From IMG/VR virus record IMGVR_UViG_3300040781_000267, positions 1 to 56,932 of that record: 56,932 bases of DNA; one strand, given 5' to 3'. Below the pieces are notes generated by a model. It saw nothing but the letters and a program-made list of their open reading frames with translations. It searched no databases and was not told where the DNA came from. The stretch is from a virus. Lineage: Duplodnaviria; Caudoviricetes. The stretch's first letter is position 1, and each line of letters begins with the position of its first letter. Below are positions 1 through 56,932 of this stretch, piece by piece. The position numbers were made by a program, and so were the translations under genes.

Positions 1-2
1 CC

Positions 3-995
3 AAGGACATCGATTTGTATCTGATTAAATAGAGCACTTGCACTCGCTGCTTTAGCTAGTACAGCAGATCCTTCTCTTTTTATGGTCTTTAGTGTACTAA
101 GTGCCGTCTGTACATTCGACACCGCAGGGGCAGTTCCGGTGCCTGTAGTTGCAGTGCTGGTGGCAGTAGTAGCACTAACAAAATTTTCAAATGCTGCAAT
201 TTCAAATCCTTTAGATTTTTCTAAAGAAAAATAGTCATATACGTCAGCTGGGATTATATCGTCGGCTTCTACCCACTGATTATAGAAATCGTAGGTAAGC
301 CATTCGTAATCAAATGTCATATTAATCTCAACTGCATCACTCGTGTCGTATGCTAGCGTATCGTGATCAAACGATGTTATACGAGGATTAAACAGTGTGG
401 TCTTAGTTGCTTGTCCGCCTTGTACCTGATATATTTCCATCTTCTTAAACAGGTATTTGTCGTTTTGTACCTTAGGAAGATTATAACCGAACTGGCCCTG
501 CCTAAAAGCCTCTGGATTGGTTCTTCCTATTTGTTTTTCTGTGGTGTCGACTGTGCGATCGCCATCTAAGAAATAATACTCATAGTAGGCCTGCCACACC
601 TTCATAGTCAGGCCACCGACTACATCATGAAATGTAACCTTGGCAGGTCCAAATTCTAAACGCTGTTGATTTATACGTTGACGATTATATTCGTTTATTT
701 TGTCGGTATTAATGCCTACCGATGGCATAGATATGTTTTTTACGAGTGTCGTAGAACTGTTACTATCTAAGCCGGTGAATATCGTGTTAACGTGTTCGCC
801 TGCATTCGAATTATAGTATAGCTTAACATAGAACTCGAATCCGAGAAATGGGGCCGCAGTAAAGTAACTGTTATCGAGGCCGAAAACACTAGATGCAACA
901 TTGGGGGACCGCATATACGTCCCCAGGCTCTCTGTGGAGTTACCCTCAAGAAACCCAGGGACGTTGTCCTTTAGTAAGTCTAAGAGACTAGGCAC
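3..995 (-). CDS. Tail tube-like protein (gp19/gp54-like paralog), truncated by the left edge; absent from the ORF track
   Basis: Read manually from GTG at 995 after AGGAG: MPSLLDLLKDNVPG...LVKNISMPSVGINTDKINEYNRQRINQQRLEFGPAKVTFHD...WQAYYEYYF...LFNPRITSFDHDTLAY...INMTFDYEW. Tube-fold pattern, directly downstream of the tube gene. Confidence 0.75.
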   Translation of the reverse strand, partial: MPSLLDLLKDNVPGFLEGNSTESLGTYMRSPNVASSVFGLDNSYFTAAPFLGFEFYVKLYYNSNAGEHVNTIFTGLDSNSSTTLVKNISMPSVGINTDKINEYNRQRINQQRLEFGPAKVTFHDVVGGLTMKVWQAYYEYYFLDGDRTVDTTEKQIGRTNPEAFRQGQFGYNLPKVQNDKYLFKKMEIYQVQGGQATKTTLFNPRITSFDHDTLAYDTSDAVEINMTFDYEWLTYDFYNQWVEADDIIPADVYDYFSLEKSKGFEIAAFENFVSATTATSTATTGTGTAPAVSNVQTALSTLKTIKREGSAVLAKAASASALFNQIQIDVL

Positions 996-1010
996 TAAAC
1001 CGTACTCCTA

Positions 1011-1625
1011 TTAACCGAATGTCGCTCCACCTGTTGGGCTAGGTAAGTTGATCATTGGATCGTCACCCACTGTGTTGCCGCCGTTGGTGTTAGGTCCGCG
1101 TAAGTTAGTAGCAACATCATAACGGATAGTTAGTTCAACTATACCAGACTCAGATGATGCGTAATCGCCATCGGGATAAGATGCATTCTGCAACCAGCAA
1201 CCGTCCATTCTCCAGGATTCTAATTCTTCGTTAGTAGTACCGTCCAAAGAATCGATTTCTAACGCAAACTTATAGTTAATACCTGCTACTGCAGATGTTT
1301 GCTCGAAGTGGTTGATTTGCTTCTGTAGCTGGGCACCAACGGCTGAAATTACTGCGTTATTAATGTCGTCACGCAATGTAATTGTAATTGATTCCCATGC
1401 ATGTTTGCCGCCGATGTATGCTACAGAGTTATAGGCATGCAACTCAACTTCTACTTGAGAAATTTTAGGTCTAGTTGCAGTCACCACGTTCTGTGTCATC
1501 TCACGGATGGATTGGTTAATACCGAAGTTGAAAAACTTTGCTCTAAAACGATACTGTTGCTTCGGATGCAAAATACCTAAGTTTTGGCCGTCTAACGGTA
1601 CACCGAATTTTGATAAATCTGCCAT
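1011..1625 (-). CDS. Tail tube protein (T4 gp19-like)
   Basis: 204 aa with HPKQQYRFR, GKHAWESITITLRDD, WRMDGCW and LTIRYD; follows the sheath gene. Confidence 0.9.
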   Translation of the reverse strand: MADLSKFGVPLDGQNLGILHPKQQYRFRAKFFNFGINQSIREMTQNVVTATRPKISQVEVELHAYNSVAYIGGKHAWESITITLRDDINNAVISAVGAQLQKQINHFEQTSAVAGINYKFALEIDSLDGTTNEELESWRMDGCWLQNASYPDGDYASSESGIVELTIRYDVATNLRGPNTNGGNTVGDDPMINLPSPTGGATFG

Positions 1626-1661
1626 TTTATTCTCCTAAGAATACTAAAATTGTGCTTGTAT

Positions 1662-1670
1662 GTATTTATC
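1662..1670 (-). promoter_or_regulatory. Late-promoter-like motif GATAAATAC upstream of tail tube
   Basis: Resembles the T4 late -10 box TATAAATA; the motif recurs before many structural genes here. Confidence 0.7.
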
Positions 1671-1703
1671 AATTATGGTAGAAAATTATTTCAAGCCAAA
1701 AGA

Positions 1704-1725
1704 AAAGGAGCATAAATGCTCCTTT
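1704..1725 (-). terminator. Intrinsic terminator after sheath
   Basis: AAAGGAGCA-TTTA-TGCTCCTTT followed by TCTTTT on the minus strand. Confidence 0.65.
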
Positions 1726-1743
1726 CCTGTATTTAACGCTATC

Positions 1744-4272
1744 TTATGCGTTGCCGATATCTGCTGCAAGATCTGCACCAGTGTTCTTAATGCGAATCGG
1801 AATGTATATAAATTCGATTGCTTTAATCGGAACAATAGCAAGATCAACCCATAGCTCGTTACGATCAATTCTAGCAGGTGTGTTGTTGCTCTGGTCACAC
1901 ACTACTAGGAAGTCGGACAATCCGCGCAATGTTACTAGTTCTGCAAGAAAACGCTCGAATGCATCGGAAACGTTATCACGTGTCTGGCCATCGTTTGGCT
2001 CAAACAAGAACGGTCTTGCTATCTTCTCAGATTCGTATCTGATATAGTTAACTAGACGTGCAACATTGATTCTGCTCATAGCAGAGTCGAATGGGTTACG
2101 AGTCTTCTGTCCGTATGCAACTAAGCCTTCGCCCGGTACAAAAGCAATCGGGTTAATGTTGTTAGTATATAACACATCGCGCTGACCCTGGTTTAGTGTA
2201 ACTGGCTGGAATTCACCTTCGCCATTTACATAACCAACTACGCCAGCATTGCTAATTCTACCGCGTGTTAGTCCAGCTGGAGCAAACCACGGATACGCAA
2301 CTTGGTCGTTATAGGCTAAAGTACGTAGCATCATGTGGCTCGGTGGAACAACAACATCAACTCCGTCTATGTTAGTAGACAATCCGCTTGGATAGTAAAC
2401 ACCCAAGTACGGATCGGAAGTAAGTAGTGCTTCTTGTCCGTTGCCTGACGCATTTGCTGCATTAGTCGCGTATGCTTGTAAGTCGGTTGCATTAGACGGA
2501 AGATCAAACGGAGTATCGCCTACGATGAATCCAGTTTCTTTTCTGTCGATGTTCAAGGCAACCATCTCATCGATAGTTTCTGGATAGCCAGGAGTTGCCA
2601 TGATGTTAAAGAAGATAAACTCAGAACGTACATCTGTATTAGATACAAGTACTTCTTGCATCGCTTGCACAACAATAGCTCGCTGTGCATCGGTGCCCAT
2701 CTTCGGGGAACCGTCGACGTTGTTGCCAGATGCATTAACCCAACGACCTTCATAAACAGGAACGTTCGAAGCAGTTAATCCAACTTCAAGTGCAGGATCC
2801 CACTCTTTAACATTACGAGTAGAGAAACGTGTGTTCCACAGTAACATGCCTGCTGGATACGCATCAGGATCTGGTGCATCGATATCTAAATCTGGGCCGG
2901 CGCCGTTGTAGCTTCCTGCAATGTTAACGTCTCTTACGTATGTAGGATTAGGTCTTGCATCAGCAAATATAATACCATTGTTTGTTGTTTGGTCCGTGTT
3001 ATTTACAAGGAACCACTGCTGTGCAGTAAAATTCCAACGCTTAATAACAGGATACGAATCTAGCTGGTCGGTGTCGACCCATATATCGCCATCTATTAAG
3101 CTACCTGCACCAACACTGTTAACTGGATCTAACGATTGTAGATAAACTGTAGGAACACCAACAACAGGCGTTTGTCCTGGGAGGTTCATATTTTCCCAGC
3201 TTCCTGTGCCGTTGTTCACTAGCAAGTCAACTGTAGATTCGCCATTTCCGTCTACGCCTACCTCTGGATTATACCAGAAAGTGCCTGCTGCTGGACCACG
3301 ACGTGGCTCAGTTGGGCTAGCAATAAAACCAGTTGCTGCAACCCACGCAGTTCCATCATACCGGTAAAGTCCGAATGCAGAAGTTGCACTATATTGTAGG
3401 TAGAAGTCGCCAACGCTTACACTAGTGCCGGTCGGAGCAGATGCAAGTACAGGAACAGACTGTAGTACATAGTTGCCTGTTTCTGCAGACAATACACCAA
3501 TCACATAATATGCGCCGCCGTTTCCTGCGCTAGACTTAACCCAGAAGTCGCCAGTTGCAAGCGGAGTAATTCCGTCTGACTGGAACGATGGCCACACTGG
3601 ACCTGCTTGATAATCGGCTACATCTTGTAGTTCTTCCCACTGCCATGTTACACCAGGGTCATTTATGTCAGACCAAACGTAGTAAGTAATTGCGCCAGTA
3701 AGAGAGTCAGAGGACATAGCGTAATCGCCAGGCGAAGCAAGCTCTGCATTATTTACAGGAACATCTATGTAAATGTAGCTAACGTCCTGTGAAACCCAAG
3801 TTGGGCCATTAACGCCAGCAGCATTGTACAAGAAAATGCCATATTGTGTTTGTTCTGTATCAAACCATACTGTTCCCGGTGCTTCTGTTGCAGTTGGCTC
3901 AGATACACTAGGATCTAATTCTGCAAGGTTAACGTCTGCACGAATAATAAATGCGCGGTTTGCAATACCTAGATACGAATGAGCTGCTAGTAGGCCGTAT
4001 TCGTTCAGCGGAGAACCGTTGATTGAGTTACCACCTACGCTTTGGAAAATCGGATCACCAAAAGTTTGTAGCAATTCACGCTGACTGGTCATTAGATACA
4101 GTTTGTTTGAATTTGCTTTAGTTGTCCCAGGAGCGGTAGCAGTACCGTCTGGGGTTGTCTTATCTTGTGCTGTAGCGATTAGTACGAAAGGTACAGTTCC
4201 TTGACCGGCTCCTTGCGAGATGCTCTCGTCAATTACCGATACACTAACGCCTGGGCTAGTAAGTGTTGCCAT
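1744..4272 (-). CDS. Contractile tail sheath protein
   Basis: N-terminal SPGVSVSVIDES; C-terminal WFAPAGLTRG, NINPI, RINVARL, FLFEPND, VVCDQSNNTPARIDRNELWVD and KAIEFIYIPI. Confidence 0.95.
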   Translation of the reverse strand: MATLTSPGVSVSVIDESISQGAGQGTVPFVLIATAQDKTTPDGTATAPGTTKANSNKLYLMTSQRELLQTFGDPIFQSVGGNSINGSPLNEYGLLAAHSYLGIANRAFIIRADVNLAELDPSVSEPTATEAPGTVWFDTEQTQYGIFLYNAAGVNGPTWVSQDVSYIYIDVPVNNAELASPGDYAMSSDSLTGAITYYVWSDINDPGVTWQWEELQDVADYQAGPVWPSFQSDGITPLATGDFWVKSSAGNGGAYYVIGVLSAETGNYVLQSVPVLASAPTGTSVSVGDFYLQYSATSAFGLYRYDGTAWVAATGFIASPTEPRRGPAAGTFWYNPEVGVDGNGESTVDLLVNNGTGSWENMNLPGQTPVVGVPTVYLQSLDPVNSVGAGSLIDGDIWVDTDQLDSYPVIKRWNFTAQQWFLVNNTDQTTNNGIIFADARPNPTYVRDVNIAGSYNGAGPDLDIDAPDPDAYPAGMLLWNTRFSTRNVKEWDPALEVGLTASNVPVYEGRWVNASGNNVDGSPKMGTDAQRAIVVQAMQEVLVSNTDVRSEFIFFNIMATPGYPETIDEMVALNIDRKETGFIVGDTPFDLPSNATDLQAYATNAANASGNGQEALLTSDPYLGVYYPSGLSTNIDGVDVVVPPSHMMLRTLAYNDQVAYPWFAPAGLTRGRISNAGVVGYVNGEGEFQPVTLNQGQRDVLYTNNINPIAFVPGEGLVAYGQKTRNPFDSAMSRINVARLVNYIRYESEKIARPFLFEPNDGQTRDNVSDAFERFLAELVTLRGLSDFLVVCDQSNNTPARIDRNELWVDLAIVPIKAIEFIYIPIRIKNTGADLAADIGNA

Positions 4273-4304
4273 TTTATAAACTCCTATAAGTTTTTTTGCT
4301 ATAG

Positions 4305-4313
4305 GTATTTATC
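4305..4313 (-). promoter_or_regulatory. Late-promoter-like motif GATAAATAC upstream of sheath
   Basis: Exact motif about 30 nt before the start codon. Confidence 0.7.
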
Positions 4314-4354
4314 GCATCCTAGCTAAAAACCATGGTTTATAACCCAGCCTAATC

Positions 4355-4978
4355 TTAGAACAATGTCCTTTCCACGTTATCGTACAATATTTCTAGGGTA
4401 TCTTCGTTAACAATTTCGTGATTTACGGGGCTTCCTGCCCAGGCCCACTCGCTATAGTGTGCCTCAGGAAAATTAGTTTTCATTTCATTCCATGCATCTT
4501 CGTCGCCACGATTTGCGCTTACTGCAATATCATACCACACCGGGTTAGGGCCACGTTTTACCCAAACTAGGATTCCGCCGAGATCACGCACCATTTGCAT
4601 TTCGTTGGGGAATCTTACATCAGCAATAACTACATCGTTATTCGGATTCTTTTGAATTCTGTTCTTTACAGTAAGAAACCATATGTCGGGATGAAAGTGT
4701 GTTCGTATTGCATCTGTGCCGACCAACTGTAATGCTAGTCGTGGAGAGAAATTAGGAATAGATAATTCTTTTGACCACCACTCATCTGTAACTTCACGAT
4801 ATGCCCTCGATTCAGCTGTGTCGCCTTCGAGCATATCTCGCGGCCAGTCGAAAATCACAGAGCAGGCATCCTTGAGGGATGATGCAAAGCTATCCTTTGT
4901 GAATTGTTTTTGATCTACGAGATAATCTGATACAGTTCCTTTTCCGGAACCGATAAAGCCCATTACGCCTATCAGCAT
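4355..4978 (-). CDS. Deoxynucleoside monophosphate kinase (T4 gp1-like)
   Basis: P-loop GFIGSGKGT, SFASSLKD, PRLALQLVGTD and DVRFPNE. Confidence 0.9.
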   Translation of the reverse strand: MLIGVMGFIGSGKGTVSDYLVDQKQFTKDSFASSLKDACSVIFDWPRDMLEGDTAESRAYREVTDEWWSKELSIPNFSPRLALQLVGTDAIRTHFHPDIWFLTVKNRIQKNPNNDVVIADVRFPNEMQMVRDLGGILVWVKRGPNPVWYDIAVSANRGDEDAWNEMKTNFPEAHYSEWAWAGSPVNHEIVNEDTLEILYDNVERTLF

Positions 4979-5044
4979 AAAGCCTCCGTGTTATTATTAT
5001 TTTACTTATAATAACACAGAGGCTTTTAGTTTGTCAAGTAATAA

Positions 5045-8000
5045 TTATGGGCCACCACCACCGACACTACGGACACCAACCTGAACTTGACCGTCGTCTC
5101 CGTTAGCAATTCTATTGCCGCCGAATATCAACGTCTTGTTCTGTGGAGTCGGGTCAGTTACTTCTGCACTATAGCCCGTAAAAGTTTCGTTACTGTCGGT
5201 TGTAGTAATAGCAGCGAATGCATACTCAGTGTCGTTGAAATCGTATGCGAATGTAAACAATGCACCTTGGTCTGTGTTGTTGTCAGAATCCCTCGGCGAT
5301 CCCACTGTAATTGTAAGTTCGTCTGGGCTAATTGCAACCGACATACCGAACTCCCACCCGTCGCCGCCGCCTCCCGGAGGAGTTAATGTCTGGAAATAAT
5401 CCCAGGTGTTGCCGTTTCGAGTATAGACATATACTGCCCCAGGGCCGTTTGTAGCATTAGATACCTTCGGCGCATATGGTGATCCGACTACTAATACTCC
5501 GCCTGTGGCAGATATTGCCACTGATGTTCCGAAGTTTTCGTTAGTGTATGCAGACGAAGTATATGTTAGCAAATCTGTCTGTGACCATGTATCAGCTACA
5601 GTTTCCACAAATACATACACTACGCCGTCGCCAGCTGCGCCGCCACTACTAGTTGCATCGGGCGCTCCGACTACAATTACATCGCCGGTTGTAGTGGTTG
5701 CTATCGATCTAGCTACTGCGCCGGTTTCAGCTGTGCCGGTTAGTGTATCTAGCACCGATGCTGATGTCCAGGTCGGGCCACCCGAATATACTACCGCGGT
5801 GGCCGGTGTTCCGGCTTTGCTAACTATCAGCCGATCACCGTTACCAGTTAATGCCATTGCTTCGCCTAAGTATTCGCCTGCTGTTCCGGTTACAGCGGTC
5901 GCCGGTGACCACGAGCTTGCTGTTAAATCAGCTGACACAAATATATCCACACTGCCTTTGTCTGTGTCCCAGGTAGAATCACTAACTGCTACAATTTCCC
6001 CGTTTTCGGATATTCCTACCGAATCACCAAAAGAACCGACACCTGATACCTGAGATGAGGTAAGTGAATCTAATTCTGCCCATCCTCCGATGTTAGTATA
6101 AACATACGCCGTATTTTCTCCCTTCGCACCAATCACAACATAGTTACCATACGTCGAAATGTCTATTGCAGACCCAAACTCTCCGTCAGTAACTGTACCC
6201 TGAATAATCGTTGCGGCACCGTACACCACCGGAGCATCTAAGTCAGCTGTGATATATTGATAAACTGCTCCTGCACCTTCTTCTGTACCGACGTCTATAT
6301 TAGGTGCGCCGACAAAGAAGGTCGACCCGTCGCCTCCTGTAGTAATATTCTTTTCACCGAACTTACTAAAATTTATGTCGTTGGCTACCTGCCCTACTAC
6401 TGCCCATGTAGATCCTGTGCGCTCATACACATAGACTTGATTTGGCTCTACCCCAGCAGATACAGTAATAGTGTCACCGTCGGCAGAAATAGAAACTGTA
6501 CTACCGAAGTACGAATATGCATTAAAATTAGGAGCTATTAATGGATCTCCCTGTTGAATCCATGTTCCGGGATTTCCGGGTAAGTCCTCAACAAATACAG
6601 TCGCAGTGCCCACGGAGTATAGGCCATCAATTGGCGCACCCGGTGCGCCAACTACTAGTGTTTCTCCTGTGCTGTCTGCTGCTACTGATGTTCCGAAATA
6701 ACTATACCAATTGGGAGTCGAAGGTGTTAACGTAACTTCGGTTCCCCACGACGATATTGCTCCACCTGTAAACACCTTGGCGAGCCCGCCTAGTTCCACG
6801 CCGTCTGTGTATGCAAACGGGAACCCAATTACAACTGTCTCAGCGTCACCACTGATGTCGACATCACTGTTTCTCCAAGCATTAGCAACATTAGGATCCG
6901 ACGTCGACAAATATGTCTGCGTTCCCCATGTCGTGCCGTGTAACACCGGCGCTTGATAAACACCATTAACATCGGGATCATTTACTCCTACTACAATAGT
7001 AGCACCGTCGTCCGATATCCCGAGAGATGTCCCGAAATAATTGTAACTATATGGAGAGGCTGCTGTTACGGTAGTTTGTGTCGCCCAATCTGTACCGCTG
7101 TGGATATAAACTGCGCCTGCGCTAGTTAAGGCTGTTACTGCTAGATATGGATCACTAGTTACAATAACAGACCCATCGCCGGATATTTTTGTGACTCGCC
7201 CGAATTCGTTAGTACCACCGGGTGACGTTAATACGGTATCCTGACTCCATGTCGGCGAATTGAGTACATGTATCGACTGTGGCGTTGATCCAGTAACGCC
7301 AACAACTAAGGTTAAATTGTCGTCGGTTATATCGGTGCTTACACCAAAGTATTCATATGAACCGGGAACTTCTGCAGTGATAAACGAATAATCGGGTGCT
7401 GGTGTCGGGGTCGATGTTGTTATAAACACCGAACCCACATTATCAGATTCGAATTCTAGCATAGGCACATGTCCGTCGCTTGGATAATTCGGGGCGCCTG
7501 CTACAATAGTATCTCCGTTTGACGAAATTGCAACCGTTCTACTTGCGTGTTGCCAATATCTCGCGTATGCAGTTATCCATTCGTTATCGATTGCGCCAGT
7601 GGTAGTGTCTATTATATAAAATTTACCATCTTGTTCTGTGGGAGTGCCGCCAAGTTGTGCGTCAGGTGTTAAACTATCGAACTGTGCAGACCCAACAAGA
7701 ACTTTCGATCCATCTGGCAGAATCTGAAGAGAACTACCGAAACCAACAAATCCGGCGACAGGGGCGCTTATCTTTAGTGTCTGTGTCCAGGTGTTACCTG
7801 ATCTTGCAAATATATAAACAGACTGATTCGGAGAAGTATTTGATCCGATTGCTGCCGTTGAAGCATCCGCTGACATAGATATACTCTGACCAAAAGAATC
7901 ATCATCTGCGACATCGTTAGATTGGAAAATTTGTTGCTGTGTCCACGTATTACCCGCTCGCGTATAATAAAAAACATGACCCTGATAACTTTCACCCGGA

Positions 8001-9007
8001 TAATTATTGCCGCCTTCGTCTGCCACCAGCAAATGATTACCATCAGCTGATATTTTTATAGAGGTGCCGAAGCGAGCACCTTCGTACTGCACGGATGGAT
8101 AGATCGAAGTTTGCTCAGTCCAAACTGAACCGGAACGTGTATACCAGTACACCCGACCTTCGCTGTTGGTAACAGCATCGTAATTAGGATCTCCGGCAAT
8201 AATCGTATTCCCATCGTCGGATATAGATACGTTATTCCCGAAGTCGAATCCGCTGGCTGCATTCGATGGTGTTATTTTATCTTCGTATTGCCACTGGAAG
8301 GACTGTGGGTCGCGAGTGAATACATACAAGGCGCCGGCGTTGCTACCTGCATCGTCGTCATTCGGTGCACCGATTACAACTGTGGTTGCATCGGGTGTCA
8401 TTGCCATCGAGGTGCCAAGTAAATCGTTCGCGCCGAGGCCAATCCCGCCTTCGTTTCCTATTGTGTATACTAAAGACCATTCGTTAATGTTAGCGCCTGT
8501 GCCGCGTTCGTAATATCGAGCCGTTCCACAGTCAACACCATTTGTAGTATTATCTCTCGGTGCAGTCACTAACATTTTAGTGCCGTCTGCCGATATAGCA
8601 ACTTGTGTCCCGTACTGTCCGTTTGACTCGTCAGACACCGACGGTATACGTTGCTGCGACCAAGGATCCTGTGGCTCCGATATAACAATAGAAACGGTGC
8701 CGTTGCCTCCGTTTAAATATCCCGAACCACCGTCTAGTACACTTACACTGTCAATTTCACAGGTCATAGGATTCACACCTACGTAGAAAGACGCAGGCGA
8801 TCCACCTGCACCGTATCCTGGCGATATAACTAGTACACTAGGCTGTACACCACAGTAATTAGCACCGGAGTTAGTAATAGTTATTCCGGTTATGACCCCT
8901 CCAGTCACTTCGCCTGTTACTTGTGCCTGGGGGTCGATGGGCGCATCGCCTGGGGCTATTATAACTCGGCCAGTTATAACTGAAAGTCCGCTAAAATTTA
9001 CACTCAT
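5045..9007 (-). CDS. Large FG-GAP repeat (multiple beta-propeller) virion fibre or adhesin
   Basis: Many FG-x-SVAISxDG...VVGAP...GAVYVF repeats; an exact TATAAATA lies at 9037-9044 upstream. Confidence 0.8.
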   Translation of the reverse strand: MSVNFSGLSVITGRVIIAPGDAPIDPQAQVTGEVTGGVITGITITNSGANYCGVQPSVLVISPGYGAGGSPASFYVGVNPMTCEIDSVSVLDGGSGYLNGGNGTVSIVISEPQDPWSQQRIPSVSDESNGQYGTQVAISADGTKMLVTAPRDNTTNGVDCGTARYYERGTGANINEWSLVYTIGNEGGIGLGANDLLGTSMAMTPDATTVVIGAPNDDDAGSNAGALYVFTRDPQSFQWQYEDKITPSNAASGFDFGNNVSISDDGNTIIAGDPNYDAVTNSEGRVYWYTRSGSVWTEQTSIYPSVQYEGARFGTSIKISADGNHLLVADEGGNNYPGESYQGHVFYYTRAGNTWTQQQIFQSNDVADDDSFGQSISMSADASTAAIGSNTSPNQSVYIFARSGNTWTQTLKISAPVAGFVGFGSSLQILPDGSKVLVGSAQFDSLTPDAQLGGTPTEQDGKFYIIDTTTGAIDNEWITAYARYWQHASRTVAISSNGDTIVAGAPNYPSDGHVPMLEFESDNVGSVFITTSTPTPAPDYSFITAEVPGSYEYFGVSTDITDDNLTLVVGVTGSTPQSIHVLNSPTWSQDTVLTSPGGTNEFGRVTKISGDGSVIVTSDPYLAVTALTSAGAVYIHSGTDWATQTTVTAASPYSYNYFGTSLGISDDGATIVVGVNDPDVNGVYQAPVLHGTTWGTQTYLSTSDPNVANAWRNSDVDISGDAETVVIGFPFAYTDGVELGGLAKVFTGGAISSWGTEVTLTPSTPNWYSYFGTSVAADSTGETLVVGAPGAPIDGLYSVGTATVFVEDLPGNPGTWIQQGDPLIAPNFNAYSYFGSTVSISADGDTITVSAGVEPNQVYVYERTGSTWAVVGQVANDINFSKFGEKNITTGGDGSTFFVGAPNIDVGTEEGAGAVYQYITADLDAPVVYGAATIIQGTVTDGEFGSAIDISTYGNYVVIGAKGENTAYVYTNIGGWAELDSLTSSQVSGVGSFGDSVGISENGEIVAVSDSTWDTDKGSVDIFVSADLTASSWSPATAVTGTAGEYLGEAMALTGNGDRLIVSKAGTPATAVVYSGGPTWTSASVLDTLTGTAETGAVARSIATTTTGDVIVVGAPDATSSGGAAGDGVVYVFVETVADTWSQTDLLTYTSSAYTNENFGTSVAISATGGVLVVGSPYAPKVSNATNGPGAVYVYTRNGNTWDYFQTLTPPGGGGDGWEFGMSVAISPDELTITVGSPRDSDNNTDQGALFTFAYDFNDTEYAFAAITTTDSNETFTGYSAEVTDPTPQNKTLIFGGNRIANGDDGQVQVGVRSVGGGGP

Positions 9008-9045
9008 AATACATTCCTAAATCAATTTATTGTTGTTATTTATAC

Positions 9046-10317
9046 TCAGTAAGCTGATGTCTTAAATGCATATGCTGTGCCGGCATCGGCTTCGGCCACT
9101 ACCGTAGCGTTCGGTGCACCGGACATCGAAAATTCACCATTGCCGCTTACCGCTGTTGAAAAGCCTAACCTATCGCCGGTGGCAGAATTACTTCCGACTA
9201 TCTTCGTACCACTATCCCATGCACTACCGGACCATTTAAACAGGTATTCTGCTCCGGTGTCGGAATCTGCGCCTGGGGCTCCCACTACTAATGTATTACC
9301 ATCCGCCGACAACGAAACACTTCTTCCGAATTCCCAGCCGGCGGCGCCATCTGATGCAGTTAATATCGTTTGCTGTGTCCATGCTAATGGGCCACCTGTA
9401 AAAATGTATACTGCACCCTCGTCGGATGATGCACCGGGGGCGCCGATGGCAATTACCGATGCATCGGTATTAGTTGATATAGACTCACCAAACGCAGTGA
9501 ATGCTACCTCTACTGTCGGTCCAAGTATAATATGCGATCCGTATGTTGATCCGGATTTCGTGTACAGATACACAGAACCAGATGTCGTAGTTCCAGTTGG
9601 CTTGCCATTGGGTGCGCCAACTAGCAAATAATCACCGTTACCACTCAAACACACCTCTCGACTAAAGCTAGATCCGCTGGGTGTAAATGCATCCGGATCT
9701 GTCAATATCTGTTCTGTGTCGAATGTAGTTGTTGTTGTATAGTAAACATATGCTCTACCCGTGATAGTTGTTCCTGCATTCTGTCTACCGACCGCAATAT
9801 AATCGCCCGCATCAGTAATACTAACCGACTGACCGAAGTATGCATAATATCCGTAAGATGCATTGTCACTTGCTTCGAGCATTGTTGCCAAGGACCACGT
9901 TGATCCGGATTTTGTATACACATATGCAGCGCCGGTGAATGATACTACTCCGCCGGAGTAGCGTTTGGCTGCAATGACCATAGTGGTGCCGGCATTGTCG
10001 ATGTCGAGTGAATAGCCGAATTGTTCATAATTCATATATGCAGACGGAGTTGATATTGCTGCTACCTCTGACCACGTCGGACCATCGTAAACATACACGG
10101 CACCGTTACGATTAGCGTACGGATCATTTAGCGACGATCTCATAGCTCCGATCACAAGCACTGTATTATCGTCTGTGGACGCCATACTAAATCCAAACTG
10201 GTTGTAATTTTCGTATGGATCCTCTGTTAATATCTGGGCGTCGGGTACGGGAGTATCGCCGTACTTCAAAGTTATAAGTCCGCCAAAGGCTGCGCCGCCT
10301 TTTATTCTCATTGACAT
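9046..10317 (-). CDS. FG-GAP repeat beta-propeller protein
   Basis: About 7 FG...GAP...GAVY repeats. Confidence 0.8.
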   Translation of the reverse strand: MSMRIKGGAAFGGLITLKYGDTPVPDAQILTEDPYENYNQFGFSMASTDDNTVLVIGAMRSSLNDPYANRNGAVYVYDGPTWSEVAAISTPSAYMNYEQFGYSLDIDNAGTTMVIAAKRYSGGVVSFTGAAYVYTKSGSTWSLATMLEASDNASYGYYAYFGQSVSITDAGDYIAVGRQNAGTTITGRAYVYYTTTTTFDTEQILTDPDAFTPSGSSFSREVCLSGNGDYLLVGAPNGKPTGTTTSGSVYLYTKSGSTYGSHIILGPTVEVAFTAFGESISTNTDASVIAIGAPGASSDEGAVYIFTGGPLAWTQQTILTASDGAAGWEFGRSVSLSADGNTLVVGAPGADSDTGAEYLFKWSGSAWDSGTKIVGSNSATGDRLGFSTAVSGNGEFSMSGAPNATVVAEADAGTAYAFKTSAY

Positions 10318-10328
10318 AATTTATCCTA

Positions 10329-11879
10329 TTAATCCAAGGGGAATATGTATGCTGTGCCAGACTGGGCTCCGACTTGGTTCCATTCTGCTGCGCCGGCCGC
10401 GAGGTAATTACCATCCCCGGATATTGCACATCCGTTTCTAAATTGTCTGTAATTACTGTAACCGCCCATAAGTGTACCAACACGAACCTCCCAGGGCTGG
10501 AATAACTCAGTTGTATAGCCGTTTGTCCACGAGGCTCCTGTCCTCGTCAGAACATACACCGCGCCCACTTCGTCTGTTTCATTAGGTCCGCCGTAATCGT
10601 ACCCCGGATAACCAGCCGACATTGTGATCTTAGACCCGTCGTCGCTGATAGAAACAGACCCGCCAAATATATAATTATCAGGAACAGGCGATGCTGGTGT
10701 TAACACCTGAACTTCCGACCACGTATTCGGAGGGCCTTCCTCGAATACAAACGCGGCGCCTGATTGAAATCCACCGGAATCAAAAAAGTTTGTTGCACCT
10801 ACTACAATTGTAGATGCATCTGAACTACAATCGACCGACTGTCCAAAATAAATATACGGATCATAATTAAACGGATCCGGATCAGTAGCATATAACAAAT
10901 CAACCTGATTCCAAGTCCTAGAACCCGGAAAAGATTCCCTCAGAACACTTGCGTTACCGCTGACTACCTGAGGAACAGAATCGCCTACCCTGGCGCCGAC
11001 TACAATTACTTCGCCATCTGCCGATATTGCAACCGATGACCCAAATTCGTTTCCGGTTCCGTTTGGATCATCAATTTGTACGAAATCGCCCCAGGGCGAG
11101 TTATCACTATGCCATACATAAATTGCGTTTTGCGATGGAGCTCCAGCTACAATTATGTCACCATCGGATGTAAGATCTATCGCATATCCAATATAGACAC
11201 CGTTTCCTGTTTCGGCTTTGGAGTTTAGTATCGCAACCTCTGACCAGGTGTCGCCGCCGCCTTGGAATACCGATATTCTGCCAGTCTGGTCTACAGGTGC
11301 TGGATTACTGAATCCATTAACTGCGCCTGCGATAATAGTAGAGCCATCTGCTGATATCCCAACGGACCACCCAAAATACGAATTATAACCAGTTTGTGTT
11401 ACTTTCTGCTCAGTTTGCCATGTTGTTCCGGTGTATATGTATACTGCTCCGTCGTAACCATCGGCGCCATGTGCGCCCGCTACCATTATCGAACCGTCAC
11501 CGTTGACTGCTACGTTTGCACCGAATGCATTATCGCCAGTCTCGTCAGACGCTGTAAAAATTTGTGCGCCCGGTGGACTAAAGATAATCTCAACATTACT
11601 GCTGTATCCTGTGCCGTCTGTATCTATCGTAACACCAGTTACACTTCCGCCGCTTATGGTCGCTGTTCCTGTGCCGCCGGTACCTGTACTATCTACAAAA
11701 AATACATACGGTGGAAATACATACCCTGTGCCGCCGTCAGTGACTGTTACCCCTGTTATTACACCACCGCTTTCTGTAACTGTTCCTGTGGCTGGGGTCG
11801 GGGGAGATGGTGGTGCTACACCCTGACTTATAATTACCTGTCCTGTTATTATTGAATTTCCTGAAAATGTTACGGGCAT
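10329..11879 (-). CDS. FG-GAP repeat beta-propeller protein with N-terminal TGVTVTDGGTGY repeats
   Basis: FG-GAP repeats; N-terminus similar to 5045..9007. Confidence 0.8.
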   Translation of the reverse strand: MPVTFSGNSIITGQVIISQGVAPPSPPTPATGTVTESGGVITGVTVTDGGTGYVFPPYVFFVDSTGTGGTGTATISGGSVTGVTIDTDGTGYSSNVEIIFSPPGAQIFTASDETGDNAFGANVAVNGDGSIMVAGAHGADGYDGAVYIYTGTTWQTEQKVTQTGYNSYFGWSVGISADGSTIIAGAVNGFSNPAPVDQTGRISVFQGGGDTWSEVAILNSKAETGNGVYIGYAIDLTSDGDIIVAGAPSQNAIYVWHSDNSPWGDFVQIDDPNGTGNEFGSSVAISADGEVIVVGARVGDSVPQVVSGNASVLRESFPGSRTWNQVDLLYATDPDPFNYDPYIYFGQSVDCSSDASTIVVGATNFFDSGGFQSGAAFVFEEGPPNTWSEVQVLTPASPVPDNYIFGGSVSISDDGSKITMSAGYPGYDYGGPNETDEVGAVYVLTRTGASWTNGYTTELFQPWEVRVGTLMGGYSNYRQFRNGCAISGDGNYLAAGAAEWNQVGAQSGTAYIFPLD

Positions 11880-11883
11880 ATTA

Positions 11884-12636
11884 TTATCCTACTATAAATC
11901 CATAGCCGTCGCCGGCAGTTATTAAGTTGTACAATTCTAAATCTAATTTTTCGACTTCAGCTGCGGATTCTGCCATTAACTGTTCGCCATTTAACGTAAC
12001 AGTTCCTGTTGGTCCGGGAAATCCGCCGGGATACTTAGATCTTGCTTGACCCAGCATATGTTTGCACAATGCTAATGCGTGAGATCTAACCCAGGGACCG
12101 GTGTACGGGTCTTGCAATACTGCATCCTCACTCTTTGTTGTCCAACAACGAACAATTACATCTTCGTGCGCCATTGGCTTACGAATTAATCTAAGAGTTT
12201 TTGTGCTGTTGTACCATACAAAGTTATACTGGGATGCAAATACCCGTTCGGTGGTCTCTAGAAACTGATTATAAAAATCCCAAGTTGCTAGGCCGCCTGT
12301 CTTGTTAGGTTGAAGAAGATAGATGTTATAGAATGCTGCGTCAACAGGGTCAAAGTTTATACCACCGTTTGTGTAAGCACCGACGCCCCTGCGATACAGG
12401 CGTCTAACTTCTTGAACTTCGTTGGGGAGTGTATATTCTTCTACATCGCGTTCGAGTGCGAGAAAGATATCCTGCTCTTCGAGGGCGCCATCTGACCGTT
12501 GCTTTATTTTATCTAGAGATAACGATATAGCGGCATCATAGTGCTCGGGGTCTAATTCGACGTCGACAAGCTGATCACCTAGTAATAAGCTTATCTGTTT
12601 TATGTACAGTTCGCGGGTAGTAGGGGTTGCGCTCAT
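11884..12636 (-). CDS. Neck / head-tail adaptor protein (T4 gp13-like)
   Basis: LLLGDQLVDVELDPEHY, LALCKHMLGQARSKY and GPTGTVTLNGEQL. Confidence 0.8.
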   Translation of the reverse strand: MSATPTTRELYIKQISLLLGDQLVDVELDPEHYDAAISLSLDKIKQRSDGALEEQDIFLALERDVEEYTLPNEVQEVRRLYRRGVGAYTNGGINFDPVDAAFYNIYLLQPNKTGGLATWDFYNQFLETTERVFASQYNFVWYNSTKTLRLIRKPMAHEDVIVRCWTTKSEDAVLQDPYTGPWVRSHALALCKHMLGQARSKYPGGFPGPTGTVTLNGEQLMAESAAEVEKLDLELYNLITAGDGYGFIVG

Positions 12637-12648
12637 GATAACTCCAAT

Positions 12649-12680
12649 GTTTCATGTATTTATCACAAGCGACAGGGTTT
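12649..12680 (-). repeat. 32-nt promoter-containing direct repeat, copy 1 (contains GATAAATAC)
   Basis: gtttcatgtatttatcacaagcgacagggttt; 30 of 32 identical to 13504-13535. Confidence 0.8.
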
Positions 12681-12690
12681 TGCTACAATA

Positions 12691-13488
12691 TTACGGTGGC
12701 GCGTTCTTGTAGGGGTGGCCAACCGGAAGATCAGCTTCTAGGCCCCATTTCCACGCTAGATATCCCTCTGTCTTCTGTCGATTTGCTGCTGTTGCGTTAG
12801 CTCCGGCTAAAACTACAAACTCATTATAACTGCCGCCGGCAGTTGCACCATAAAATCCGTACGATCCATTGCCCATATACATAGTCTGACTACCGGAGTT
12901 TGCCAAACTAGTAACGCCGGTATTCGATGACGCTAGTTCGCCTTCGAGGTAATACTCTAAATCTGTTCCTGTTCGCTGATACGATGGCATTCTTGTTGCG
13001 GGATCGTTGTTGGGCCAGAGCGCACTGCCGGCGCCAACACTATTATAATATGCTACGCCACCACTGTTGCTCTTACCGAAACACACACCAGCCTGGCTAA
13101 TATTAGTTAGCTGTAATTGACCGTGCCAGTTCTTTGCTGGGTAAAATGTTGTAGCACTAAGCACACCGACCATAACCACATCGCCATTTAACACTTCGGT
13201 GTTTGTAAAAGTACCATCCAACGAACTAACATTACTAAATGTTACTTCGTTATTTGCCGGCACAAACACTGGTGTAGATGATGTTCCACTACGTGGACCA
13301 AAGTTGCGATTGTTTCCGGAGAGATCGTTCCATTCGATTATGGCGCCGCCCGTTGACGGATTGATACTATCTGCGTTAGATGCATCCCACCAGCCTTCGG
13401 TAAATGTATCAGCAGGCGTCCACTCTAATTCGACGCCCAGGCGCATCCTGCCTGCTAAATTAATTCTACCTGAAACCGTTAACCCCAT
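12691..13488 (-). CDS. LamG/concanavalin A-like lectin-domain virion protein
   Basis: GWWDAS, WNDLSGNNR and C-terminal EGYLAWKWGL..LPVGHPYKNAPP. Confidence 0.7.
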   Translation of the reverse strand: MGLTVSGRINLAGRMRLGVELEWTPADTFTEGWWDASNADSINPSTGGAIIEWNDLSGNNRNFGPRSGTSSTPVFVPANNEVTFSNVSSLDGTFTNTEVLNGDVVMVGVLSATTFYPAKNWHGQLQLTNISQAGVCFGKSNSGGVAYYNSVGAGSALWPNNDPATRMPSYQRTGTDLEYYLEGELASSNTGVTSLANSGSQTMYMGNGSYGFYGATAGGSYNEFVVLAGANATAANRQKTEGYLAWKWGLEADLPVGHPYKNAPP

Positions 13489-13503
13489 AATAACCTCGCA
13501 AAC

Positions 13504-13535
13504 GTTTCATGTATTTATCATAAGCGGCAGGGTTT
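13504..13535 (-). repeat. 32-nt promoter-containing direct repeat, copy 2 (contains GATAAATAC)
   Basis: gtttcatgtatttatcataagcggcagggttt. Confidence 0.8.
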
Positions 13536-13538
13536 ACA

Positions 13539-13775
13539 TTAGCGCCTGAATCCCCAAGGCGGCACTTCGCTTACGGGGTGCATGCCGTCACGTCTCAGTA
13601 ATTCTAGCAGGAATTCGCCATTGGATACATGTTTCTCACATTTCAGATAACTACCGAACCCATCATCTACGTAATCGTATATAAAATAAATAAACCCGAA
13701 GAATACAAAGTGCCCAGATGTTGTCCGGTGTATAGGTGCCCACAGTTTATAATAATGCCTAATATTAGAGCTCAT
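13539..13775 (-). CDS. Hypothetical protein
   Basis: Tightly packed minus-strand ORF. Confidence 0.55.
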   Translation of the reverse strand: MSSNIRHYYKLWAPIHRTTSGHFVFFGFIYFIYDYVDDGFGSYLKCEKHVSNGEFLLELLRRDGMHPVSEVPPWGFRR

Positions 13776-14019
13776 CGGATTTCAAATATACCTTATCGCC
13801 GCGCAAGGTCCGTAATGTAAGTTCTTCTTTGTCGTAAATTCTACCAGGGATAAGAATCCAATCCGATATAACCGACGAGCGCCCGTTAAAAACTTCCACC
13901 TTGCTAATTGTCTTTACATAGTACTGATGCACATAGCGCAGAATAAACCATCGACCGTCTTCTGAACGGCGGCGACACAGTACGAAGCACTTTTCGTACT
14001 TCTCCTCATATATTTCCAT
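13765..14019 (-). CDS. Hypothetical protein
   Basis: Abuts the stop of the upstream gene. Confidence 0.6.
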   Translation of the reverse strand: MEIYEEKYEKCFVLCRRRSEDGRWFILRYVHQYYVKTISKVEVFNGRSSVISDWILIPGRIYDKEELTLRTLRGDKVYLKSDEL

Positions 14020-15138
14020 TTACTTTACTACTTTTAGGAGTATATGATTTTCGTTTAATCTGCTTTTTAGCTTAGTATCAAGTGTTGCTATATCTGCCAT
14101 AAATGTGCGAAGTGCTACCTTACCAGCTGCTTTGAAGGTCTTGAGCTGCTCCTTGGGCTTACGGAGTGTTTTTTCTGTGGATTCTGACGAAAAATTAAGG
14201 ATAGTTGCGCTTTTAACGCCCAATCCCTGTGCATCAGTAGCAATATAGTGGCCTATCTTACGTGTCTTTGTATTATATACCCACAATTCCTTGGCCCCTA
14301 CAATATCCCGGGGATTAATACTTACTAAGCCCAACGCACCATCTTCTTTCTGAAATTTCAACTTCTCTACAATCTTGTCGATTGACACTACTTTGCTCTT
14401 GCGAGGTTTTCTAGTTGTCTTAGACGACTCGATAAGCATTGTAGCACCAGTAGTAATTGCTGCATAAAACTTCTGCAACCGTTTCATCTGCGTCTTAGTG
14501 TAGGCGTAGCCTTCTTTCAGATCTGGATCATGTCCTGCAATTGCTGCATCGAGCTCTGCAATTTCGCCTTCGTAGAATTTTAGTATCCAACGAGCATGGC
14601 CGGCTTTCAGCTCGTCTTTCAGCATTAGTGCATGTGGATTAATTGCTTCGGGGTCGAACTTTGCGGGGTTTTCTATAAAGGTATCGATGTGTATGTCAAA
14701 CTGCTCTGCGGTCTTTGCCGCCTGCTCACGTAACCTATCCTGGATGTTAACAACCGGTGCAACCTCTTTTACTTCCAGCTCGGTTTTCTTTTGTTTCTTG
14801 TTAGCAGTACCGTCGACGATTATTTTCTCGACCTGTTCCTTTACAAACTTCTCGTAATCCTCAGTAATTTCGCCGCCGTGGTTTAAAATATAGCAAACCT
14901 TCCCAAGAATCACGTAGTAAGCAGAGTCGACATTGTCGACGCAAGTGGTATCTAGCTTGTTGAGTTTAAAATATTTCGTTGTCTCAGCCCGAAGTTTCTT
15001 ATCTGACAATTCATAATGAGCATAATACATTGCCTTTTCAAACTCTCGCTTGAATTGTGTATTGTCTTTCTTGATTTTTGAGAAGTCTGGTTTAACTGAA
15101 CCAGAGGCAATAGAATATTTTGAAGCCTTTCGCGCCAT
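14020..15138 (-). CDS. Phage protein of unknown function (basic, 372 aa)
   Basis: Long ORF with AGGAG RBS and its own promoter; C-terminal LWVYNTKTRK...KTLRKP. Confidence 0.8.
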   Translation of the reverse strand: MARKASKYSIASGSVKPDFSKIKKDNTQFKREFEKAMYYAHYELSDKKLRAETTKYFKLNKLDTTCVDNVDSAYYVILGKVCYILNHGGEITEDYEKFVKEQVEKIIVDGTANKKQKKTELEVKEVAPVVNIQDRLREQAAKTAEQFDIHIDTFIENPAKFDPEAINPHALMLKDELKAGHARWILKFYEGEIAELDAAIAGHDPDLKEGYAYTKTQMKRLQKFYAAITTGATMLIESSKTTRKPRKSKVVSIDKIVEKLKFQKEDGALGLVSINPRDIVGAKELWVYNTKTRKIGHYIATDAQGLGVKSATILNFSSESTEKTLRKPKEQLKTFKAAGKVALRTFMADIATLDTKLKSRLNENHILLKVVK

Positions 15139-15167
15139 TATTATTTTCTCCTTTATGAAGTCTATTT

Positions 15168-15196
15168 AGTATAAAGGAGATTTTTTATATTGTCAA
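15168..15196 (-). promoter_or_regulatory. Sigma70-like promoter
   Basis: TTGACA-17 nt-TATACT. Confidence 0.75.
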
Positions 15197-15657
15197 GACT
15201 GATTTAATGTAACCGGATCGTGTCTTCCGAACTGCTGATCTTCGTCTAGATAGTCGAGATGATGCACCCATCCTTCAGCTGGATCATCGAATCCCCATTC
15301 GCGATATTTAGGTCCAGTGATGAACAATGTCCAGACAGGCCCGCTTACAACCTCAAGGCGATGCATTGCAGAACCAGAGCGAAAAGTTATCTTTCCCTTG
15401 GGCCGTATAAATGTTTCAGTTGGGGTGATCTCGCGATATGTTCCAGACAAAATAATAGAACATGATGACCAAGGGTGGTCGTGCAGTGCTCTGTCATCGT
15501 CGCTTGCATTTACACGATGCAGATAGAAGTTTAGAAATCTATTCTTCGGAATAACATACCATCGTCTTAAATAATCTTGCTCGGGATGGATAATAAAATC
15601 CGGTGGACGCTTTGCTGCTATCTTTTTTAATTGTTTTTCTAGAAAGTCTACAAACAT
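15193..15657 (-). CDS. Cupin-fold protein
   Basis: YLRRW, YLH, HDHPW, YRE, HRLE and WTLFITGP..REWGF. Confidence 0.75.
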   Translation of the reverse strand: MFVDFLEKQLKKIAAKRPPDFIIHPEQDYLRRWYVIPKNRFLNFYLHRVNASDDDRALHDHPWSSCSIILSGTYREITPTETFIRPKGKITFRSGSAMHRLEVVSGPVWTLFITGPKYREWGFDDPAEGWVHHLDYLDEDQQFGRHDPVTLNQS

Positions 15658-15709
15658 AATTACCTCGGAATAATCGTGGTAACTCTACATATAATTAGAG
15701 TTCGTTCGT

Positions 15710-15738
15710 AGTATAACAGAACCGGTGACTGCTGTCAA
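15710..15738 (-). promoter_or_regulatory. Sigma70-like promoter
   Basis: TTGACA-17 nt-TATACT. Confidence 0.75.
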
Positions 15739-15741
15739 CCG

Positions 15742-15921
15742 TTAATATTTAGGGGCGTGTTTCGGCTTACGCTTGTAGTCGTTTTTCTTGTCGCGCTGGA
15801 CGGTAGCTTTATTAAAGGTACGGGCATGTTTTGCAACTGGATTAGTTTCCACTGGATTCTTTTCACCTTTCTTTAAGGTCTTCTTTAAAGCTTTCTTTTC
15901 GATGAGTTCAAATAGTCGCAT
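15742..15921 (-). CDS. Small basic protein (NPVAK...YKRKPKH, weakly ArfA-like C-terminus)
   Basis: Start moved to ATG 15921 (MRLFELIE); 59 aa, Lys/Arg-rich. Confidence 0.6.
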   Translation of the reverse strand: MRLFELIEKKALKKTLKKGEKNPVETNPVAKHARTFNKATVQRDKKNDYKRKPKHAPKY

Positions 15922-15940
15922 AATATTTCCCAAAATAATA

Positions 15941-16038
15941 AAAGGGCTCTCTCACCCGGTCACACCACAATTGCAGCCAAGGTAGCGAACGTTGGTTTGC
16001 ATGGCAGGTGTCGCCTCGCCCATAGCGGTCCTAAGGGC
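15941..16038 (-). ncRNA. Candidate structured ncRNA (about 95 nt, possible pseudoknot)
   Basis: GCCC.TAG/CTA.GGGC hairpin; nested CACC/GGTG, TGCA/TGCA and CCAA/TTGG; loop TCGCT complementary to GGCGA; terminal hairpin plus T-run. Confidence 0.45.
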
Positions 16039-16044
16039 ATGTAC

Positions 16045-16644
16045 TTATTTATCTTTTCGGGCCCAACCGCGCTTCTCTATAGCACGGACATTAGGAACAG
16101 TTTTTAACATATCAAGGTAGGGAATAAGTTTAAGCAGCTCGGTATCACCCGGGTCGCCCAGAAAGGGCCGGATTTGAACAAGGTTGCCGTATTGCCTCTG
16201 CAACTTCTCGGGAGTGTCGTCTACTACTATCGTGTGCTCTATCGGAAAACCAAACTTCCTTAGCTTTTTTAAATCTTTTACATATTCGTAAGTAGTGCTA
16301 CCGTATGAATCCATATTCCGATAATCTATTGCCTTTACACATCTGTTCCGCGCATAAGCAAATAATACTTCGCCGTGTTTCGGGTCAGTTATCATCTTTG
16401 CAATAAAATCGTCGACATAATCTTGTGTAGCAGAGGACCAGATACCTACAGTAAAATTCCGAAATGCCCAATGAAGAAATTTATGGACGAACGGGCGTTC
16501 TAGAGCGGGGAACACATCTAGTATACGAAAATCACAATCATCCATATCGCGAATGTACCCGCTTAATTCTGCTCGTTTAATATCATCGGGGTACATTGCA
16601 TGGAACAGGGTCTCGTCTATGTCGAGTACTAAGAGTCTGTCCAT
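16045..16644 (-). CDS. HAD-family phosphatase (FCP1/NIF type)
   Basis: LVLDIDETL, ERP, WSSA, KDLKKL and VVDDTP. Confidence 0.85.
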   Translation of the reverse strand: MDRLLVLDIDETLFHAMYPDDIKRAELSGYIRDMDDCDFRILDVFPALERPFVHKFLHWAFRNFTVGIWSSATQDYVDDFIAKMITDPKHGEVLFAYARNRCVKAIDYRNMDSYGSTTYEYVKDLKKLRKFGFPIEHTIVVDDTPEKLQRQYGNLVQIRPFLGDPGDTELLKLIPYLDMLKTVPNVRAIEKRGWARKDK

Positions 16645-16979
16645 TTCATTTCTTCTATAGTGCTGCCTTGGCGGTCACGATAGGACTGATACCCTGCAAA
16701 AAGTTCTGTAATGTTTTTGACTCCGACAGGATTAGCAGAATGGACGTTATAGTGGAAGCCGTAACGAAAGCGATGTCTACCCTGTTCGTCTTGGTCAATT
16801 AACCACTTAGCAAAGTCGTACCCAGTTTTAGAATCTTCGCCTAGGTCGTGGTCGAAAGAAACATAATCGGGCATTCCGTTCTTTTCGACCCAAGCTACAG
16901 CTTCGTCGTAAGAGCGCACAACATGCCAACGATAGTCGGTGGTCGGAGTACGTAAATCATCGAGATAAAGTCTAGTCAT
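16629..16979 (-). CDS. Cyclic-phosphate-processing receiver-domain protein
   Basis: LYLDDLRTP, VSFDHDLG, TGYDFAKWL and HSANPVG; start set at ATG 16979, just downstream of a promoter. Confidence 0.75.
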   Translation of the reverse strand: MTRLYLDDLRTPTTDYRWHVVRSYDEAVAWVEKNGMPDYVSFDHDLGEDSKTGYDFAKWLIDQDEQGRHRFRYGFHYNVHSANPVGVKNITELFAGYQSYRDRQGSTIEEMKWTDS

Positions 16980-16985
16980 TTTGAT

Positions 16986-17014
16986 ATTATACAATACCTT
17001 TTCGGTATTGTCAA
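16986..17014 (-). promoter_or_regulatory. Consensus sigma70 promoter
   Basis: TTGACA-17 nt-TATAAT. Confidence 0.85.
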
Positions 17015-17017
17015 TAC

Positions 17018-17389
17018 TTAGCGAATATTTAATTCTGCTAGTTTGGTTTGGAGTACTCGCAACTCTGCTTGCTCTTTCGGAGTTGGATCAGTTAGTACCA
17101 TTAGAATGTCGCGCCTAACAATCAACGGAAATGCTTTGGCATCCTTCACGTCCTTCCCTAACGCAGTTTGACTCTTTACAACTGTCTGTGCAAGTTCTAA
17201 AAACTTTTCGTCCATATGTTCTTGCTGCTGGATTCTAAGAGTTTTTTCTTGCTCTAATTCTGTTCTTAAAACATAGTGGGAATCGAAGTATGCAATGAAA
17301 CCGGTGAAGGCACTGAATAAGGCAAATAAAGAGCTGGCTATTGCAATTGTTTTCTTTGTAATTGGCTGCTTAGGAGAATCATCCGGCAT
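17018..17389 (-). CDS. Membrane-anchored coiled-coil protein
   Basis: Hydrophobic segment at residues about 14-34, then heptad-like helix. Confidence 0.65.
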   Translation of the reverse strand: MPDDSPKQPITKKTIAIASSLFALFSAFTGFIAYFDSHYVLRTELEQEKTLRIQQQEHMDEKFLELAQTVVKSQTALGKDVKDAKAFPLIVRRDILMVLTDPTPKEQAELRVLQTKLAELNIR

Positions 17390-18029
17390 CAGAATTACTC
17401 CTAGTAGATCCTTTAATAAGTTCGATTAAATTAAAATTAGTGATAATGATGGAATTTTCGTCGACACCATAATTTGTCAATTCTGCCTTAACCCGAACCA
17501 TCTCATTCGATATCTGTGCTCTCATCTCTACATCGGTTATAAACTTTTCATATTGCAACAGGGTATTATAAAGCACAATTAAATCGTATATCCGTACTTT
17601 GGTTTTCTCAAGAAAGAGGTCTTGCTGTTCGTCTGCTGACGGTCCCAAACCTTTCTTTTTATCTACGAGCTTAGTGACCTGCTTCTCATGGATACTAAGT
17701 TTGCCACGGCAAAAGGTTAGCTCTGCCTGCATGACATCATTTGCTGATTGCAGATCTAACACAACATTATTTAATCTTGTTATTTCGCTGCTGTAAAACA
17801 TGTGTTCTGGGGTGACGTCTGCATCGGATTGGGCAGTCCTAGCTTTCTGCTCTATTTGTTTAGACCTAACCGACTCATCGAAATTGCGAAGCACTGTCTC
17901 TATCTTGCTAGAGCTCGCAGACAATACTACATCAGTTGCTGGCGCAGAAGCGTCGGCAACAGGCTCGGCTTCTCTGGCCTGACATGCTAACAGTAACGGT
18001 ACAAATATTAATAGTACTAAAAATCTCAT
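17379..18029 (-). CDS. Putative lipoprotein with coiled coil
   Basis: Signal peptide with lipobox LLAC; late motif at 18043-18051. Confidence 0.7.
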   Translation of the reverse strand: MRFLVLLIFVPLLLACQAREAEPVADASAPATDVVLSASSSKIETVLRNFDESVRSKQIEQKARTAQSDADVTPEHMFYSSEITRLNNVVLDLQSANDVMQAELTFCRGKLSIHEKQVTKLVDKKKGLGPSADEQQDLFLEKTKVRIYDLIVLYNTLLQYEKFITDVEMRAQISNEMVRVKAELTNYGVDENSIIITNFNLIELIKGSTRSNSDAG

Positions 18030-18070
18030 ATTCCCTCCAAATGTATTTATCTTGGAAGGGCATTTTAGAG

Positions 18071-18583
18071 TTAGAAGGTGCCGACTATGTTTGAAGGATT
18101 TTGCTCGAAGCAGCGATTCAAAACGGGCCTATATTTTGTGAATTTATTCGTAAATGTGTGAAAAATAAAGTCGTCTGCATTATACATATACAACGACCTA
18201 TCTTCATCGCACCCGATAAGATATAGCAAATTTGCACCAAAAATTACAGCAGCCTCTTCGTAATCCCTGCACTTGTAATCCTCTATTGCAAAATATCTGC
18301 TGCCGCCGACTAAAGAAAAGGGTTGCTTTTTCCACTTAGCCTCTACAAACACTCGTTCGGTTGGTGTAGTAGCCCTGGTGATTAAGAAGTCAGGAAGTAT
18401 TAATGATTTGTGGCCAGCTCTATGCATACGAGGGCCACCGGCTGTGCCGTCGCTGATTTTAAAATTATGAGTCGGTGTTATCCAGCAGTCAGAATAATAT
18501 TGGATAAGCATGGGCTGTGCATATCTGACCTCGAAGTCCTCGCCCACTCGTAAATTATCATTAAACACTTTCTGAGTATTCAT
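18071..18583 (-). CDS. PD-(D/E)xK nuclease-fold protein
   Basis: GEDFE ... LPDF ... FVEAK. Confidence 0.65.
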   Translation of the reverse strand: MNTQKVFNDNLRVGEDFEVRYAQPMLIQYYSDCWITPTHNFKISDGTAGGPRMHRAGHKSLILPDFLITRATTPTERVFVEAKWKKQPFSLVGGSRYFAIEDYKCRDYEEAAVIFGANLLYLIGCDEDRSLYMYNADDFIFHTFTNKFTKYRPVLNRCFEQNPSNIVGTF

Positions 18584-18870
18584 TCGTATTTCAACCTTGC
18601 AACTAGTGCATCGTTTTCATCTTCGAAATAAAAGTTACCACGGCGTTGGTCCCATCCCCATCGACCCTTTACCCAGTTTTCGATATCGGTAACAACATTC
18701 TCCTCCCAGTATCGACTAGGACAATCCGAACGGTCCCATTGCTCGTGAAATGTAACCGGCACAGCGATACACCGATGTAATAAAAAATTAGAAGCCTTGT
18801 TAAACCGACGGAATTTTAACTTCGGCTTCTTCGGCTTCTTCGGAAACGAATACCTCTGTGCTTTCTTCAT
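18580..18870 (-). CDS. Hypothetical protein
   Basis: Overlapping-stop arrangement; ends FYFEDENDALVARLKYE. Confidence 0.6.
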   Translation of the reverse strand: MKKAQRYSFPKKPKKPKLKFRRFNKASNFLLHRCIAVPVTFHEQWDRSDCPSRYWEENVVTDIENWVKGRWGWDQRRGNFYFEDENDALVARLKYE

Positions 18871-19585
18871 TTGCTACAAATCTCTTTTTCGAAATGTTTG
18901 TAAGATACGAAGTTAAGCGATGTGACTTCATGAAATCTCTACCACCAGTTAATAGAACTTGTTTTCCGATGTGTTTGTATCCCATCCACTGAGGTGGAAG
19001 CATAGGAACAAGATCATTCGTATTCTCAACACGAACAATATTAACATCTTTAAAATATTCTGCAACCGTGTTAGCATCAAATACGCGGGGTGTACCAAAT
19101 GTATATATGTCGGTTGGTTTGTGTACCAACCCCATCAATTGTGCAAATGCGCCACCTAAACTATGCCCGGTAAACAGAACGTGTTTACACGAATCAGCTT
19201 CATCTAAATCAATCTGCAACCGACGAGATAGACAAGAAAGCCCCCTTACGAATCCTGCGTGTACCCGGTGGTCGCAGAAGGTAGTTTTCCAGCACTGTAG
19301 ATCTGTTTTCAATTCGTTCCATCGATCGTTCTTCTGTCCCTTAAATGCTATTACAACAAGAGAATCGAATTCGGCAAAGACTGCTTGAAGGCCATTCCGT
19401 TGATAGACCGACGAAACGTTAGGTCCTAATAAGTTTAATTTAGCGTGGATATAATCGTGTGAAAAATAAGATAGTTGTGCAAAGTATAAAGAGGTCAAAA
19501 CGGGATCGCTGATAAATTCTTCTTCGATGTCCCTTGTTATCGAGTCCCGGCTTATCTTTTGTTGTATGGAGGTAAAACTGGTCAT
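18800..19585 (-). CDS. Class 3 lipase family (alpha/beta hydrolase)
   Basis: VHAGF, TGHSLGG, YTFGTPRV, DLVPMLPP and GYKH. Confidence 0.9.
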   Translation of the reverse strand: MTSFTSIQQKISRDSITRDIEEEFISDPVLTSLYFAQLSYFSHDYIHAKLNLLGPNVSSVYQRNGLQAVFAEFDSLVVIAFKGQKNDRWNELKTDLQCWKTTFCDHRVHAGFVRGLSCLSRRLQIDLDEADSCKHVLFTGHSLGGAFAQLMGLVHKPTDIYTFGTPRVFDANTVAEYFKDVNIVRVENTNDLVPMLPPQWMGYKHIGKQVLLTGGRDFMKSHRLTSYLTNISKKRFVANEESTEVFVSEEAEEAEVKIPSV

Positions 19586-19641
19586 TGCACCTTCTGCATA
19601 AAAAGTAATAGCTACTATTTATGCAGAACATACAATATAGG

Positions 19642-19841
19642 TCTTGTGCATTGCGCCTGGACTCCCCTGCCCCAAGCTACCCCATCCTAGCTTAACTCCA
19701 CCGCGGTTACTTATTTAAGATAACAGTAAACAGTGCCGCCGACGCATTAGCCAGTGCATTACTCTGATCATTTACGAGTAAGAAGCCAGGCGACTGCCGC
19801 TAGGTTCGCATTCCGACGCTGTTACGCCACAATGCACAAGA
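19642..19841 (-). ncRNA. Candidate 200-nt structured ncRNA
   Basis: Perfect 12-bp terminal stem TCTTGTGCATTG/CAATGCACAAGA; inner CGCCTGG/CCAGGCG, TTACTC/GAGTAA and AAGCTA/TAGCTT helices; no ORF. Strand inferred from context. Confidence 0.6.
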
Positions 19842-19848
19842 TTAACTT

Positions 19849-20724
19849 TTAACCCTGGGTATTAGGGTTGTTGAAATTGTCGTTGCCATAGAACGACACG
19901 CCTTCTTCGCCCTTGGCACCATCATCTCCTACCGGAGAGTAGCTGTCGTCGACGATGTTGTCAAACGCTTCCTCGTATTGCGGCTTGCCATGGACACCGA
20001 CTACAGTGTATTCGCAGCACCGGCCCTTTTGCTGGTTGTAATCAACCGGAATACTTACGACATCCTTCGGATTGATCTTAAGGATAACGATAGGATTGAC
20101 ACCGCCAAAGCTCGGCATGTACGAAAGAGAAGCGAAGTGCAAACCCTCAGAACAAGTCTGCTTGGCATCGTCATTAACCAGATTGCGCTGCATTGTTACA
20201 ACATCGCCGACGTTGTTGCGGAAAGTTCCGGAGTGGATGTCAACAAAATCGCCCGCTTTGATATTGCGCTCAGGATTGTCGCTCTGGGCAAACTTCACTT
20301 TCTTGTATGCCAGAAAACAACCGTCTGATGTCAGTGGCAGCAAGTTCTTCTCCAGAAAACCGTACAGTTCTTCTACTGCGCGGTAGCTCGGGTTCTGCAA
20401 AAGGTTATTCATAAACGCAATCATTGCATCAACCGGAAAGCCTTGCTCGTACATCTTGATAATACGATCGCCCAGGGCATTGTGAAATTCACGACCATTC
20501 CAAAACAACACACCGTCTTTAATAGACAGCTGACCGTTGGAGTAGTTCAGCAACGACTTGCTCACGTCGACGAGATCTTCGACCGTAGCCCAATCTCCGG
20601 CGCGCATGGCATCGAGGATCTTGGCGTAGTTCATGTGCGACGTTTTATTAATGGTGTGACTTTCGTTGTTCACAACCATAATAATGTTGTCGCCCTGGAT
20701 AATATATGGGATTGGGTTAGTCAT
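19849..20724 (-). CDS. rIIB: RIIB-like protein
   Basis: NPSYRAVEELYGFL, DGCFLAYKKV, CSEGLH, KINPKDVVSIPVDY and KGRCCEY; coupled to rIIA. Confidence 0.85.
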   Translation of the reverse strand: MTNPIPYIIQGDNIIMVVNNESHTINKTSHMNYAKILDAMRAGDWATVEDLVDVSKSLLNYSNGQLSIKDGVLFWNGREFHNALGDRIIKMYEQGFPVDAMIAFMNNLLQNPSYRAVEELYGFLEKNLLPLTSDGCFLAYKKVKFAQSDNPERNIKAGDFVDIHSGTFRNNVGDVVTMQRNLVNDDAKQTCSEGLHFASLSYMPSFGGVNPIVILKINPKDVVSIPVDYNQQKGRCCEYTVVGVHGKPQYEEAFDNIVDDSYSPVGDDGAKGEEGVSFYGNDNFNNPNTQG

Positions 20725-22910
20725 TACTTTGTGCTCCGTGTGTTGTCAATGAGTTGTACATATTCGATAATCGCTTTAGCCGCTTGCTTAGAATCATACC
20801 TTCCTGAAAAATAGTTTAACATCGGGTAGGTACTAATTAAATCGCTATATTCTTTCTTCAGTTCTTTTTCCTGCTTATTAAAATCAATGGATTGTCCGTA
20901 TTTCGATAACAAACGCTTTGCAGCCGAAATAACATCGCCGTCGTCTTTCAGCGAAATCGCCGCCGCATACTTCTCCATTGTGGTTCTAAACAAAGAACTC
21001 TTACCGAGCCCTTCTGCATATTTACAAGTATAACTGTTTACGACGTCTGTGTCAACCAGATTGCGAATAATATATTGCTCTACCTTTTTGATATCAAAAG
21101 ATTTCACTGCTGATTCGAGCACATCGTAAACACACACCCAGTTCTTTTCGGCCTTCACTGTTTCGATGTAGCTCTTCCTAACACCGTAAATTCTGTTAGC
21201 CGGTTGCAGATTTGCCCGGACCATATCTCTCCATGTGACCTCCAGGAAGTCGGAGTTCTCGGTACCATCGGCGTTCAGTACTGTATAGTTGCTAACAGGA
21301 ACATAATAATATGTTTCTTTCGGATCAAACTCGATTTTCGGAGAAACCTTAGACCACCCAACATGGGGGTCGTAGCTGCGGCCGCGATACTGCCTGGCTT
21401 CCGATTCAAGTAGACTAGTCTTTACGGATTTCAGTCGATCAGTCTCCTGGAGATCTGAAGCGTTCATGCGCTCCCCAGGAGGATTCATTAGTTCGTCGAA
21501 AAACGCATTATAAATCTTGTCCCGGTTTTCGTATTCTTCTTTCTCGACATCCAACAGTATCACGTCAATACTTCCGCGGGTGGTTGCGGCACCGTTCTTG
21601 AAGTGTGACTTCAGTCGAGACAGAACCCCTTTTTTCGTATCGTTTATGATCCAAAGAGTATTCTTACCAAAGGGTACTTCGTAAAAATGCTCATGTATAG
21701 AATTGGTTTGGTTGTACCGAGTAGACGTTTTCTGCTCCTTGGTAACAGTACCACTCCAGTTGCTCTCGACTACAAACCTGCGGAATTTTAGCTTCCGTTC
21801 GTTAAAATACTCCGGCTTAAATTCCAGCTTACTATTGTCGACACGCACCGAATTACCACTGTCGAGTTTTAGAAGTTTTGATCGGCCCGCACCCACTAGT
21901 TTTATTGCACCAGACTTAAACAGATTTTCGCGATACAGTTCTCTTAGGCGGAAAGCCAATTCCCACTCACACTCGATATCCTTCACTTGCTCTTCGACAT
22001 ATTTTGCAACGTCGGCAGCAACTATAGTAAGTCGCTTGAGAATATTTTCGTTAGTCCACGACACGTAGGACAATTCTTCCCGACTTGCAGCAATATCAAG
22101 TTCGCCTATCTCAAATTCAACAATCAACGGGCAGTCGAGTAACGCCCGAACTTCTGCGGGCCAGTCGGTTGCATCGACGCCGCTTAATGGATATGCAATA
22201 TTGCCCTGAATTGCGACTGGCCGGCCGTTGCTGGCCGATAGGTGTACACCTTCGGAAATATTTTTCTCAGCATACGAGACGGTGGGAATTTCGAAATTGG
22301 CAACACCGGTGATCTTAGGAACAGACTTAAACCACTTGAACACATTGCCAGCTTCTCGTACAAATGCATGAAAGTCACCCTGGTTGACTGAAAACTTAAC
22401 CTCAACCCCGTTTCCTTCAGCGGTTTCGCTCTCTCCCATCTGTGCAATAGCCGGACAACCGGTTTCGCCCTCGATGTAAGCAGTGTAGATGCGCTGTACA
22501 CCATCCTTGATTGCGGTTACAGTAAAGTTGTCAGTGTAGCTGAAGGGAGACTTGGAACCCAAGCCCAGTGCGCCAATGTAATCGTTGGAGTCTTGCTTAG
22601 TGGATTCGAAGTAAGTGGTGTACAGTTGTGTTACACCGTCGTGATCCAGGCCAATTCCATAATCTCGCACAGAGAAAAACGGTTCTAGTGAATTTGGCAG
22701 GTGTACATGAAAGGGCTCGTCTTCTTTGCCGGCTTCCTTGTGGGAGTCAACAGCATTACAAGACAGTTCTCGAACAATTGCTTTAATCTTGTTCGAATAC
22801 AAACCGCTAGACAGAATGGAAAATGCCTTAGCGGAGTTTTTAATTTTAAACGTGCCAGTGGTGCCGACGTTTGACAGTGTTGCCTGTGGTGCGTCTACTG
22901 CAAGTTTCAT
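20724..22910 (-). CDS. rIIA: RIIA-like protein (GHKL ATPase N-terminus)
   Basis: LSSGLYSNKIKAIVRELSCNAVDSH, VRDYGIGL and GALGLGSKSPF. Confidence 0.9.
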   Translation of the reverse strand: MKLAVDAPQATLSNVGTTGTFKIKNSAKAFSILSSGLYSNKIKAIVRELSCNAVDSHKEAGKEDEPFHVHLPNSLEPFFSVRDYGIGLDHDGVTQLYTTYFESTKQDSNDYIGALGLGSKSPFSYTDNFTVTAIKDGVQRIYTAYIEGETGCPAIAQMGESETAEGNGVEVKFSVNQGDFHAFVREAGNVFKWFKSVPKITGVANFEIPTVSYAEKNISEGVHLSASNGRPVAIQGNIAYPLSGVDATDWPAEVRALLDCPLIVEFEIGELDIAASREELSYVSWTNENILKRLTIVAADVAKYVEEQVKDIECEWELAFRLRELYRENLFKSGAIKLVGAGRSKLLKLDSGNSVRVDNSKLEFKPEYFNERKLKFRRFVVESNWSGTVTKEQKTSTRYNQTNSIHEHFYEVPFGKNTLWIINDTKKGVLSRLKSHFKNGAATTRGSIDVILLDVEKEEYENRDKIYNAFFDELMNPPGERMNASDLQETDRLKSVKTSLLESEARQYRGRSYDPHVGWSKVSPKIEFDPKETYYYVPVSNYTVLNADGTENSDFLEVTWRDMVRANLQPANRIYGVRKSYIETVKAEKNWVCVYDVLESAVKSFDIKKVEQYIIRNLVDTDVVNSYTCKYAEGLGKSSLFRTTMEKYAAAISLKDDGDVISAAKRLLSKYGQSIDFNKQEKELKKEYSDLISTYPMLNYFSGRYDSKQAAKAIIEYVQLIDNTRSTK

Positions 22911-22941
22911 TTCCTAGCCCTAAGTTGTTAGTACAGTGCGT

Positions 22942-22970
22942 ATTATATGTTATCATCCACCGTATGTCAA
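22942..22970 (-). promoter_or_regulatory. Consensus sigma70 promoter for rIIA
   Basis: TTGACA-17 nt-TATAAT. Confidence 0.85.
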
Positions 22971-23507
22971 CCGTCTTTTGCAGGTGTCTGTAATTAAAAT
23001 TAGCGCATTATCTTCGCTTTCGGAACTCGTTAATTTGTACTTGTCAATTAGGTATTCCCACATATAAATGTACTCGCACCAAAACGTGAAATCTACTGGT
23101 AGCCATTTGTCGGGTCCGCGGGCGCCTTTTGATCTGTTTTCCGATGCAGACACTGCAAGTAGATTTTCGAAGTCGTTAGCAAATGCTACACGTTCTTCTC
23201 TTGTCCACTTATCTGCGCCATGTGTCCATGCATAATAAAGTGGTATGATATGATCTATATCAATTTCAGACGAATCATACACAATTTGATTAGAATACGG
23301 CAACACCCAGATACCAGAATATACCTTATTGCAATTATACACCATTAGGCCAAGTCCGGCATCTCGTATAAGTATCTCTGTTCTGGTGTTCTGGCAGTCC
23401 CTGTCAGCGTCAATCCAGCTACCGAACTGACTCCGGCTGTACTCCTCCGCTATCGCAGTCATCGGTACAAGCATAATAATCAGCAAGCTGACAAACAAAC
23501 GTATCAT
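22953..23507 (-). CDS. Secreted HNH-type nuclease (DUF1524-like)
   Basis: Signal peptide; YSRSQFGSW, DIDHIIPL and FAND.ENLLAVSASENRSKG. Confidence 0.8.
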   Translation of the reverse strand: MIRLFVSLLIIMLVPMTAIAEEYSRSQFGSWIDADRDCQNTRTEILIRDAGLGLMVYNCNKVYSGIWVLPYSNQIVYDSSEIDIDHIIPLYYAWTHGADKWTREERVAFANDFENLLAVSASENRSKGARGPDKWLPVDFTFWCEYIYMWEYLIDKYKLTSSESEDNALILITDTCKRRLTYGG

Positions 23508-23760
23508 AATTTCTAATCTCCTGTCTAGTTAATCTATCTCGTCCACTGTTCCAGTGACAATACCGCGGACTACAACACATCTGGCAGCCGGGTCTTCCAC
23601 AATCAAACGGGGAATGTCTGCGCCAGCGTCCTAATACTTTGGGCTCCGGGGCATAACGGGATAGACCGTCGTATGATCTATTATAGTATTTATGCAGATT
23701 AATATTGCGGGTTTGGTATCGTAAGGTCAGTGACCTTCTTTCTTGGCGGGTTCTCTTCAT
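23419..23760 (-). CDS. Arg-rich Cys-cluster hypothetical protein
   Basis: ATG 23760 after GGAG; DCGRPGCQMCC..PR motif. Confidence 0.6.
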   Translation of the reverse strand: MKRTRQERRSLTLRYQTRNINLHKYYNRSYDGLSRYAPEPKVLGRWRRHSPFDCGRPGCQMCCSPRYCHWNSGRDRLTRQEIRNYDTFVCQLADYYACTDDCDSGGVQPESVR

Positions 23761-23894
23761 TATACACTTCTCCGAGTTGGAGTGCCGTCGCAAACGGCAC
23801 GTTTATTTTCTCGAAGAGAATGTATAGAATATAGTTCATAAGGTACATTATAGCAATTATTTATCAACTGTGCAAGTAATATAAACGTTTAAAG

Positions 23895-23903
23895 GATAAA
23901 TAC
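23895..23903 (+). promoter_or_regulatory. Late-promoter-like motif GATAAATAC
   Basis: Appears on the plus strand before the only plus-strand gene, which supports the motif being functional. Confidence 0.75.
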
Positions 23904-23973
23904 AACTGCAAGAAAATCTTGCCTAGTAAGCCTACAATTCGGTGGGTGAGCACTAGCCTATTAGGAGAAGACT

Positions 23974-24612
23974 ATGGGACGTCCAATTAAGAAAAAATGG
24001 TTCAGCGCACGAGATGGTTCAGTTGAAGGTGATCTTCAGGTAACTACTGCTGCTGGAGCAGAAGTAATAGAGAAACAAACAGGAACAGGTGTTTACACAG
24101 TAGCATCCGGTTCTGTACAACTACAGGATGGCGGGGCACTAGATCCAGCTGCTCCGGGTGTTCGTGGAGGCGCAACGTTACAGTTTGATAACGGCGTTGA
24201 TGGTCCACAGTATGTAAGAAAATTAAACCAGTTTAGAGTTTACTACTTTGATTCAGCTATAAACGGCGGATCAGACGAGTGGAACGATGGCAGTGGAAAT
24301 CTTACAGGTACATTTACTCCACCACTATCCGGTGAAACTCCTGTTGTTCCAGTTACAGCAACTGGTACAGCTACAATGACTGCTGGTGGCGGTGTTGACG
24401 AAAGCACAGTAACAAGCGTTACTATTACAGACGGCGGAGCAGGTTACACTGTTGCACCTACTGTAACATTTAGTGCTGGCGACGGTACAGTTCCTGCAAC
24501 TGCAACCGGTACTGCTGTTCTAACAGGTGATGCTGTAACAAGCGTTACTATTACAGACGGCGGTCAGTACGCTGACGCTACAACTGCAACTGTAACATTC
24601 TCTGCACCGTAA
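23974..24612 (+). CDS. Putative virion structural protein
   Basis: AGGAG RBS; MGRPIKK start; two VTSVTITDGG.GY repeats shared with the fibre genes. Confidence 0.75.
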   Translation: MGRPIKKKWFSARDGSVEGDLQVTTAAGAEVIEKQTGTGVYTVASGSVQLQDGGALDPAAPGVRGGATLQFDNGVDGPQYVRKLNQFRVYYFDSAINGGSDEWNDGSGNLTGTFTPPLSGETPVVPVTATGTATMTAGGGVDESTVTSVTITDGGAGYTVAPTVTFSAGDGTVPATATGTAVLTGDAVTSVTITDGGQYADATTATVTFSAP

Positions 24613-24630
24613 TAGAGATATTACAACCAC

Positions 24631-24657
24631 AAAAAAGGAGCGCAAGCTCCTTTTTTT
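24631..24657. terminator. Bidirectional intrinsic terminator
   Basis: AAAAAAGGAGC-GCAA-GCTCCTTTTTTT between convergent genes. Confidence 0.9.
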
Positions 24658-24668
24658 ACCTCTCCAAT

Positions 24669-25280
24669 TTAGAACTCCCTAAACATTCCTGTGCCGATCA
24701 TGTTGTATCGTGTCGCCCATCTGCTGTCTGATGCTCGGCGCCAGTATATACCAAATTTCGTATCGACTAGCTTGTACGTTAACCCAATCTCCATTTCGTT
24801 TCCATCGAAGTTATTATGCTCGTCGAGTGCAAACTTACTCGATATATAAGGTGATGTATTACCATATAATTTCGAATACTTAATTCTGCCCTGGTATCTA
24901 AATCCGTTGGGTTGATCTGCAGAAAAATATTGCCACTCGAAATAATTCTTATACGTGACTCTTGTGTTATAATTTATTCGCCACACCGGTTCTATTGTTA
25001 AATATGGTCGAACTTCTAACACCGAATCTTTATCCCAGTCTTTTGGAATATTAGAATACGCAATACGAAGGTTTGCTTCGTATTGTATTCCAAATTTACT
25101 CGTGAAAAATCTATAACCGGTGTCTACGTGGTTGTAGTTTATTTTTGGGGCAGTAGTGTACTGTGCTCGCCAATTGTCAGATGATATGTTTTCGTCTTGA
25201 CGGTATATCCAGCCGCCGACCTCGCCGGCGAACGACGAGACAGAAAATATAAGGCCTATTACTAATAATAGCCTTCGCAT
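24669..25280 (-). CDS. Putative outer-membrane beta-barrel protein
   Basis: Signal peptide (SSFA), alternating aromatic beta-strands, C-terminal Phe. Confidence 0.55.
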   Translation of the reverse strand: MRRLLLVIGLIFSVSSFAGEVGGWIYRQDENISSDNWRAQYTTAPKINYNHVDTGYRFFTSKFGIQYEANLRIAYSNIPKDWDKDSVLEVRPYLTIEPVWRINYNTRVTYKNYFEWQYFSADQPNGFRYQGRIKYSKLYGNTSPYISSKFALDEHNNFDGNEMEIGLTYKLVDTKFGIYWRRASDSRWATRYNMIGTGMFREF

Positions 25281-25358
25281 CCCTCCTCTCCCATGTGCAA
25301 CCTAACAATGCACCGTAATTATTTACCGGAAAAGAGGGGGCGTTCTAGTGTGGGTTTA

Positions 25359-25754
25359 CTACAGTAGAGAAAGACGGCCGGTAATTTCGTCGACTTCGTA
25401 GTCCTCGCATGGGCCAATTGCTAAAGTCGTATAGGTCGGAACACCGTCGAATTCAGTCAGGCCGGCATCGCGACACAAGAAATGCAGGAGGCCTGCTTCT
25501 TTTGCTTTTGCGGCAAGTTCGAGGAGTTGTTCTTCGGAGTCACACCCAACACAAATTTTAGTAAAGCGTTCCTCGAACCAAGACTTTAATTCTTCTTCCA
25601 TTGGAATAACTTTATAATCGTTGCCGCCTAAATCCTGATCAGTAAACGATCGGGAGAATACTGCACCGAGCGAAGCGTGGGCTGCTTGAGCACACATCTT
25701 GCCTTTACGCATATTTAGATCTTTTCTAACTACAATAACTTGTTTGGTTTTCAT
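25359..25754 (-). CDS. pth2: Peptidyl-tRNA hydrolase type 2
   Basis: KQVIVVRKDLNMRKGKMCAQAAHAS, DAGLTEF, TTLAIGP and VDEITGRLSLL. Confidence 0.95.
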   Translation of the reverse strand: MKTKQVIVVRKDLNMRKGKMCAQAAHASLGAVFSRSFTDQDLGGNDYKVIPMEEELKSWFEERFTKICVGCDSEEQLLELAAKAKEAGLLHFLCRDAGLTEFDGVPTYTTLAIGPCEDYEVDEITGRLSLL

Positions 25755-25810
25755 GGACTCTCCTTTTAATGTATATTAACACATTTATCAAAAGAGTCAA
25801 TGTAAATAGT

Positions 25811-26239
25811 TTACACCGTAGTATTGCCTGTGATTCCGCTGATGGTATCTTTGTCAACTACATTAGTAATTGTTGTGCTGGTCCAAGTAGGGCTAGCTGT
25901 GGCGCCGCCGATTTTGCCGTAAAAGTCTCTTTTGAACGGATCATTAACCCATGGCTGCGTTGTGAACGGTGGGTTGTTTCCTAATCCTAAATCTCTCACT
26001 GCCCGTTCTAGTGAAGATTCGTTAGCTCCCGCAAGTCTGTGAAAAGTGTCGACATATATCTTATCTAATTCTTTCAACTTGAACACACTTGCATCTTCGT
26101 CGCTGTCAAACTTCACCGACAGCATTTTACTCTCGTCGTCGTTGTAAATTTTATATTCGCCGTGGATGTGTCCGTGAAAGAATGCTTTCAGTGTTGTACG
26201 GTCGGTGTTGTTAGGGATTATGGTGTCTATGATAAACAT
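25811..26239 (-). CDS. Hypothetical protein
   Basis: Contains FDSDEDASVFKLK. Confidence 0.6.
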   Translation of the reverse strand: MFIIDTIIPNNTDRTTLKAFFHGHIHGEYKIYNDDESKMLSVKFDSDEDASVFKLKELDKIYVDTFHRLAGANESSLERAVRDLGLGNNPPFTTQPWVNDPFKRDFYGKIGGATASPTWTSTTITNVVDKDTISGITGNTTV

Positions 26240-26242
26240 CTT

Positions 26243-26539
26243 CTACTTCCTTTTATAATAATCGTCGGTCTCTACGCCGTACTTTTGTTCTAGCGCCCTC
26301 TCAAAATCTGCATCGGGCTCGAATAAGAATGGTTTGTGATTATGATAATATGTTTCCATATCTTTTAGCTTGTACAGTCCCGCTTCTTCTTCGCTATAAA
26401 AAACAAGATACAGAAAAATCATTTCAGCAGGACGGCTTTTCAACTCAAACGACACAAGATTCTGTGTTCGTAGAAAATACTCAAAGTCTCTAGCTTCGAA
26501 TTCCTCGACACCGGTTTTTACAATTCGATATGGCACCAT
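26243..26539 (-). CDS. Hypothetical protein
   Basis: Contains FYSEEEAGLYKLK; TTGACA-17-TATGCT just upstream. Confidence 0.6.
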   Translation of the reverse strand: MVPYRIVKTGVEEFEARDFEYFLRTQNLVSFELKSRPAEMIFLYLVFYSEEEAGLYKLKDMETYYHNHKPFLFEPDADFERALEQKYGVETDDYYKRK

Positions 26540-26570
26540 GAACTAAGCATAACACAAAGTTAAGATAGTG

Positions 26571-26810
26571 TCAATCGTTTTCCATCTTGTTCAACCGAGT
26601 GTAATAATCGGGAAGTTCGGATAGGTGGTCTAGTGCAATCTCTCTTGCTAATGCTGAATCTTTTGTATGCTCGTGTTCGACTTTTATGCCTAGTGCGAGT
26701 TGATTCAGAATCGAGTCAAGGTCTACTCCGTGCTTCTTTGCAACTTGCTCAGGAGACGGAGTAGGAACACCTAGTAGATCTTTTTCTGTTAACAGTTCCT
26801 TTATCTTCAT
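26571..26810 (-). CDS. DUF5661-like small protein
   Basis: GIKVEHEHT...AREIALDHL.E.PDYYTRL; GATAAATAC at 26815-26823. Confidence 0.75.
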   Translation of the reverse strand: MKIKELLTEKDLLGVPTPSPEQVAKKHGVDLDSILNQLALGIKVEHEHTKDSALAREIALDHLSELPDYYTRLNKMEND

Positions 26811-26818
26811 AAAGGTAT

Positions 26819-27391
26819 TTATCTATTTATTTGAATACCGTTATCAACACCTGATTCAAATACATCCTGGGCGTGACCGCTGGAGATGATATCGTAGTCA
26901 TCGAGGTTGATTTTCGGATATCCTGCAACAGTAAGCCAAAAGCCTTTCCATAGATATCCTAGGTTAGTTTCGTATCCTCGTTTCAGGTCGACTAGCTTGG
27001 TTTGTGCGCTTTCGAACTTATTACGACCGACAATCATTTCGGTTTGTATAGTTTTATAAATTCCTGAATCAAGGTTGGGATTTTGCTCTTTTATCCACTG
27101 CATCATTGCGTCCGATCCATCTTCTCCGTAACGAGCAGTAATAGACTTAGTGTACACGTCTAGTACATCGTCTTTGTACATTGCAGGAATCTGTGCAAGT
27201 TCCATAATCTTTTGGGAATAAGTTGCTAGGATGTTTTCATTATTCTCCCATGCTGCGGTAATTTCCTTCTCAGCACGATTGCCATAGTTGTAATTAACAA
27301 CAAAGGATACCGAACACACACCAACAATAACTGCAATAATGCAGAGTATTACAATTAGTGCTATTGTCGAACTTCCGTTTTGCTTCTTCAT
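26819..27391 (-). CDS. LemA-like membrane-anchored protein
   Basis: N-terminal TM helix, helical body, QWIKEQNP. Confidence 0.6.
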   Translation of the reverse strand: MKKQNGSSTIALIVILCIIAVIVGVCSVSFVVNYNYGNRAEKEITAAWENNENILATYSQKIMELAQIPAMYKDDVLDVYTKSITARYGEDGSDAMMQWIKEQNPNLDSGIYKTIQTEMIVGRNKFESAQTKLVDLKRGYETNLGYLWKGFWLTVAGYPKINLDDYDIISSGHAQDVFESGVDNGIQINR

Positions 27392-27465
27392 TTGCGATTC
27401 CTCGTAGTTGTGTTGTGTTGTGATATGAGTGTGTATTATAACTGTTCAGCTACTAATGTCAACTA

Positions 27466-28620
27466 TTATCTTCGGAAGCGTCTTCTAAACGAAGTCGGAC
27501 GACGATAACCGTACCTGTGATCACCAAACGGATCCTGCAAATGAAAGTACAAAGTCAATCCGATACTGATAAGTATCGATAATCCTATCGCGAGTCCGAT
27601 TACCCAGGTCGGGGGTTCTATCTCGTCTTCGAGATATTTAAAATCTTCCATAGATTTTCTATCAAAATGCCCCTCGACAGTGCCTGCTATTGTATCGATC
27701 ACTTCTACATAATCATCGACAGTTTCAAGCGCCATGATGTTGTCTCGCATCATTACTGTCATAAGTTCGTTGCCGCTATTAGATCCCAGTGTAATTGTAT
27801 CTACCCAAGAAATAGCCGGATAGTCCGGTACTCCCATAATCACAATCACATCATTCTTCTTGCCTCCTAGCCAGGCGCGCTCTAAGGAATAACGGTAGCT
27901 TTGATCTGGAGTATTCACCAGAATCAGGATAATATTAGCCTGTTTCGCAGGTCCTATAGCTCGTAGTCTATCCCGCAGGTGCAGGTCCCATTTATCTACG
28001 CTTTTTACAGGAACACCCATTGCCAACACCCTATTTATTTTGTAGAAACTGTGTATCTTAGGGTAGGGCGGGATAAGCGGAGCAAACTCTGCATCGGCAG
28101 CAATGTCTGCATCATTAAACAAACTTTCAGGAACAGCCTTGATATAATTTTTATAGGGGCGGGTTGCTGCACAACCTTCGCCGACGTAGGCTTCGGTATA
28201 TGCTGCTGGGTCTAGTGTGTCGTAAACTGATCGACTCGTACGATCTAGGCTCTTAATGCCGATATTACCAATTGTGGATTTTACAAACCAGTCAACAGTA
28301 TAGTGGTTTTCGTAACATGTTTGGCATGTTTCCGAACACGTTCTGCTATTTCCCGAGCCAGTGCAAGTAGTAACACAATTGCATCTATAAGATCTAATGT
28401 ACGATCCGTGTTCACGGACCTTCTCGGTAATCTTTCCGTTCCACACTTCGAAATCAGCAGTCTGATTGTACATGCCAGCGCCGTATACAACACCAACAAC
28501 CACAATAGATGCAAGAATCTGCAATCCCATTTCTTTCCAAGTGATCGTCGTCTTAAAGATTAGTCGTGCTATAAGAGCCCAGATAACCGGAATGAGCAAT
28601 AATAAAAAGAAATTTTCCAT
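27466..28620 (-). CDS. Membrane protein with Cys-rich insert and TPM-like domain
   Basis: Two N-terminal TMs, CxC..C...C..C..C insert, WLGGKKNDVIV, C-terminal TM. Confidence 0.65.
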   Translation of the reverse strand: MENFFLLLLIPVIWALIARLIFKTTITWKEMGLQILASIVVVGVVYGAGMYNQTADFEVWNGKITEKVREHGSYIRSYRCNCVTTCTGSGNSRTCSETCQTCYENHYTVDWFVKSTIGNIGIKSLDRTSRSVYDTLDPAAYTEAYVGEGCAATRPYKNYIKAVPESLFNDADIAADAEFAPLIPPYPKIHSFYKINRVLAMGVPVKSVDKWDLHLRDRLRAIGPAKQANIILILVNTPDQSYRYSLERAWLGGKKNDVIVIMGVPDYPAISWVDTITLGSNSGNELMTVMMRDNIMALETVDDYVEVIDTIAGTVEGHFDRKSMEDFKYLEDEIEPPTWVIGLAIGLSILISIGLTLYFHLQDPFGDHRYGYRRPTSFRRRFRR

Positions 28621-28675
28621 AACTGTGCCTTGTTGTTTACAGAAGTTCTATACTAACACAGGCATTCGCACAATG

Positions 28676-29425
28676 TCAATCGAGTAAGACCGGTGTATAG
28701 GGATCGGGCTCGTACACATTTGTGGCCTGGGCCTCGCTATACAATTCTTCGTATTCATCTTCATCTTCTGCGAAGTCTTTTATACTATTTTCCCATACGT
28801 GTAACTCTTCATCTGTTAACTCTATGCCGTCCGAGATAAGGTTATCTCGGAACTGTCGGTAACCTGCAGATGTTTCCTGATAATTAATTATTGTGTACCC
28901 CGAATCGACGATATAGTCTACAATAGTTGGCCTGCGGCCTTCCTGAAGCGCGTCTGTAATCTCGTCGAATATCCGATCACATGTTAGGCTGGAATCGAGG
29001 TCTACAAAAACATAACCATTTTCCTTCCACTTTGCAATCTGCGTAATGTAACCTTTATCAAACAGCCTCCTGAACCGAACGCAATCGAGATAATTTTCTT
29101 GCTCCACAATCGAACTACCCGTCGAAACAGAATCGCTTAGGTGTAGTGCTAGTCTAGTTGAACTAAAAGACATCAACGAGGTATATCCTTGAACGGAGTG
29201 TATTTTCTTTGTGAGATGATCCCCGAACACTAGTCCGTAACAATTCGGTATGATCAGTTTCATGCTGGGGTCGCACTGATCGACAAAAAAGTCTGCCACA
29301 TGAAAAATGTCTTCTTCGATAAATCGGTCGTTATCAAAAAAGGCACTTATAGACGACGTATAAGATTCTACACCCCTAGATTTTCCGTCCGACGATCTTA
29401 AACCTAATTGTACTGTGCCGCCCAT
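28676..29425 (-). CDS. Hypothetical protein
   Basis: 249-aa ORF with AGGAG RBS. Confidence 0.7.
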   Translation of the reverse strand: MGGTVQLGLRSSDGKSRGVESYTSSISAFFDNDRFIEEDIFHVADFFVDQCDPSMKLIIPNCYGLVFGDHLTKKIHSVQGYTSLMSFSSTRLALHLSDSVSTGSSIVEQENYLDCVRFRRLFDKGYITQIAKWKENGYVFVDLDSSLTCDRIFDEITDALQEGRRPTIVDYIVDSGYTIINYQETSAGYRQFRDNLISDGIELTDEELHVWENSIKDFAEDEDEYEELYSEAQATNVYEPDPYTPVLLD

Positions 29426-29452
29426 AATGCTCTCCTGAGTATGTAGTCACCA

Positions 29453-29476
29453 AGAAAGGAGCCGAAGCTCCTTTCT
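29453..29476 (-). terminator. Intrinsic terminator
   Basis: AGAAAGGAGC-TTCG-GCTCCTTTCT after the autotransporter gene. Confidence 0.8.
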
Positions 29477-29497
29477 GTTAGTACCGGTTAGCTACTA

Positions 29498-30631
<1,134 letters not shown>

Positions 30632-30775
30632 TACCTCTATATCTATAGATATTCAGCACACACCACCATTGGTATGTACAGTCTGGATAGTTTAACATTG
30701 AAAATTCATATTTGCCAAAGTGTTTCCATCTAAAGTGTGCGGCAGTTCACACAAATATATTAGATACGGTATTTT

Positions 30776-31141
30776 CTACTTACCAACCCACTTTGCTTGC
30801 TCTTCGGAACCTATGTATTGATAAGCACCTTTATTGTATGCAGGTGCAATACACTTCTTCTTCCTTTGTACTTCTTCCTGGGCAATACGTTCACGTTCAG
30901 CCATTTCGCCCTCGTATCGCTTTTGCTCGGCTGACTTAGGTTTTGGATCTATAGTTGCACCAGAACAGATATTGAGGCCGACGTTTCGATCGGGAACTGA
31001 ATAGGAGGGAAATTTATTCACGGGAGGTATACTTTCGCGTGTCTTTTTACCTTGTCGTTCTGCAAGGCGTCGAGCGCGAATACGATCGCGCTCTTTTTTA
31101 GAGCGGGGGCGATACGAACCGTCCATCTGAACATATGCCAT
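30776..31141 (-). CDS. Phage hypothetical protein (basic)
   Basis: C-terminal IAPAYNKGAYQYI. Confidence 0.7.
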   Translation of the reverse strand: MAYVQMDGSYRPRSKKERDRIRARRLAERQGKKTRESIPPVNKFPSYSVPDRNVGLNICSGATIDPKPKSAEQKRYEGEMAERERIAQEEVQRKKKCIAPAYNKGAYQYIGSEEQAKWVGK

Positions 31142-31142
31142 G

Positions 31143-31592
31143 TTATGCTCTCGCTAACAGATACTCGGTAACGGACTCCCAGTCTGGAAATTTCTCAGTA
31201 CCAAAGTGTATGTGCTCGCCGACAAATTCGCTTGCGCCATTCTTTGTTCGATCATCGACAAGAAAGTGACCACAGTTAAGATTTTTGTGGTGGGTAAGAA
31301 TAAGACGCTTGTATGCTTTGTCTCCGAGGAAGAATTTTACCCACTGCAATTTAGCAACTAGAGCATATTCATTTTCCCAGGGCGATGTAGAAAGTATATA
31401 AGTATCGAACTTGTCTGCAAGTGCGTCGAATGCACGGATTGCGCCGGGCATCGGGTGCATTAAAGAAAATATGCCGGGTATCTCGTCGTATCGACCTTCG
31501 TACTTTTCTAGTACATGTTGGTCACACTGTGCAATTCCAGAGTCGAAATCTACCAGTACATTGTCCATGTCAAGATAAAGTATCTTCTTCAT
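31143..31592 (-). CDS. 5'(3')-deoxyribonucleotidase (HAD, NT5C type)
   Basis: LYLDMDNVLVDF, ILSTSPW, LILTHHK and LVDDR. Confidence 0.9.
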   Translation of the reverse strand: MKKILYLDMDNVLVDFDSGIAQCDQHVLEKYEGRYDEIPGIFSLMHPMPGAIRAFDALADKFDTYILSTSPWENEYALVAKLQWVKFFLGDKAYKRLILTHHKNLNCGHFLVDDRTKNGASEFVGEHIHFGTEKFPDWESVTEYLLARA

Positions 31593-31855
31593 GCTATTCT
31601 CCTCATTACTTCAAACGCCTGTTGGTAAGGGCCGTTATCTCGGTCCGGAAAGTTGTGCAGATCGAGTAGCGTCTGGCCGACCCAGGCGGGCAACAGTTTT
31701 GAAATAGGCGTCCAACGCAAGCAGGTATAATCTCCTTCCAGTTTAGAATCGCCCCAGCCGAGATCAGACACGAAATACAGAGGTCGTCCTAAATCGTCGT
31801 GGCGAAGTTCTTCAGTCTCATCTAAAAATCGGAACACACCTTTTTTGAAATTCAT
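31589..31855 (-). CDS. Hypothetical protein
   Basis: ATGA overlap with the next gene; promoter upstream. Confidence 0.6.
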   Translation of the reverse strand: MNFKKGVFRFLDETEELRHDDLGRPLYFVSDLGWGDSKLEGDYTCLRWTPISKLLPAWVGQTLLDLHNFPDRDNGPYQQAFEVMRRIA

Positions 31856-31882
31856 AACACTGCCTTGCTACAATTTGTGACA

Positions 31883-31911
31883 ATTATAGCAAAACATCAC
31901 GTAGGTGTCAA
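31883..31911 (-). promoter_or_regulatory. Consensus sigma70 promoter
   Basis: TTGACA-17 nt-TATAAT. Confidence 0.85.
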
Positions 31912-32153
31912 GCTTGAGATTTAGATATCATAATCGCAGCAATCTCTTCGGGAGTAAGATATCCTGCTTCGCGCTTTCGGGTTTCGTTTTTGAGGGATTT
32001 TAATTCTTTACGGATCCAGCCGGGGGTATCAGGAAGATTATCAATCTCCTCTTCACTTAAATTTTCGAGATTGTCGATAGCACGTTGCACTCTGGGTTTC
32101 TTTTGTGCAACTGCCATCATGTGTTTACGGTTTCCTCTCCCGTATTCACTCAT
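31908..32153 (-). CDS. Hypothetical protein
   Basis: Last gene of the fibre operon. Confidence 0.6.
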   Translation of the reverse strand: MSEYGRGNRKHMMAVAQKKPRVQRAIDNLENLSEEEIDNLPDTPGWIRKELKSLKNETRKREAGYLTPEEIAAIMISKSQA

Positions 32154-32751
32154 CGTACATTACGTCTCCGGCTACAACAACGACTGCATTATCTTTTATC
32201 AATACATCACTTGAATAAATTTTCAAATTAGTTGCAGATCTAAGTTCCGCGATATCGTTCATAACCAACTGACTTAGGCCGCCGGCATTTAATGTTAGGT
32301 CGCATACTGCCGATCCTTCCATGTAAAGCCGTGGATAGGGAAAGGTGCCATTAGGTGTATGTAGGAAATCTACATTAGCTAACGTAGTAAATTTAGCGTT
32401 ACCGTAAAGAAGAATCCTTACATCTTGCACATCGACATATTGCAACGTAACACTTCCAGTTTCCCACAATAGCTCGCCGCCTTTGCCGTCTATTAGCACA
32501 GGGTGGTCGACACCGTCGCCCAATATGACTAACTCGGGCGACGACTGTTCGTACCATTGTATGCTTTTGCCACCTATGTCCCAGGTTTGGTCTGGTGCAT
32601 AAATGATAACCTTAGACACAAGAGAGTCTTTCGCTACCCTAACTGCAAGATCCACAGTGTCGTAGTCGCCAGGCACAGTAAGTATGGCGGTTTCGGCTGC
32701 TGCATGTGAAATCATGCAACACATTACCAATAAAGCCGCCAATATCTTCAT
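32146..32751 (-). CDS. Signal-peptide-bearing paralog of the adjacent fibre tip domain
   Basis: VPGDYDTVDLAV...IQWY...FPYPRLYM aligns with LPADYATVELAL...IQWW...FTYPEVYL of 32751..35582. Confidence 0.7.
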   Translation of the reverse strand: MKILAALLVMCCMISHAAAETAILTVPGDYDTVDLAVRVAKDSLVSKVIIYAPDQTWDIGGKSIQWYEQSSPELVILGDGVDHPVLIDGKGGELLWETGSVTLQYVDVQDVRILLYGNAKFTTLANVDFLHTPNGTFPYPRLYMEGSAVCDLTLNAGGLSQLVMNDIAELRSATNLKIYSSDVLIKDNAVVVVAGDVMYDE

Positions 32752-35582
32752 TACGAGTAAACCGTAGGCGACTTAGCTGTAGCTGCAGGCGATGATGCTG
32801 TTGCGCTGCCGGGCGTGATTGTTCCAACTGTTGCAGTTGCAATCTCAGTTACAGTTAATATTGTGCCGCCAGTTTGACCGCCTGCTGTTATCCCAGAACA
32901 CTGCAACGAACTTTGGTCGCCGCACGTAATAACATTGCCCGATGTGTTGGTTGTTGATGTTATACCGATTGATCCTGATATTATAGCCCTGGATGCGTCG
33001 GACATAGACATAACCGTTCCGGCCTGGTCGACTGTGTCTAGATCAAAATTATCAGATGCAATTAGTGTTGCAGCACCAGTCAGTGTAACTTGAGAAAATC
33101 TACCCGACATATTGGTTATTATCATCTTCGCAGAATTATTTAGATATACCTCTGGATATGTAAAGTTAGCTCCGCCGCTTAATAGTGTTACGTTGTACAT
33201 AACACACTCACATGCATTATCTACCGCAAGAGATATGTTACGAAGACTTATACTGTTAAATAATATTTTCGAGTTGGCATTATAAAACCAAATATTTTGT
33301 ACGGTGCTATCCCCGATAAGTGTGCCGCCTACGAACTCTAAATCAGGCCAGTCATCGTCCCACCACTGAATATCGGATGCTAATGTTTGAGTTCCTGTAA
33401 TCTGTAAAATTACTTTCTGTGCGCCGGATGTTTTTGCGGCGGCCAGTGCCAATTCTACAGTAGCGTAATCTGCAGGTAAAGCATAGGTGATAATTCCCGT
33501 GCCTGCTCCACCACCACCGCCAGTTTGTGTTGACGTCAATGTAACACTATCGTAAATCGCCGATCCGTCTGCTTGTAGCTGTCCGAGTGGGAAAGGTGCA
33601 ATGGCTGTAGCATTACCCTGTGTTATAGTTCCGCTTACTTGTATCTGTCCTCCTAAATATGCATCAAACATCGACGGTGCTGTAGCTCCTCCTGAGGATG
33701 TTACATCGCCGTCGATAGATAAGGTGCTACCTACAAACGATACAACAGGTGGTAATGTCGTCGTTCTATTAGTTAAATCTAGAACCAAATTGCCGATGAT
33801 GGTCATCTTGGTGTTGTTAATTGTTTCTATGACTCTAGTATCGTTGGCGGCACTCATAGTTATAGTGTTGAAGGCTACAAAATCACCGCCTTCGAGGCCT
33901 ATGCTCTGGAACGTAGTTGGTTGCTGTACACGCACATATCCGTTATGAAATGCTGACCAATACCGGCACTCGCTTAGATCTAAGTCGCCGGTGTCCCATG
34001 CTAACAACATATCGCTGCCGGAGTTCTGGATAACACCGACAAACTTAAACCCATCTAGGCGAACATTAACACAGCTATTAAATACAAAATAATCGGCGGT
34101 TACTGTAGTTGTAGTCGAATCTGGGCCTTTGATCGACAAATATACATTCAAGTTGCTTACACGCAATTGGGTACCACCGGTGTGCGTTCCTGCTTGTAAC
34201 TCTAGCGTTACAATAGGCGGGCGGAGCCCGTTGGCAGATGGGCTAAGACCGGTACCTAAGTTGCGATTTATTACGTATGCCAATGCATCGGCAAGCGAAT
34301 CAAAATCGTATGTTCCTGGTGTACCACCATCGGGACCGACAGTATATGTCACATCAGCAGTAAATGGTTCGAGATATATCCCTGCATAATCGCCCGCTTC
34401 TGCAACAACTACACCTGTACGACCGAACACGGAATCAACTGCCCCGGCGCCACCAGCTGCGGCCCATGTGCCGTCGTCTTTCAGGAAGAGACCAGTAGAG
34501 GTGCCTGGATCGGGCACATTAGCAGAAGTGCCAGCGCCTGCGAATACTGCTGTTGTATTAGTCGCAGTTGTTCCGTCGTAGATTCCAGTACCATCCGGTT
34601 GTAATTCACCGATCGGAATGTTTGCTAAAGAATCGTAAGAAGAGGTGTCTACTATGCCGCCTTTTGCATTAACAACGGAGCCGGAGTCGAGCCTAAAACC
34701 TGTGCTTCCGGCAACACCGCCCGATATTACCACACTGCCGTCTATATTCATTCTGCACCCTGCTTTCAGATTGATACCAGCGGATCCGTTTGTGGTCGTC
34801 GCACGACCTACTAATGTAAGGCCCGGGCCGGGGGTTTGGGTGACCCACTGATCAAAGGTTGCGCTGAATGACATTACGATATAATCTGTAACAGTTAACT
34901 GGTTAAATCCGGTCCACTGCCCGCCGTAGCTTAATCCAATCGATTCTACTGTAATCGATTCTTGTGCTCTAATAATACCTTCATATGCCCACATACTCGC
35001 CTCTGGTGCAGCAACATCGAAAGTGTCCCAGCCGAGTATAACCGACGACCCGTTCATCGAGTATAAAAATCCCGCAATAGTAACATCCTCAAATCGAACA
35101 TTATAACAACCACTAACATTAAAAAAAGAAGGTATTGCTTTAGAACCAATTGTACAATTAGCCGAGCCGCTTCCCCTAATAGAAACTTGTGCTGTGACGC
35201 CTTCGAGGCGCCAGTATCCGTTTGGTGCGCCAGGTAGATGTACTCCGTCGTCTAACTGTAGGGTATATCGTGGTATGCGAGTGTCTGCATATGTCGACGA
35301 GGCATTGCCAGCGCCAATCGGATTAGAATTTATATAAATAATTGCGTCATCTAATGTTGCAAAATCGTTCCCCGGAGTAGAACCTACAGTATATGTAATA
35401 TTGTTAGTTAACCAAATTTCAGAACCGGCAGTAGGGTCAACAAACTCCAATCCGGATTCTGCGCCGTTTACTGCTACTACCTTACCAGCTTCCCCGGTGT
35501 AACTAGACGGGGTGTCGTTTAAGCCAGTAAAGGCTAGACCACCGCTTTTTGTGATTAATGTTCCTGATACTATAACTGTCAT
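32751..35582 (-). CDS. Tail fibre / spike with tandem beta-helix-like modules
   Basis: FTGLNDTP.SY.G motif, VDSVFGRTGVVVAEAGDY linker, repeated TYTVG...DF.TL.DA modules. Confidence 0.75.
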   Translation of the reverse strand: MTVIVSGTLITKSGGLAFTGLNDTPSSYTGEAGKVVAVNGAESGLEFVDPTAGSEIWLTNNITYTVGSTPGNDFATLDDAIIYINSNPIGAGNASSTYADTRIPRYTLQLDDGVHLPGAPNGYWRLEGVTAQVSIRGSGSANCTIGSKAIPSFFNVSGCYNVRFEDVTIAGFLYSMNGSSVILGWDTFDVAAPEASMWAYEGIIRAQESITVESIGLSYGGQWTGFNQLTVTDYIVMSFSATFDQWVTQTPGPGLTLVGRATTTNGSAGINLKAGCRMNIDGSVVISGGVAGSTGFRLDSGSVVNAKGGIVDTSSYDSLANIPIGELQPDGTGIYDGTTATNTTAVFAGAGTSANVPDPGTSTGLFLKDDGTWAAAGGAGAVDSVFGRTGVVVAEAGDYAGIYLEPFTADVTYTVGPDGGTPGTYDFDSLADALAYVINRNLGTGLSPSANGLRPPIVTLELQAGTHTGGTQLRVSNLNVYLSIKGPDSTTTTVTADYFVFNSCVNVRLDGFKFVGVIQNSGSDMLLAWDTGDLDLSECRYWSAFHNGYVRVQQPTTFQSIGLEGGDFVAFNTITMSAANDTRVIETINNTKMTIIGNLVLDLTNRTTTLPPVVSFVGSTLSIDGDVTSSGGATAPSMFDAYLGGQIQVSGTITQGNATAIAPFPLGQLQADGSAIYDSVTLTSTQTGGGGGAGTGIITYALPADYATVELALAAAKTSGAQKVILQITGTQTLASDIQWWDDDWPDLEFVGGTLIGDSTVQNIWFYNANSKILFNSISLRNISLAVDNACECVMYNVTLLSGGANFTYPEVYLNNSAKMIITNMSGRFSQVTLTGAATLIASDNFDLDTVDQAGTVMSMSDASRAIISGSIGITSTTNTSGNVITCGDQSSLQCSGITAGGQTGGTILTVTEIATATVGTITPGSATASSPAATAKSPTVYS

Positions 35583-35629
35583 TTTTTTCTCCCAAGGGAA
35601 TATTTATTTCTATTATTTATCTTATTTTG

Positions 35630-36817
35630 TTAAGGTGGCGGATTGCCCGATGTTGTTTCAAACTGAAATCTAAATATTACTTCTAAATTTGTGCCGTTTT
35701 CTCGATAACAGCCATACCACCAATTATCCGGGCCTGGCTTTATATAACTCCACGGTGCGCCGGATGCCGGAGTAGAGGGTAATGTAAGTTCTACATAACT
35801 TGCAGAAAAAGTGCTTCCGTCTGCATCAGTCGAATACCAAAGTCTAGCAGTCTGGTTTTGTGTCATACTTGCCGCCAGCCACATGTAAGACTTTCTGCCC
35901 AGTCGAGTAACTACGTTATAATTACCACTCAACGTAACAGGCGTAAATGTCGGTGAAGTTGGGTTTTTCCACTGCAACACGGCTCCGTTAGATACAACAA
36001 ACAATGAGGTGTCATTTTTATTAGACAAAAACATCTGCGTCGCGGCTATTGCAGGAGTGGTACTTGTAGTAAATGTTGTCATAGTTGGGTCGACGTAAAA
36101 AACTTTAATATCGGTCGCATTCTGCACCAAACAAAAATAACTACCGTCGTTCATTTTAGTCAAACCAACACCGTTTGATGCAATCTGTAATGGCAGCAGA
36201 TCCAAAAATACACCAGTGTAAATATTCTTTCTTTGCAAGCCAACAAAATTATTACTTGCGCTGTTGGGGTCATATACTTGTCTAGCTACTTGCACACAGT
36301 TGTCTCCCCCGTCTAAATCGAACGCACGTGGATCATATAAATTAGACGCGGTATTAATAGTCGGGGAAAGCGCATCGGGGTATGACGAACTCCATGCTGT
36401 ATCAAATGTATATCTTGCCGATGCTCTGTTCGGATCCCAATAGGTAAATAATTGCCACTTATTGCCGTCTCTAATAATCTTAGAAGGAGAATTATTTTTA
36501 ACCCCAACATTGACCATATTAGCCGGCGGATACGGGCCTTCATTTGTCCAGGTATCTCCACCATCCGAACTAATGTATGTATTAAAATCCGGACCATATG
36601 CATTGCCGGGTCCCCACTCGGGAAAAGCAATCACATTCTGTCCGTCAACTTCGAATATGGCACTCGGGTCCGGGTACCAACCGGGATTATTCCAGACGTT
36701 CGATCCTCTTAATATTTCCTCAGCGACAATTGGACCAGTCGGAAAATTAATTGTAAATCCCGGTTTTATTCTGACATTGTTCTCTAATGTCACTTTGCCT
36801 GTTAGTCTAACACTCAC
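35630..36817 (-). CDS. Putative virion beta-propeller (Asp-box) protein, paralog A
   Basis: Asp-box SSDGGDTW; paralog of the neighbouring gene. Confidence 0.65.
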   Translation of the reverse strand: MSVRLTGKVTLENNVRIKPGFTINFPTGPIVAEEILRGSNVWNNPGWYPDPSAIFEVDGQNVIAFPEWGPGNAYGPDFNTYISSDGGDTWTNEGPYPPANMVNVGVKNNSPSKIIRDGNKWQLFTYWDPNRASARYTFDTAWSSSYPDALSPTINTASNLYDPRAFDLDGGDNCVQVARQVYDPNSASNNFVGLQRKNIYTGVFLDLLPLQIASNGVGLTKMNDGSYFCLVQNATDIKVFYVDPTMTTFTTSTTPAIAATQMFLSNKNDTSLFVVSNGAVLQWKNPTSPTFTPVTLSGNYNVVTRLGRKSYMWLAASMTQNQTARLWYSTDADGSTFSASYVELTLPSTPASGAPWSYIKPGPDNWWYGCYRENGTNLEVIFRFQFETTSGNPPP

Positions 36818-36833
36818 ATTAACTCCTCAAATC

Positions 36834-38012
36834 TTATTCGGGTGGATTGCCCGATGTTGTTTCAAACTGAAATCTAAATAACACTATTTTGCTCGTCGAG
36901 TTTTCTTTATAAGATCCATACCACCAGTTATCGTGCCCTGGCTTTATATAACAATCGGCAGCGCCCGGGGAGGTCGACTGCGGAGTCGACGGTAAAACAA
37001 GATCTACGTATGTGCTAGAAAATGTGGTTCCTGCTGGATCTGTAGAATACCAAAGTCTCGCATTTACTGAACTTGTAAAACTACCAGCAAGCCACATATA
37101 AGACTTTTTAGCTAAACGTGTGCTATTAGTCAATAAATTTCCATTTAATGTTATTTCCGGATACGGGGCTGCTGTTTGTGGAGCAGTCCACTGATATACT
37201 CGTCCTCTGTATGACCCACCGGTTCCTATTACTAAGGCAGTGTCGTTTGTTGCCGGATAGCACAGAGACCCTGTTCTAGTATCTTGGCTCAGCAATGCTG
37301 TTGTCATGTTGTTATCGATGTAATACATCTTCGAGCCTACGAATGCAAGGTAATTGCCGTTTCCTAGTTTTTGTAAATTCGAACTATTAGTAATTGGCTC
37401 CACTACTAAAGAGTCCAATATAACGCCGGTGTTTATATCACGACGCATAATACCTACGTTGTTTCCGTTTACTAGTCGAGAAAAATGCACAAAGTTTCCG
37501 TTGCCGTCTAACTGAAACCCATAATAACCATAATTATATGTGGTGTCATTAGTAACCGGAAATCGCGGCCAGGGATAGTTATTCGACCATACTGTTGCCA
37601 TGGGGTCTGTGGTATATCTTGCACTTACTCTGTTATCGGCCCAGTATGCATACAATAACCACCCGCCATTATACCACACTGCCCTATTCGGGGCGGGCGG
37701 TTGATTTCTCGGGTATCCGGCACCAAGAGTCGGATAGTCTGCACCCTTTGTGAAGGTATCGCCATAGTCATCACTAACGAATGTTTCTATACGATTACTA
37801 GTCGGGTTGAGTCCAGCAAATGCAAGCATATAATTTTCGTGTATATTGAAGATAGACTCTGTGCTGCCTAGTCTGTTCGACGGACCGCCTGTATAGTTTG
37901 CTTTAAAAATTTCCTCAGCAACGATCGGGCTGGTCGGAAAATTAATTGTAAATCCTGGTTTTATTCTGACATTATTTTCTAATGTCACTTTGCCTGTTAG
38001 TCTAACACCCAT
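36834..38012 (-). CDS. Putative virion beta-propeller (Asp-box) protein, paralog B
   Basis: Asp-box SDDYGDTF; termini nearly identical to paralog A. Confidence 0.65.
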   Translation of the reverse strand: MGVRLTGKVTLENNVRIKPGFTINFPTSPIVAEEIFKANYTGGPSNRLGSTESIFNIHENYMLAFAGLNPTSNRIETFVSDDYGDTFTKGADYPTLGAGYPRNQPPAPNRAVWYNGGWLLYAYWADNRVSARYTTDPMATVWSNNYPWPRFPVTNDTTYNYGYYGFQLDGNGNFVHFSRLVNGNNVGIMRRDINTGVILDSLVVEPITNSSNLQKLGNGNYLAFVGSKMYYIDNNMTTALLSQDTRTGSLCYPATNDTALVIGTGGSYRGRVYQWTAPQTAAPYPEITLNGNLLTNSTRLAKKSYMWLAGSFTSSVNARLWYSTDPAGTTFSSTYVDLVLPSTPQSTSPGAADCYIKPGHDNWWYGSYKENSTSKIVLFRFQFETTSGNPPE

Positions 38013-38013
38013 A

Positions 38014-40515
38014 TTACTGTACCGTCCTTGATATCTCGTAAATAGCGGTGCCGTCGCTAACTAATGTCAACGCTGAATTTGCAGTAAATCCCTGAGACGT
38101 GGAGCCGGACAAGTTTATATTTCCGGTATTACTTACAGTAACCGCACTAGTAAACAATAAAGTAAACGGAACGCCCATAGGAACAGTTGCTATATTTATA
38201 TCATCGATTTGTGTTGTCCCGGTTATTCGAATTACACTTGCAAAATCAACAACACTGACTGTTGCTGCTGATGCTAGTATAGGGAAAGAGGGCAGGTTCG
38301 GCGAAGCATCTGATATACGAGTACAATCGGAGTATGTATTATTGCCGACTATCCAGCCATCGGTTTTTACAACAGCGGCATCGTTTGTCATTACTGCGGT
38401 GCCTATGTTTCTGAAAGAGTTGCCATTTACAGAAACAGTTCCTGCACTCGACTCACGTCTAATAGCGTAGTCCCAATCACTAAACATGCAGTTCGAAACA
38501 GTAACATCACCCGAAGTAACCGTTACGATTGCTCCGCTAGTTACGTGCCATGTTGCACATCCTTCAATTAACACAGGCAGTGTGTCAACTCCTGTTGCAG
38601 TAGTCGAGATTAAGTATGGATTCTGTTTAGAGAATGCGGTGCAACCCAATAGTCTAATTCTTTTTGCTGAGCCAGATACATAGAAACCTGTACCTGTTAC
38701 GTTTGTCGGGTCGTTTGCATCGGCGTCACTTTGACAATTTTGCAATGTTGCAGTTGATGTTCCGTTTAAGCTATAACCAATCTGATAGTGATAGCACAAA
38801 CAATCAACTAATTGTACCCAGTCGACATTGTCTACCATCTCAAACGCGATGCCGCTTCGATAGTTAATACCTGTTGTGGGGTTTCCTGCTGTTAGGAAAG
38901 GCCAGCCGTGACAATTTTCTACTAATGGTCGGTCGCCTGTTGTCTCTAATCTTATGCCAGATAGACAATCGAATTTGATGTCTCGTAACCAAACACGATT
39001 AGTTTTATCAGCGCCGACTGTATCTAGTGCCTGAGCAAATCCTAAAATGTTAACGTTGTGTACCTTCACATCATGCGATGCTTGGCCGAGGTTGGGTCCG
39101 TCTAAGTAAATTGCAGTTCCTGCAAAATCGCTTGTGTCGACAACCGGATATGCTAGATCATTATTGAGTAATGTAAATCCGTATAGTGATGCGTTCTCTC
39201 GAACAGTAATCTGCACACCGGTACCTAGGTAAAGTAATCCAGCCCAGGCAGGTTTTGTACCCGACAATCCAAAGTTTCTAACAATAGGGGCGCCGGCTTG
39301 TCTTACGAGCGATACATTTCTCTTAACATCAAGCGACGAATCTATAAACCATGTACCTTCGGTCGGTATAGATACCATGCCGCCGTTGGCACCAAGATAA
39401 TCAATTGCATTTTGAAACGCGGCGCTATCGTCTGTTACTCCGTCGCCGACTGCACCAAAATCAACTACACTGACTACGGTCGGCGCTTTATTTTCCCATG
39501 CTGCTGCTGTTGTGTTGTAAACTAATCTATCGGCGTTTGCAACAGACGTTATAACCACATCGCCTAATTGATCTAAGTCGTAGTCACCTTCCTCCGCAAC
39601 AACAATACCGGATCGTCCAAACACAGTAGTAACAGGAGCAGTGGTGGCTGTAACATACCCAACGTCATTTAATAAATCACCTACATTGTCGCCTGCTTGT
39701 AGTGCGCTGTCTGCTAACGTTCCTTGTGCTGCTGTTGCATATAAGTCATCTAATGTAACTACACCGGTCCTGCCGTCTACGCTGTCGACTGGTACAGATG
39801 CTGATGTAATATAGCCAGCATCGTTTACTAATTCGGAGATATCGTCGCCGGGCTGAAGTGCGCTGTCTGCTAAGGTACCCTGTGCTACTGTTGCATAATA
39901 TGCAGAATAGTCGCCGGGCAATGCAACAACATTACCGGCCCGGCCAAATACGCTCGATACTAGTGCAGCTGGAACTTCAGCAAGCGTAATATAGCCCGCA
40001 TCGTTTGTGAAAACTGATATATTATCGCCGAGTGCTGTATAATTTGCGTCATTAATTAAGGAGCTTACATTATCGTTTGGTTGTAGTGCGCTATCTGCTA
40101 GTATTCCTTGTGATTCAGATGCGTAAAATGCAGAATAGTCACTTTCCTCTGCAACGATAACACCCGTACGACCAAATACAGAATCAACTACACCAACTGT
40201 AGACGAAGGTACAAAGTTAGTCCCGTCCCATTCTAAAAATTGTCCAACGGTAGGTGGAGTAGTAGTGATATCTACATCGCTCATTTGTCCGATACTATAG
40301 TCGCCATCTTCTGCAACAACGACGCCGGCGCGGCCAAATACAGAATCAACGGCGCCGCCAGCTGCTGGCACAAATATTAATCCATCTTCAGTAGCGTTTA
40401 CTACTACTGCTTGGTTTGCTGCGCCAGTGTAATCTACCGGAGTATCCGTTAGACCCGTAAATGCAAGACCTACTCCGGTTCTTGTTACTGTTTGCCCTGT
40501 TACTATTAATGCCAT
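38014..40515 (-). CDS. Tailspike with pectin-lyase-like beta-helix (depolymerase candidate)
   Basis: VSVVDFGAVGDGVTDDSAAFQNAID; repeated V.SVFGR.G.VVA..GDY and AQG.LADSALQP linkers. Confidence 0.8.
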   Translation of the reverse strand: MALIVTGQTVTRTGVGLAFTGLTDTPVDYTGAANQAVVVNATEDGLIFVPAAGGAVDSVFGRAGVVVAEDGDYSIGQMSDVDITTTPPTVGQFLEWDGTNFVPSSTVGVVDSVFGRTGVIVAEESDYSAFYASESQGILADSALQPNDNVSSLINDANYTALGDNISVFTNDAGYITLAEVPAALVSSVFGRAGNVVALPGDYSAYYATVAQGTLADSALQPGDDISELVNDAGYITSASVPVDSVDGRTGVVTLDDLYATAAQGTLADSALQAGDNVGDLLNDVGYVTATTAPVTTVFGRSGIVVAEEGDYDLDQLGDVVITSVANADRLVYNTTAAAWENKAPTVVSVVDFGAVGDGVTDDSAAFQNAIDYLGANGGMVSIPTEGTWFIDSSLDVKRNVSLVRQAGAPIVRNFGLSGTKPAWAGLLYLGTGVQITVRENASLYGFTLLNNDLAYPVVDTSDFAGTAIYLDGPNLGQASHDVKVHNVNILGFAQALDTVGADKTNRVWLRDIKFDCLSGIRLETTGDRPLVENCHGWPFLTAGNPTTGINYRSGIAFEMVDNVDWVQLVDCLCYHYQIGYSLNGTSTATLQNCQSDADANDPTNVTGTGFYVSGSAKRIRLLGCTAFSKQNPYLISTTATGVDTLPVLIEGCATWHVTSGAIVTVTSGDVTVSNCMFSDWDYAIRRESSAGTVSVNGNSFRNIGTAVMTNDAAVVKTDGWIVGNNTYSDCTRISDASPNLPSFPILASAATVSVVDFASVIRITGTTQIDDINIATVPMGVPFTLLFTSAVTVSNTGNINLSGSTSQGFTANSALTLVSDGTAIYEISRTVQ

Positions 40516-40542
40516 GTTTGCCCCTAATTATAATACTATTTC

Positions 40543-43500
40543 TTAAGATAAGTTGAAACCAACTACCTTGTTAAGTCCGGTTGCACTATCAGTGAACCCG
40601 GTAGATATGTTACCACGGACATTATTATTTGTAACCATATAGCCGTCGCCAACACCAGCGTCTATCCATATACCGTGCGTCTGGGTGTTAGAAAATCCCG
40701 ACATAGGTCTAAATGTGCCGTTGCGGATAGAAAAGTCACTTATGTCCTTATGTATTGCTACTCCATTATTACTGTTACCGGAAGCCACAGAGGCATCGAT
40801 TGTAACATTAACTGGCAGTGTTACTCCAACAACACTATTAGCAACCGTATACCCGTCAACAGTGTTATTATACGAACGATGCCCTAGTATCTGTATACCA
40901 TCGATGGATCCTGTGCCGTATTGCTCAATAAAGATGCCGCTTCCGCCATTACTGGCTGTCCAGCAATCCGAGAAGTTGCACCCCTTAATTGCATTGTCAC
41001 CGCCGGCAATATAAATCCCGTGTCCGCTTACAGAAGAATCAAATGCACACTGATTAACAAAGCACCAGCTTATCTCGCCGAGGTCAGCTGTCATAAGCAT
41101 CCCGTGTCCGCTCTTGATAAAGTCACAGTCTGTCATCCAAACAGCGCCTGTTCCACGTATCCAGCACCCTGCATAAGGCTCTGTCCCGGTGTTGTCAGTT
41201 ACAACCCGTGTAACAAAAATATCATTACCGGCATCGATTCGTATGCAAGCGGAATTGGCTGCAACAAAAACTGTGTCGTTTATTTCAACATCAGTTATTG
41301 CTAGCACAACTGCATTAGTAATGTGTATTCCGTAAGTGTGCTTATCGATTCTAAGACGTTGGTACTGCCCATTTGAAGCAGCATCGGAATAAATGCCGGC
41401 GCCTGCTGTTTTAGTTACTGAAGAAGTTATAGACATACTATCTATAGAAATGTATCTAATATTATCACCAACATTAAAACTATGTGCTGTTGTACTAGTG
41501 TTCCTAATAACCGTAGCATCTACACCGGCTCCTAATAAGTGAATACCGAAATAATCTACGTCAAGTTCTGCGCCGATGTTATATGTGCCCGTCGGAAAGA
41601 ACACTGTGCCGCCCGTAGCGGATACAGAGTTAATTGCTGTCTGAATTGCTGCTCTGTCATCTGTGCTACCGTTGCCTGTTGCGCCAAAGTCTTTCACATT
41701 AACATAAATCCTGTCAACTGGCTGCAACGAAGTATCTGCCAAAGCACCCTGCGCCGCTGTTGCTATTGCTGCAAACGACAGTGTTCCGAGACCATCAGTA
41801 ACAAGTGCGTTATTAGCAGCACCGTCTGCAGATGGCCACGCAAGGTTCTGTAGAATTAAAGTTGCGCCGGCTGTTATACTTAGATTTTCGCCCGGGTCCG
41901 ATACAATTGCACCATTGCCGGAAAATCCGCAAACAACTGCTCCTAGTCCGTCTGGTACTAAATTAATATCTGCATCGGATCCGGCAGCCGTGACTATCGA
42001 AAATCCGTTTACGTCTAAATCTCCGCCGAGTTGCGGAGTAGTGTCGTCGACTACGTCTTGCAGATAAAATGCCGAGTAATCTCCTACTTCTGCAACAACA
42101 ACACCGGTACGACCAAACACAGAATCAACTGCGCCGCCTGCACTTATAGTAGTCCACGAAAGTGTTCCGGCGCCATCTGTTGTTAGTGCCTGGCCAACGG
42201 TACCATCTGCCAGCGGCCATTCTTGATTATTTAAAAATAATGATGTGTCGGATTGTACATATAATGCTTGGCCAACATCAGATTCGATTACGCCATCTGC
42301 TCCGGCGTTTCCGACAATCACTGTGCCAGCAGTGTCTGGAATAAGACTTATATCTGCACCAGATTCGATTGTTAGCGACTCGCCTGCTGCTGATGATATC
42401 ACGCCGGCTGCTCCTGGTGTGCCGATTGACAGGGCGCCAGTTCCGTCTGGTATTATAGTGACGTCGGCGTTGCTGCCAGGTGATGTGATCAATGCAAACC
42501 CATCTGTTGTTAAGTTGCCGCCTAGTGCAGGCGATGCGCCTGACACGCCGTCCCATCCAGATCCACCGCCGCCACCTGTTATCCAAGATAAGTTACCAGA
42601 TCCATCAGTAGACAAAACCTGACCTGCTGTGCCGTCGGTACTTGGCCATGTTTGTCCTAATAGAATTAGATCTACATCAGGATCAATATAAAGAGACTGT
42701 CCTACATCAGTGGACAATACGGCTGGGGCGCCGGTGTTACCAAAAATAACTTCACCGCCGTTGTCTGGAATAAGATTAATGTCGGCCCCGGAGCCAGGAG
42801 CAGTAATAATAGCAGAACCATTTACGTCTAAATTGCCGCCTAGTTGCGGAGTAGTGTCGTCGACTAAATCTTCTAAATAAAAGGCAGAATAGTCGCCTGC
42901 TTCCGCAACAACAACACCAGTACGACCAAACACAGAGGTAACATTGCCTGTTCCGCCGCTCGGGGTAGACCAATACAACACCCCGATACCGTTTGTAGTT
43001 AGTACCTGGCCAGCGGTTCCGAATACTTTCGGGTATACATTATTTTGTATTAGCAAATCCCCGTCTGCGTTAAGAAAAAGAGACTGTCCTACGTTTGCTT
43101 TAATTTTACCAGGAACCGGAGTTGAACCGATAATAACTGATCCATTTCCGTTTGGTATTATTTTAATATCTTGGTTGGCAGTAACACTTACGATGTTGTG
43201 ACCATTTACGTCTAAATTGCCGCCTAACTGTGGCGAAGGGTCGTCTACTACTGCGGTCAAATATGTCCCTCCGGCGCCCCACTGCAAATTGCCGGATCCA
43301 TCTGTAGTGAGTGCTTGGCCAGCGATGCCATCTACATTCGGCCATGTCAGTCCTTGTATCACAACATCGCCTAACGACTGAAGTGTTAATACCGTGTCTG
43401 CTTCAACTGTCAACGGCTGGGCAGTATCAGATGATAGAATGCCCGGTTGCCCTAGGCCTCCCATAATAACTTCACCTGTGCCGTCCGGTGCAATAACAAT

Positions 43501-43770
43501 ATCTTGGTTAGTACCGGTCGATGTAAAGATATCATATCCGTTTGTGTTTAGTGGTCCGCCTAAAACAGGTAGCGGGTCATCTTCAACTGCCTGTAATCCC
43601 GTCGGATTCGACTGTGTAAAAACAACACCGTCCTCGGTTACATTTACAGTTAGGTAATATCCGCCAGAACCGGCGTAAGATGAAGGGGTATCTGTTAGTT
43701 CGAGGAAAGTTTGTGCTCCGGCCAGCAGTGTCGGCCCTTGCAATTCTACCCCTGATAATATTAGACCCAT
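40543..43770 (-). CDS. Tailspike / fibre with pectin-lyase-like beta-helix
   Basis: VNVKDFGATGNGSTDDRAAIQTAIN...VFFPTGTY; repeated PQLGGNLDVNG and WP..DGT.GQ.LTTDG.G.L.W units; GATAAATAC at 43800-43808. Confidence 0.8.
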   Translation of the reverse strand: MGLILSGVELQGPTLLAGAQTFLELTDTPSSYAGSGGYYLTVNVTEDGVVFTQSNPTGLQAVEDDPLPVLGGPLNTNGYDIFTSTGTNQDIVIAPDGTGEVIMGGLGQPGILSSDTAQPLTVEADTVLTLQSLGDVVIQGLTWPNVDGIAGQALTTDGSGNLQWGAGGTYLTAVVDDPSPQLGGNLDVNGHNIVSVTANQDIKIIPNGNGSVIIGSTPVPGKIKANVGQSLFLNADGDLLIQNNVYPKVFGTAGQVLTTNGIGVLYWSTPSGGTGNVTSVFGRTGVVVAEAGDYSAFYLEDLVDDTTPQLGGNLDVNGSAIITAPGSGADINLIPDNGGEVIFGNTGAPAVLSTDVGQSLYIDPDVDLILLGQTWPSTDGTAGQVLSTDGSGNLSWITGGGGGSGWDGVSGASPALGGNLTTDGFALITSPGSNADVTIIPDGTGALSIGTPGAAGVISSAAGESLTIESGADISLIPDTAGTVIVGNAGADGVIESDVGQALYVQSDTSLFLNNQEWPLADGTVGQALTTDGAGTLSWTTISAGGAVDSVFGRTGVVVAEVGDYSAFYLQDVVDDTTPQLGGDLDVNGFSIVTAAGSDADINLVPDGLGAVVCGFSGNGAIVSDPGENLSITAGATLILQNLAWPSADGAANNALVTDGLGTLSFAAIATAAQGALADTSLQPVDRIYVNVKDFGATGNGSTDDRAAIQTAINSVSATGGTVFFPTGTYNIGAELDVDYFGIHLLGAGVDATVIRNTSTTAHSFNVGDNIRYISIDSMSITSSVTKTAGAGIYSDAASNGQYQRLRIDKHTYGIHITNAVVLAITDVEINDTVFVAANSACIRIDAGNDIFVTRVVTDNTGTEPYAGCWIRGTGAVWMTDCDFIKSGHGMLMTADLGEISWCFVNQCAFDSSVSGHGIYIAGGDNAIKGCNFSDCWTASNGGSGIFIEQYGTGSIDGIQILGHRSYNNTVDGYTVANSVVGVTLPVNVTIDASVASGNSNNGVAIHKDISDFSIRNGTFRPMSGFSNTQTHGIWIDAGVGDGYMVTNNNVRGNISTGFTDSATGLNKVVGFNLS

Positions 43771-43839
43771 ATTAATACTCCATAATAACTTAATTATGTG
43801 TATTTATCGTCTAAAGCTAGAATAGGAAATTTAGGAAGA

Positions 43840-43926
43840 TGGTGCCCTCCGAGGGAATCGAACCCATTGGCATCCTTCCCGAGTTTTAAGCCGGTGCCTT
43901 AGGAGGGCACTTCGGGGACGGAGGGC
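43840..43926 (-). tRNA. Atypical tRNA-Arg(CCU)-like RNA without a canonical D-arm
   Basis: Acceptor GCCCTCCG/CGGAGGGC-ACCA; GTGCC-CTCCTAA-GGCAC arm; GGG-TTCGATT-CCC T-arm; long variable region. Confidence 0.6.
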
Positions 43927-44055
43927 GTAAAGTGGGGGTCACCGCTTCCCCCACACTGGAGACTTTAAGATTTTCTAAGGTTTTCGCTAGACGTACATCA
44001 CTGAGCGGTGCTAGCACCGATGTCTCTTTACCTTAAACGTCGTACGGTGTTGTAT

Positions 44056-44703
44056 TTATAAAGTAACCGATGATATTTTCCGATACTTGCATTTGTAACA
44101 CTTACCACACGACTTAAATGCATCTTTTGCAGGGTATTTCGGTGTAATACAAGACACTACTTTCCTACGAATAGGTGTCGGTAATAATGTATATGCTTGC
44201 TTCATGGTCAAATCGGCATACGGAAATTCGAGCGACAGCGACGGAGAATGATCTGACAACTGAACAGACGACTCGAATATCTTGCTAGCTTTCTCTAACA
44301 AACGTCGATATGAGTCGTTTTCGTCGATATCTGTTTTTGTTGTTCCAAAAACTACCCTATCTATTCCGGGATTTCCGGCTGCAATATTTGCTGCCATAAA
44401 TGCAACTGCATCTAATTCTAAAACATTCCTCGAATATCTAGGCGGAATCATAAACTTAGTATCTACTGTACTCTCAGCAAAGAAAAACTTACGGTATTTT
44501 TTCTTGCCTTGAATATAATCAATTACAGATTTACATGCAATCGATTCAGCTAGTGCTTTATTTCTAGAATCTAGAAAATGTACATGATGTACTATAATAT
44601 CGTGATCTTTATACTTCGACTCTGTCAGTAAATCCACCAACAATGCAGTAGAGGATATGCCGCCAGACCACATTAGCAGTATTGCAGGGACTGTTTCGCT
44701 CAT
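44056..44703 (-). CDS. QueC-like PP-loop protein with degenerate motif
   Basis: LLMWSGGISST (the usual Asp is replaced by Ser); C-terminal SC..P.......CGKCYKC Zn motif. Confidence 0.7.
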   Translation of the reverse strand: MSETVPAILLMWSGGISSTALLVDLLTESKYKDHDIIVHHVHFLDSRNKALAESIACKSVIDYIQGKKKYRKFFFAESTVDTKFMIPPRYSRNVLELDAVAFMAANIAAGNPGIDRVVFGTTKTDIDENDSYRRLLEKASKIFESSVQLSDHSPSLSLEFPYADLTMKQAYTLLPTPIRRKVVSCITPKYPAKDAFKSCGKCYKCKYRKISSVTL

Positions 44704-44716
44704 TATTATCTCTTAG

Positions 44717-44804
44717 TGGCGGAAGGCGGAGGTCTCGATCCCCATGCCCGTTAAGGCACGAACTGTTTTCGAGGCAGTCTTAGCTCCTAGCTAATTCACC
44801 TTCC
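44717..44804 (-). tRNA. 8/4-type tRNA-Ser(CGA)
   Basis: 8-bp acceptor GGAAGGTG/CGCCTTCC, G73 and CCA; 6-bp D-stem; loop CTCGAAA; long V-arm; 4-bp T-stem with loop ATCGAGA. Confidence 0.85.
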
Positions 44805-44849
44805 ATTATAACAGTATTTATCACTGCGAGACAAGCTCGCAGTTTTATT

Positions 44850-46466
44850 TTACGGATTCAACGACGAAACCTTATGTGCAAAACTAAGAATTCCCGTCGA
44901 CCAACCACCTAGTATGTAAGTCTTATCGTAGATCTCAGGAACAATAGTATCGCTATATCCTGCCATCTGTACAAGATACACTTGTACATTCGGATTTACT
45001 TCCTTGCGGTATGCTGCAATTAGAGCAGGCACATCCACATAGCTGCGACCATAGCTACCTCGATCTTTCCATGTGAATTCTTTGGATGGCTTATATTGTT
45101 CTCTACAGAAAAGCTCGCCGTGACCGGCTTGCATGTCAGAGTACACAAATACATGATCAAAGTGTTCTTTATTTCTGATCGCCTTATCCCAGAATAGCCA
45201 GATGCCAGTTTCGGTGCCGCCGCCAACACTATCGCCTACTTTTTGCACCTTGTCCATTTGCTCGAAAATTCCTCGGTTAGGATCAATTTTCACCTCCTTT
45301 AGAGTATCGCCGAATGGATAAACAGCCGCTTCTCCTTCTGTAACCATACCCGTAAGAACCGCAGTTAGGTTTGCAATAGTGGACACTTGCGCTGAACCCT
45401 GGCTAGATGTAAATGTTCCGCGAGCAGAACCGCTATTGTCGCATAATGCAGCAACACGGCCATTGAATCGTGGCAGATTCTCAACGGACTCTTCCATGCA
45501 TCGCTCTACTGCCGCCTGAATTGCTAACGGCGCCGATGCATTTTGTAACTGCTGATATGCAGTATAGTAACGGAAAGGCAATTGCTTACCATTTGCTACA
45601 CCTTCAATCAGTTTGTCAGTAAATAGTGTGTGGCTAACACCGTTGTCGTTTAGATTACGGAGGTTACGTAACAAAGCCATGTGGCCCATCAAATCAACCG
45701 CCTTTGTCCATGTCTCTTTATTAGAACCCTGTTCGGAAATCAAAGACTCCCAGGTATTTTGCTCGTTCTTTAGCTTGTTATAAACAAGCTCGTCAATCGC
45801 ATCAGAGTGTGCATGAGCCATACGAACTACGTCAATTGTCTTAACTGTACGAGATTCCATGCGATACTTAGCAAGCTGATAAGAATTTAGACCTTCCAGT
45901 ACATCCTTCCACGCTTTCTTAAGAGCATTAGGGATTGTCTTGCCGTATTTGCTCATCTGGTATGCCATCTGTACGGCCGGTTCGTCGCCGCGCCGGATGA
46001 TATCACTTGCATACTTACGAATTAATCCTGTGCCTTTTGCATTCGGATGATTCGCTGCCCGCACCATAATAACCTGAGGTGTTGTGCGAATCATATCTTC
46101 GTTCCGCAAGGCTACTGCCAGTTGCAAAGTTGCCTCAACATCGTAGTTTAGGGCGGCGTCTATAGCCTCTTCCATCACATCGACTGTTGTTTTACCATTT
46201 GTCTCACGAGGTGTGACAATGCCTTTCAAAACATCAACAAGGTATTGCATTGCAGTCGGAGTGATCCCTGCATTAATCTTGCCTGCCTTAGATTTCATAC
46301 CTCCGTCTACATAATATGCCGGTTCGCCAAAGAAACAAGATGCCGCAATCATGCGAAGCTTGTTCAAAGGGTTAGTTACATCGAAAGATGCTCCGCCGTC
46401 GAAATTAGTGTGTGCTTCCAGTGTTACTTTTGGAGCCTTTGTCTTTGTAGTGTTTACAGTGGTCAT
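44850..46466 (-). CDS. rsr: Ro60/Rsr-like TROVE + vWA RNA-binding protein
   Basis: N-terminal N..GGASF, FFGEPAYY; ALRNEDMIR, YQLAKY, TWES, MALLRNLRNL and LPFRYYTAY; MIDAS motif CDNSGS, GGGT and SDMQ. Confidence 0.92.
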   Translation of the reverse strand: MTTVNTTKTKAPKVTLEAHTNFDGGASFDVTNPLNKLRMIAASCFFGEPAYYVDGGMKSKAGKINAGITPTAMQYLVDVLKGIVTPRETNGKTTVDVMEEAIDAALNYDVEATLQLAVALRNEDMIRTTPQVIMVRAANHPNAKGTGLIRKYASDIIRRGDEPAVQMAYQMSKYGKTIPNALKKAWKDVLEGLNSYQLAKYRMESRTVKTIDVVRMAHAHSDAIDELVYNKLKNEQNTWESLISEQGSNKETWTKAVDLMGHMALLRNLRNLNDNGVSHTLFTDKLIEGVANGKQLPFRYYTAYQQLQNASAPLAIQAAVERCMEESVENLPRFNGRVAALCDNSGSARGTFTSSQGSAQVSTIANLTAVLTGMVTEGEAAVYPFGDTLKEVKIDPNRGIFEQMDKVQKVGDSVGGGTETGIWLFWDKAIRNKEHFDHVFVYSDMQAGHGELFCREQYKPSKEFTWKDRGSYGRSYVDVPALIAAYRKEVNPNVQVYLVQMAGYSDTIVPEIYDKTYILGGWSTGILSFAHKVSSLNP

Positions 46467-46478
46467 TGTGTTTTCCTC

Positions 46479-46501
46479 TTGAAGAATTTATCTGCTATCA
46501 A
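46479..46501 (-). promoter_or_regulatory. Minimal copy of the Y-RNA module abutting the ro60 Shine-Dalgarno
   Basis: TTGA-TAGCA-GATA-AATTCT-TCAA immediately followed by GAGG. Confidence 0.5.
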
Positions 46502-46530
46502 TAAGTGTGTTTGGTACTGTTAAACTAGTG

Positions 46531-46550
46531 AAAGGTGCCAGGGGCACCTT
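46531..46550 (-). terminator. Terminator- or attenuator-like hairpin between the Y RNAs and ro60
   Basis: AAGGTGCC-CCT-GGCACCTT-T with a short T-tract. Confidence 0.5.
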
Positions 46551-46558
46551 GTTTAGAA

Positions 46559-46776
46559 AAAGGGAGAATACCGATTTCGGCATCAGACATAACGGAGTCT
46601 CGTTCTACCGTTGTGAAATTCCTCGTCCACAACCATCTACTAATTCACCGTAGACAATAGTTTGAATCTCGTCAAACACCAGTTACATTCGGCTGTAACA
46701 ACCTGTAGTAATAATAAGTCTTACCTTATCAGGGACTACGCTCAGTTAGAAGTATCCGAAAAACCTGCTACCCTTT
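46559..46776 (-). ncRNA. Y-RNA-like RNA with a large multi-hairpin domain (218 nt)
   Basis: AAAGGG-TAGCA...TTCGG-ATACTTC [about 170 nt] CCGAA...TATTCT-CCCTTT. Confidence 0.7.
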
Positions 46777-46783
46777 GGAAAAA

Positions 46784-46852
46784 ATTAGGAGAATAAACGT
46801 TTAGAGTTGTGGTTTCAGCAAATTGAAGTAACTCTCAACACCGCTTCCTAAT
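46784..46852 (-). ncRNA. Short Y-RNA-like RNA (69 nt)
   Basis: ATTAGG-AAGCG-GTGTTGAGAGTT-ACTTC...AACTCTAAACGT-TTATTCT-CCTAAT. Confidence 0.7.
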
Positions 46853-46878
46853 AGTAACTTTATTTATTTAACAGACAC

Positions 46879-46907
46879 ATTATAACGTCTGTTAAGTGCA
46901 AAGTCAA
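46879..46907 (-). promoter_or_regulatory. Sigma70-like promoter for two Y RNAs and ro60
   Basis: TTGACT-17 nt-TATAAT; an AATAAATA late-like box follows at about 46861-46868. Confidence 0.75.
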
Positions 46908-46925
46908 GCACTTTTTATAAAAAAG

Positions 46926-47014
46926 GAGCTGGGAAAGTGACAAGCCTTCCTACGTTTGTTCGAAACCCGTCGGGATGCAGCCCGGAGTAACTCGTCGCCG
47001 GCGCTACCCGGCTC
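46926..47014 (-). ncRNA. Y-RNA-like RNA (89 nt, divergent module)
   Basis: GAGCCGGG-TAGCG...GACGAGTT-ACTCC...GGCTTGTC-ACTTT-CCCAGCTC followed by a T-run. Confidence 0.6.
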
Positions 47015-47022
47015 AATTGTAG

Positions 47023-47346
47023 TCACAACTCCTTATTGTCTTCTTTAATGTACATGTACGGCTCGGCCCACGCTTGATACGTGTTGTGGTGTCCTTCGTA
47101 CAAGTCAAATTCAATCCGATAAGACCCGTTCGGTCCTCGGTCCGTATCCCACACTACTGCAAACCGATCTTCTATACTCGCTACACGGTCTTTGGAAAAA
47201 TTCTTTTCAAACTCTTCCAACAGTCGCTGGGCAGGAACTTTTACTTTGTATGTCTTTTCGTTTACTTTCGTGCAAACTCCGCGCATAAGAAACTGACAAT
47301 GCAAGACTACAACCTCAGTGTCAACTTCTATCTGATTTCGCATCAT
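47023..47346 (-). CDS. Hypothetical protein
   Basis: GAGG RBS, packed ORF. Confidence 0.65.
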   Translation of the reverse strand: MMRNQIEVDTEVVVLHCQFLMRGVCTKVNEKTYKVKVPAQRLLEEFEKNFSKDRVASIEDRFAVVWDTDRGPNGSYRIEFDLYEGHHNTYQAWAEPYMYIKEDNKEL

Positions 47347-47719
47347 GTTTCCTCTCGTTATACCAGTGTAAAAACATATCTAAAACGAATCGAAAATTGT
47401 TACCCTTTAACACGAACACCGTTTCGTCTTCTTTGCTACAAAATCCATAGGCCATCGAAAATTCTTCCTGGAACATATTATGGTCCATGCGGTGATATAT
47501 TTTATGATGAATTCCGTGTCGTCGTTCTAAATTGTATTCATACAAATAGCTGTTTAGTATGTGTGTTTGCATCGTAGGCGAGTCGGTGTTGTCTAATCCA
47601 TTAACTAAGTTAACCAACGGTGTAATCGCCCAACTGCGATCGAGTAAGACATTGTGGTTGCCGCAAACATATTCCGGTACTAATATATCCCGAGGGATAT
47701 ATTCTAGTGCGTGTGCCAT
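47321..47719 (-). CDS. Hypothetical protein
   Basis: Contains FCSKEDETVFVLK. Confidence 0.6.
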   Translation of the reverse strand: MAHALEYIPRDILVPEYVCGNHNVLLDRSWAITPLVNLVNGLDNTDSPTMQTHILNSYLYEYNLERRHGIHHKIYHRMDHNMFQEEFSMAYGFCSKEDETVFVLKGNNFRFVLDMFLHWYNERKHDAKSDRS

Positions 47720-47720
47720 G

Positions 47721-48035
47721 TCAACTCTTCGAGATCAACGCAACCATTTCTTCTTGTCGTATCTTTGCATCGAGAATTGCTTCCTTGACAACACGACGAT
47801 AATGTTTCAGTAGTCTCTGCTTGGCAGGGTCGGGAAGACGGTCAGTAATGTCATAGAGTCGATTGATGTTGCTGTAATTAGATGAGACAATCGAAACCCT
47901 AACACACTTTCGTTCGATCATCTCGTCGAGTAATTCAACTTCTTCAACAGCGCCCTTGATCCAACGACTCACCTCCGACAATTCTGTCGCAAGCTCGATT
48001 GTGTTGGACTTTTTTACTGTATTTGATTTCGCCAT
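47721..48035 (-). CDS. Hypothetical protein
   Basis: AAGGT RBS, helical sequence. Confidence 0.65.
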   Translation of the reverse strand: MAKSNTVKKSNTIELATELSEVSRWIKGAVEEVELLDEMIERKCVRVSIVSSNYSNINRLYDITDRLPDPAKQRLLKHYRRVVKEAILDAKIRQEEMVALISKS

Positions 48036-48055
48036 GGTGTTACCTTTGTTAAAGT

Positions 48056-48194
48056 GTTTAGAGAATATTAAGGACGGCGTGTTTTCTGGCGGGTGTGCTG
48101 TCCATTACACTATATCCAAATCTAATCTGGACAACAGGGATCGAACCTGTACCTCCTGCTTGGCTTGAAGTATCCGTATCTTCCGCTTCTAAAC
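48056..48194 (-). ncRNA. yrlA: YrlA-type tRNA-mimic Y RNA
   Basis: The shared module (GTTTAG-AAGCG...ACGG-ATACTTC / CCGT...TATTCT-CTAAAC) encloses, in order, T-arm ACAGG-TTCGATC-CCTGT, a loop-closed acceptor-like stem TGTCCAGA/TTTGGATA and D-arm TAGTGTAATGGACAGCAC. Confidence 0.85.
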
Positions 48195-48623
48195 GTAATT
48201 TACCTTTGTCGAACTATTAATCTCACGAATCAATCTCGTATGTTTCTGATCTTCTTCCTTTAGTGCTGCAAGCTCGTCGTATGTTTCCAATACTAAGCGT
48301 TCCATAAACTTAGCGTAGTGCCACAGTGGATTATGACTAACATATACTTCTACAAAGTCTCGTACTTTTACAGACAGCCCGTAATCACCTATCACAAATC
48401 CTAAGGGATCGTAATCATATCTCCTGCACCCTACAAATCGTAACACAGGGTGCTCTGTGTAGTCGGTCTCGTGGTTGTACGGGTCGTTAATAAAAATCAG
48501 CTGCCCTTCGTGTCGGACACCTTCTACTTCCGTGATGAGCTTCTGCTCGGTTAGACAGATATTGCTAAAGTACCGTTCTAACCGAGACTGAAGGTTACTA
48601 ACTTGTGTATCGTAGTCGATCAC
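48189..48623 (-). CDS. Hypothetical protein
   Basis: GTGA overlap with the upstream gene. Confidence 0.6.
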   Translation of the reverse strand: MIDYDTQVSNLQSRLERYFSNICLTEQKLITEVEGVRHEGQLIFINDPYNHETDYTEHPVLRFVGCRRYDYDPLGFVIGDYGLSVKVRDFVEVYVSHNPLWHYAKFMERLVLETYDELAALKEEDQKHTRLIREINSSTKVNYV

Positions 48624-49108
48624 TTGTTAAGAGATTCGATCTGCACAAGTGCCTTAGCGGAAATCTTCTCGTAAGTTGCCTTAAAGATTCCCTTAATCAT
48701 ATTCTGTACTGCATCAATAATGTCGCCGATAAGCGATTCCACCAGACTAAACGGCCAAGCAATAACCCATTGGGTAATTTTAGATAAGGCTTCCTGAGGA
48801 TCAATCATTTGTTTTCCGGACGAGGCCATTATTTTGCCGTTAGCCACTTCGCTGACGATATGAGCGCAATATTTCTTCCAGCGCCACAGTGACCACACGA
48901 GACCAATCGGAACCCAGACAACTGCTAATACGCCCATCATTGTCCAAGTTACAGACGGCAACGATACTGCTGCCAGCATCATAACTATCGTAAAAAATAC
49001 TGTCCAGCCGTGTGCTTCGTTGTGTTCTGTGACTAATGCGATAATACCCAGTAGGATAAATATCGGAACCCACCAGACTAGTAAAAATGCACCAATTGCA
49101 GCAAACAT
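48620..49108 (-). CDS. Hypothetical membrane protein
   Basis: Three to four hydrophobic segments; W..AWP.S motif. Confidence 0.7.
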   Translation of the reverse strand: MFAAIGAFLLVWWVPIFILLGIIALVTEHNEAHGWTVFFTIVMMLAAVSLPSVTWTMMGVLAVVWVPIGLVWSLWRWKKYCAHIVSEVANGKIMASSGKQMIDPQEALSKITQWVIAWPFSLVESLIGDIIDAVQNMIKGIFKATYEKISAKALVQIESLNK

Positions 49109-49141
49109 AATAATTTCCTTTGTGTTGTGTGTTGTTAATAG

Positions 49142-49227
49142 TGGTGCTCAGGACGGGACTCGAACCCGTATGCCTCGCGGCGGCGCTGTTTAAGAACGCT
49201 ATGTATACCAAATTCCATCACCTGAGC
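49142..49227 (-). tRNA. tRNA-Leu(UAA)
   Basis: GCTCAGG/CCTGAGC-ACCA; loop CTTAAAC; V-arm; TTCGAGT T-loop. Confidence 0.92.
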
Positions 49228-49228
49228 A

Positions 49229-49837
49229 TTATTTCAATAATCTCTTAGCGCGTTCGTAGTTGCCACCCTTAGCAGCAAGTCCTACACTAATTAACGCTTG
49301 TCGTATGTTAGCACACTCGTTCAGAGCTGTCAACAGTTCTTTGTCGGACACTTTCGTCTTACCTGTATTATTTCTACCCTTAAATGTATCAGTCTGGCTA
49401 TGACAATTTGGACAAAGGTATCTAAGGTTTAAAAGCCGATTATCTGTATTGTCGCCGTTTATGTGGTCGAGGTCTAGCACAATTGTCTCACCTTGCCACA
49501 TACCGTCTAGTCCACACTTCGAACACTCGTATGCGCCTAGCAAATTATCAGAAACAATACGCTGCTTTACCATTTCGTTAGAATGTCTGCTGTTTTTCAC
49601 AAACACCTCAGCATTCGTTGTTTTAATTTTCCCCCTAGACCAGGCCATCTTGTCCTTAGTAGTCTGTGGTAGGTCTGCATACACGTATGGCTTTCTTCCA
49701 TCCTGGTAACTAACAGTATTAATGGCACTGTTCTTTTCTTTCAATGCAGAACAGCTGGAGGAGTGTGCCGAACAACAGTGGGTGCCGTTTTTTAAAGTGA
49801 ACTTGGCATCAGAGCCGCAACCATATTTACATAACAT
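49229..49837 (-). CDS. Free-standing HNH endonuclease
   Basis: CSKCG...LDLDHINGDNTDNRLLNLRYLCPNCHSQTDT. Confidence 0.88.
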   Translation of the reverse strand: MLCKYGCGSDAKFTLKNGTHCCSAHSSSCSALKEKNSAINTVSYQDGRKPYVYADLPQTTKDKMAWSRGKIKTTNAEVFVKNSRHSNEMVKQRIVSDNLLGAYECSKCGLDGMWQGETIVLDLDHINGDNTDNRLLNLRYLCPNCHSQTDTFKGRNNTGKTKVSDKELLTALNECANIRQALISVGLAAKGGNYERAKRLLK

Positions 49838-49880
49838 AAATATATTTATCGGTATACATACTTTTTAACTTAAACTCTGG

Positions 49881-50120
49881 CTATACTAAATTTTGAACAA
49901 ATCCTACCAAGCCAGTATAGCCGCCAGGAAGATATTCTCCATCTACGAAGATCTGAGGAACTGTTTTAAGTGGGACTGGCATACGTGCCTGTAGAGATTC
50001 CTTTAGTGTTGGGTCTGTCTGAAGGTCAAGATAGGTGTACGATAACTGATTAGCATCGCACACCTTCTTTGCTTGAACGCAATACCCGCAACCGGGTCTG
50101 CCATAAATTTCGATGTTCAT
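49881..50120 (-). CDS. Glutaredoxin
   Basis: CGYC, TVPQIF and GGY. Confidence 0.92.
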   Translation of the reverse strand: MNIEIYGRPGCGYCVQAKKVCDANQLSYTYLDLQTDPTLKESLQARMPVPLKTVPQIFVDGEYLPGGYTGLVGFVQNLV

Positions 50121-50157
50121 TTGTATCCTCTATTATCTAGGGGTTACAAATTAACCC

Positions 50158-50760
50158 CTACTTTAGTTGTACTGCCTTTTTAAATGTTACACCCTTTGCC
50201 CAGTATTTCTCAAATGGGCCGCCGTCTTCGAAATCCCTAGGGGTAAACTCGTTCGACGGTAAATCGTTTGTCATTAACCCCATTCTTTGCAGAGACTCAG
50301 CTACTAATTCGGAACAAAACAAAGACGATACGTCTCGCTTGTTTGGGCGGAGCCAGCTAAAATCTAGTAACGACTTTGCTAGCTGCCAGTAATTCTTTTC
50401 GTACGGCTTACCCTTCGATTCACGACGGAATTCTGCTAGAATTCCAATCATTTTCTTTGTTACTCTGCCATCGTACTGTCTAACCCAAACCTCGCCCTTG
50501 TACTCGTCTAGTCGGTCAGATAGTGTAACTGTTTGGACTCCGATGCGTATTTCGCCAGTGTCCATATCTTTGACTTTACTCAACCCGGTCGACTCCCAAA
50601 TTAGTACCATATTTAAATCATTGCTTTTAACAATAATGCCAACATGAGACCACTTCGATCGACTAAAAAACTTTACAATTCCGCTAACAAATCCTTTTCC
50701 TGCAAATAACACAACATCGCCCGTGTTGAGTTCTTCACGAATATTCCTGTAGTTTTCCAT
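50158..50760 (-). CDS. Permuted papain-like NlpC/P60 (YiiX/YebB-like) enzyme
   Basis: GDVVLF, WSHVGI (His before Cys), GKPY, FCSELVA and PRDF. Confidence 0.8.
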   Translation of the reverse strand: MENYRNIREELNTGDVVLFAGKGFVSGIVKFFSRSKWSHVGIIVKSNDLNMVLIWESTGLSKVKDMDTGEIRIGVQTVTLSDRLDEYKGEVWVRQYDGRVTKKMIGILAEFRRESKGKPYEKNYWQLAKSLLDFSWLRPNKRDVSSLFCSELVAESLQRMGLMTNDLPSNEFTPRDFEDGGPFEKYWAKGVTFKKAVQLK

Positions 50761-50832
50761 TGTACCCTCCTGTATGCCTAACTAACAAACATATTTATCA
50801 GAGAAGGGTGGAATTTTATATAGTGTTATAAG

Positions 50833-50860
50833 AAAAAGGGCCACCGTTAGGCAGCCCTTT
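50833..50860 (-). terminator. Intrinsic terminator after tmRNA
   Basis: AAAGGGCTGCC-TAAC-GGTGGCCCTTTTT. Confidence 0.85.
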
Positions 50861-51130
50861 CTGATTATTCTGTTGCTAGGTGATCAACCCCGGATAACCT
50901 ACGCCGCTAGGGCAAGGTCTCCATAGAATGCATCATTTGCTGCATTTATTAAAGTTCTTCGCGTTTACGGCAGCTTAGATCGCCGATTCCTCGTTATTAC
51001 TTCTTAAGCTAGTCGATTCCATGAACCCTCCCATTAATAAGTACACTAGCATCAATGCACTTATTGGTGGAAGAGCCGGGATTCGAACCCGGGTCCTAGC
51101 CTTAATCCGTTTCAAACTCAGACGGAATTC
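50861..51130 (-). ncRNA. ssrA: Circularly permuted two-piece tmRNA
   Basis: Acceptor piece ends CCGGG-TTCGAAT-CCCGG-CTCTTCC-ACCA (51065). Hairpin spacer 51064-51033. Coding piece starts GGGAGGG-TTCATGGAATCGAC (51032) with G3:U70. Tag ORF 50943-50899 encodes AANDAFYGDLALAA*. Outer ends approximate. Confidence 0.92.
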
Positions 51131-51141
51131 TTTTTAGTAGT

Positions 51142-51306
51142 TATGCTCTCGCGGCATCACAGAAACTGTTGCAACAGTATGCATGTTATCTATTGTATTA
51201 CAATGGCTAATAGCAACCATAATTTTCGACGAACATACCGTCGAGAATAATTTATTGTCCTACGCCCTAGCGGTCAGTATGTGAACATGGGGCGATTGAG
51301 AGCATA
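51142..51306 (-). ncRNA. Candidate 165-nt structured ncRNA
   Basis: 9-bp terminal stem TATGCTCTC/GAGAGCATA; inner hairpins with complementary ACATAC/GTATGT loops. Confidence 0.55.
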
Positions 51307-51310
51307 TCGC

Positions 51311-51555
51311 TTAGAATACATCCAAGGTCTACTGGTACCAACATGTAACAGGCACAGCACCTACAATAGTGCATGTATGTCAACAGCGGTGATACCTGGC
51401 GTACCACTCCAGATCGTTGTGCAATTTCGTGCATTTCGGATTTAGGATGCATTGGAACGGTTTCTGTTGACAAGCACCGTTAGGCTCCGAAACAATCATA
51501 GCTTACGCTAGAGGACCACGACTCAATCTCATGGCGAAACGTGGACCTTCTCTAA
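51311..51555 (-). ncRNA. Candidate 245-nt structured ncRNA
   Basis: Terminal TTAGA/TCTAA and AAGGTCCAC/GTAGACCTT; inner TGTCAACAG/CTGTTGACA. Confidence 0.5.
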
Positions 51556-51579
51556 TTTTTATCACTTGAAACCCTTATT

Positions 51580-51733
51580 TGGTGGCGGATGAAGGACTCG
51601 AACCTTCAACAGCGTCATGCATGGTATTTCTGAACATAGCTAGTTCCGGACTTCACTACATTTTACTCTACCAGCGGCCTTGTTCGCGCCCCGATTTCCG
51701 CATCGGTTGCTTTACCAATTTGCATAATCCGCG
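51580..51733 (-). tRNA. 154-nt tRNA-like RNA with about 80-nt variable arm and irregular anticodon loop
   Basis: CGCGGAT/ATCCGCC-ACCA; D-arm TGC-AAATTGGTAAA-GCA; CCGAT-GCGGAA-ATCGG; T-arm GAAGG-TTCGAGT-CCTTC. Confidence 0.65.
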
Positions 51734-51739
51734 TCTATT

Positions 51740-51819
51740 TGGCACCCCGCGCAAGATTCGAACTCGCATGTTTCCAATTATCCTTTCTATCGGGTAGAAA
51801 CCGAAGGGAATACCGGGGC
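51740..51819 (-). tRNA. Atypical tRNA-Arg(UCU)-like RNA without a canonical D-arm
   Basis: GCCCCG/CGGGGT-GCCA; TCGG-TTTCTAC-CCGA arm; GCGAG-TTCGAAT-CTTGC T-arm; D-loop-like AATTGGAAA lies 3' of the anticodon arm. Confidence 0.6.
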
Positions 51820-51855
51820 TACATTCTTTTAATTAATAATTTTTTAGCACCACTG

Positions 51856-52080
51856 TTAATTAGAATTCTGTATGATACTCAGTAATTCCTGTGTGCTAAT
51901 AATCTCACACTTTTTTTGTATTTCTTCTATTCTTTTCTTAGGTATATCGTAGTGTTTGTACTTAGCACTACTATGATACCAACAGCGTTTTATTCCTAAA
52001 TTTTCTGCCATTTTGTGCAAATTTTTAACGCTATACGGTACGCAAATTAGGTGCCTAGCATTGTCGCAGTAGTATTTCAT
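51856..52080 (-). CDS. DUF4031-like small protein
   Basis: HL......LHKMAENLGIKRCWYH....HYDI; start set at ATG 52080 because the upstream part of the track ORF is tRNA. Confidence 0.7.
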   Translation of the reverse strand: MKYYCDNARHLICVPYSVKNLHKMAENLGIKRCWYHSSAKYKHYDIPKKRIEEIQKKCEIISTQELLSIIQNSN

Positions 52081-52083
52081 AAT

Positions 52084-52171
52084 TGGCGGAAGGCGGAGGT
52101 CTCGATCCCCATGCCCGTTAAGGCACGAACAACTTTCCAAGTTGTCTCAGTCCCCGACTGATTCACCTTCC
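52084..52171 (-). tRNA. 8/4-type tRNA-Ser(GGA)
   Basis: Same frame as 44717-44804; D-stem TCAGTC/GACTGA; loop TTGGAAA; 3' half identical to the CGA copy. Confidence 0.85.
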
Positions 52172-52512
52172 AATTTAGCAACCGTAAATGCATGTACTAT
52201 TGCATCTAGCGATTCTTCAAAAATCTTTTCGTTTTCTGTTGCTGGACGAATAACCTCTTCGTCGTCCCATCCGTGGCTGCCGCCGCGTACTTCCCAAGAA
52301 TGTTCCCACTCTCCGTTTTTGTTTATATAAATGCGTTCGTAATCATCGCTCAATCCGATTGCTGTTAGGAATTGTTTACGAACTCCGACACGCATTGTAT
52401 CGATGTCTATCAATCCAGATTCGACTAACATCTTAACGTCCTGCTCGGATACATACACTTCTACTTTCTTTTTTTTCACTTGTGTTGCATTTAGTTTAAT
52501 TTTCTTCATCAT
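52147..52512 (-). CDS. Hypothetical protein
   Basis: Coupled to the leuA stop; its 3' end overlaps the tRNA-Ser(GGA) 5' end by 25 nt. Confidence 0.6.
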
Positions 52513-54041
52513 ACACCCCCACGTTGGGGGTGTATTATAGCATCACTTTCTAAAAGGTTCAATGCATTTATATACGCCTTTGCTGATGCAACAACAATGT
52601 CTGTATCAGCGCCTGTTCCATTTACAATACGGCCGTCTTTTTCTAACCGTACTAAAACCTCGCCCTGAGCGTCTGCACCTTCGGTGATTGCATTCACAGA
52701 GTACAATATTAGATTAACGTTACTCTTTACCACTGTCTCGATAGATTTAAATGTCGCATCGACTAACCCGTCCCCTGTAGCAAGTTCACTATATTCGCGG
52801 CCGCTTGCAGTGAAGGTTACCTTCGCCTCTTTTAACACCGTTCCTCCACGGCACCAAACATTTACTAATTTATATTTCTCTGTAGAAAAATTAATATTAC
52901 CTGCGAGTGCATATAAATCTTCGTCGAATATTTCATGCTTCTTATCTGCAAGTTCTTTAAACTTCGCAAAAGCAGAATCTATTTCATCTAATGAATCGAA
53001 CGCAATACCCAGGTCATTTAAGCGTGATACAAATGCTGCTCGGCCAGAGTGTTTGCCTAACACAAGTTTATTTGCTTCCCAGCCGACATCTTCGGCGGTC
53101 ATAATTTCGTATGTCTCGCGATGCTTTAATATTCCGTCTTGGTGGATTCCGGCTTCGTGTGCGAATGCGTTTGCACCTACAATTGCTTTGTTAGGCTGTA
53201 CTGCAAATCCGGTCACAGATGATACTAATCTAGATGCTGTGAGTATTTCCTTTGTGTTGATATTTGTTGCTACCGGATAAACATCTGACCGGGTCTTCAC
53301 AGCCATGACTATTTCTTCGAGTGATGCGTTTCCGGCTCTTTCGCCTAGTCCGTTAATAGTACATTCCACTTGACGAGCACCATGCATAACTGCTGATAAA
53401 GAATTAGCTACCGCAAGGCCTAAGTCGTTGTGGCAATGTACTGAGAACACTGCTTTGTCTGAATTTACAACATTATTAATAATGCGCCCAACGTATGCTC
53501 CGAACTCTGCTGGCTCTGCATATCCCACAGTATCTGGCAAATTTATAGTACTAGCACCAGCTACAATTACAGCATCTATAATACGACACAGAAAGTCAAA
53601 CTCGCTGCGACTTGCATCTTCACATGAAAATTCTACATCGTCTACGAGATTTCTTGCTTGGGTGACAGAACGTATTGCTTGGTCCACGACCTGATCGGGT
53701 GTCATATTAAGTTTGTATTGCATGTGAATCGGCGACGTTGCTATAAACGTATGGATTCTCGGACGATGAGCCGACGACAGTGCTTCGGCTGACGCAATTA
53801 TATCTTTCGACATTGCTCGTGCTAAACTAGCAACAATGGGAGTTTTTACTGTGCTAGCTACTGCCCTAACCGACTCGAAATCGCCGGGGCTAGCACTTGC
53901 GAAACCTGCTTCGATAACGTCGACATTTAATTTTTCCAAGGTACGAGCTATTCTGACCTTTTCATCTTTAGTCATACTGGCGCCGGGGGATTGCTCCCCG
54001 TCGCGCAGTGTTGTATCGAAAATTATTAACTTGTCTTTCAT
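52509..54041 (-). CDS. leuA: 2-isopropylmalate synthase (full length, with regulatory domain)
   Basis: [63 protein letters not shown] and [12 protein letters not shown]; start at ATG 54041. Confidence 0.95.
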
Positions 54042-54146
54042 AATTATATTGTCACGTCTGGCGCTCACTCTTATATGCCAGCTTTCTTACCATGTGTGCG
54101 CGTATTCATAGAGGCCTGGCTATAGCAACGAGCGTGACTTATTAAA

Positions 54147-54415
54147 TTTGTCCCCGGTGGTGTTCTCACAGAGCTCACAATTTAGCTACTCACGTATTTC
54201 CGAAACCTTTCACTAAAACGACAACCCATTACGTTGTCCGTACCGCCCGATCGCTATTGTCATCATACGGAAATACAAACTTCAATAACGTACAACAAAC
54301 GGTCATCCTACTCGCAACACACGACTCCGGTGTACCGGATATTCTCTCGGCCTGAACGTTGCTTTCGAAGGAGTTGTATCCACCTACGCCAGTGTAGTCA
54401 TTCAACGGGGACAAA
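54147..54415 (-). ncRNA. Candidate 269-nt structured ncRNA
   Basis: 10-bp terminal stem TTTGTCCCCG/CGGGGACAAA; inner GTATTTCCG/CGGAAATAC and GACAAC/GTTGTC; begins right after the tRNA-Gly CCA. Confidence 0.6.
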
Positions 54416-54417
54416 AT

Positions 54418-54491
54418 TGGAGCGGGATACGAGAATCGAACTCGTGTAATCAGCTTGGAAGGCTGGAGCATAACCACTTTGCTAATCCCGC
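54418..54491 (-). tRNA. tRNA-Gly(UCC)
   Basis: GCGGGAT/ATCCCGC-TCCA; loop CTTCCAA; TTCGATT T-loop. Confidence 0.95.
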
Positions 54492-54492
54492 T

Positions 54493-54621
54493 TTAATCTT
54501 TCTTAAACTTTTTCCTAAAATCTGCCAACGCCTTGTCGGCTTGCTTCTTTGCTATGGTGGTATCGTTGTTTTTCCACATAGCCATCATGTATGTCATAAT
54601 CCATAAATCTTCGTCATTCAT
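54493..54621 (-). CDS. Small hypothetical protein (42 aa, below the ORF track cutoff)
   Basis: MNDEDLWIMTYMMAMWKNNDTTIAKKQADKALADFRKKFKKD fills the gap and overlaps the upstream stop. Confidence 0.5.
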   Translation of the reverse strand: MNDEDLWIMTYMMAMWKNNDTTIAKKQADKALADFRKKFKKD

Positions 54622-54946
54622 CTTCGTCATCTTCGTCTAGATCAGGTTCGTCCCAATCTGCATAAACAATGGTGTCGAGGTCAATAACGTCCTTCTGTAA
54701 GGCTAACCCCATCCACGTCAATGTCTGTGCAAGAGCATCGAGGCACTCAATTTCGTCTTCGCAGTTACCGGGGGAAGTATCGGTGAGCACCGGTAAAGGA
54801 TTCTCTGTTACTGCTGTAATCTCACCTGCGGCATTGTAATATACTTCGTGGAGTCCGTATGTAACAGTGGTGCCGTCGATCTTCTTCTTGCCTTTACCTA
54901 TACTCCATGTATGTGTTTCTTTACAGACGCGATAATTCCAAGACAT
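54614..54946 (-). CDS. Phage hypothetical protein
   Basis: MSWNYRV...YGLHEVYY; own promoter. Confidence 0.7.
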   Translation of the reverse strand: MSWNYRVCKETHTWSIGKGKKKIDGTTVTYGLHEVYYNAAGEITAVTENPLPVLTDTSPGNCEDEIECLDALAQTLTWMGLALQKDVIDLDTIVYADWDEPDLDEDDEDE

Positions 54947-54967
54947 ATTGTAATCCCTTAAACCCGT

Positions 54968-54996
54968 ATTATAACACAGCTATATTAAGATGTCAA
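54968..54996 (-). promoter_or_regulatory. Consensus sigma70 promoter
   Basis: TTGACA-17 nt-TATAAT. Confidence 0.85.
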
Positions 54997-55214
54997 GCAG
55001 CCTGTTGTACCGCGTACGAATCACGAACGTTCGTATTGTAATAGTTACCTTTAGACGGTGCCGATAGCCACCTGTTAAAATTTTCTTCAGACATATTTAA
55101 TATTTGATAAATTTGTCCATTGTTCAATGTCATCGCAACATTGCCATTGGTATATGTTATATCTCTAATCCAGGAGCTATCCACTTTTTGTTCCAATAGT
55201 TCGTTAATCTTCAT
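54993..55214 (-). CDS. KTSC-domain protein
   Basis: VDSSWIRDITY...GQIY...APSKGNYYNTNVR. Confidence 0.8.
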   Translation of the reverse strand: MKINELLEQKVDSSWIRDITYTNGNVAMTLNNGQIYQILNMSEENFNRWLSAPSKGNYYNTNVRDSYAVQQAA

Positions 55215-55225
55215 GCATGTATTTA

Positions 55226-55831
55226 TTAAAATTTCATGACTGCGGCAAGTGTAAATGTAGTAGTGTCATATTCCGAATTTAAGCCGTCTAATTTTGTGCT
55301 AGCAGCAAATATTTGGCGGGCGCCAAGGTCGACGCGAATGCTTTTAGTAACATCAAACCTTGCACCGAACCCTACCTGTGCTCCGTATGTAAACGAATCA
55401 TCATCTAGGGGAGTATCAGCATTACCCGATTCAGATACCTTTAGATACATAACACCGGCACCTGCAATAACATACGGACGAAAGTTTTTGCCGGGACGGA
55501 AATCATATGCACCATTCATAAACAATCCAACACCGTCAATAACATTGCCATCGCCCGTGCTTTTAAATCCGTTGTCGGGATCATTGATACCGTGTACCTG
55601 ATTGCGACTATATTGTAAGTCGAGTTCTAAACGATACGAACTTCCGTATTCGCGTCCTATTGTACCAAACACCATCGGGCCCGGTTCAGAGCCGCCTTCT
55701 AGTTCGTCGGAATTATGTGTTTGGTTCCAGAAGCTGGCGCCTGCACCAACCGAATAATAATCCTGGGCAGATACAGAAAAAGTCGAAAAGGAAATAATTG
55801 TAGTGAGTAGTAGTAAAATAGCATATTTCAT
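55226..55831 (-). CDS. Outer-membrane 8-stranded beta-barrel (OmpA/opacity-like)
   Basis: Signal peptide; YRLELDL, NGAYDF, RPYVIAGAG, YGAQVGFG and terminal KF; TATAAATA at 55859-55866. Confidence 0.85.
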   Translation of the reverse strand: MKYAILLLLTTIISFSTFSVSAQDYYSVGAGASFWNQTHNSDELEGGSEPGPMVFGTIGREYGSSYRLELDLQYSRNQVHGINDPDNGFKSTGDGNVIDGVGLFMNGAYDFRPGKNFRPYVIAGAGVMYLKVSESGNADTPLDDDSFTYGAQVGFGARFDVTKSIRVDLGARQIFAASTKLDGLNSEYDTTTFTLAAVMKF

Positions 55832-55970
55832 GAGTGTGTTCCACTTTAGTTTGTATGCTATTTATACGTACTTAATGATACCCTGTAATAGATGTGGGAG
55901 TGAGGTCTGGTCCCTCGTGGGCGGCCGTCATGTACAAAATACAGAGGAATTCGCCAACTCCCTATAAATT

Positions 55971-56042
55971 TGGTGGAGTCACTGGGTAACGATCCCAGTC
56001 TTCCGCACTGCCAGCGCGGAGTCCGTTCCATACGGTAACCCC
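55971..56042 (-). tRNA. Atypical tRNA-Ala(GGC)
   Basis: GGGGTTA/TGACTCC-ACCA with G3:U70; compact D-arm CCGT-ATGGA-ACGG with no U8/A9 linker; loop CTGGCAG; T-loop ATCGTTA. Confidence 0.7.
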
Positions 56043-56044
56043 AA

Positions 56045-56134
56045 TGGCGGAAGGCGGAGGTCTCGATCCCCAAGGGCTATTAACCCTCCACCGGTGTTCA
56101 AAGCCGGGTTGTACTCCTGTACAAGTCACCTTCC
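56045..56134 (-). tRNA. 8/4-type tRNA-Ser(UGA)
   Basis: GGAAGGTG/CGCCTTCC-GCCA; D-stem TTGTAC/GTACAA; loop TTTGAAC; T-loop ATCGAGA. Confidence 0.85.
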
Positions 56135-56140
56135 GTAGTT

Positions 56141-56410
56141 TTAAGTCGGAACATCCGATTTCGGAAAACTCATTATCTTCTCAACAAGTCTCGCCTGTTC
56201 CATTTTCTCTTTCATGTCTCTTTGATATTCGACTTCTTCGATGTACACATCATATGTTACGTAACAATTGTTCTCGCACACATAACAATCGAAATATCCA
56301 GGACCATACACATCTTGTGTGCCGGGATTAAATGTGTTGTCTAGCTCGTGCGCTTCCCCCGGGCATTCCCAAAGCTCTTCAGTCACGGGTGTCTCGCCCA
56401 TAAAATTCAA
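56141..56410 (-). CDS. Hypothetical protein (Cys/His motif)
   Basis: WECP...H and CYVC. Confidence 0.55.
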   Translation of the reverse strand: MNFMGETPVTEELWECPGEAHELDNTFNPGTQDVYGPGYFDCYVCENNCYVTYDVYIEEVEYQRDMKEKMEQARLVEKIMSFPKSDVPT

Positions 56411-56609
56411 CCTCTACAATACCGTGGTGTGCTTTGTACTGCTCGTATGCTTCTAGGAGATCACCGTCGTTGGTGATTAAAGTCAATTCACCATCTTGTG
56501 CAATGATCTCCTTAGGATCAATATCGTGTTCTAAACAGAGCTCATACCACTCTTCGAACATAGTGTATGCTTTTGCTGCGTCGAAGATGCTCATGACTTT
56601 CTGTACCAA
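56379..56609 (-). CDS. Hypothetical acidic protein
   Basis: Packed ORF; true start probably the second Met (MSIF). Confidence 0.55.
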   Translation of the reverse strand: MVQKVMSIFDAAKAYTMFEEWYELCLEHDIDPKEIIAQDGELTLITNDGDLLEAYEQYKAHHGIVEVEFYGRDTRD

Positions 56610-56932
56610 TTCGGTTTCTGTGCAATACGTTCACGTATACGCTCGCGCACTATTTCTTTATCTGCCTCAGTAGGCAACCAGTTATTAAATAACTCGTCGG
56701 GCCATTGCTCAACCTTAAATGTGCGAGCTGGATCGGGATTCATTCCTCGCCGTTTCATTTCTGCAATAAGTTCTGCGTATCTATTATTTAGATATTTGCC
56801 CTTGTCGTAAAAGAATGTAACGTGACCTTTGTTCAGTGTGAACTGTGCAGGAATCTTTTTCTTTGTCCAATTGGGAGACTTTAGCGACCGTTGCAGTGAC
56901 GAACCTACCATAAATATCTCACGGTACTCTGC
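56591..56932 (-). CDS. denV: Pyrimidine dimer DNA glycosylase (endonuclease V), 5' end outside the window
   Basis: AEYREI, FTLNKGHVTFFYDK, EMKRRG and RIAQKPNWY; the frame is open to the right edge. Confidence 0.9.
   Translation of the reverse strand, partial: AEYREIFMVGSSLQRSLKSPNWTKKKIPAQFTLNKGHVTFFYDKGKYLNNRYAELIAEMKRRGMNPDPARTFKVEQWPDELFNNWLPTEADKEIVRERIRERIAQKPNWYRKS

Follow-up and report, generated by a model that had tools for sequence, protein, structure and literature searches.

Two phage tRNA-Arg genes with a rearranged core, from two families that standard tRNA finders miss or mislabel

A 56,932-nt stretch of viral DNA (Duplodnaviria; Caudoviricetes; IMG/VR record IMGVR_UViG_3300040781_000267, here called the window) encodes two RNAs that resemble tRNA-Arg with the anticodons CCU and UCU, but in which the anticodon arm begins only 8–9 nt after the acceptor stem, without a D hairpin in between. 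The question was whether these are genuine tRNAs of an undescribed architecture or the remains of decayed genes. A first-pass annotation, made from the sequence alone, had proposed that a short pyrimidine-rich strand before the anticodon arm pairs with a segment 3' of it, that a GG-containing D-loop-like stretch follows, and that two divergent sequences of one odd topology suggest a real tRNA class rather than decay, perhaps nuclease-resistant or conformationally switchable. Our analysis confirms the observation itself, as both stretches are present with the described elements. The central inference of a real tRNA class is also supported, albeit with four corrections: the two RNAs belong to two distinct families and not to one, one of the scaffolds is not specific for arginine, a proposed pairing of the anticodon loop with a downstream segment is not conserved, and nuclease resistance and conformational switching remain untested guesses.

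Two RNAs without a D hairpin

The first RNA, c1, is an 87-nt tRNA-Arg(CCU) on the minus strand (43926..43840), including the encoded CCA. The 5' strand of its 8-bp acceptor stem (nt 1–8, GCCCUCC(G), 43919..43926) pairs with nt 76–83 ((C)GGAGGGC, 43844–43851), followed by the discriminator A and CCA. Strand X (nt 11–15, CCCGA, 43912..43916) can pair with strand Y (nt 45–49, UCGGG, 43878–43882). Between them lies the anticodon arm (nt 17–33, 43894..43910), whose stem GUGCC/GGCAC encloses the loop CUCCUAA with the anticodon CCU at 43901–43903. A further helix H is formed by nt 35–37 (GGC, 43890..43892) and nt 56–58 (GCC, 43869–43871), and as it crosses X/Y, it makes a pseudoknot. Y is followed by AAGGAU, of which AAGGA (nt 50–54, 43873..43877) is present in 21/21 aligned family members, and we read these residues as equivalents of A14, R15, G18, G19 and A20, although this equivalence to canonical positions is inferred. 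The T-arm (nt 61–75, 43852..43866) consists of a U.U layer plus GGG/CCC with the loop UUCGAUU.

The second RNA, c2, is a tRNA-Arg(UCU) on the minus strand (51819..51740, 80 nt), laid out as 76 nt plus CCA with 7/5 acceptor/T stems. Its acceptor has six pairs plus a G.G mismatch, followed by the discriminator G and CCA. Strand X (nt 11–13, UCC, 51807..51809) pairs with Y (nt 37–39, GGA, 51781–51783), and the anticodon arm (nt 15–31, 51789..51805), with four base pairs plus a U.U layer and the loop UUUCUAC, carries the anticodon UCU at 51796–51798. A linker AGAAA (nt 32–36, 51784..51788) connects the anticodon arm to Y, which is followed by the D-loop-like strand UAAUUGGAAACAU (nt 40–52, 51768..51780), with GGA at 51773–51775, and by a T-arm with the stem strands GCGAG and CUUGC around the loop UUCGAAU (51751..51767). 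The first-pass annotation had noted that UAGAAA in c2 is complementary to the loop UUUCUA. This complementarity exists, but the linker motif NGAAA, which is present in most of the 84 aligned family members, is kept unchanged in members with ACG, UCG, CCU, GAU and UAU anticodons, and the match in c2 is therefore coincidental. Longer linkers occur in phi92, Trina and Vibrio phage 424E50-1.

It had been anticipated that standard finders would miss or poorly score these RNAs, and for the programs and models applied here this was the case. ARAGORN finds neither RNA with default settings or with the options -ps, -ps80, -i and -mt, and the Rfam tRNA model (RF00005) gives no hit for either at E<=10. 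Across the families described below, ARAGORN detects 0 of 84 and 0 of 21 sequences, and the Rfam tRNA model gives no hit or 30–39 bits, compared with 45–68 bits for most neighbors in the arrays. By the definition that underlies these tools, c1 and c2 are thus not cloverleaf tRNAs, and the D hairpin between position 9 and the anticodon arm is absent. On the other hand, both possess the parts by which a functional tRNA is recognized, namely an acceptor stem, a discriminator and CCA, a T-arm with a GUUCRANYC-type loop, and a 7-nt anticodon loop with U33 and a purine at position 37.

Conservation, covariation and genomic context

The absence of homologs with compensatory changes had been named in advance, together with a lack of expression or charging, as what would refute the interpretation, and such homologs were found for both RNAs, more than would be expected by chance. 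A model built from c1 alone identified 36 full-length matches (E 3e-8 to 8.5e-15) in 47 IMG/VR loci, and after 20 of 48 sources had been passed to the alignment step, 21 distinct sequences remained, which all carry UCU or CCU anticodons. As c1 itself was the only seed, these outside matches represent the actual test of this family. The c1-type is defined by about 87 nt, 8/4 acceptor/T stems, a 5-bp X/Y helix, the 3-bp helix H and AAGGA, and c1 has every pair of X/Y and H and the G8-C pair. For the c2-type, at least 106 hits were obtained, of which 84 were distinct: 42 Arg, 41 Ile and 1 CAU. This sample was drawn with sequence patterns taken from c2 and does not cover all matches, and the anticodon census is therefore not unbiased, but half of the sampled members are tRNA-Ile, and hence the scaffold is not Arg-specific. 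The c2-type layout comprises 76 nt with a 7-bp acceptor, U8 A9 N, a 3-nt X, C, the anticodon arm, an NGAAA-type linker, a 3-nt Y, U-AA-..GG.. and the T-arm. c2 scores 93.7 bits with the corresponding model, of which it was one of the six seed sequences, and it aligns without gaps to five independent loci with relatives of exactly the same length. Using blastn, hits were found in 119 (c2-type query) and 345 (c1-type query) GenBank phage records, and most of the listed entries carry no tRNA annotation.

The covariation supports the structures. In the c2-type, 93.7% of the cells are paired in comparison to 60.0% in shuffles, and in the c1-type 98.5% in comparison to 75.1%, with 0/500 shuffles as high in either case. 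In the c2-type X/Y helix, the pair 11:52 uses all four Watson–Crick types (AU35 CG31 GC8 UA5 UG1), 12:51 is CG70 UA4 UG3 AU2 GC1, and 13:50 is CG76 GC6. Pairs 16–19 of the c2-type anticodon stem covary, whereas pair 15:31 is non-standard in 71/84, and the T-stem is 98.1% paired. In the c1-type, the acceptor helix is 99.4% paired, with changes on both sides in 7 of 8 pairs and an invariant G8-C (21/21). In X/Y, pair 14:52 is AU13 GC6 UA2 and 15:51 is CG15 AU6; all five anticodon stem pairs covary, and helix H is 98.3% paired, with 35:64 being AU8 GC8 CG2 and 38:63 being GC16 AU2 GU1 UA1. The fourth T-stem pair is G-C in 17/21 and non-standard in four members, as c1 and three others have a U.U layer at this position. 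This U.U layer of c1 and the G.G at acceptor pair 7 of c2 are minority states in their families. RNAalifold independently predicts the X/Y helix in both families.

Nucleotides typical of tRNAs are invariant. In the c2-type, U8, A9, U33, A37 and the A14-equivalent, which directly follows Y and a U, are each present in 84/84, and the c1-type anticodon loop is CUCCUAA or CUUCUAA in 21/21. Moreover, the base after the conserved GG tracks the amino acid identity perfectly, as it is A in 42/42 Arg members and U in 42/42 Ile/CAU members of the c2-type, and A in 21/21 members of the c1-type. The discriminator is A in 39/39 c2-type Ile members that have a letter there, and G23/A13/U6 in the Arg members. 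This matches the bacterial identity determinants A20, C35, U/G36 and A/G/U73 for Arg, and U20 and A73 for Ile (Giege and Eriani, 2023; PMC9976931). c1 (CCU, GGA, discriminator A) and c2 (UCU, GGA, discriminator G) both agree with the Arg set, although it is an inference to call the base after GG position 20.

The genes lie inside phage tRNA arrays, on the same strand as ordinary tRNAs and 1–7 nt from their neighbors, and they fill gaps in phage tRNA sets. phi92 has 15 canonical tRNAs without any Arg, plus one c2-type UCU, and the complete 101-kb phage G032 has four canonical tRNAs, also without Arg, plus one c2-type UCU. Mildred21 has canonical Arg(CCU) only, plus c2-type ACG, UCG and UCU, and the record behind L147 has canonical ACG and UCG, plus a c1-type UCU. 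In the 35 long ORFs of the window, AGA and AGG account for 27.0% and 10.9% of Arg codons, respectively. However, a 10-kb relative (L080; TROVE protein 74% identical), which is syntenic only with window positions 44850–50784, lacks both loci, and in one near-identical strain a contig joins 51748 to 51854, so that most of c2 is absent or replaced there. The genes are therefore dispensable or mobile.

A proposed permuted core and its alternatives

We consider it most likely, with a probability of roughly 0.78, that c1 and c2 are working phage tRNA-Arg genes that decode AGG and AGA and are built on two related non-cloverleaf scaffolds. In both, a 3–5-nt strand right after positions 8–9 runs straight into the anticodon stem and pairs with a strand after the anticodon arm, which is followed by a D-loop-like A-A-(N)-G-G-A stretch and then by the T-arm. 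Read against a normal tRNA, the block of D-stem 5' strand and D-loop has moved from before the block of D-stem 3' strand, position 26 and anticodon arm to after it, which is an internal circular permutation of the core. Each new junction (9 to 23, 45 to 10, and 21 to 46–48) joins residues that already touch in the canonical L-shape. In this view, the RNA would keep the parts that other factors read, namely a 12-layer acceptor/T arm for EF-Tu, a D-stem-like helix stacked on the anticodon stem, G18-G19-like contacts to the T-loop, and A20 for ArgRS, and the c1-type would additionally close the region with the pseudoknot helix and use the 8/4 split. The conservation, the covariation of every helix, the location in tRNA arrays and the identity-matched nucleotides are what our data demonstrate. 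The three-dimensional equivalence, in contrast, is inferred from tertiary contacts of canonical tRNA and not from a model or from probing, and processing, charging by host ArgRS and use on the ribosome are likewise inferred; there are no expression, end-mapping, aminoacylation or decoding data for any member. Literature searches found no description of such tRNAs.

Among the alternatives, it is unlikely, but least easily dismissed, that these are real tRNAs whose true fold is not a permuted L-shape. The anticodon helix may simply be extended with a bulge, as in D-armless mitochondrial tRNAs, with the GG stretch being a flexible connector. X/Y stacked on the anticodon stem is formally an extended anticodon helix with a 3'-side bulge, and no three-dimensional data exist. 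However, the invariant U8, A14-equivalent and GG, together with the identity-specific position-20 equivalent and the canonical T-loop, argue that the elbow and core contacts are kept, whereas mitochondrial D-armless tRNAs have lost these. Slightly less likely still are tRNA-like decoys or regulators that are processed like tRNAs but not used in translation, which might soak up a host tRNA-targeting nuclease or a modification enzyme, or serve the neighboring Ro60/TROVE RNA-surveillance system. The non-canonical core might be poorly accepted by the ribosome, c1 lies about 0.9 kb downstream of a TROVE (Ro60-like) gene, and phage tRNAs counter tRNA-cleaving defences (PMC10264068; PMC11464382; PMC11555353). 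Yet the anticodon, the A20/U20 equivalent and the discriminator all co-vary with amino acid identity, which a decoy for a single nuclease would not need, the genes complement rather than duplicate the canonical Arg anticodons in the same phages, and most family members are not next to a TROVE gene. Decaying pseudogenes that lost the D-arm through deletion and insertion can be practically excluded, because, although annotators have treated low-scoring tRNAs in these arrays as uncertain ('tRNA-OTHER', 'tRNA-Und') and c2 is missing from one close strain, the fixed length, the invariant core nucleotides, the compensatory changes in every helix and the presence across phages of Actinobacteria and Proteobacteria are incompatible with neutral decay.

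A more far-reaching and doubtful possibility is that phages of many bacterial phyla carry a natural, internally circularly permuted tRNA fold, which would be the first non-cloverleaf elongator tRNA class outside organelles. It would still form an L-shape and be charged by host ArgRS or IleRS, and it would persist because the missing D hairpin makes it invisible to host or phage factors that read the D-arm, such as tRNA-cleaving defence nucleases or the degradation of host tRNAs during infection.

Relation to canonical and other unusual tRNAs

With canonical bacterial and phage tRNA-Arg, such as the ordinary phage tRNA-Arg(UCU) genes L001–L003 found here, c1 and c2 share the acceptor stem, the discriminator, the 7-nt anticodon loop with U33 and A37, the T-arm GUUCGAAUC and an A at the position-20 equivalent, and c2 has the same anticodon arm and T-arm as L003. 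The difference lies in the missing D hairpin and in the equivalents of the D-stem 5' strand and D-loop, which follow the anticodon arm. D-armless mitochondrial tRNAs (PMC9427863) also lack a D hairpin. In animal mt-tRNA-Ser(AGY), for example, the anticodon arm is likewise close to the acceptor stem and AGN codons are decoded, but the mitochondrial forms have a short connector, degenerate T- and D-loop contacts and dedicated synthetases. The phage forms keep a canonical T-loop, GG, U8 and an A14-equivalent, have a long 3' connector that rebuilds a D-stem-like helix, and occur in phages of bacteria and not in organelles.

The tRNA-like domains of tmRNA and bacterial Y RNA (YrlA) are tRNA mimics with an acceptor and T-arm and a reduced or rearranged D region, and a permuted tmRNA and the TROVE gene lie in the same window. 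Those RNAs have no anticodon loop, however, whereas c1 and c2 carry complete anticodon arms with Arg anticodons. Neither matches the Rfam tmRNA or YrlA (RF02553) models, with no YrlA hit in 43000–56932 at E<=10, and their ends form an acceptor stem with CCA.

The c1-type shares its 8-bp acceptor and 4-bp T-stem, and its occurrence in phage tRNA clusters, with the (8/4) tRNAs, i.e., allo-tRNA and the 8/4 tRNA-Ser and tRNA-His of bacteria and their phages (Mukai et al.; PMC5389517). In the passages of that work that we examined, which did not include its supplements, the 8/4 species are Ser, His, Cys and Sec, AGA/AGG anticodons are assigned to the 9/3 allo-tRNAs, and a D-armless form is not mentioned. 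The c1-type is UCU/CCU only and has a pseudoknotted core without a D hairpin, and although c1 has the 8/4 split, it does not qualify as an allo-tRNA or tRNA-Sec-like RNA, which combine 8/4 or 8/5 stems with a D-arm and a long variable arm; its score with the Rfam tRNA-Sec model is only 19.8 bits, below the gathering score of 47. Helix H of the c1-type sits where the long variable arm of class II tRNAs would be, between the anticodon arm and the T-arm, but its 'loop', which is 18 nt in c1, carries the strand that pairs with X and the GG motif, and helix H thus replaces the D-arm rather than adding an arm.

Two tRNA-like RNAs without a D hairpin

The 56,932-bp window is a complete virus record and a fragment of a jumbo myovirus, with a tail sheath 47% identical to those of PA5oct-like phages and 44% to that of Atu_ph07, and with an rIIA gene. 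In 40000-56932, all ORFs of 130 aa or more lie on the minus strand, and the two candidates also read on this strand, c1 at 43926..43840 (87 nt) and c2 at 51819..51740 (80 nt). Each has a 5'/3' acceptor stem, a discriminator, an encoded CCA, a canonical T-loop, and a stem with a 7-nt loop, which is CUCCUAA in c1 (anticodon CCU) and UUUCUAC in c2 (anticodon UCU). The anticodon stem starts only 8-9 nt after the acceptor stem, so there is no room for a D hairpin. The ordinary RNA genes nearby also encode CCA, namely tRNA-Leu(UAA) at 49142-49227, a permuted (two-piece) tmRNA at 50808-51157 (minus strand) and tRNA-Gly(UCC) at 54418-54491. The tmRNA has the tag peptide AANDAFYGDLALAA and scores 72.6 bits against Rfam tmRNA_permuted.

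The first-pass annotation had anticipated that standard tRNA finders would miss the two RNAs or score them low, and ARAGORN indeed found neither in any mode tried; its -mt setting gave an unrelated 62-nt 'TV-loop' call inside the c2 region, which we disregarded. The Rfam tRNA model gave no hit at E<=10, and c1 reached only 19.8 bits against tRNA-Sec. The description given in the first-pass annotation is therefore accurate. Thermodynamics alone does not single out c2, as single-sequence folding gave z = 0.15, and a promoter and terminator scan of 43600-52200 found 19 promoter-like sites against 18.4 expected, with only a 9/12 site upstream of c2, which is not informative. The idea that c1 could be a Y RNA was rejected, as there was no match to the Rfam YrlA model. 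A shorter form of c1 was also considered, as c1 contains GCCCUCC twice (nt 1-7 and 19-25) and nt 17-25 are an exact complement of its own 3' end (nt 77-85). However, the form starting at nt 19 scores only like an ordinary tRNA against two models, R2 and R3 (16.2 and 24.6 bits), and the repeat with its 9-nt complementarity is absent from the homolog L147 (see below), so we regard it as probably due to chance, although it allows an alternative pairing in this one gene.

Two conserved families in phage tRNA arrays

Close relatives of the phage and direct sequence searches did not help. Megablast of 43000-52500 against GenBank phage DNA found nothing, and blastn of c1 and c2 themselves gave only T-arm-sized hits. 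Among 75 loci with related tail sheaths in IMG/VR, the closest, L004, shares no DNA with 43000-56932, and a model built from c1 alone (R1) found nothing in the 28 larger records of the 75. The TROVE protein of the window had no relative in IMG/VR, and a 10-kb metagenome contig (L080) with a TROVE protein 74% identical to the window's is syntenic only with 44850-50784, lacks both loci, and has no counterpart at the position of the tmRNA. A MAFFT alignment of c1 with c2 was misaligned and was not used. An exact-pattern scan showed that ordinary phage tRNA-Arg(UCU) genes (L001-L003) share the anticodon arm and T-arm of c2 but have a normal D-arm, and c2 therefore descends from the tRNA-Arg lineage.

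The first real lead came from contigs of four public sequencing runs. One soil contig covers 51508-51817, which is nearly all of c2, with 2 differences in 310 nt. Two other contigs match only the 3' half of c2 (51739/51740-51787), and their non-matching continuations, read on the RNA strand, show the same short 5' strand followed by anticodon hairpins with other Arg anticodons. The contigs do not cover the c1 region at all and thus say nothing about c1. Near-identical strains differ at the c2 locus (runs X3 and X5): one contig joins 51748 to 51854, so that this strain lacks most of c2, and another ends at 51748 with a differing continuation. The locus therefore looks like a hot spot for gain and loss.

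A pattern built from the D-loop-like motif and the T-loop of c2 found the first members of the c2-type family in IMG/VR, all exactly 76 nt before the CCA position. A covariance model of six of them (R3), a kind of search the first-pass annotation had named as a test, found more copies in the same contigs and in the GenBank phages Streptomyces phage Mildred21 (four copies), Microbacterium phage A3Wally, Escherichia phage phi92 (FR775895.2 51874-51955), Vibrio phage 424E50-1 and Rhodococcus phage Trina. In contrast, psageK4 'tRNA-Pseudo-ACG' and Vibrio phage 1.250.O 'tRNA-OTHER' are cloverleaf-like and are not family members (31.5 and 27.6 bits). A looser pattern that does not fix the base after GG gave, with R3, at least 106 matches, 84 of them distinct. 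The layout is a 7-bp acceptor, U8, A9, one nucleotide, a 3-nt strand X, C, the anticodon arm (4 bp plus a mostly U.U layer), a linker that is usually NGAAA, a 3-nt strand Y, U, a stretch AA..GG.., and then the T-arm. Covariation is strong, as 93.7% of cells are paired, against 60.0% in shuffles (0/500 shuffles as high) and 38-50% when the partners are slid. In X/Y, pair 11:52 is AU35 CG31 GC8 UA5 UG1 with 4 unpaired, pair 12:51 is CG70 UA4 UG3 AU2 GC1, and pair 13:50 is CG76 GC6. The alignments were fitted to the model, which favours the structure, and no R-scape-type significance testing on trees was performed, but most rows are ungapped, so that alignment freedom is small, and RNAalifold predicts the same X/Y helix without being given it. 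An alternative pairing in c2, UUCC (nt 10-13) with GGAA (nt 45-48), was rejected because it is not kept in relatives, where the 11-13/37-39 pairing covaries. A switch in which UAGAAA pairs with the anticodon loop, a complementarity that the first-pass annotation had pointed out in c2, is not conserved.

For the c1-type family, a pattern from the 3' core of c1 found one homolog, L147, in which two X/Y pairs are changed on both sides. A shorter pattern gave 47 loci, in which R1 matches 36 sites over the full 87 positions, and 21 distinct sequences, taken from 20 of the 48 available sources, were aligned. All 21 have an invariant G8-C pair that makes an 8-bp acceptor, and they have a 4-layer T-stem, a 5-bp X/Y helix and AAGGA after Y. 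Inspection of the rows showed a further 3-bp helix, H, which joins the start of the 'bulge' after the anticodon arm (c1 nt 35-37) with the three bases after GGA(U) (nt 56-58) and crosses X/Y, so that it forms a pseudoknot. Counted together with the other helices, 98.5% of cells are paired against 75.1% in shuffles (0/500), although this count is not blind, as the H columns were chosen after looking at the alignment. X/Y pair 14:52 is AU13 GC6 UA2 and 15:51 is CG15 AU6, and H pair 35:64 is AU8 GC8 CG2 and 38:63 is GC16 AU2 GU1 UA1.

Evidence for use as tRNAs and the inferred fold

Several independent lines suggest that these are tRNAs in use. Members sit inside phage tRNA arrays on the same strand, a few nucleotides from neighbouring tRNAs. 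In the c2-type, U8, A9, U33, A37 and the A that follows Y+U are each present in 84/84. Anticodons are restricted: the c2-type has Arg in 42 (ACG 23, UCU 11, UCG 5, CCU 3), Ile in 41 (GAU 26, UAU 15) and CAU in 1, and the c1-type has only UCU (18) and CCU (3), a census that is not unbiased, as the two models were not run over all of IMG/VR and GenBank without sequence pre-filters. The base after the conserved GG is A in 42/42 Arg members and U in 42/42 Ile/CAU members of the c2-type, and the discriminator is A in 39/39 Ile members that have a letter there and G23/A13/U6 in Arg members. The bacterial identity sets are A20, C35, U/G36 and A/G/U73 for Arg, and U20, U21 and A73 for Ile (Giege and Eriani, 2023; PMC9976931), and the GG-N therefore behaves as G18-G19-N20.

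The genes also complement the canonical tRNA sets. Phage phi92 has 15 ARAGORN tRNAs and none for Arg, and its c2-type UCU lies in the gap between Leu and Ser. The complete 101-kb phage G032 has only Leu(UAA), Pro, Tyr and Ile(UAU), plus a c2-type UCU, Mildred21 has canonical Arg(CCU) only, plus c2-type ACG, UCG and UCU, and the array of L147 has canonical ACG and UCG, plus c1-type UCU. In the window itself, AGA and AGG make up 27.0% and 10.9% of Arg codons in 35 long ORFs.

How these RNAs fold in space is an inference. X is continuous with the 5' strand of the anticodon stem, and in a stacked helix it would therefore take the place of D-stem strand 22-25, with Y in the place of 10-13. Three observations fit this reading: Y begins with G, which pairs with C next to the anticodon stem, like the canonical G10-C25 pair; Y is followed by A-A..G-G-N20, like A14, R15, G18, G19 and N20; and the U just before the T-stem can stand for Y48. 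In this view, the internal segment 10-45 is circularly permuted, and the chain goes from 9 to 23-25, then 26, the anticodon arm and a linker, then 10-13, then 14-21, then 46-48 and 49. The three new junctions would join residues that are neighbours in canonical tRNA through the 9-12-23, 45-10-25 and 8-14-21/46-13-22 layers of the yeast tRNA-Phe structure, and an L-shape could therefore be kept. In the c1-type, the moved block would sit inside the loop of a variable-arm-like helix (H), with an 8/4 acceptor/T split. Neither arrangement has been modelled in 3-D or probed, and we consider the permuted L-shape plausible, with less confidence than the use as tRNAs.

The main inference of the first-pass annotation, a real tRNA class and not decay, is thus supported and widened. 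Our sequence comparisons show that c1 and c2 are intact members of two conserved phage tRNA families with a rearranged core. That they are expressed, arginylated and used for AGG and AGA goes beyond these comparisons and is untested, but it is the best-supported reading, with a probability of about 0.78. No RNA data were found among the sequencing runs. Any benefit, such as the evasion of tRNA-targeting nucleases, is speculation.

The cloverleaf with a D hairpin is treated as universal for cytosolic and bacterial elongator tRNAs, and exceptions are known mainly from mitochondria. If the RNAs described here are working tRNAs, phage tRNA repertoires, and every codon-usage or defence-evasion analysis built on them, are systematically missing Arg and Ile decoders. 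It would also follow that the tRNA core tolerates a strand permutation in nature, which informs how ArgRS, IleRS, EF-Tu, RNase P and the ribosome read tRNA shape. Furthermore, phi92 in E. coli would give a directly testable system, and the scaffold could serve as a starting point for orthogonal tRNAs.

Distribution, annotation and neighbouring features

The two scaffolds appear across cultured phages whose hosts include Streptomyces, Microbacterium, Rhodococcus, Escherichia (phi92), Vibrio, Acinetobacter, Aeromonas and Salmonella. Blastn with one c2-type member hits 119 GenBank phage records (Streptomyces 49, Escherichia 31, Mycobacterium 10, Pseudomonas 8, Vibrio 6 and others), although some weaker hits are T-arm-only matches to ordinary tRNAs. 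Blastn with one c1-type member hits 345 records, 333 of them over at least 80% of the query (Vibrio 307, Acinetobacter 32, Aeromonas 3, Escherichia 2 and Salmonella 1), and none of the 40 rows inspected is annotated as a tRNA. A pattern scan of one genome for each of 185,579 prokaryote species gave four matching stretches, three of them true members, all on MAG contigs; two of these carry 16-20-tRNA arrays, and the third has one canonical tRNA-Arg(UCU) in the locus. The families therefore look phage-borne.

Rfam 15 has no family for these RNAs. Its tRNA model scores four of seven c2-type copies in six test loci at 30.2-38.6 bits, just over the 29-bit threshold, while most canonical neighbours score 45-68, and it scores none of two c1-type copies. 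This fits the scattered 'tRNA-OTHER' labels, and ARAGORN finds 0/84 c2-type and 0/21 c1-type sequences. Full-text literature searches, to which closed-access papers and supplementary files were not visible, found no description of such tRNAs, and neither did Mukai et al. on 8/4 tRNAs (PMC5389517) nor a 2020 review of non-canonical tRNAs (PMC7609411). In the blastn rows inspected, nearly all hits are unannotated, called 'tRNA-OTHER', overlaid by a CDS, or in one case called tRNA-Phe. The latter is Mildred21 gene 169 (L115 505-580; MF155946.1 91367-91442), annotated tRNA-Phe(gaa), which is a c2-type RNA (81 bits against R3) whose 7-nt loop CUUCGAA reads as anticodon UCG, i.e. Arg. The overlaid cases include several Vibrio phage records, such as L118 975-1094 (OX241437.1), in which the c1-type or c2-type gene lies under a short 'hypothetical protein' CDS that is probably spurious.

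Two of the loci hold other RNAs. In locus L082, a GOLLD RNA (6036-6505, minus strand; 159.5 bits) lies inside the tRNA array that also holds two c2-type tRNAs. In locus L087, another tRNA-like gene (2850-2922, minus strand) lies directly upstream of the c2-type pair, scores only 36.7 bits against Rfam tRNA and is missed by ARAGORN, and it may be a further odd scaffold.

In the window, 44850-46466 and 46500-46907 (both minus strand) comprise a TROVE/Ro60-like gene, 40% identical to Bacillus phage G gp540, that is preceded by a near-consensus sigma-70 promoter (TTGACT-17-TATAAT, 46907-46879) and about 340 nt of non-coding sequence ending in a hairpin. Part of this region is conserved in L080, and it may hold a Y-RNA-like partner, but there is no Rfam YrlA hit. 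The intergenic stretch 48036-48188 (minus strand) has a good T-arm-like hairpin (ACAGG-UUCGAUC-CCUGU) directly followed by a 6-bp hairpin; no acceptor partner or CCA was found, folding is not better than shuffles (z = -0.29), the stretch varies between strains, and its nature is unexplained. At 52509-54068, 44056-44703, 55226-55831 and 49229-49837 (all minus strand) lie unusual cargo genes for a phage, which include a full-length LeuA/homocitrate-synthase-like gene (HMGL-like + HCS_D2 + LeuA_dimer), a weak QueC-like gene, and an outer-membrane beta-barrel/PagL-like gene, and an HNH endonuclease sits next to tRNA-Leu.
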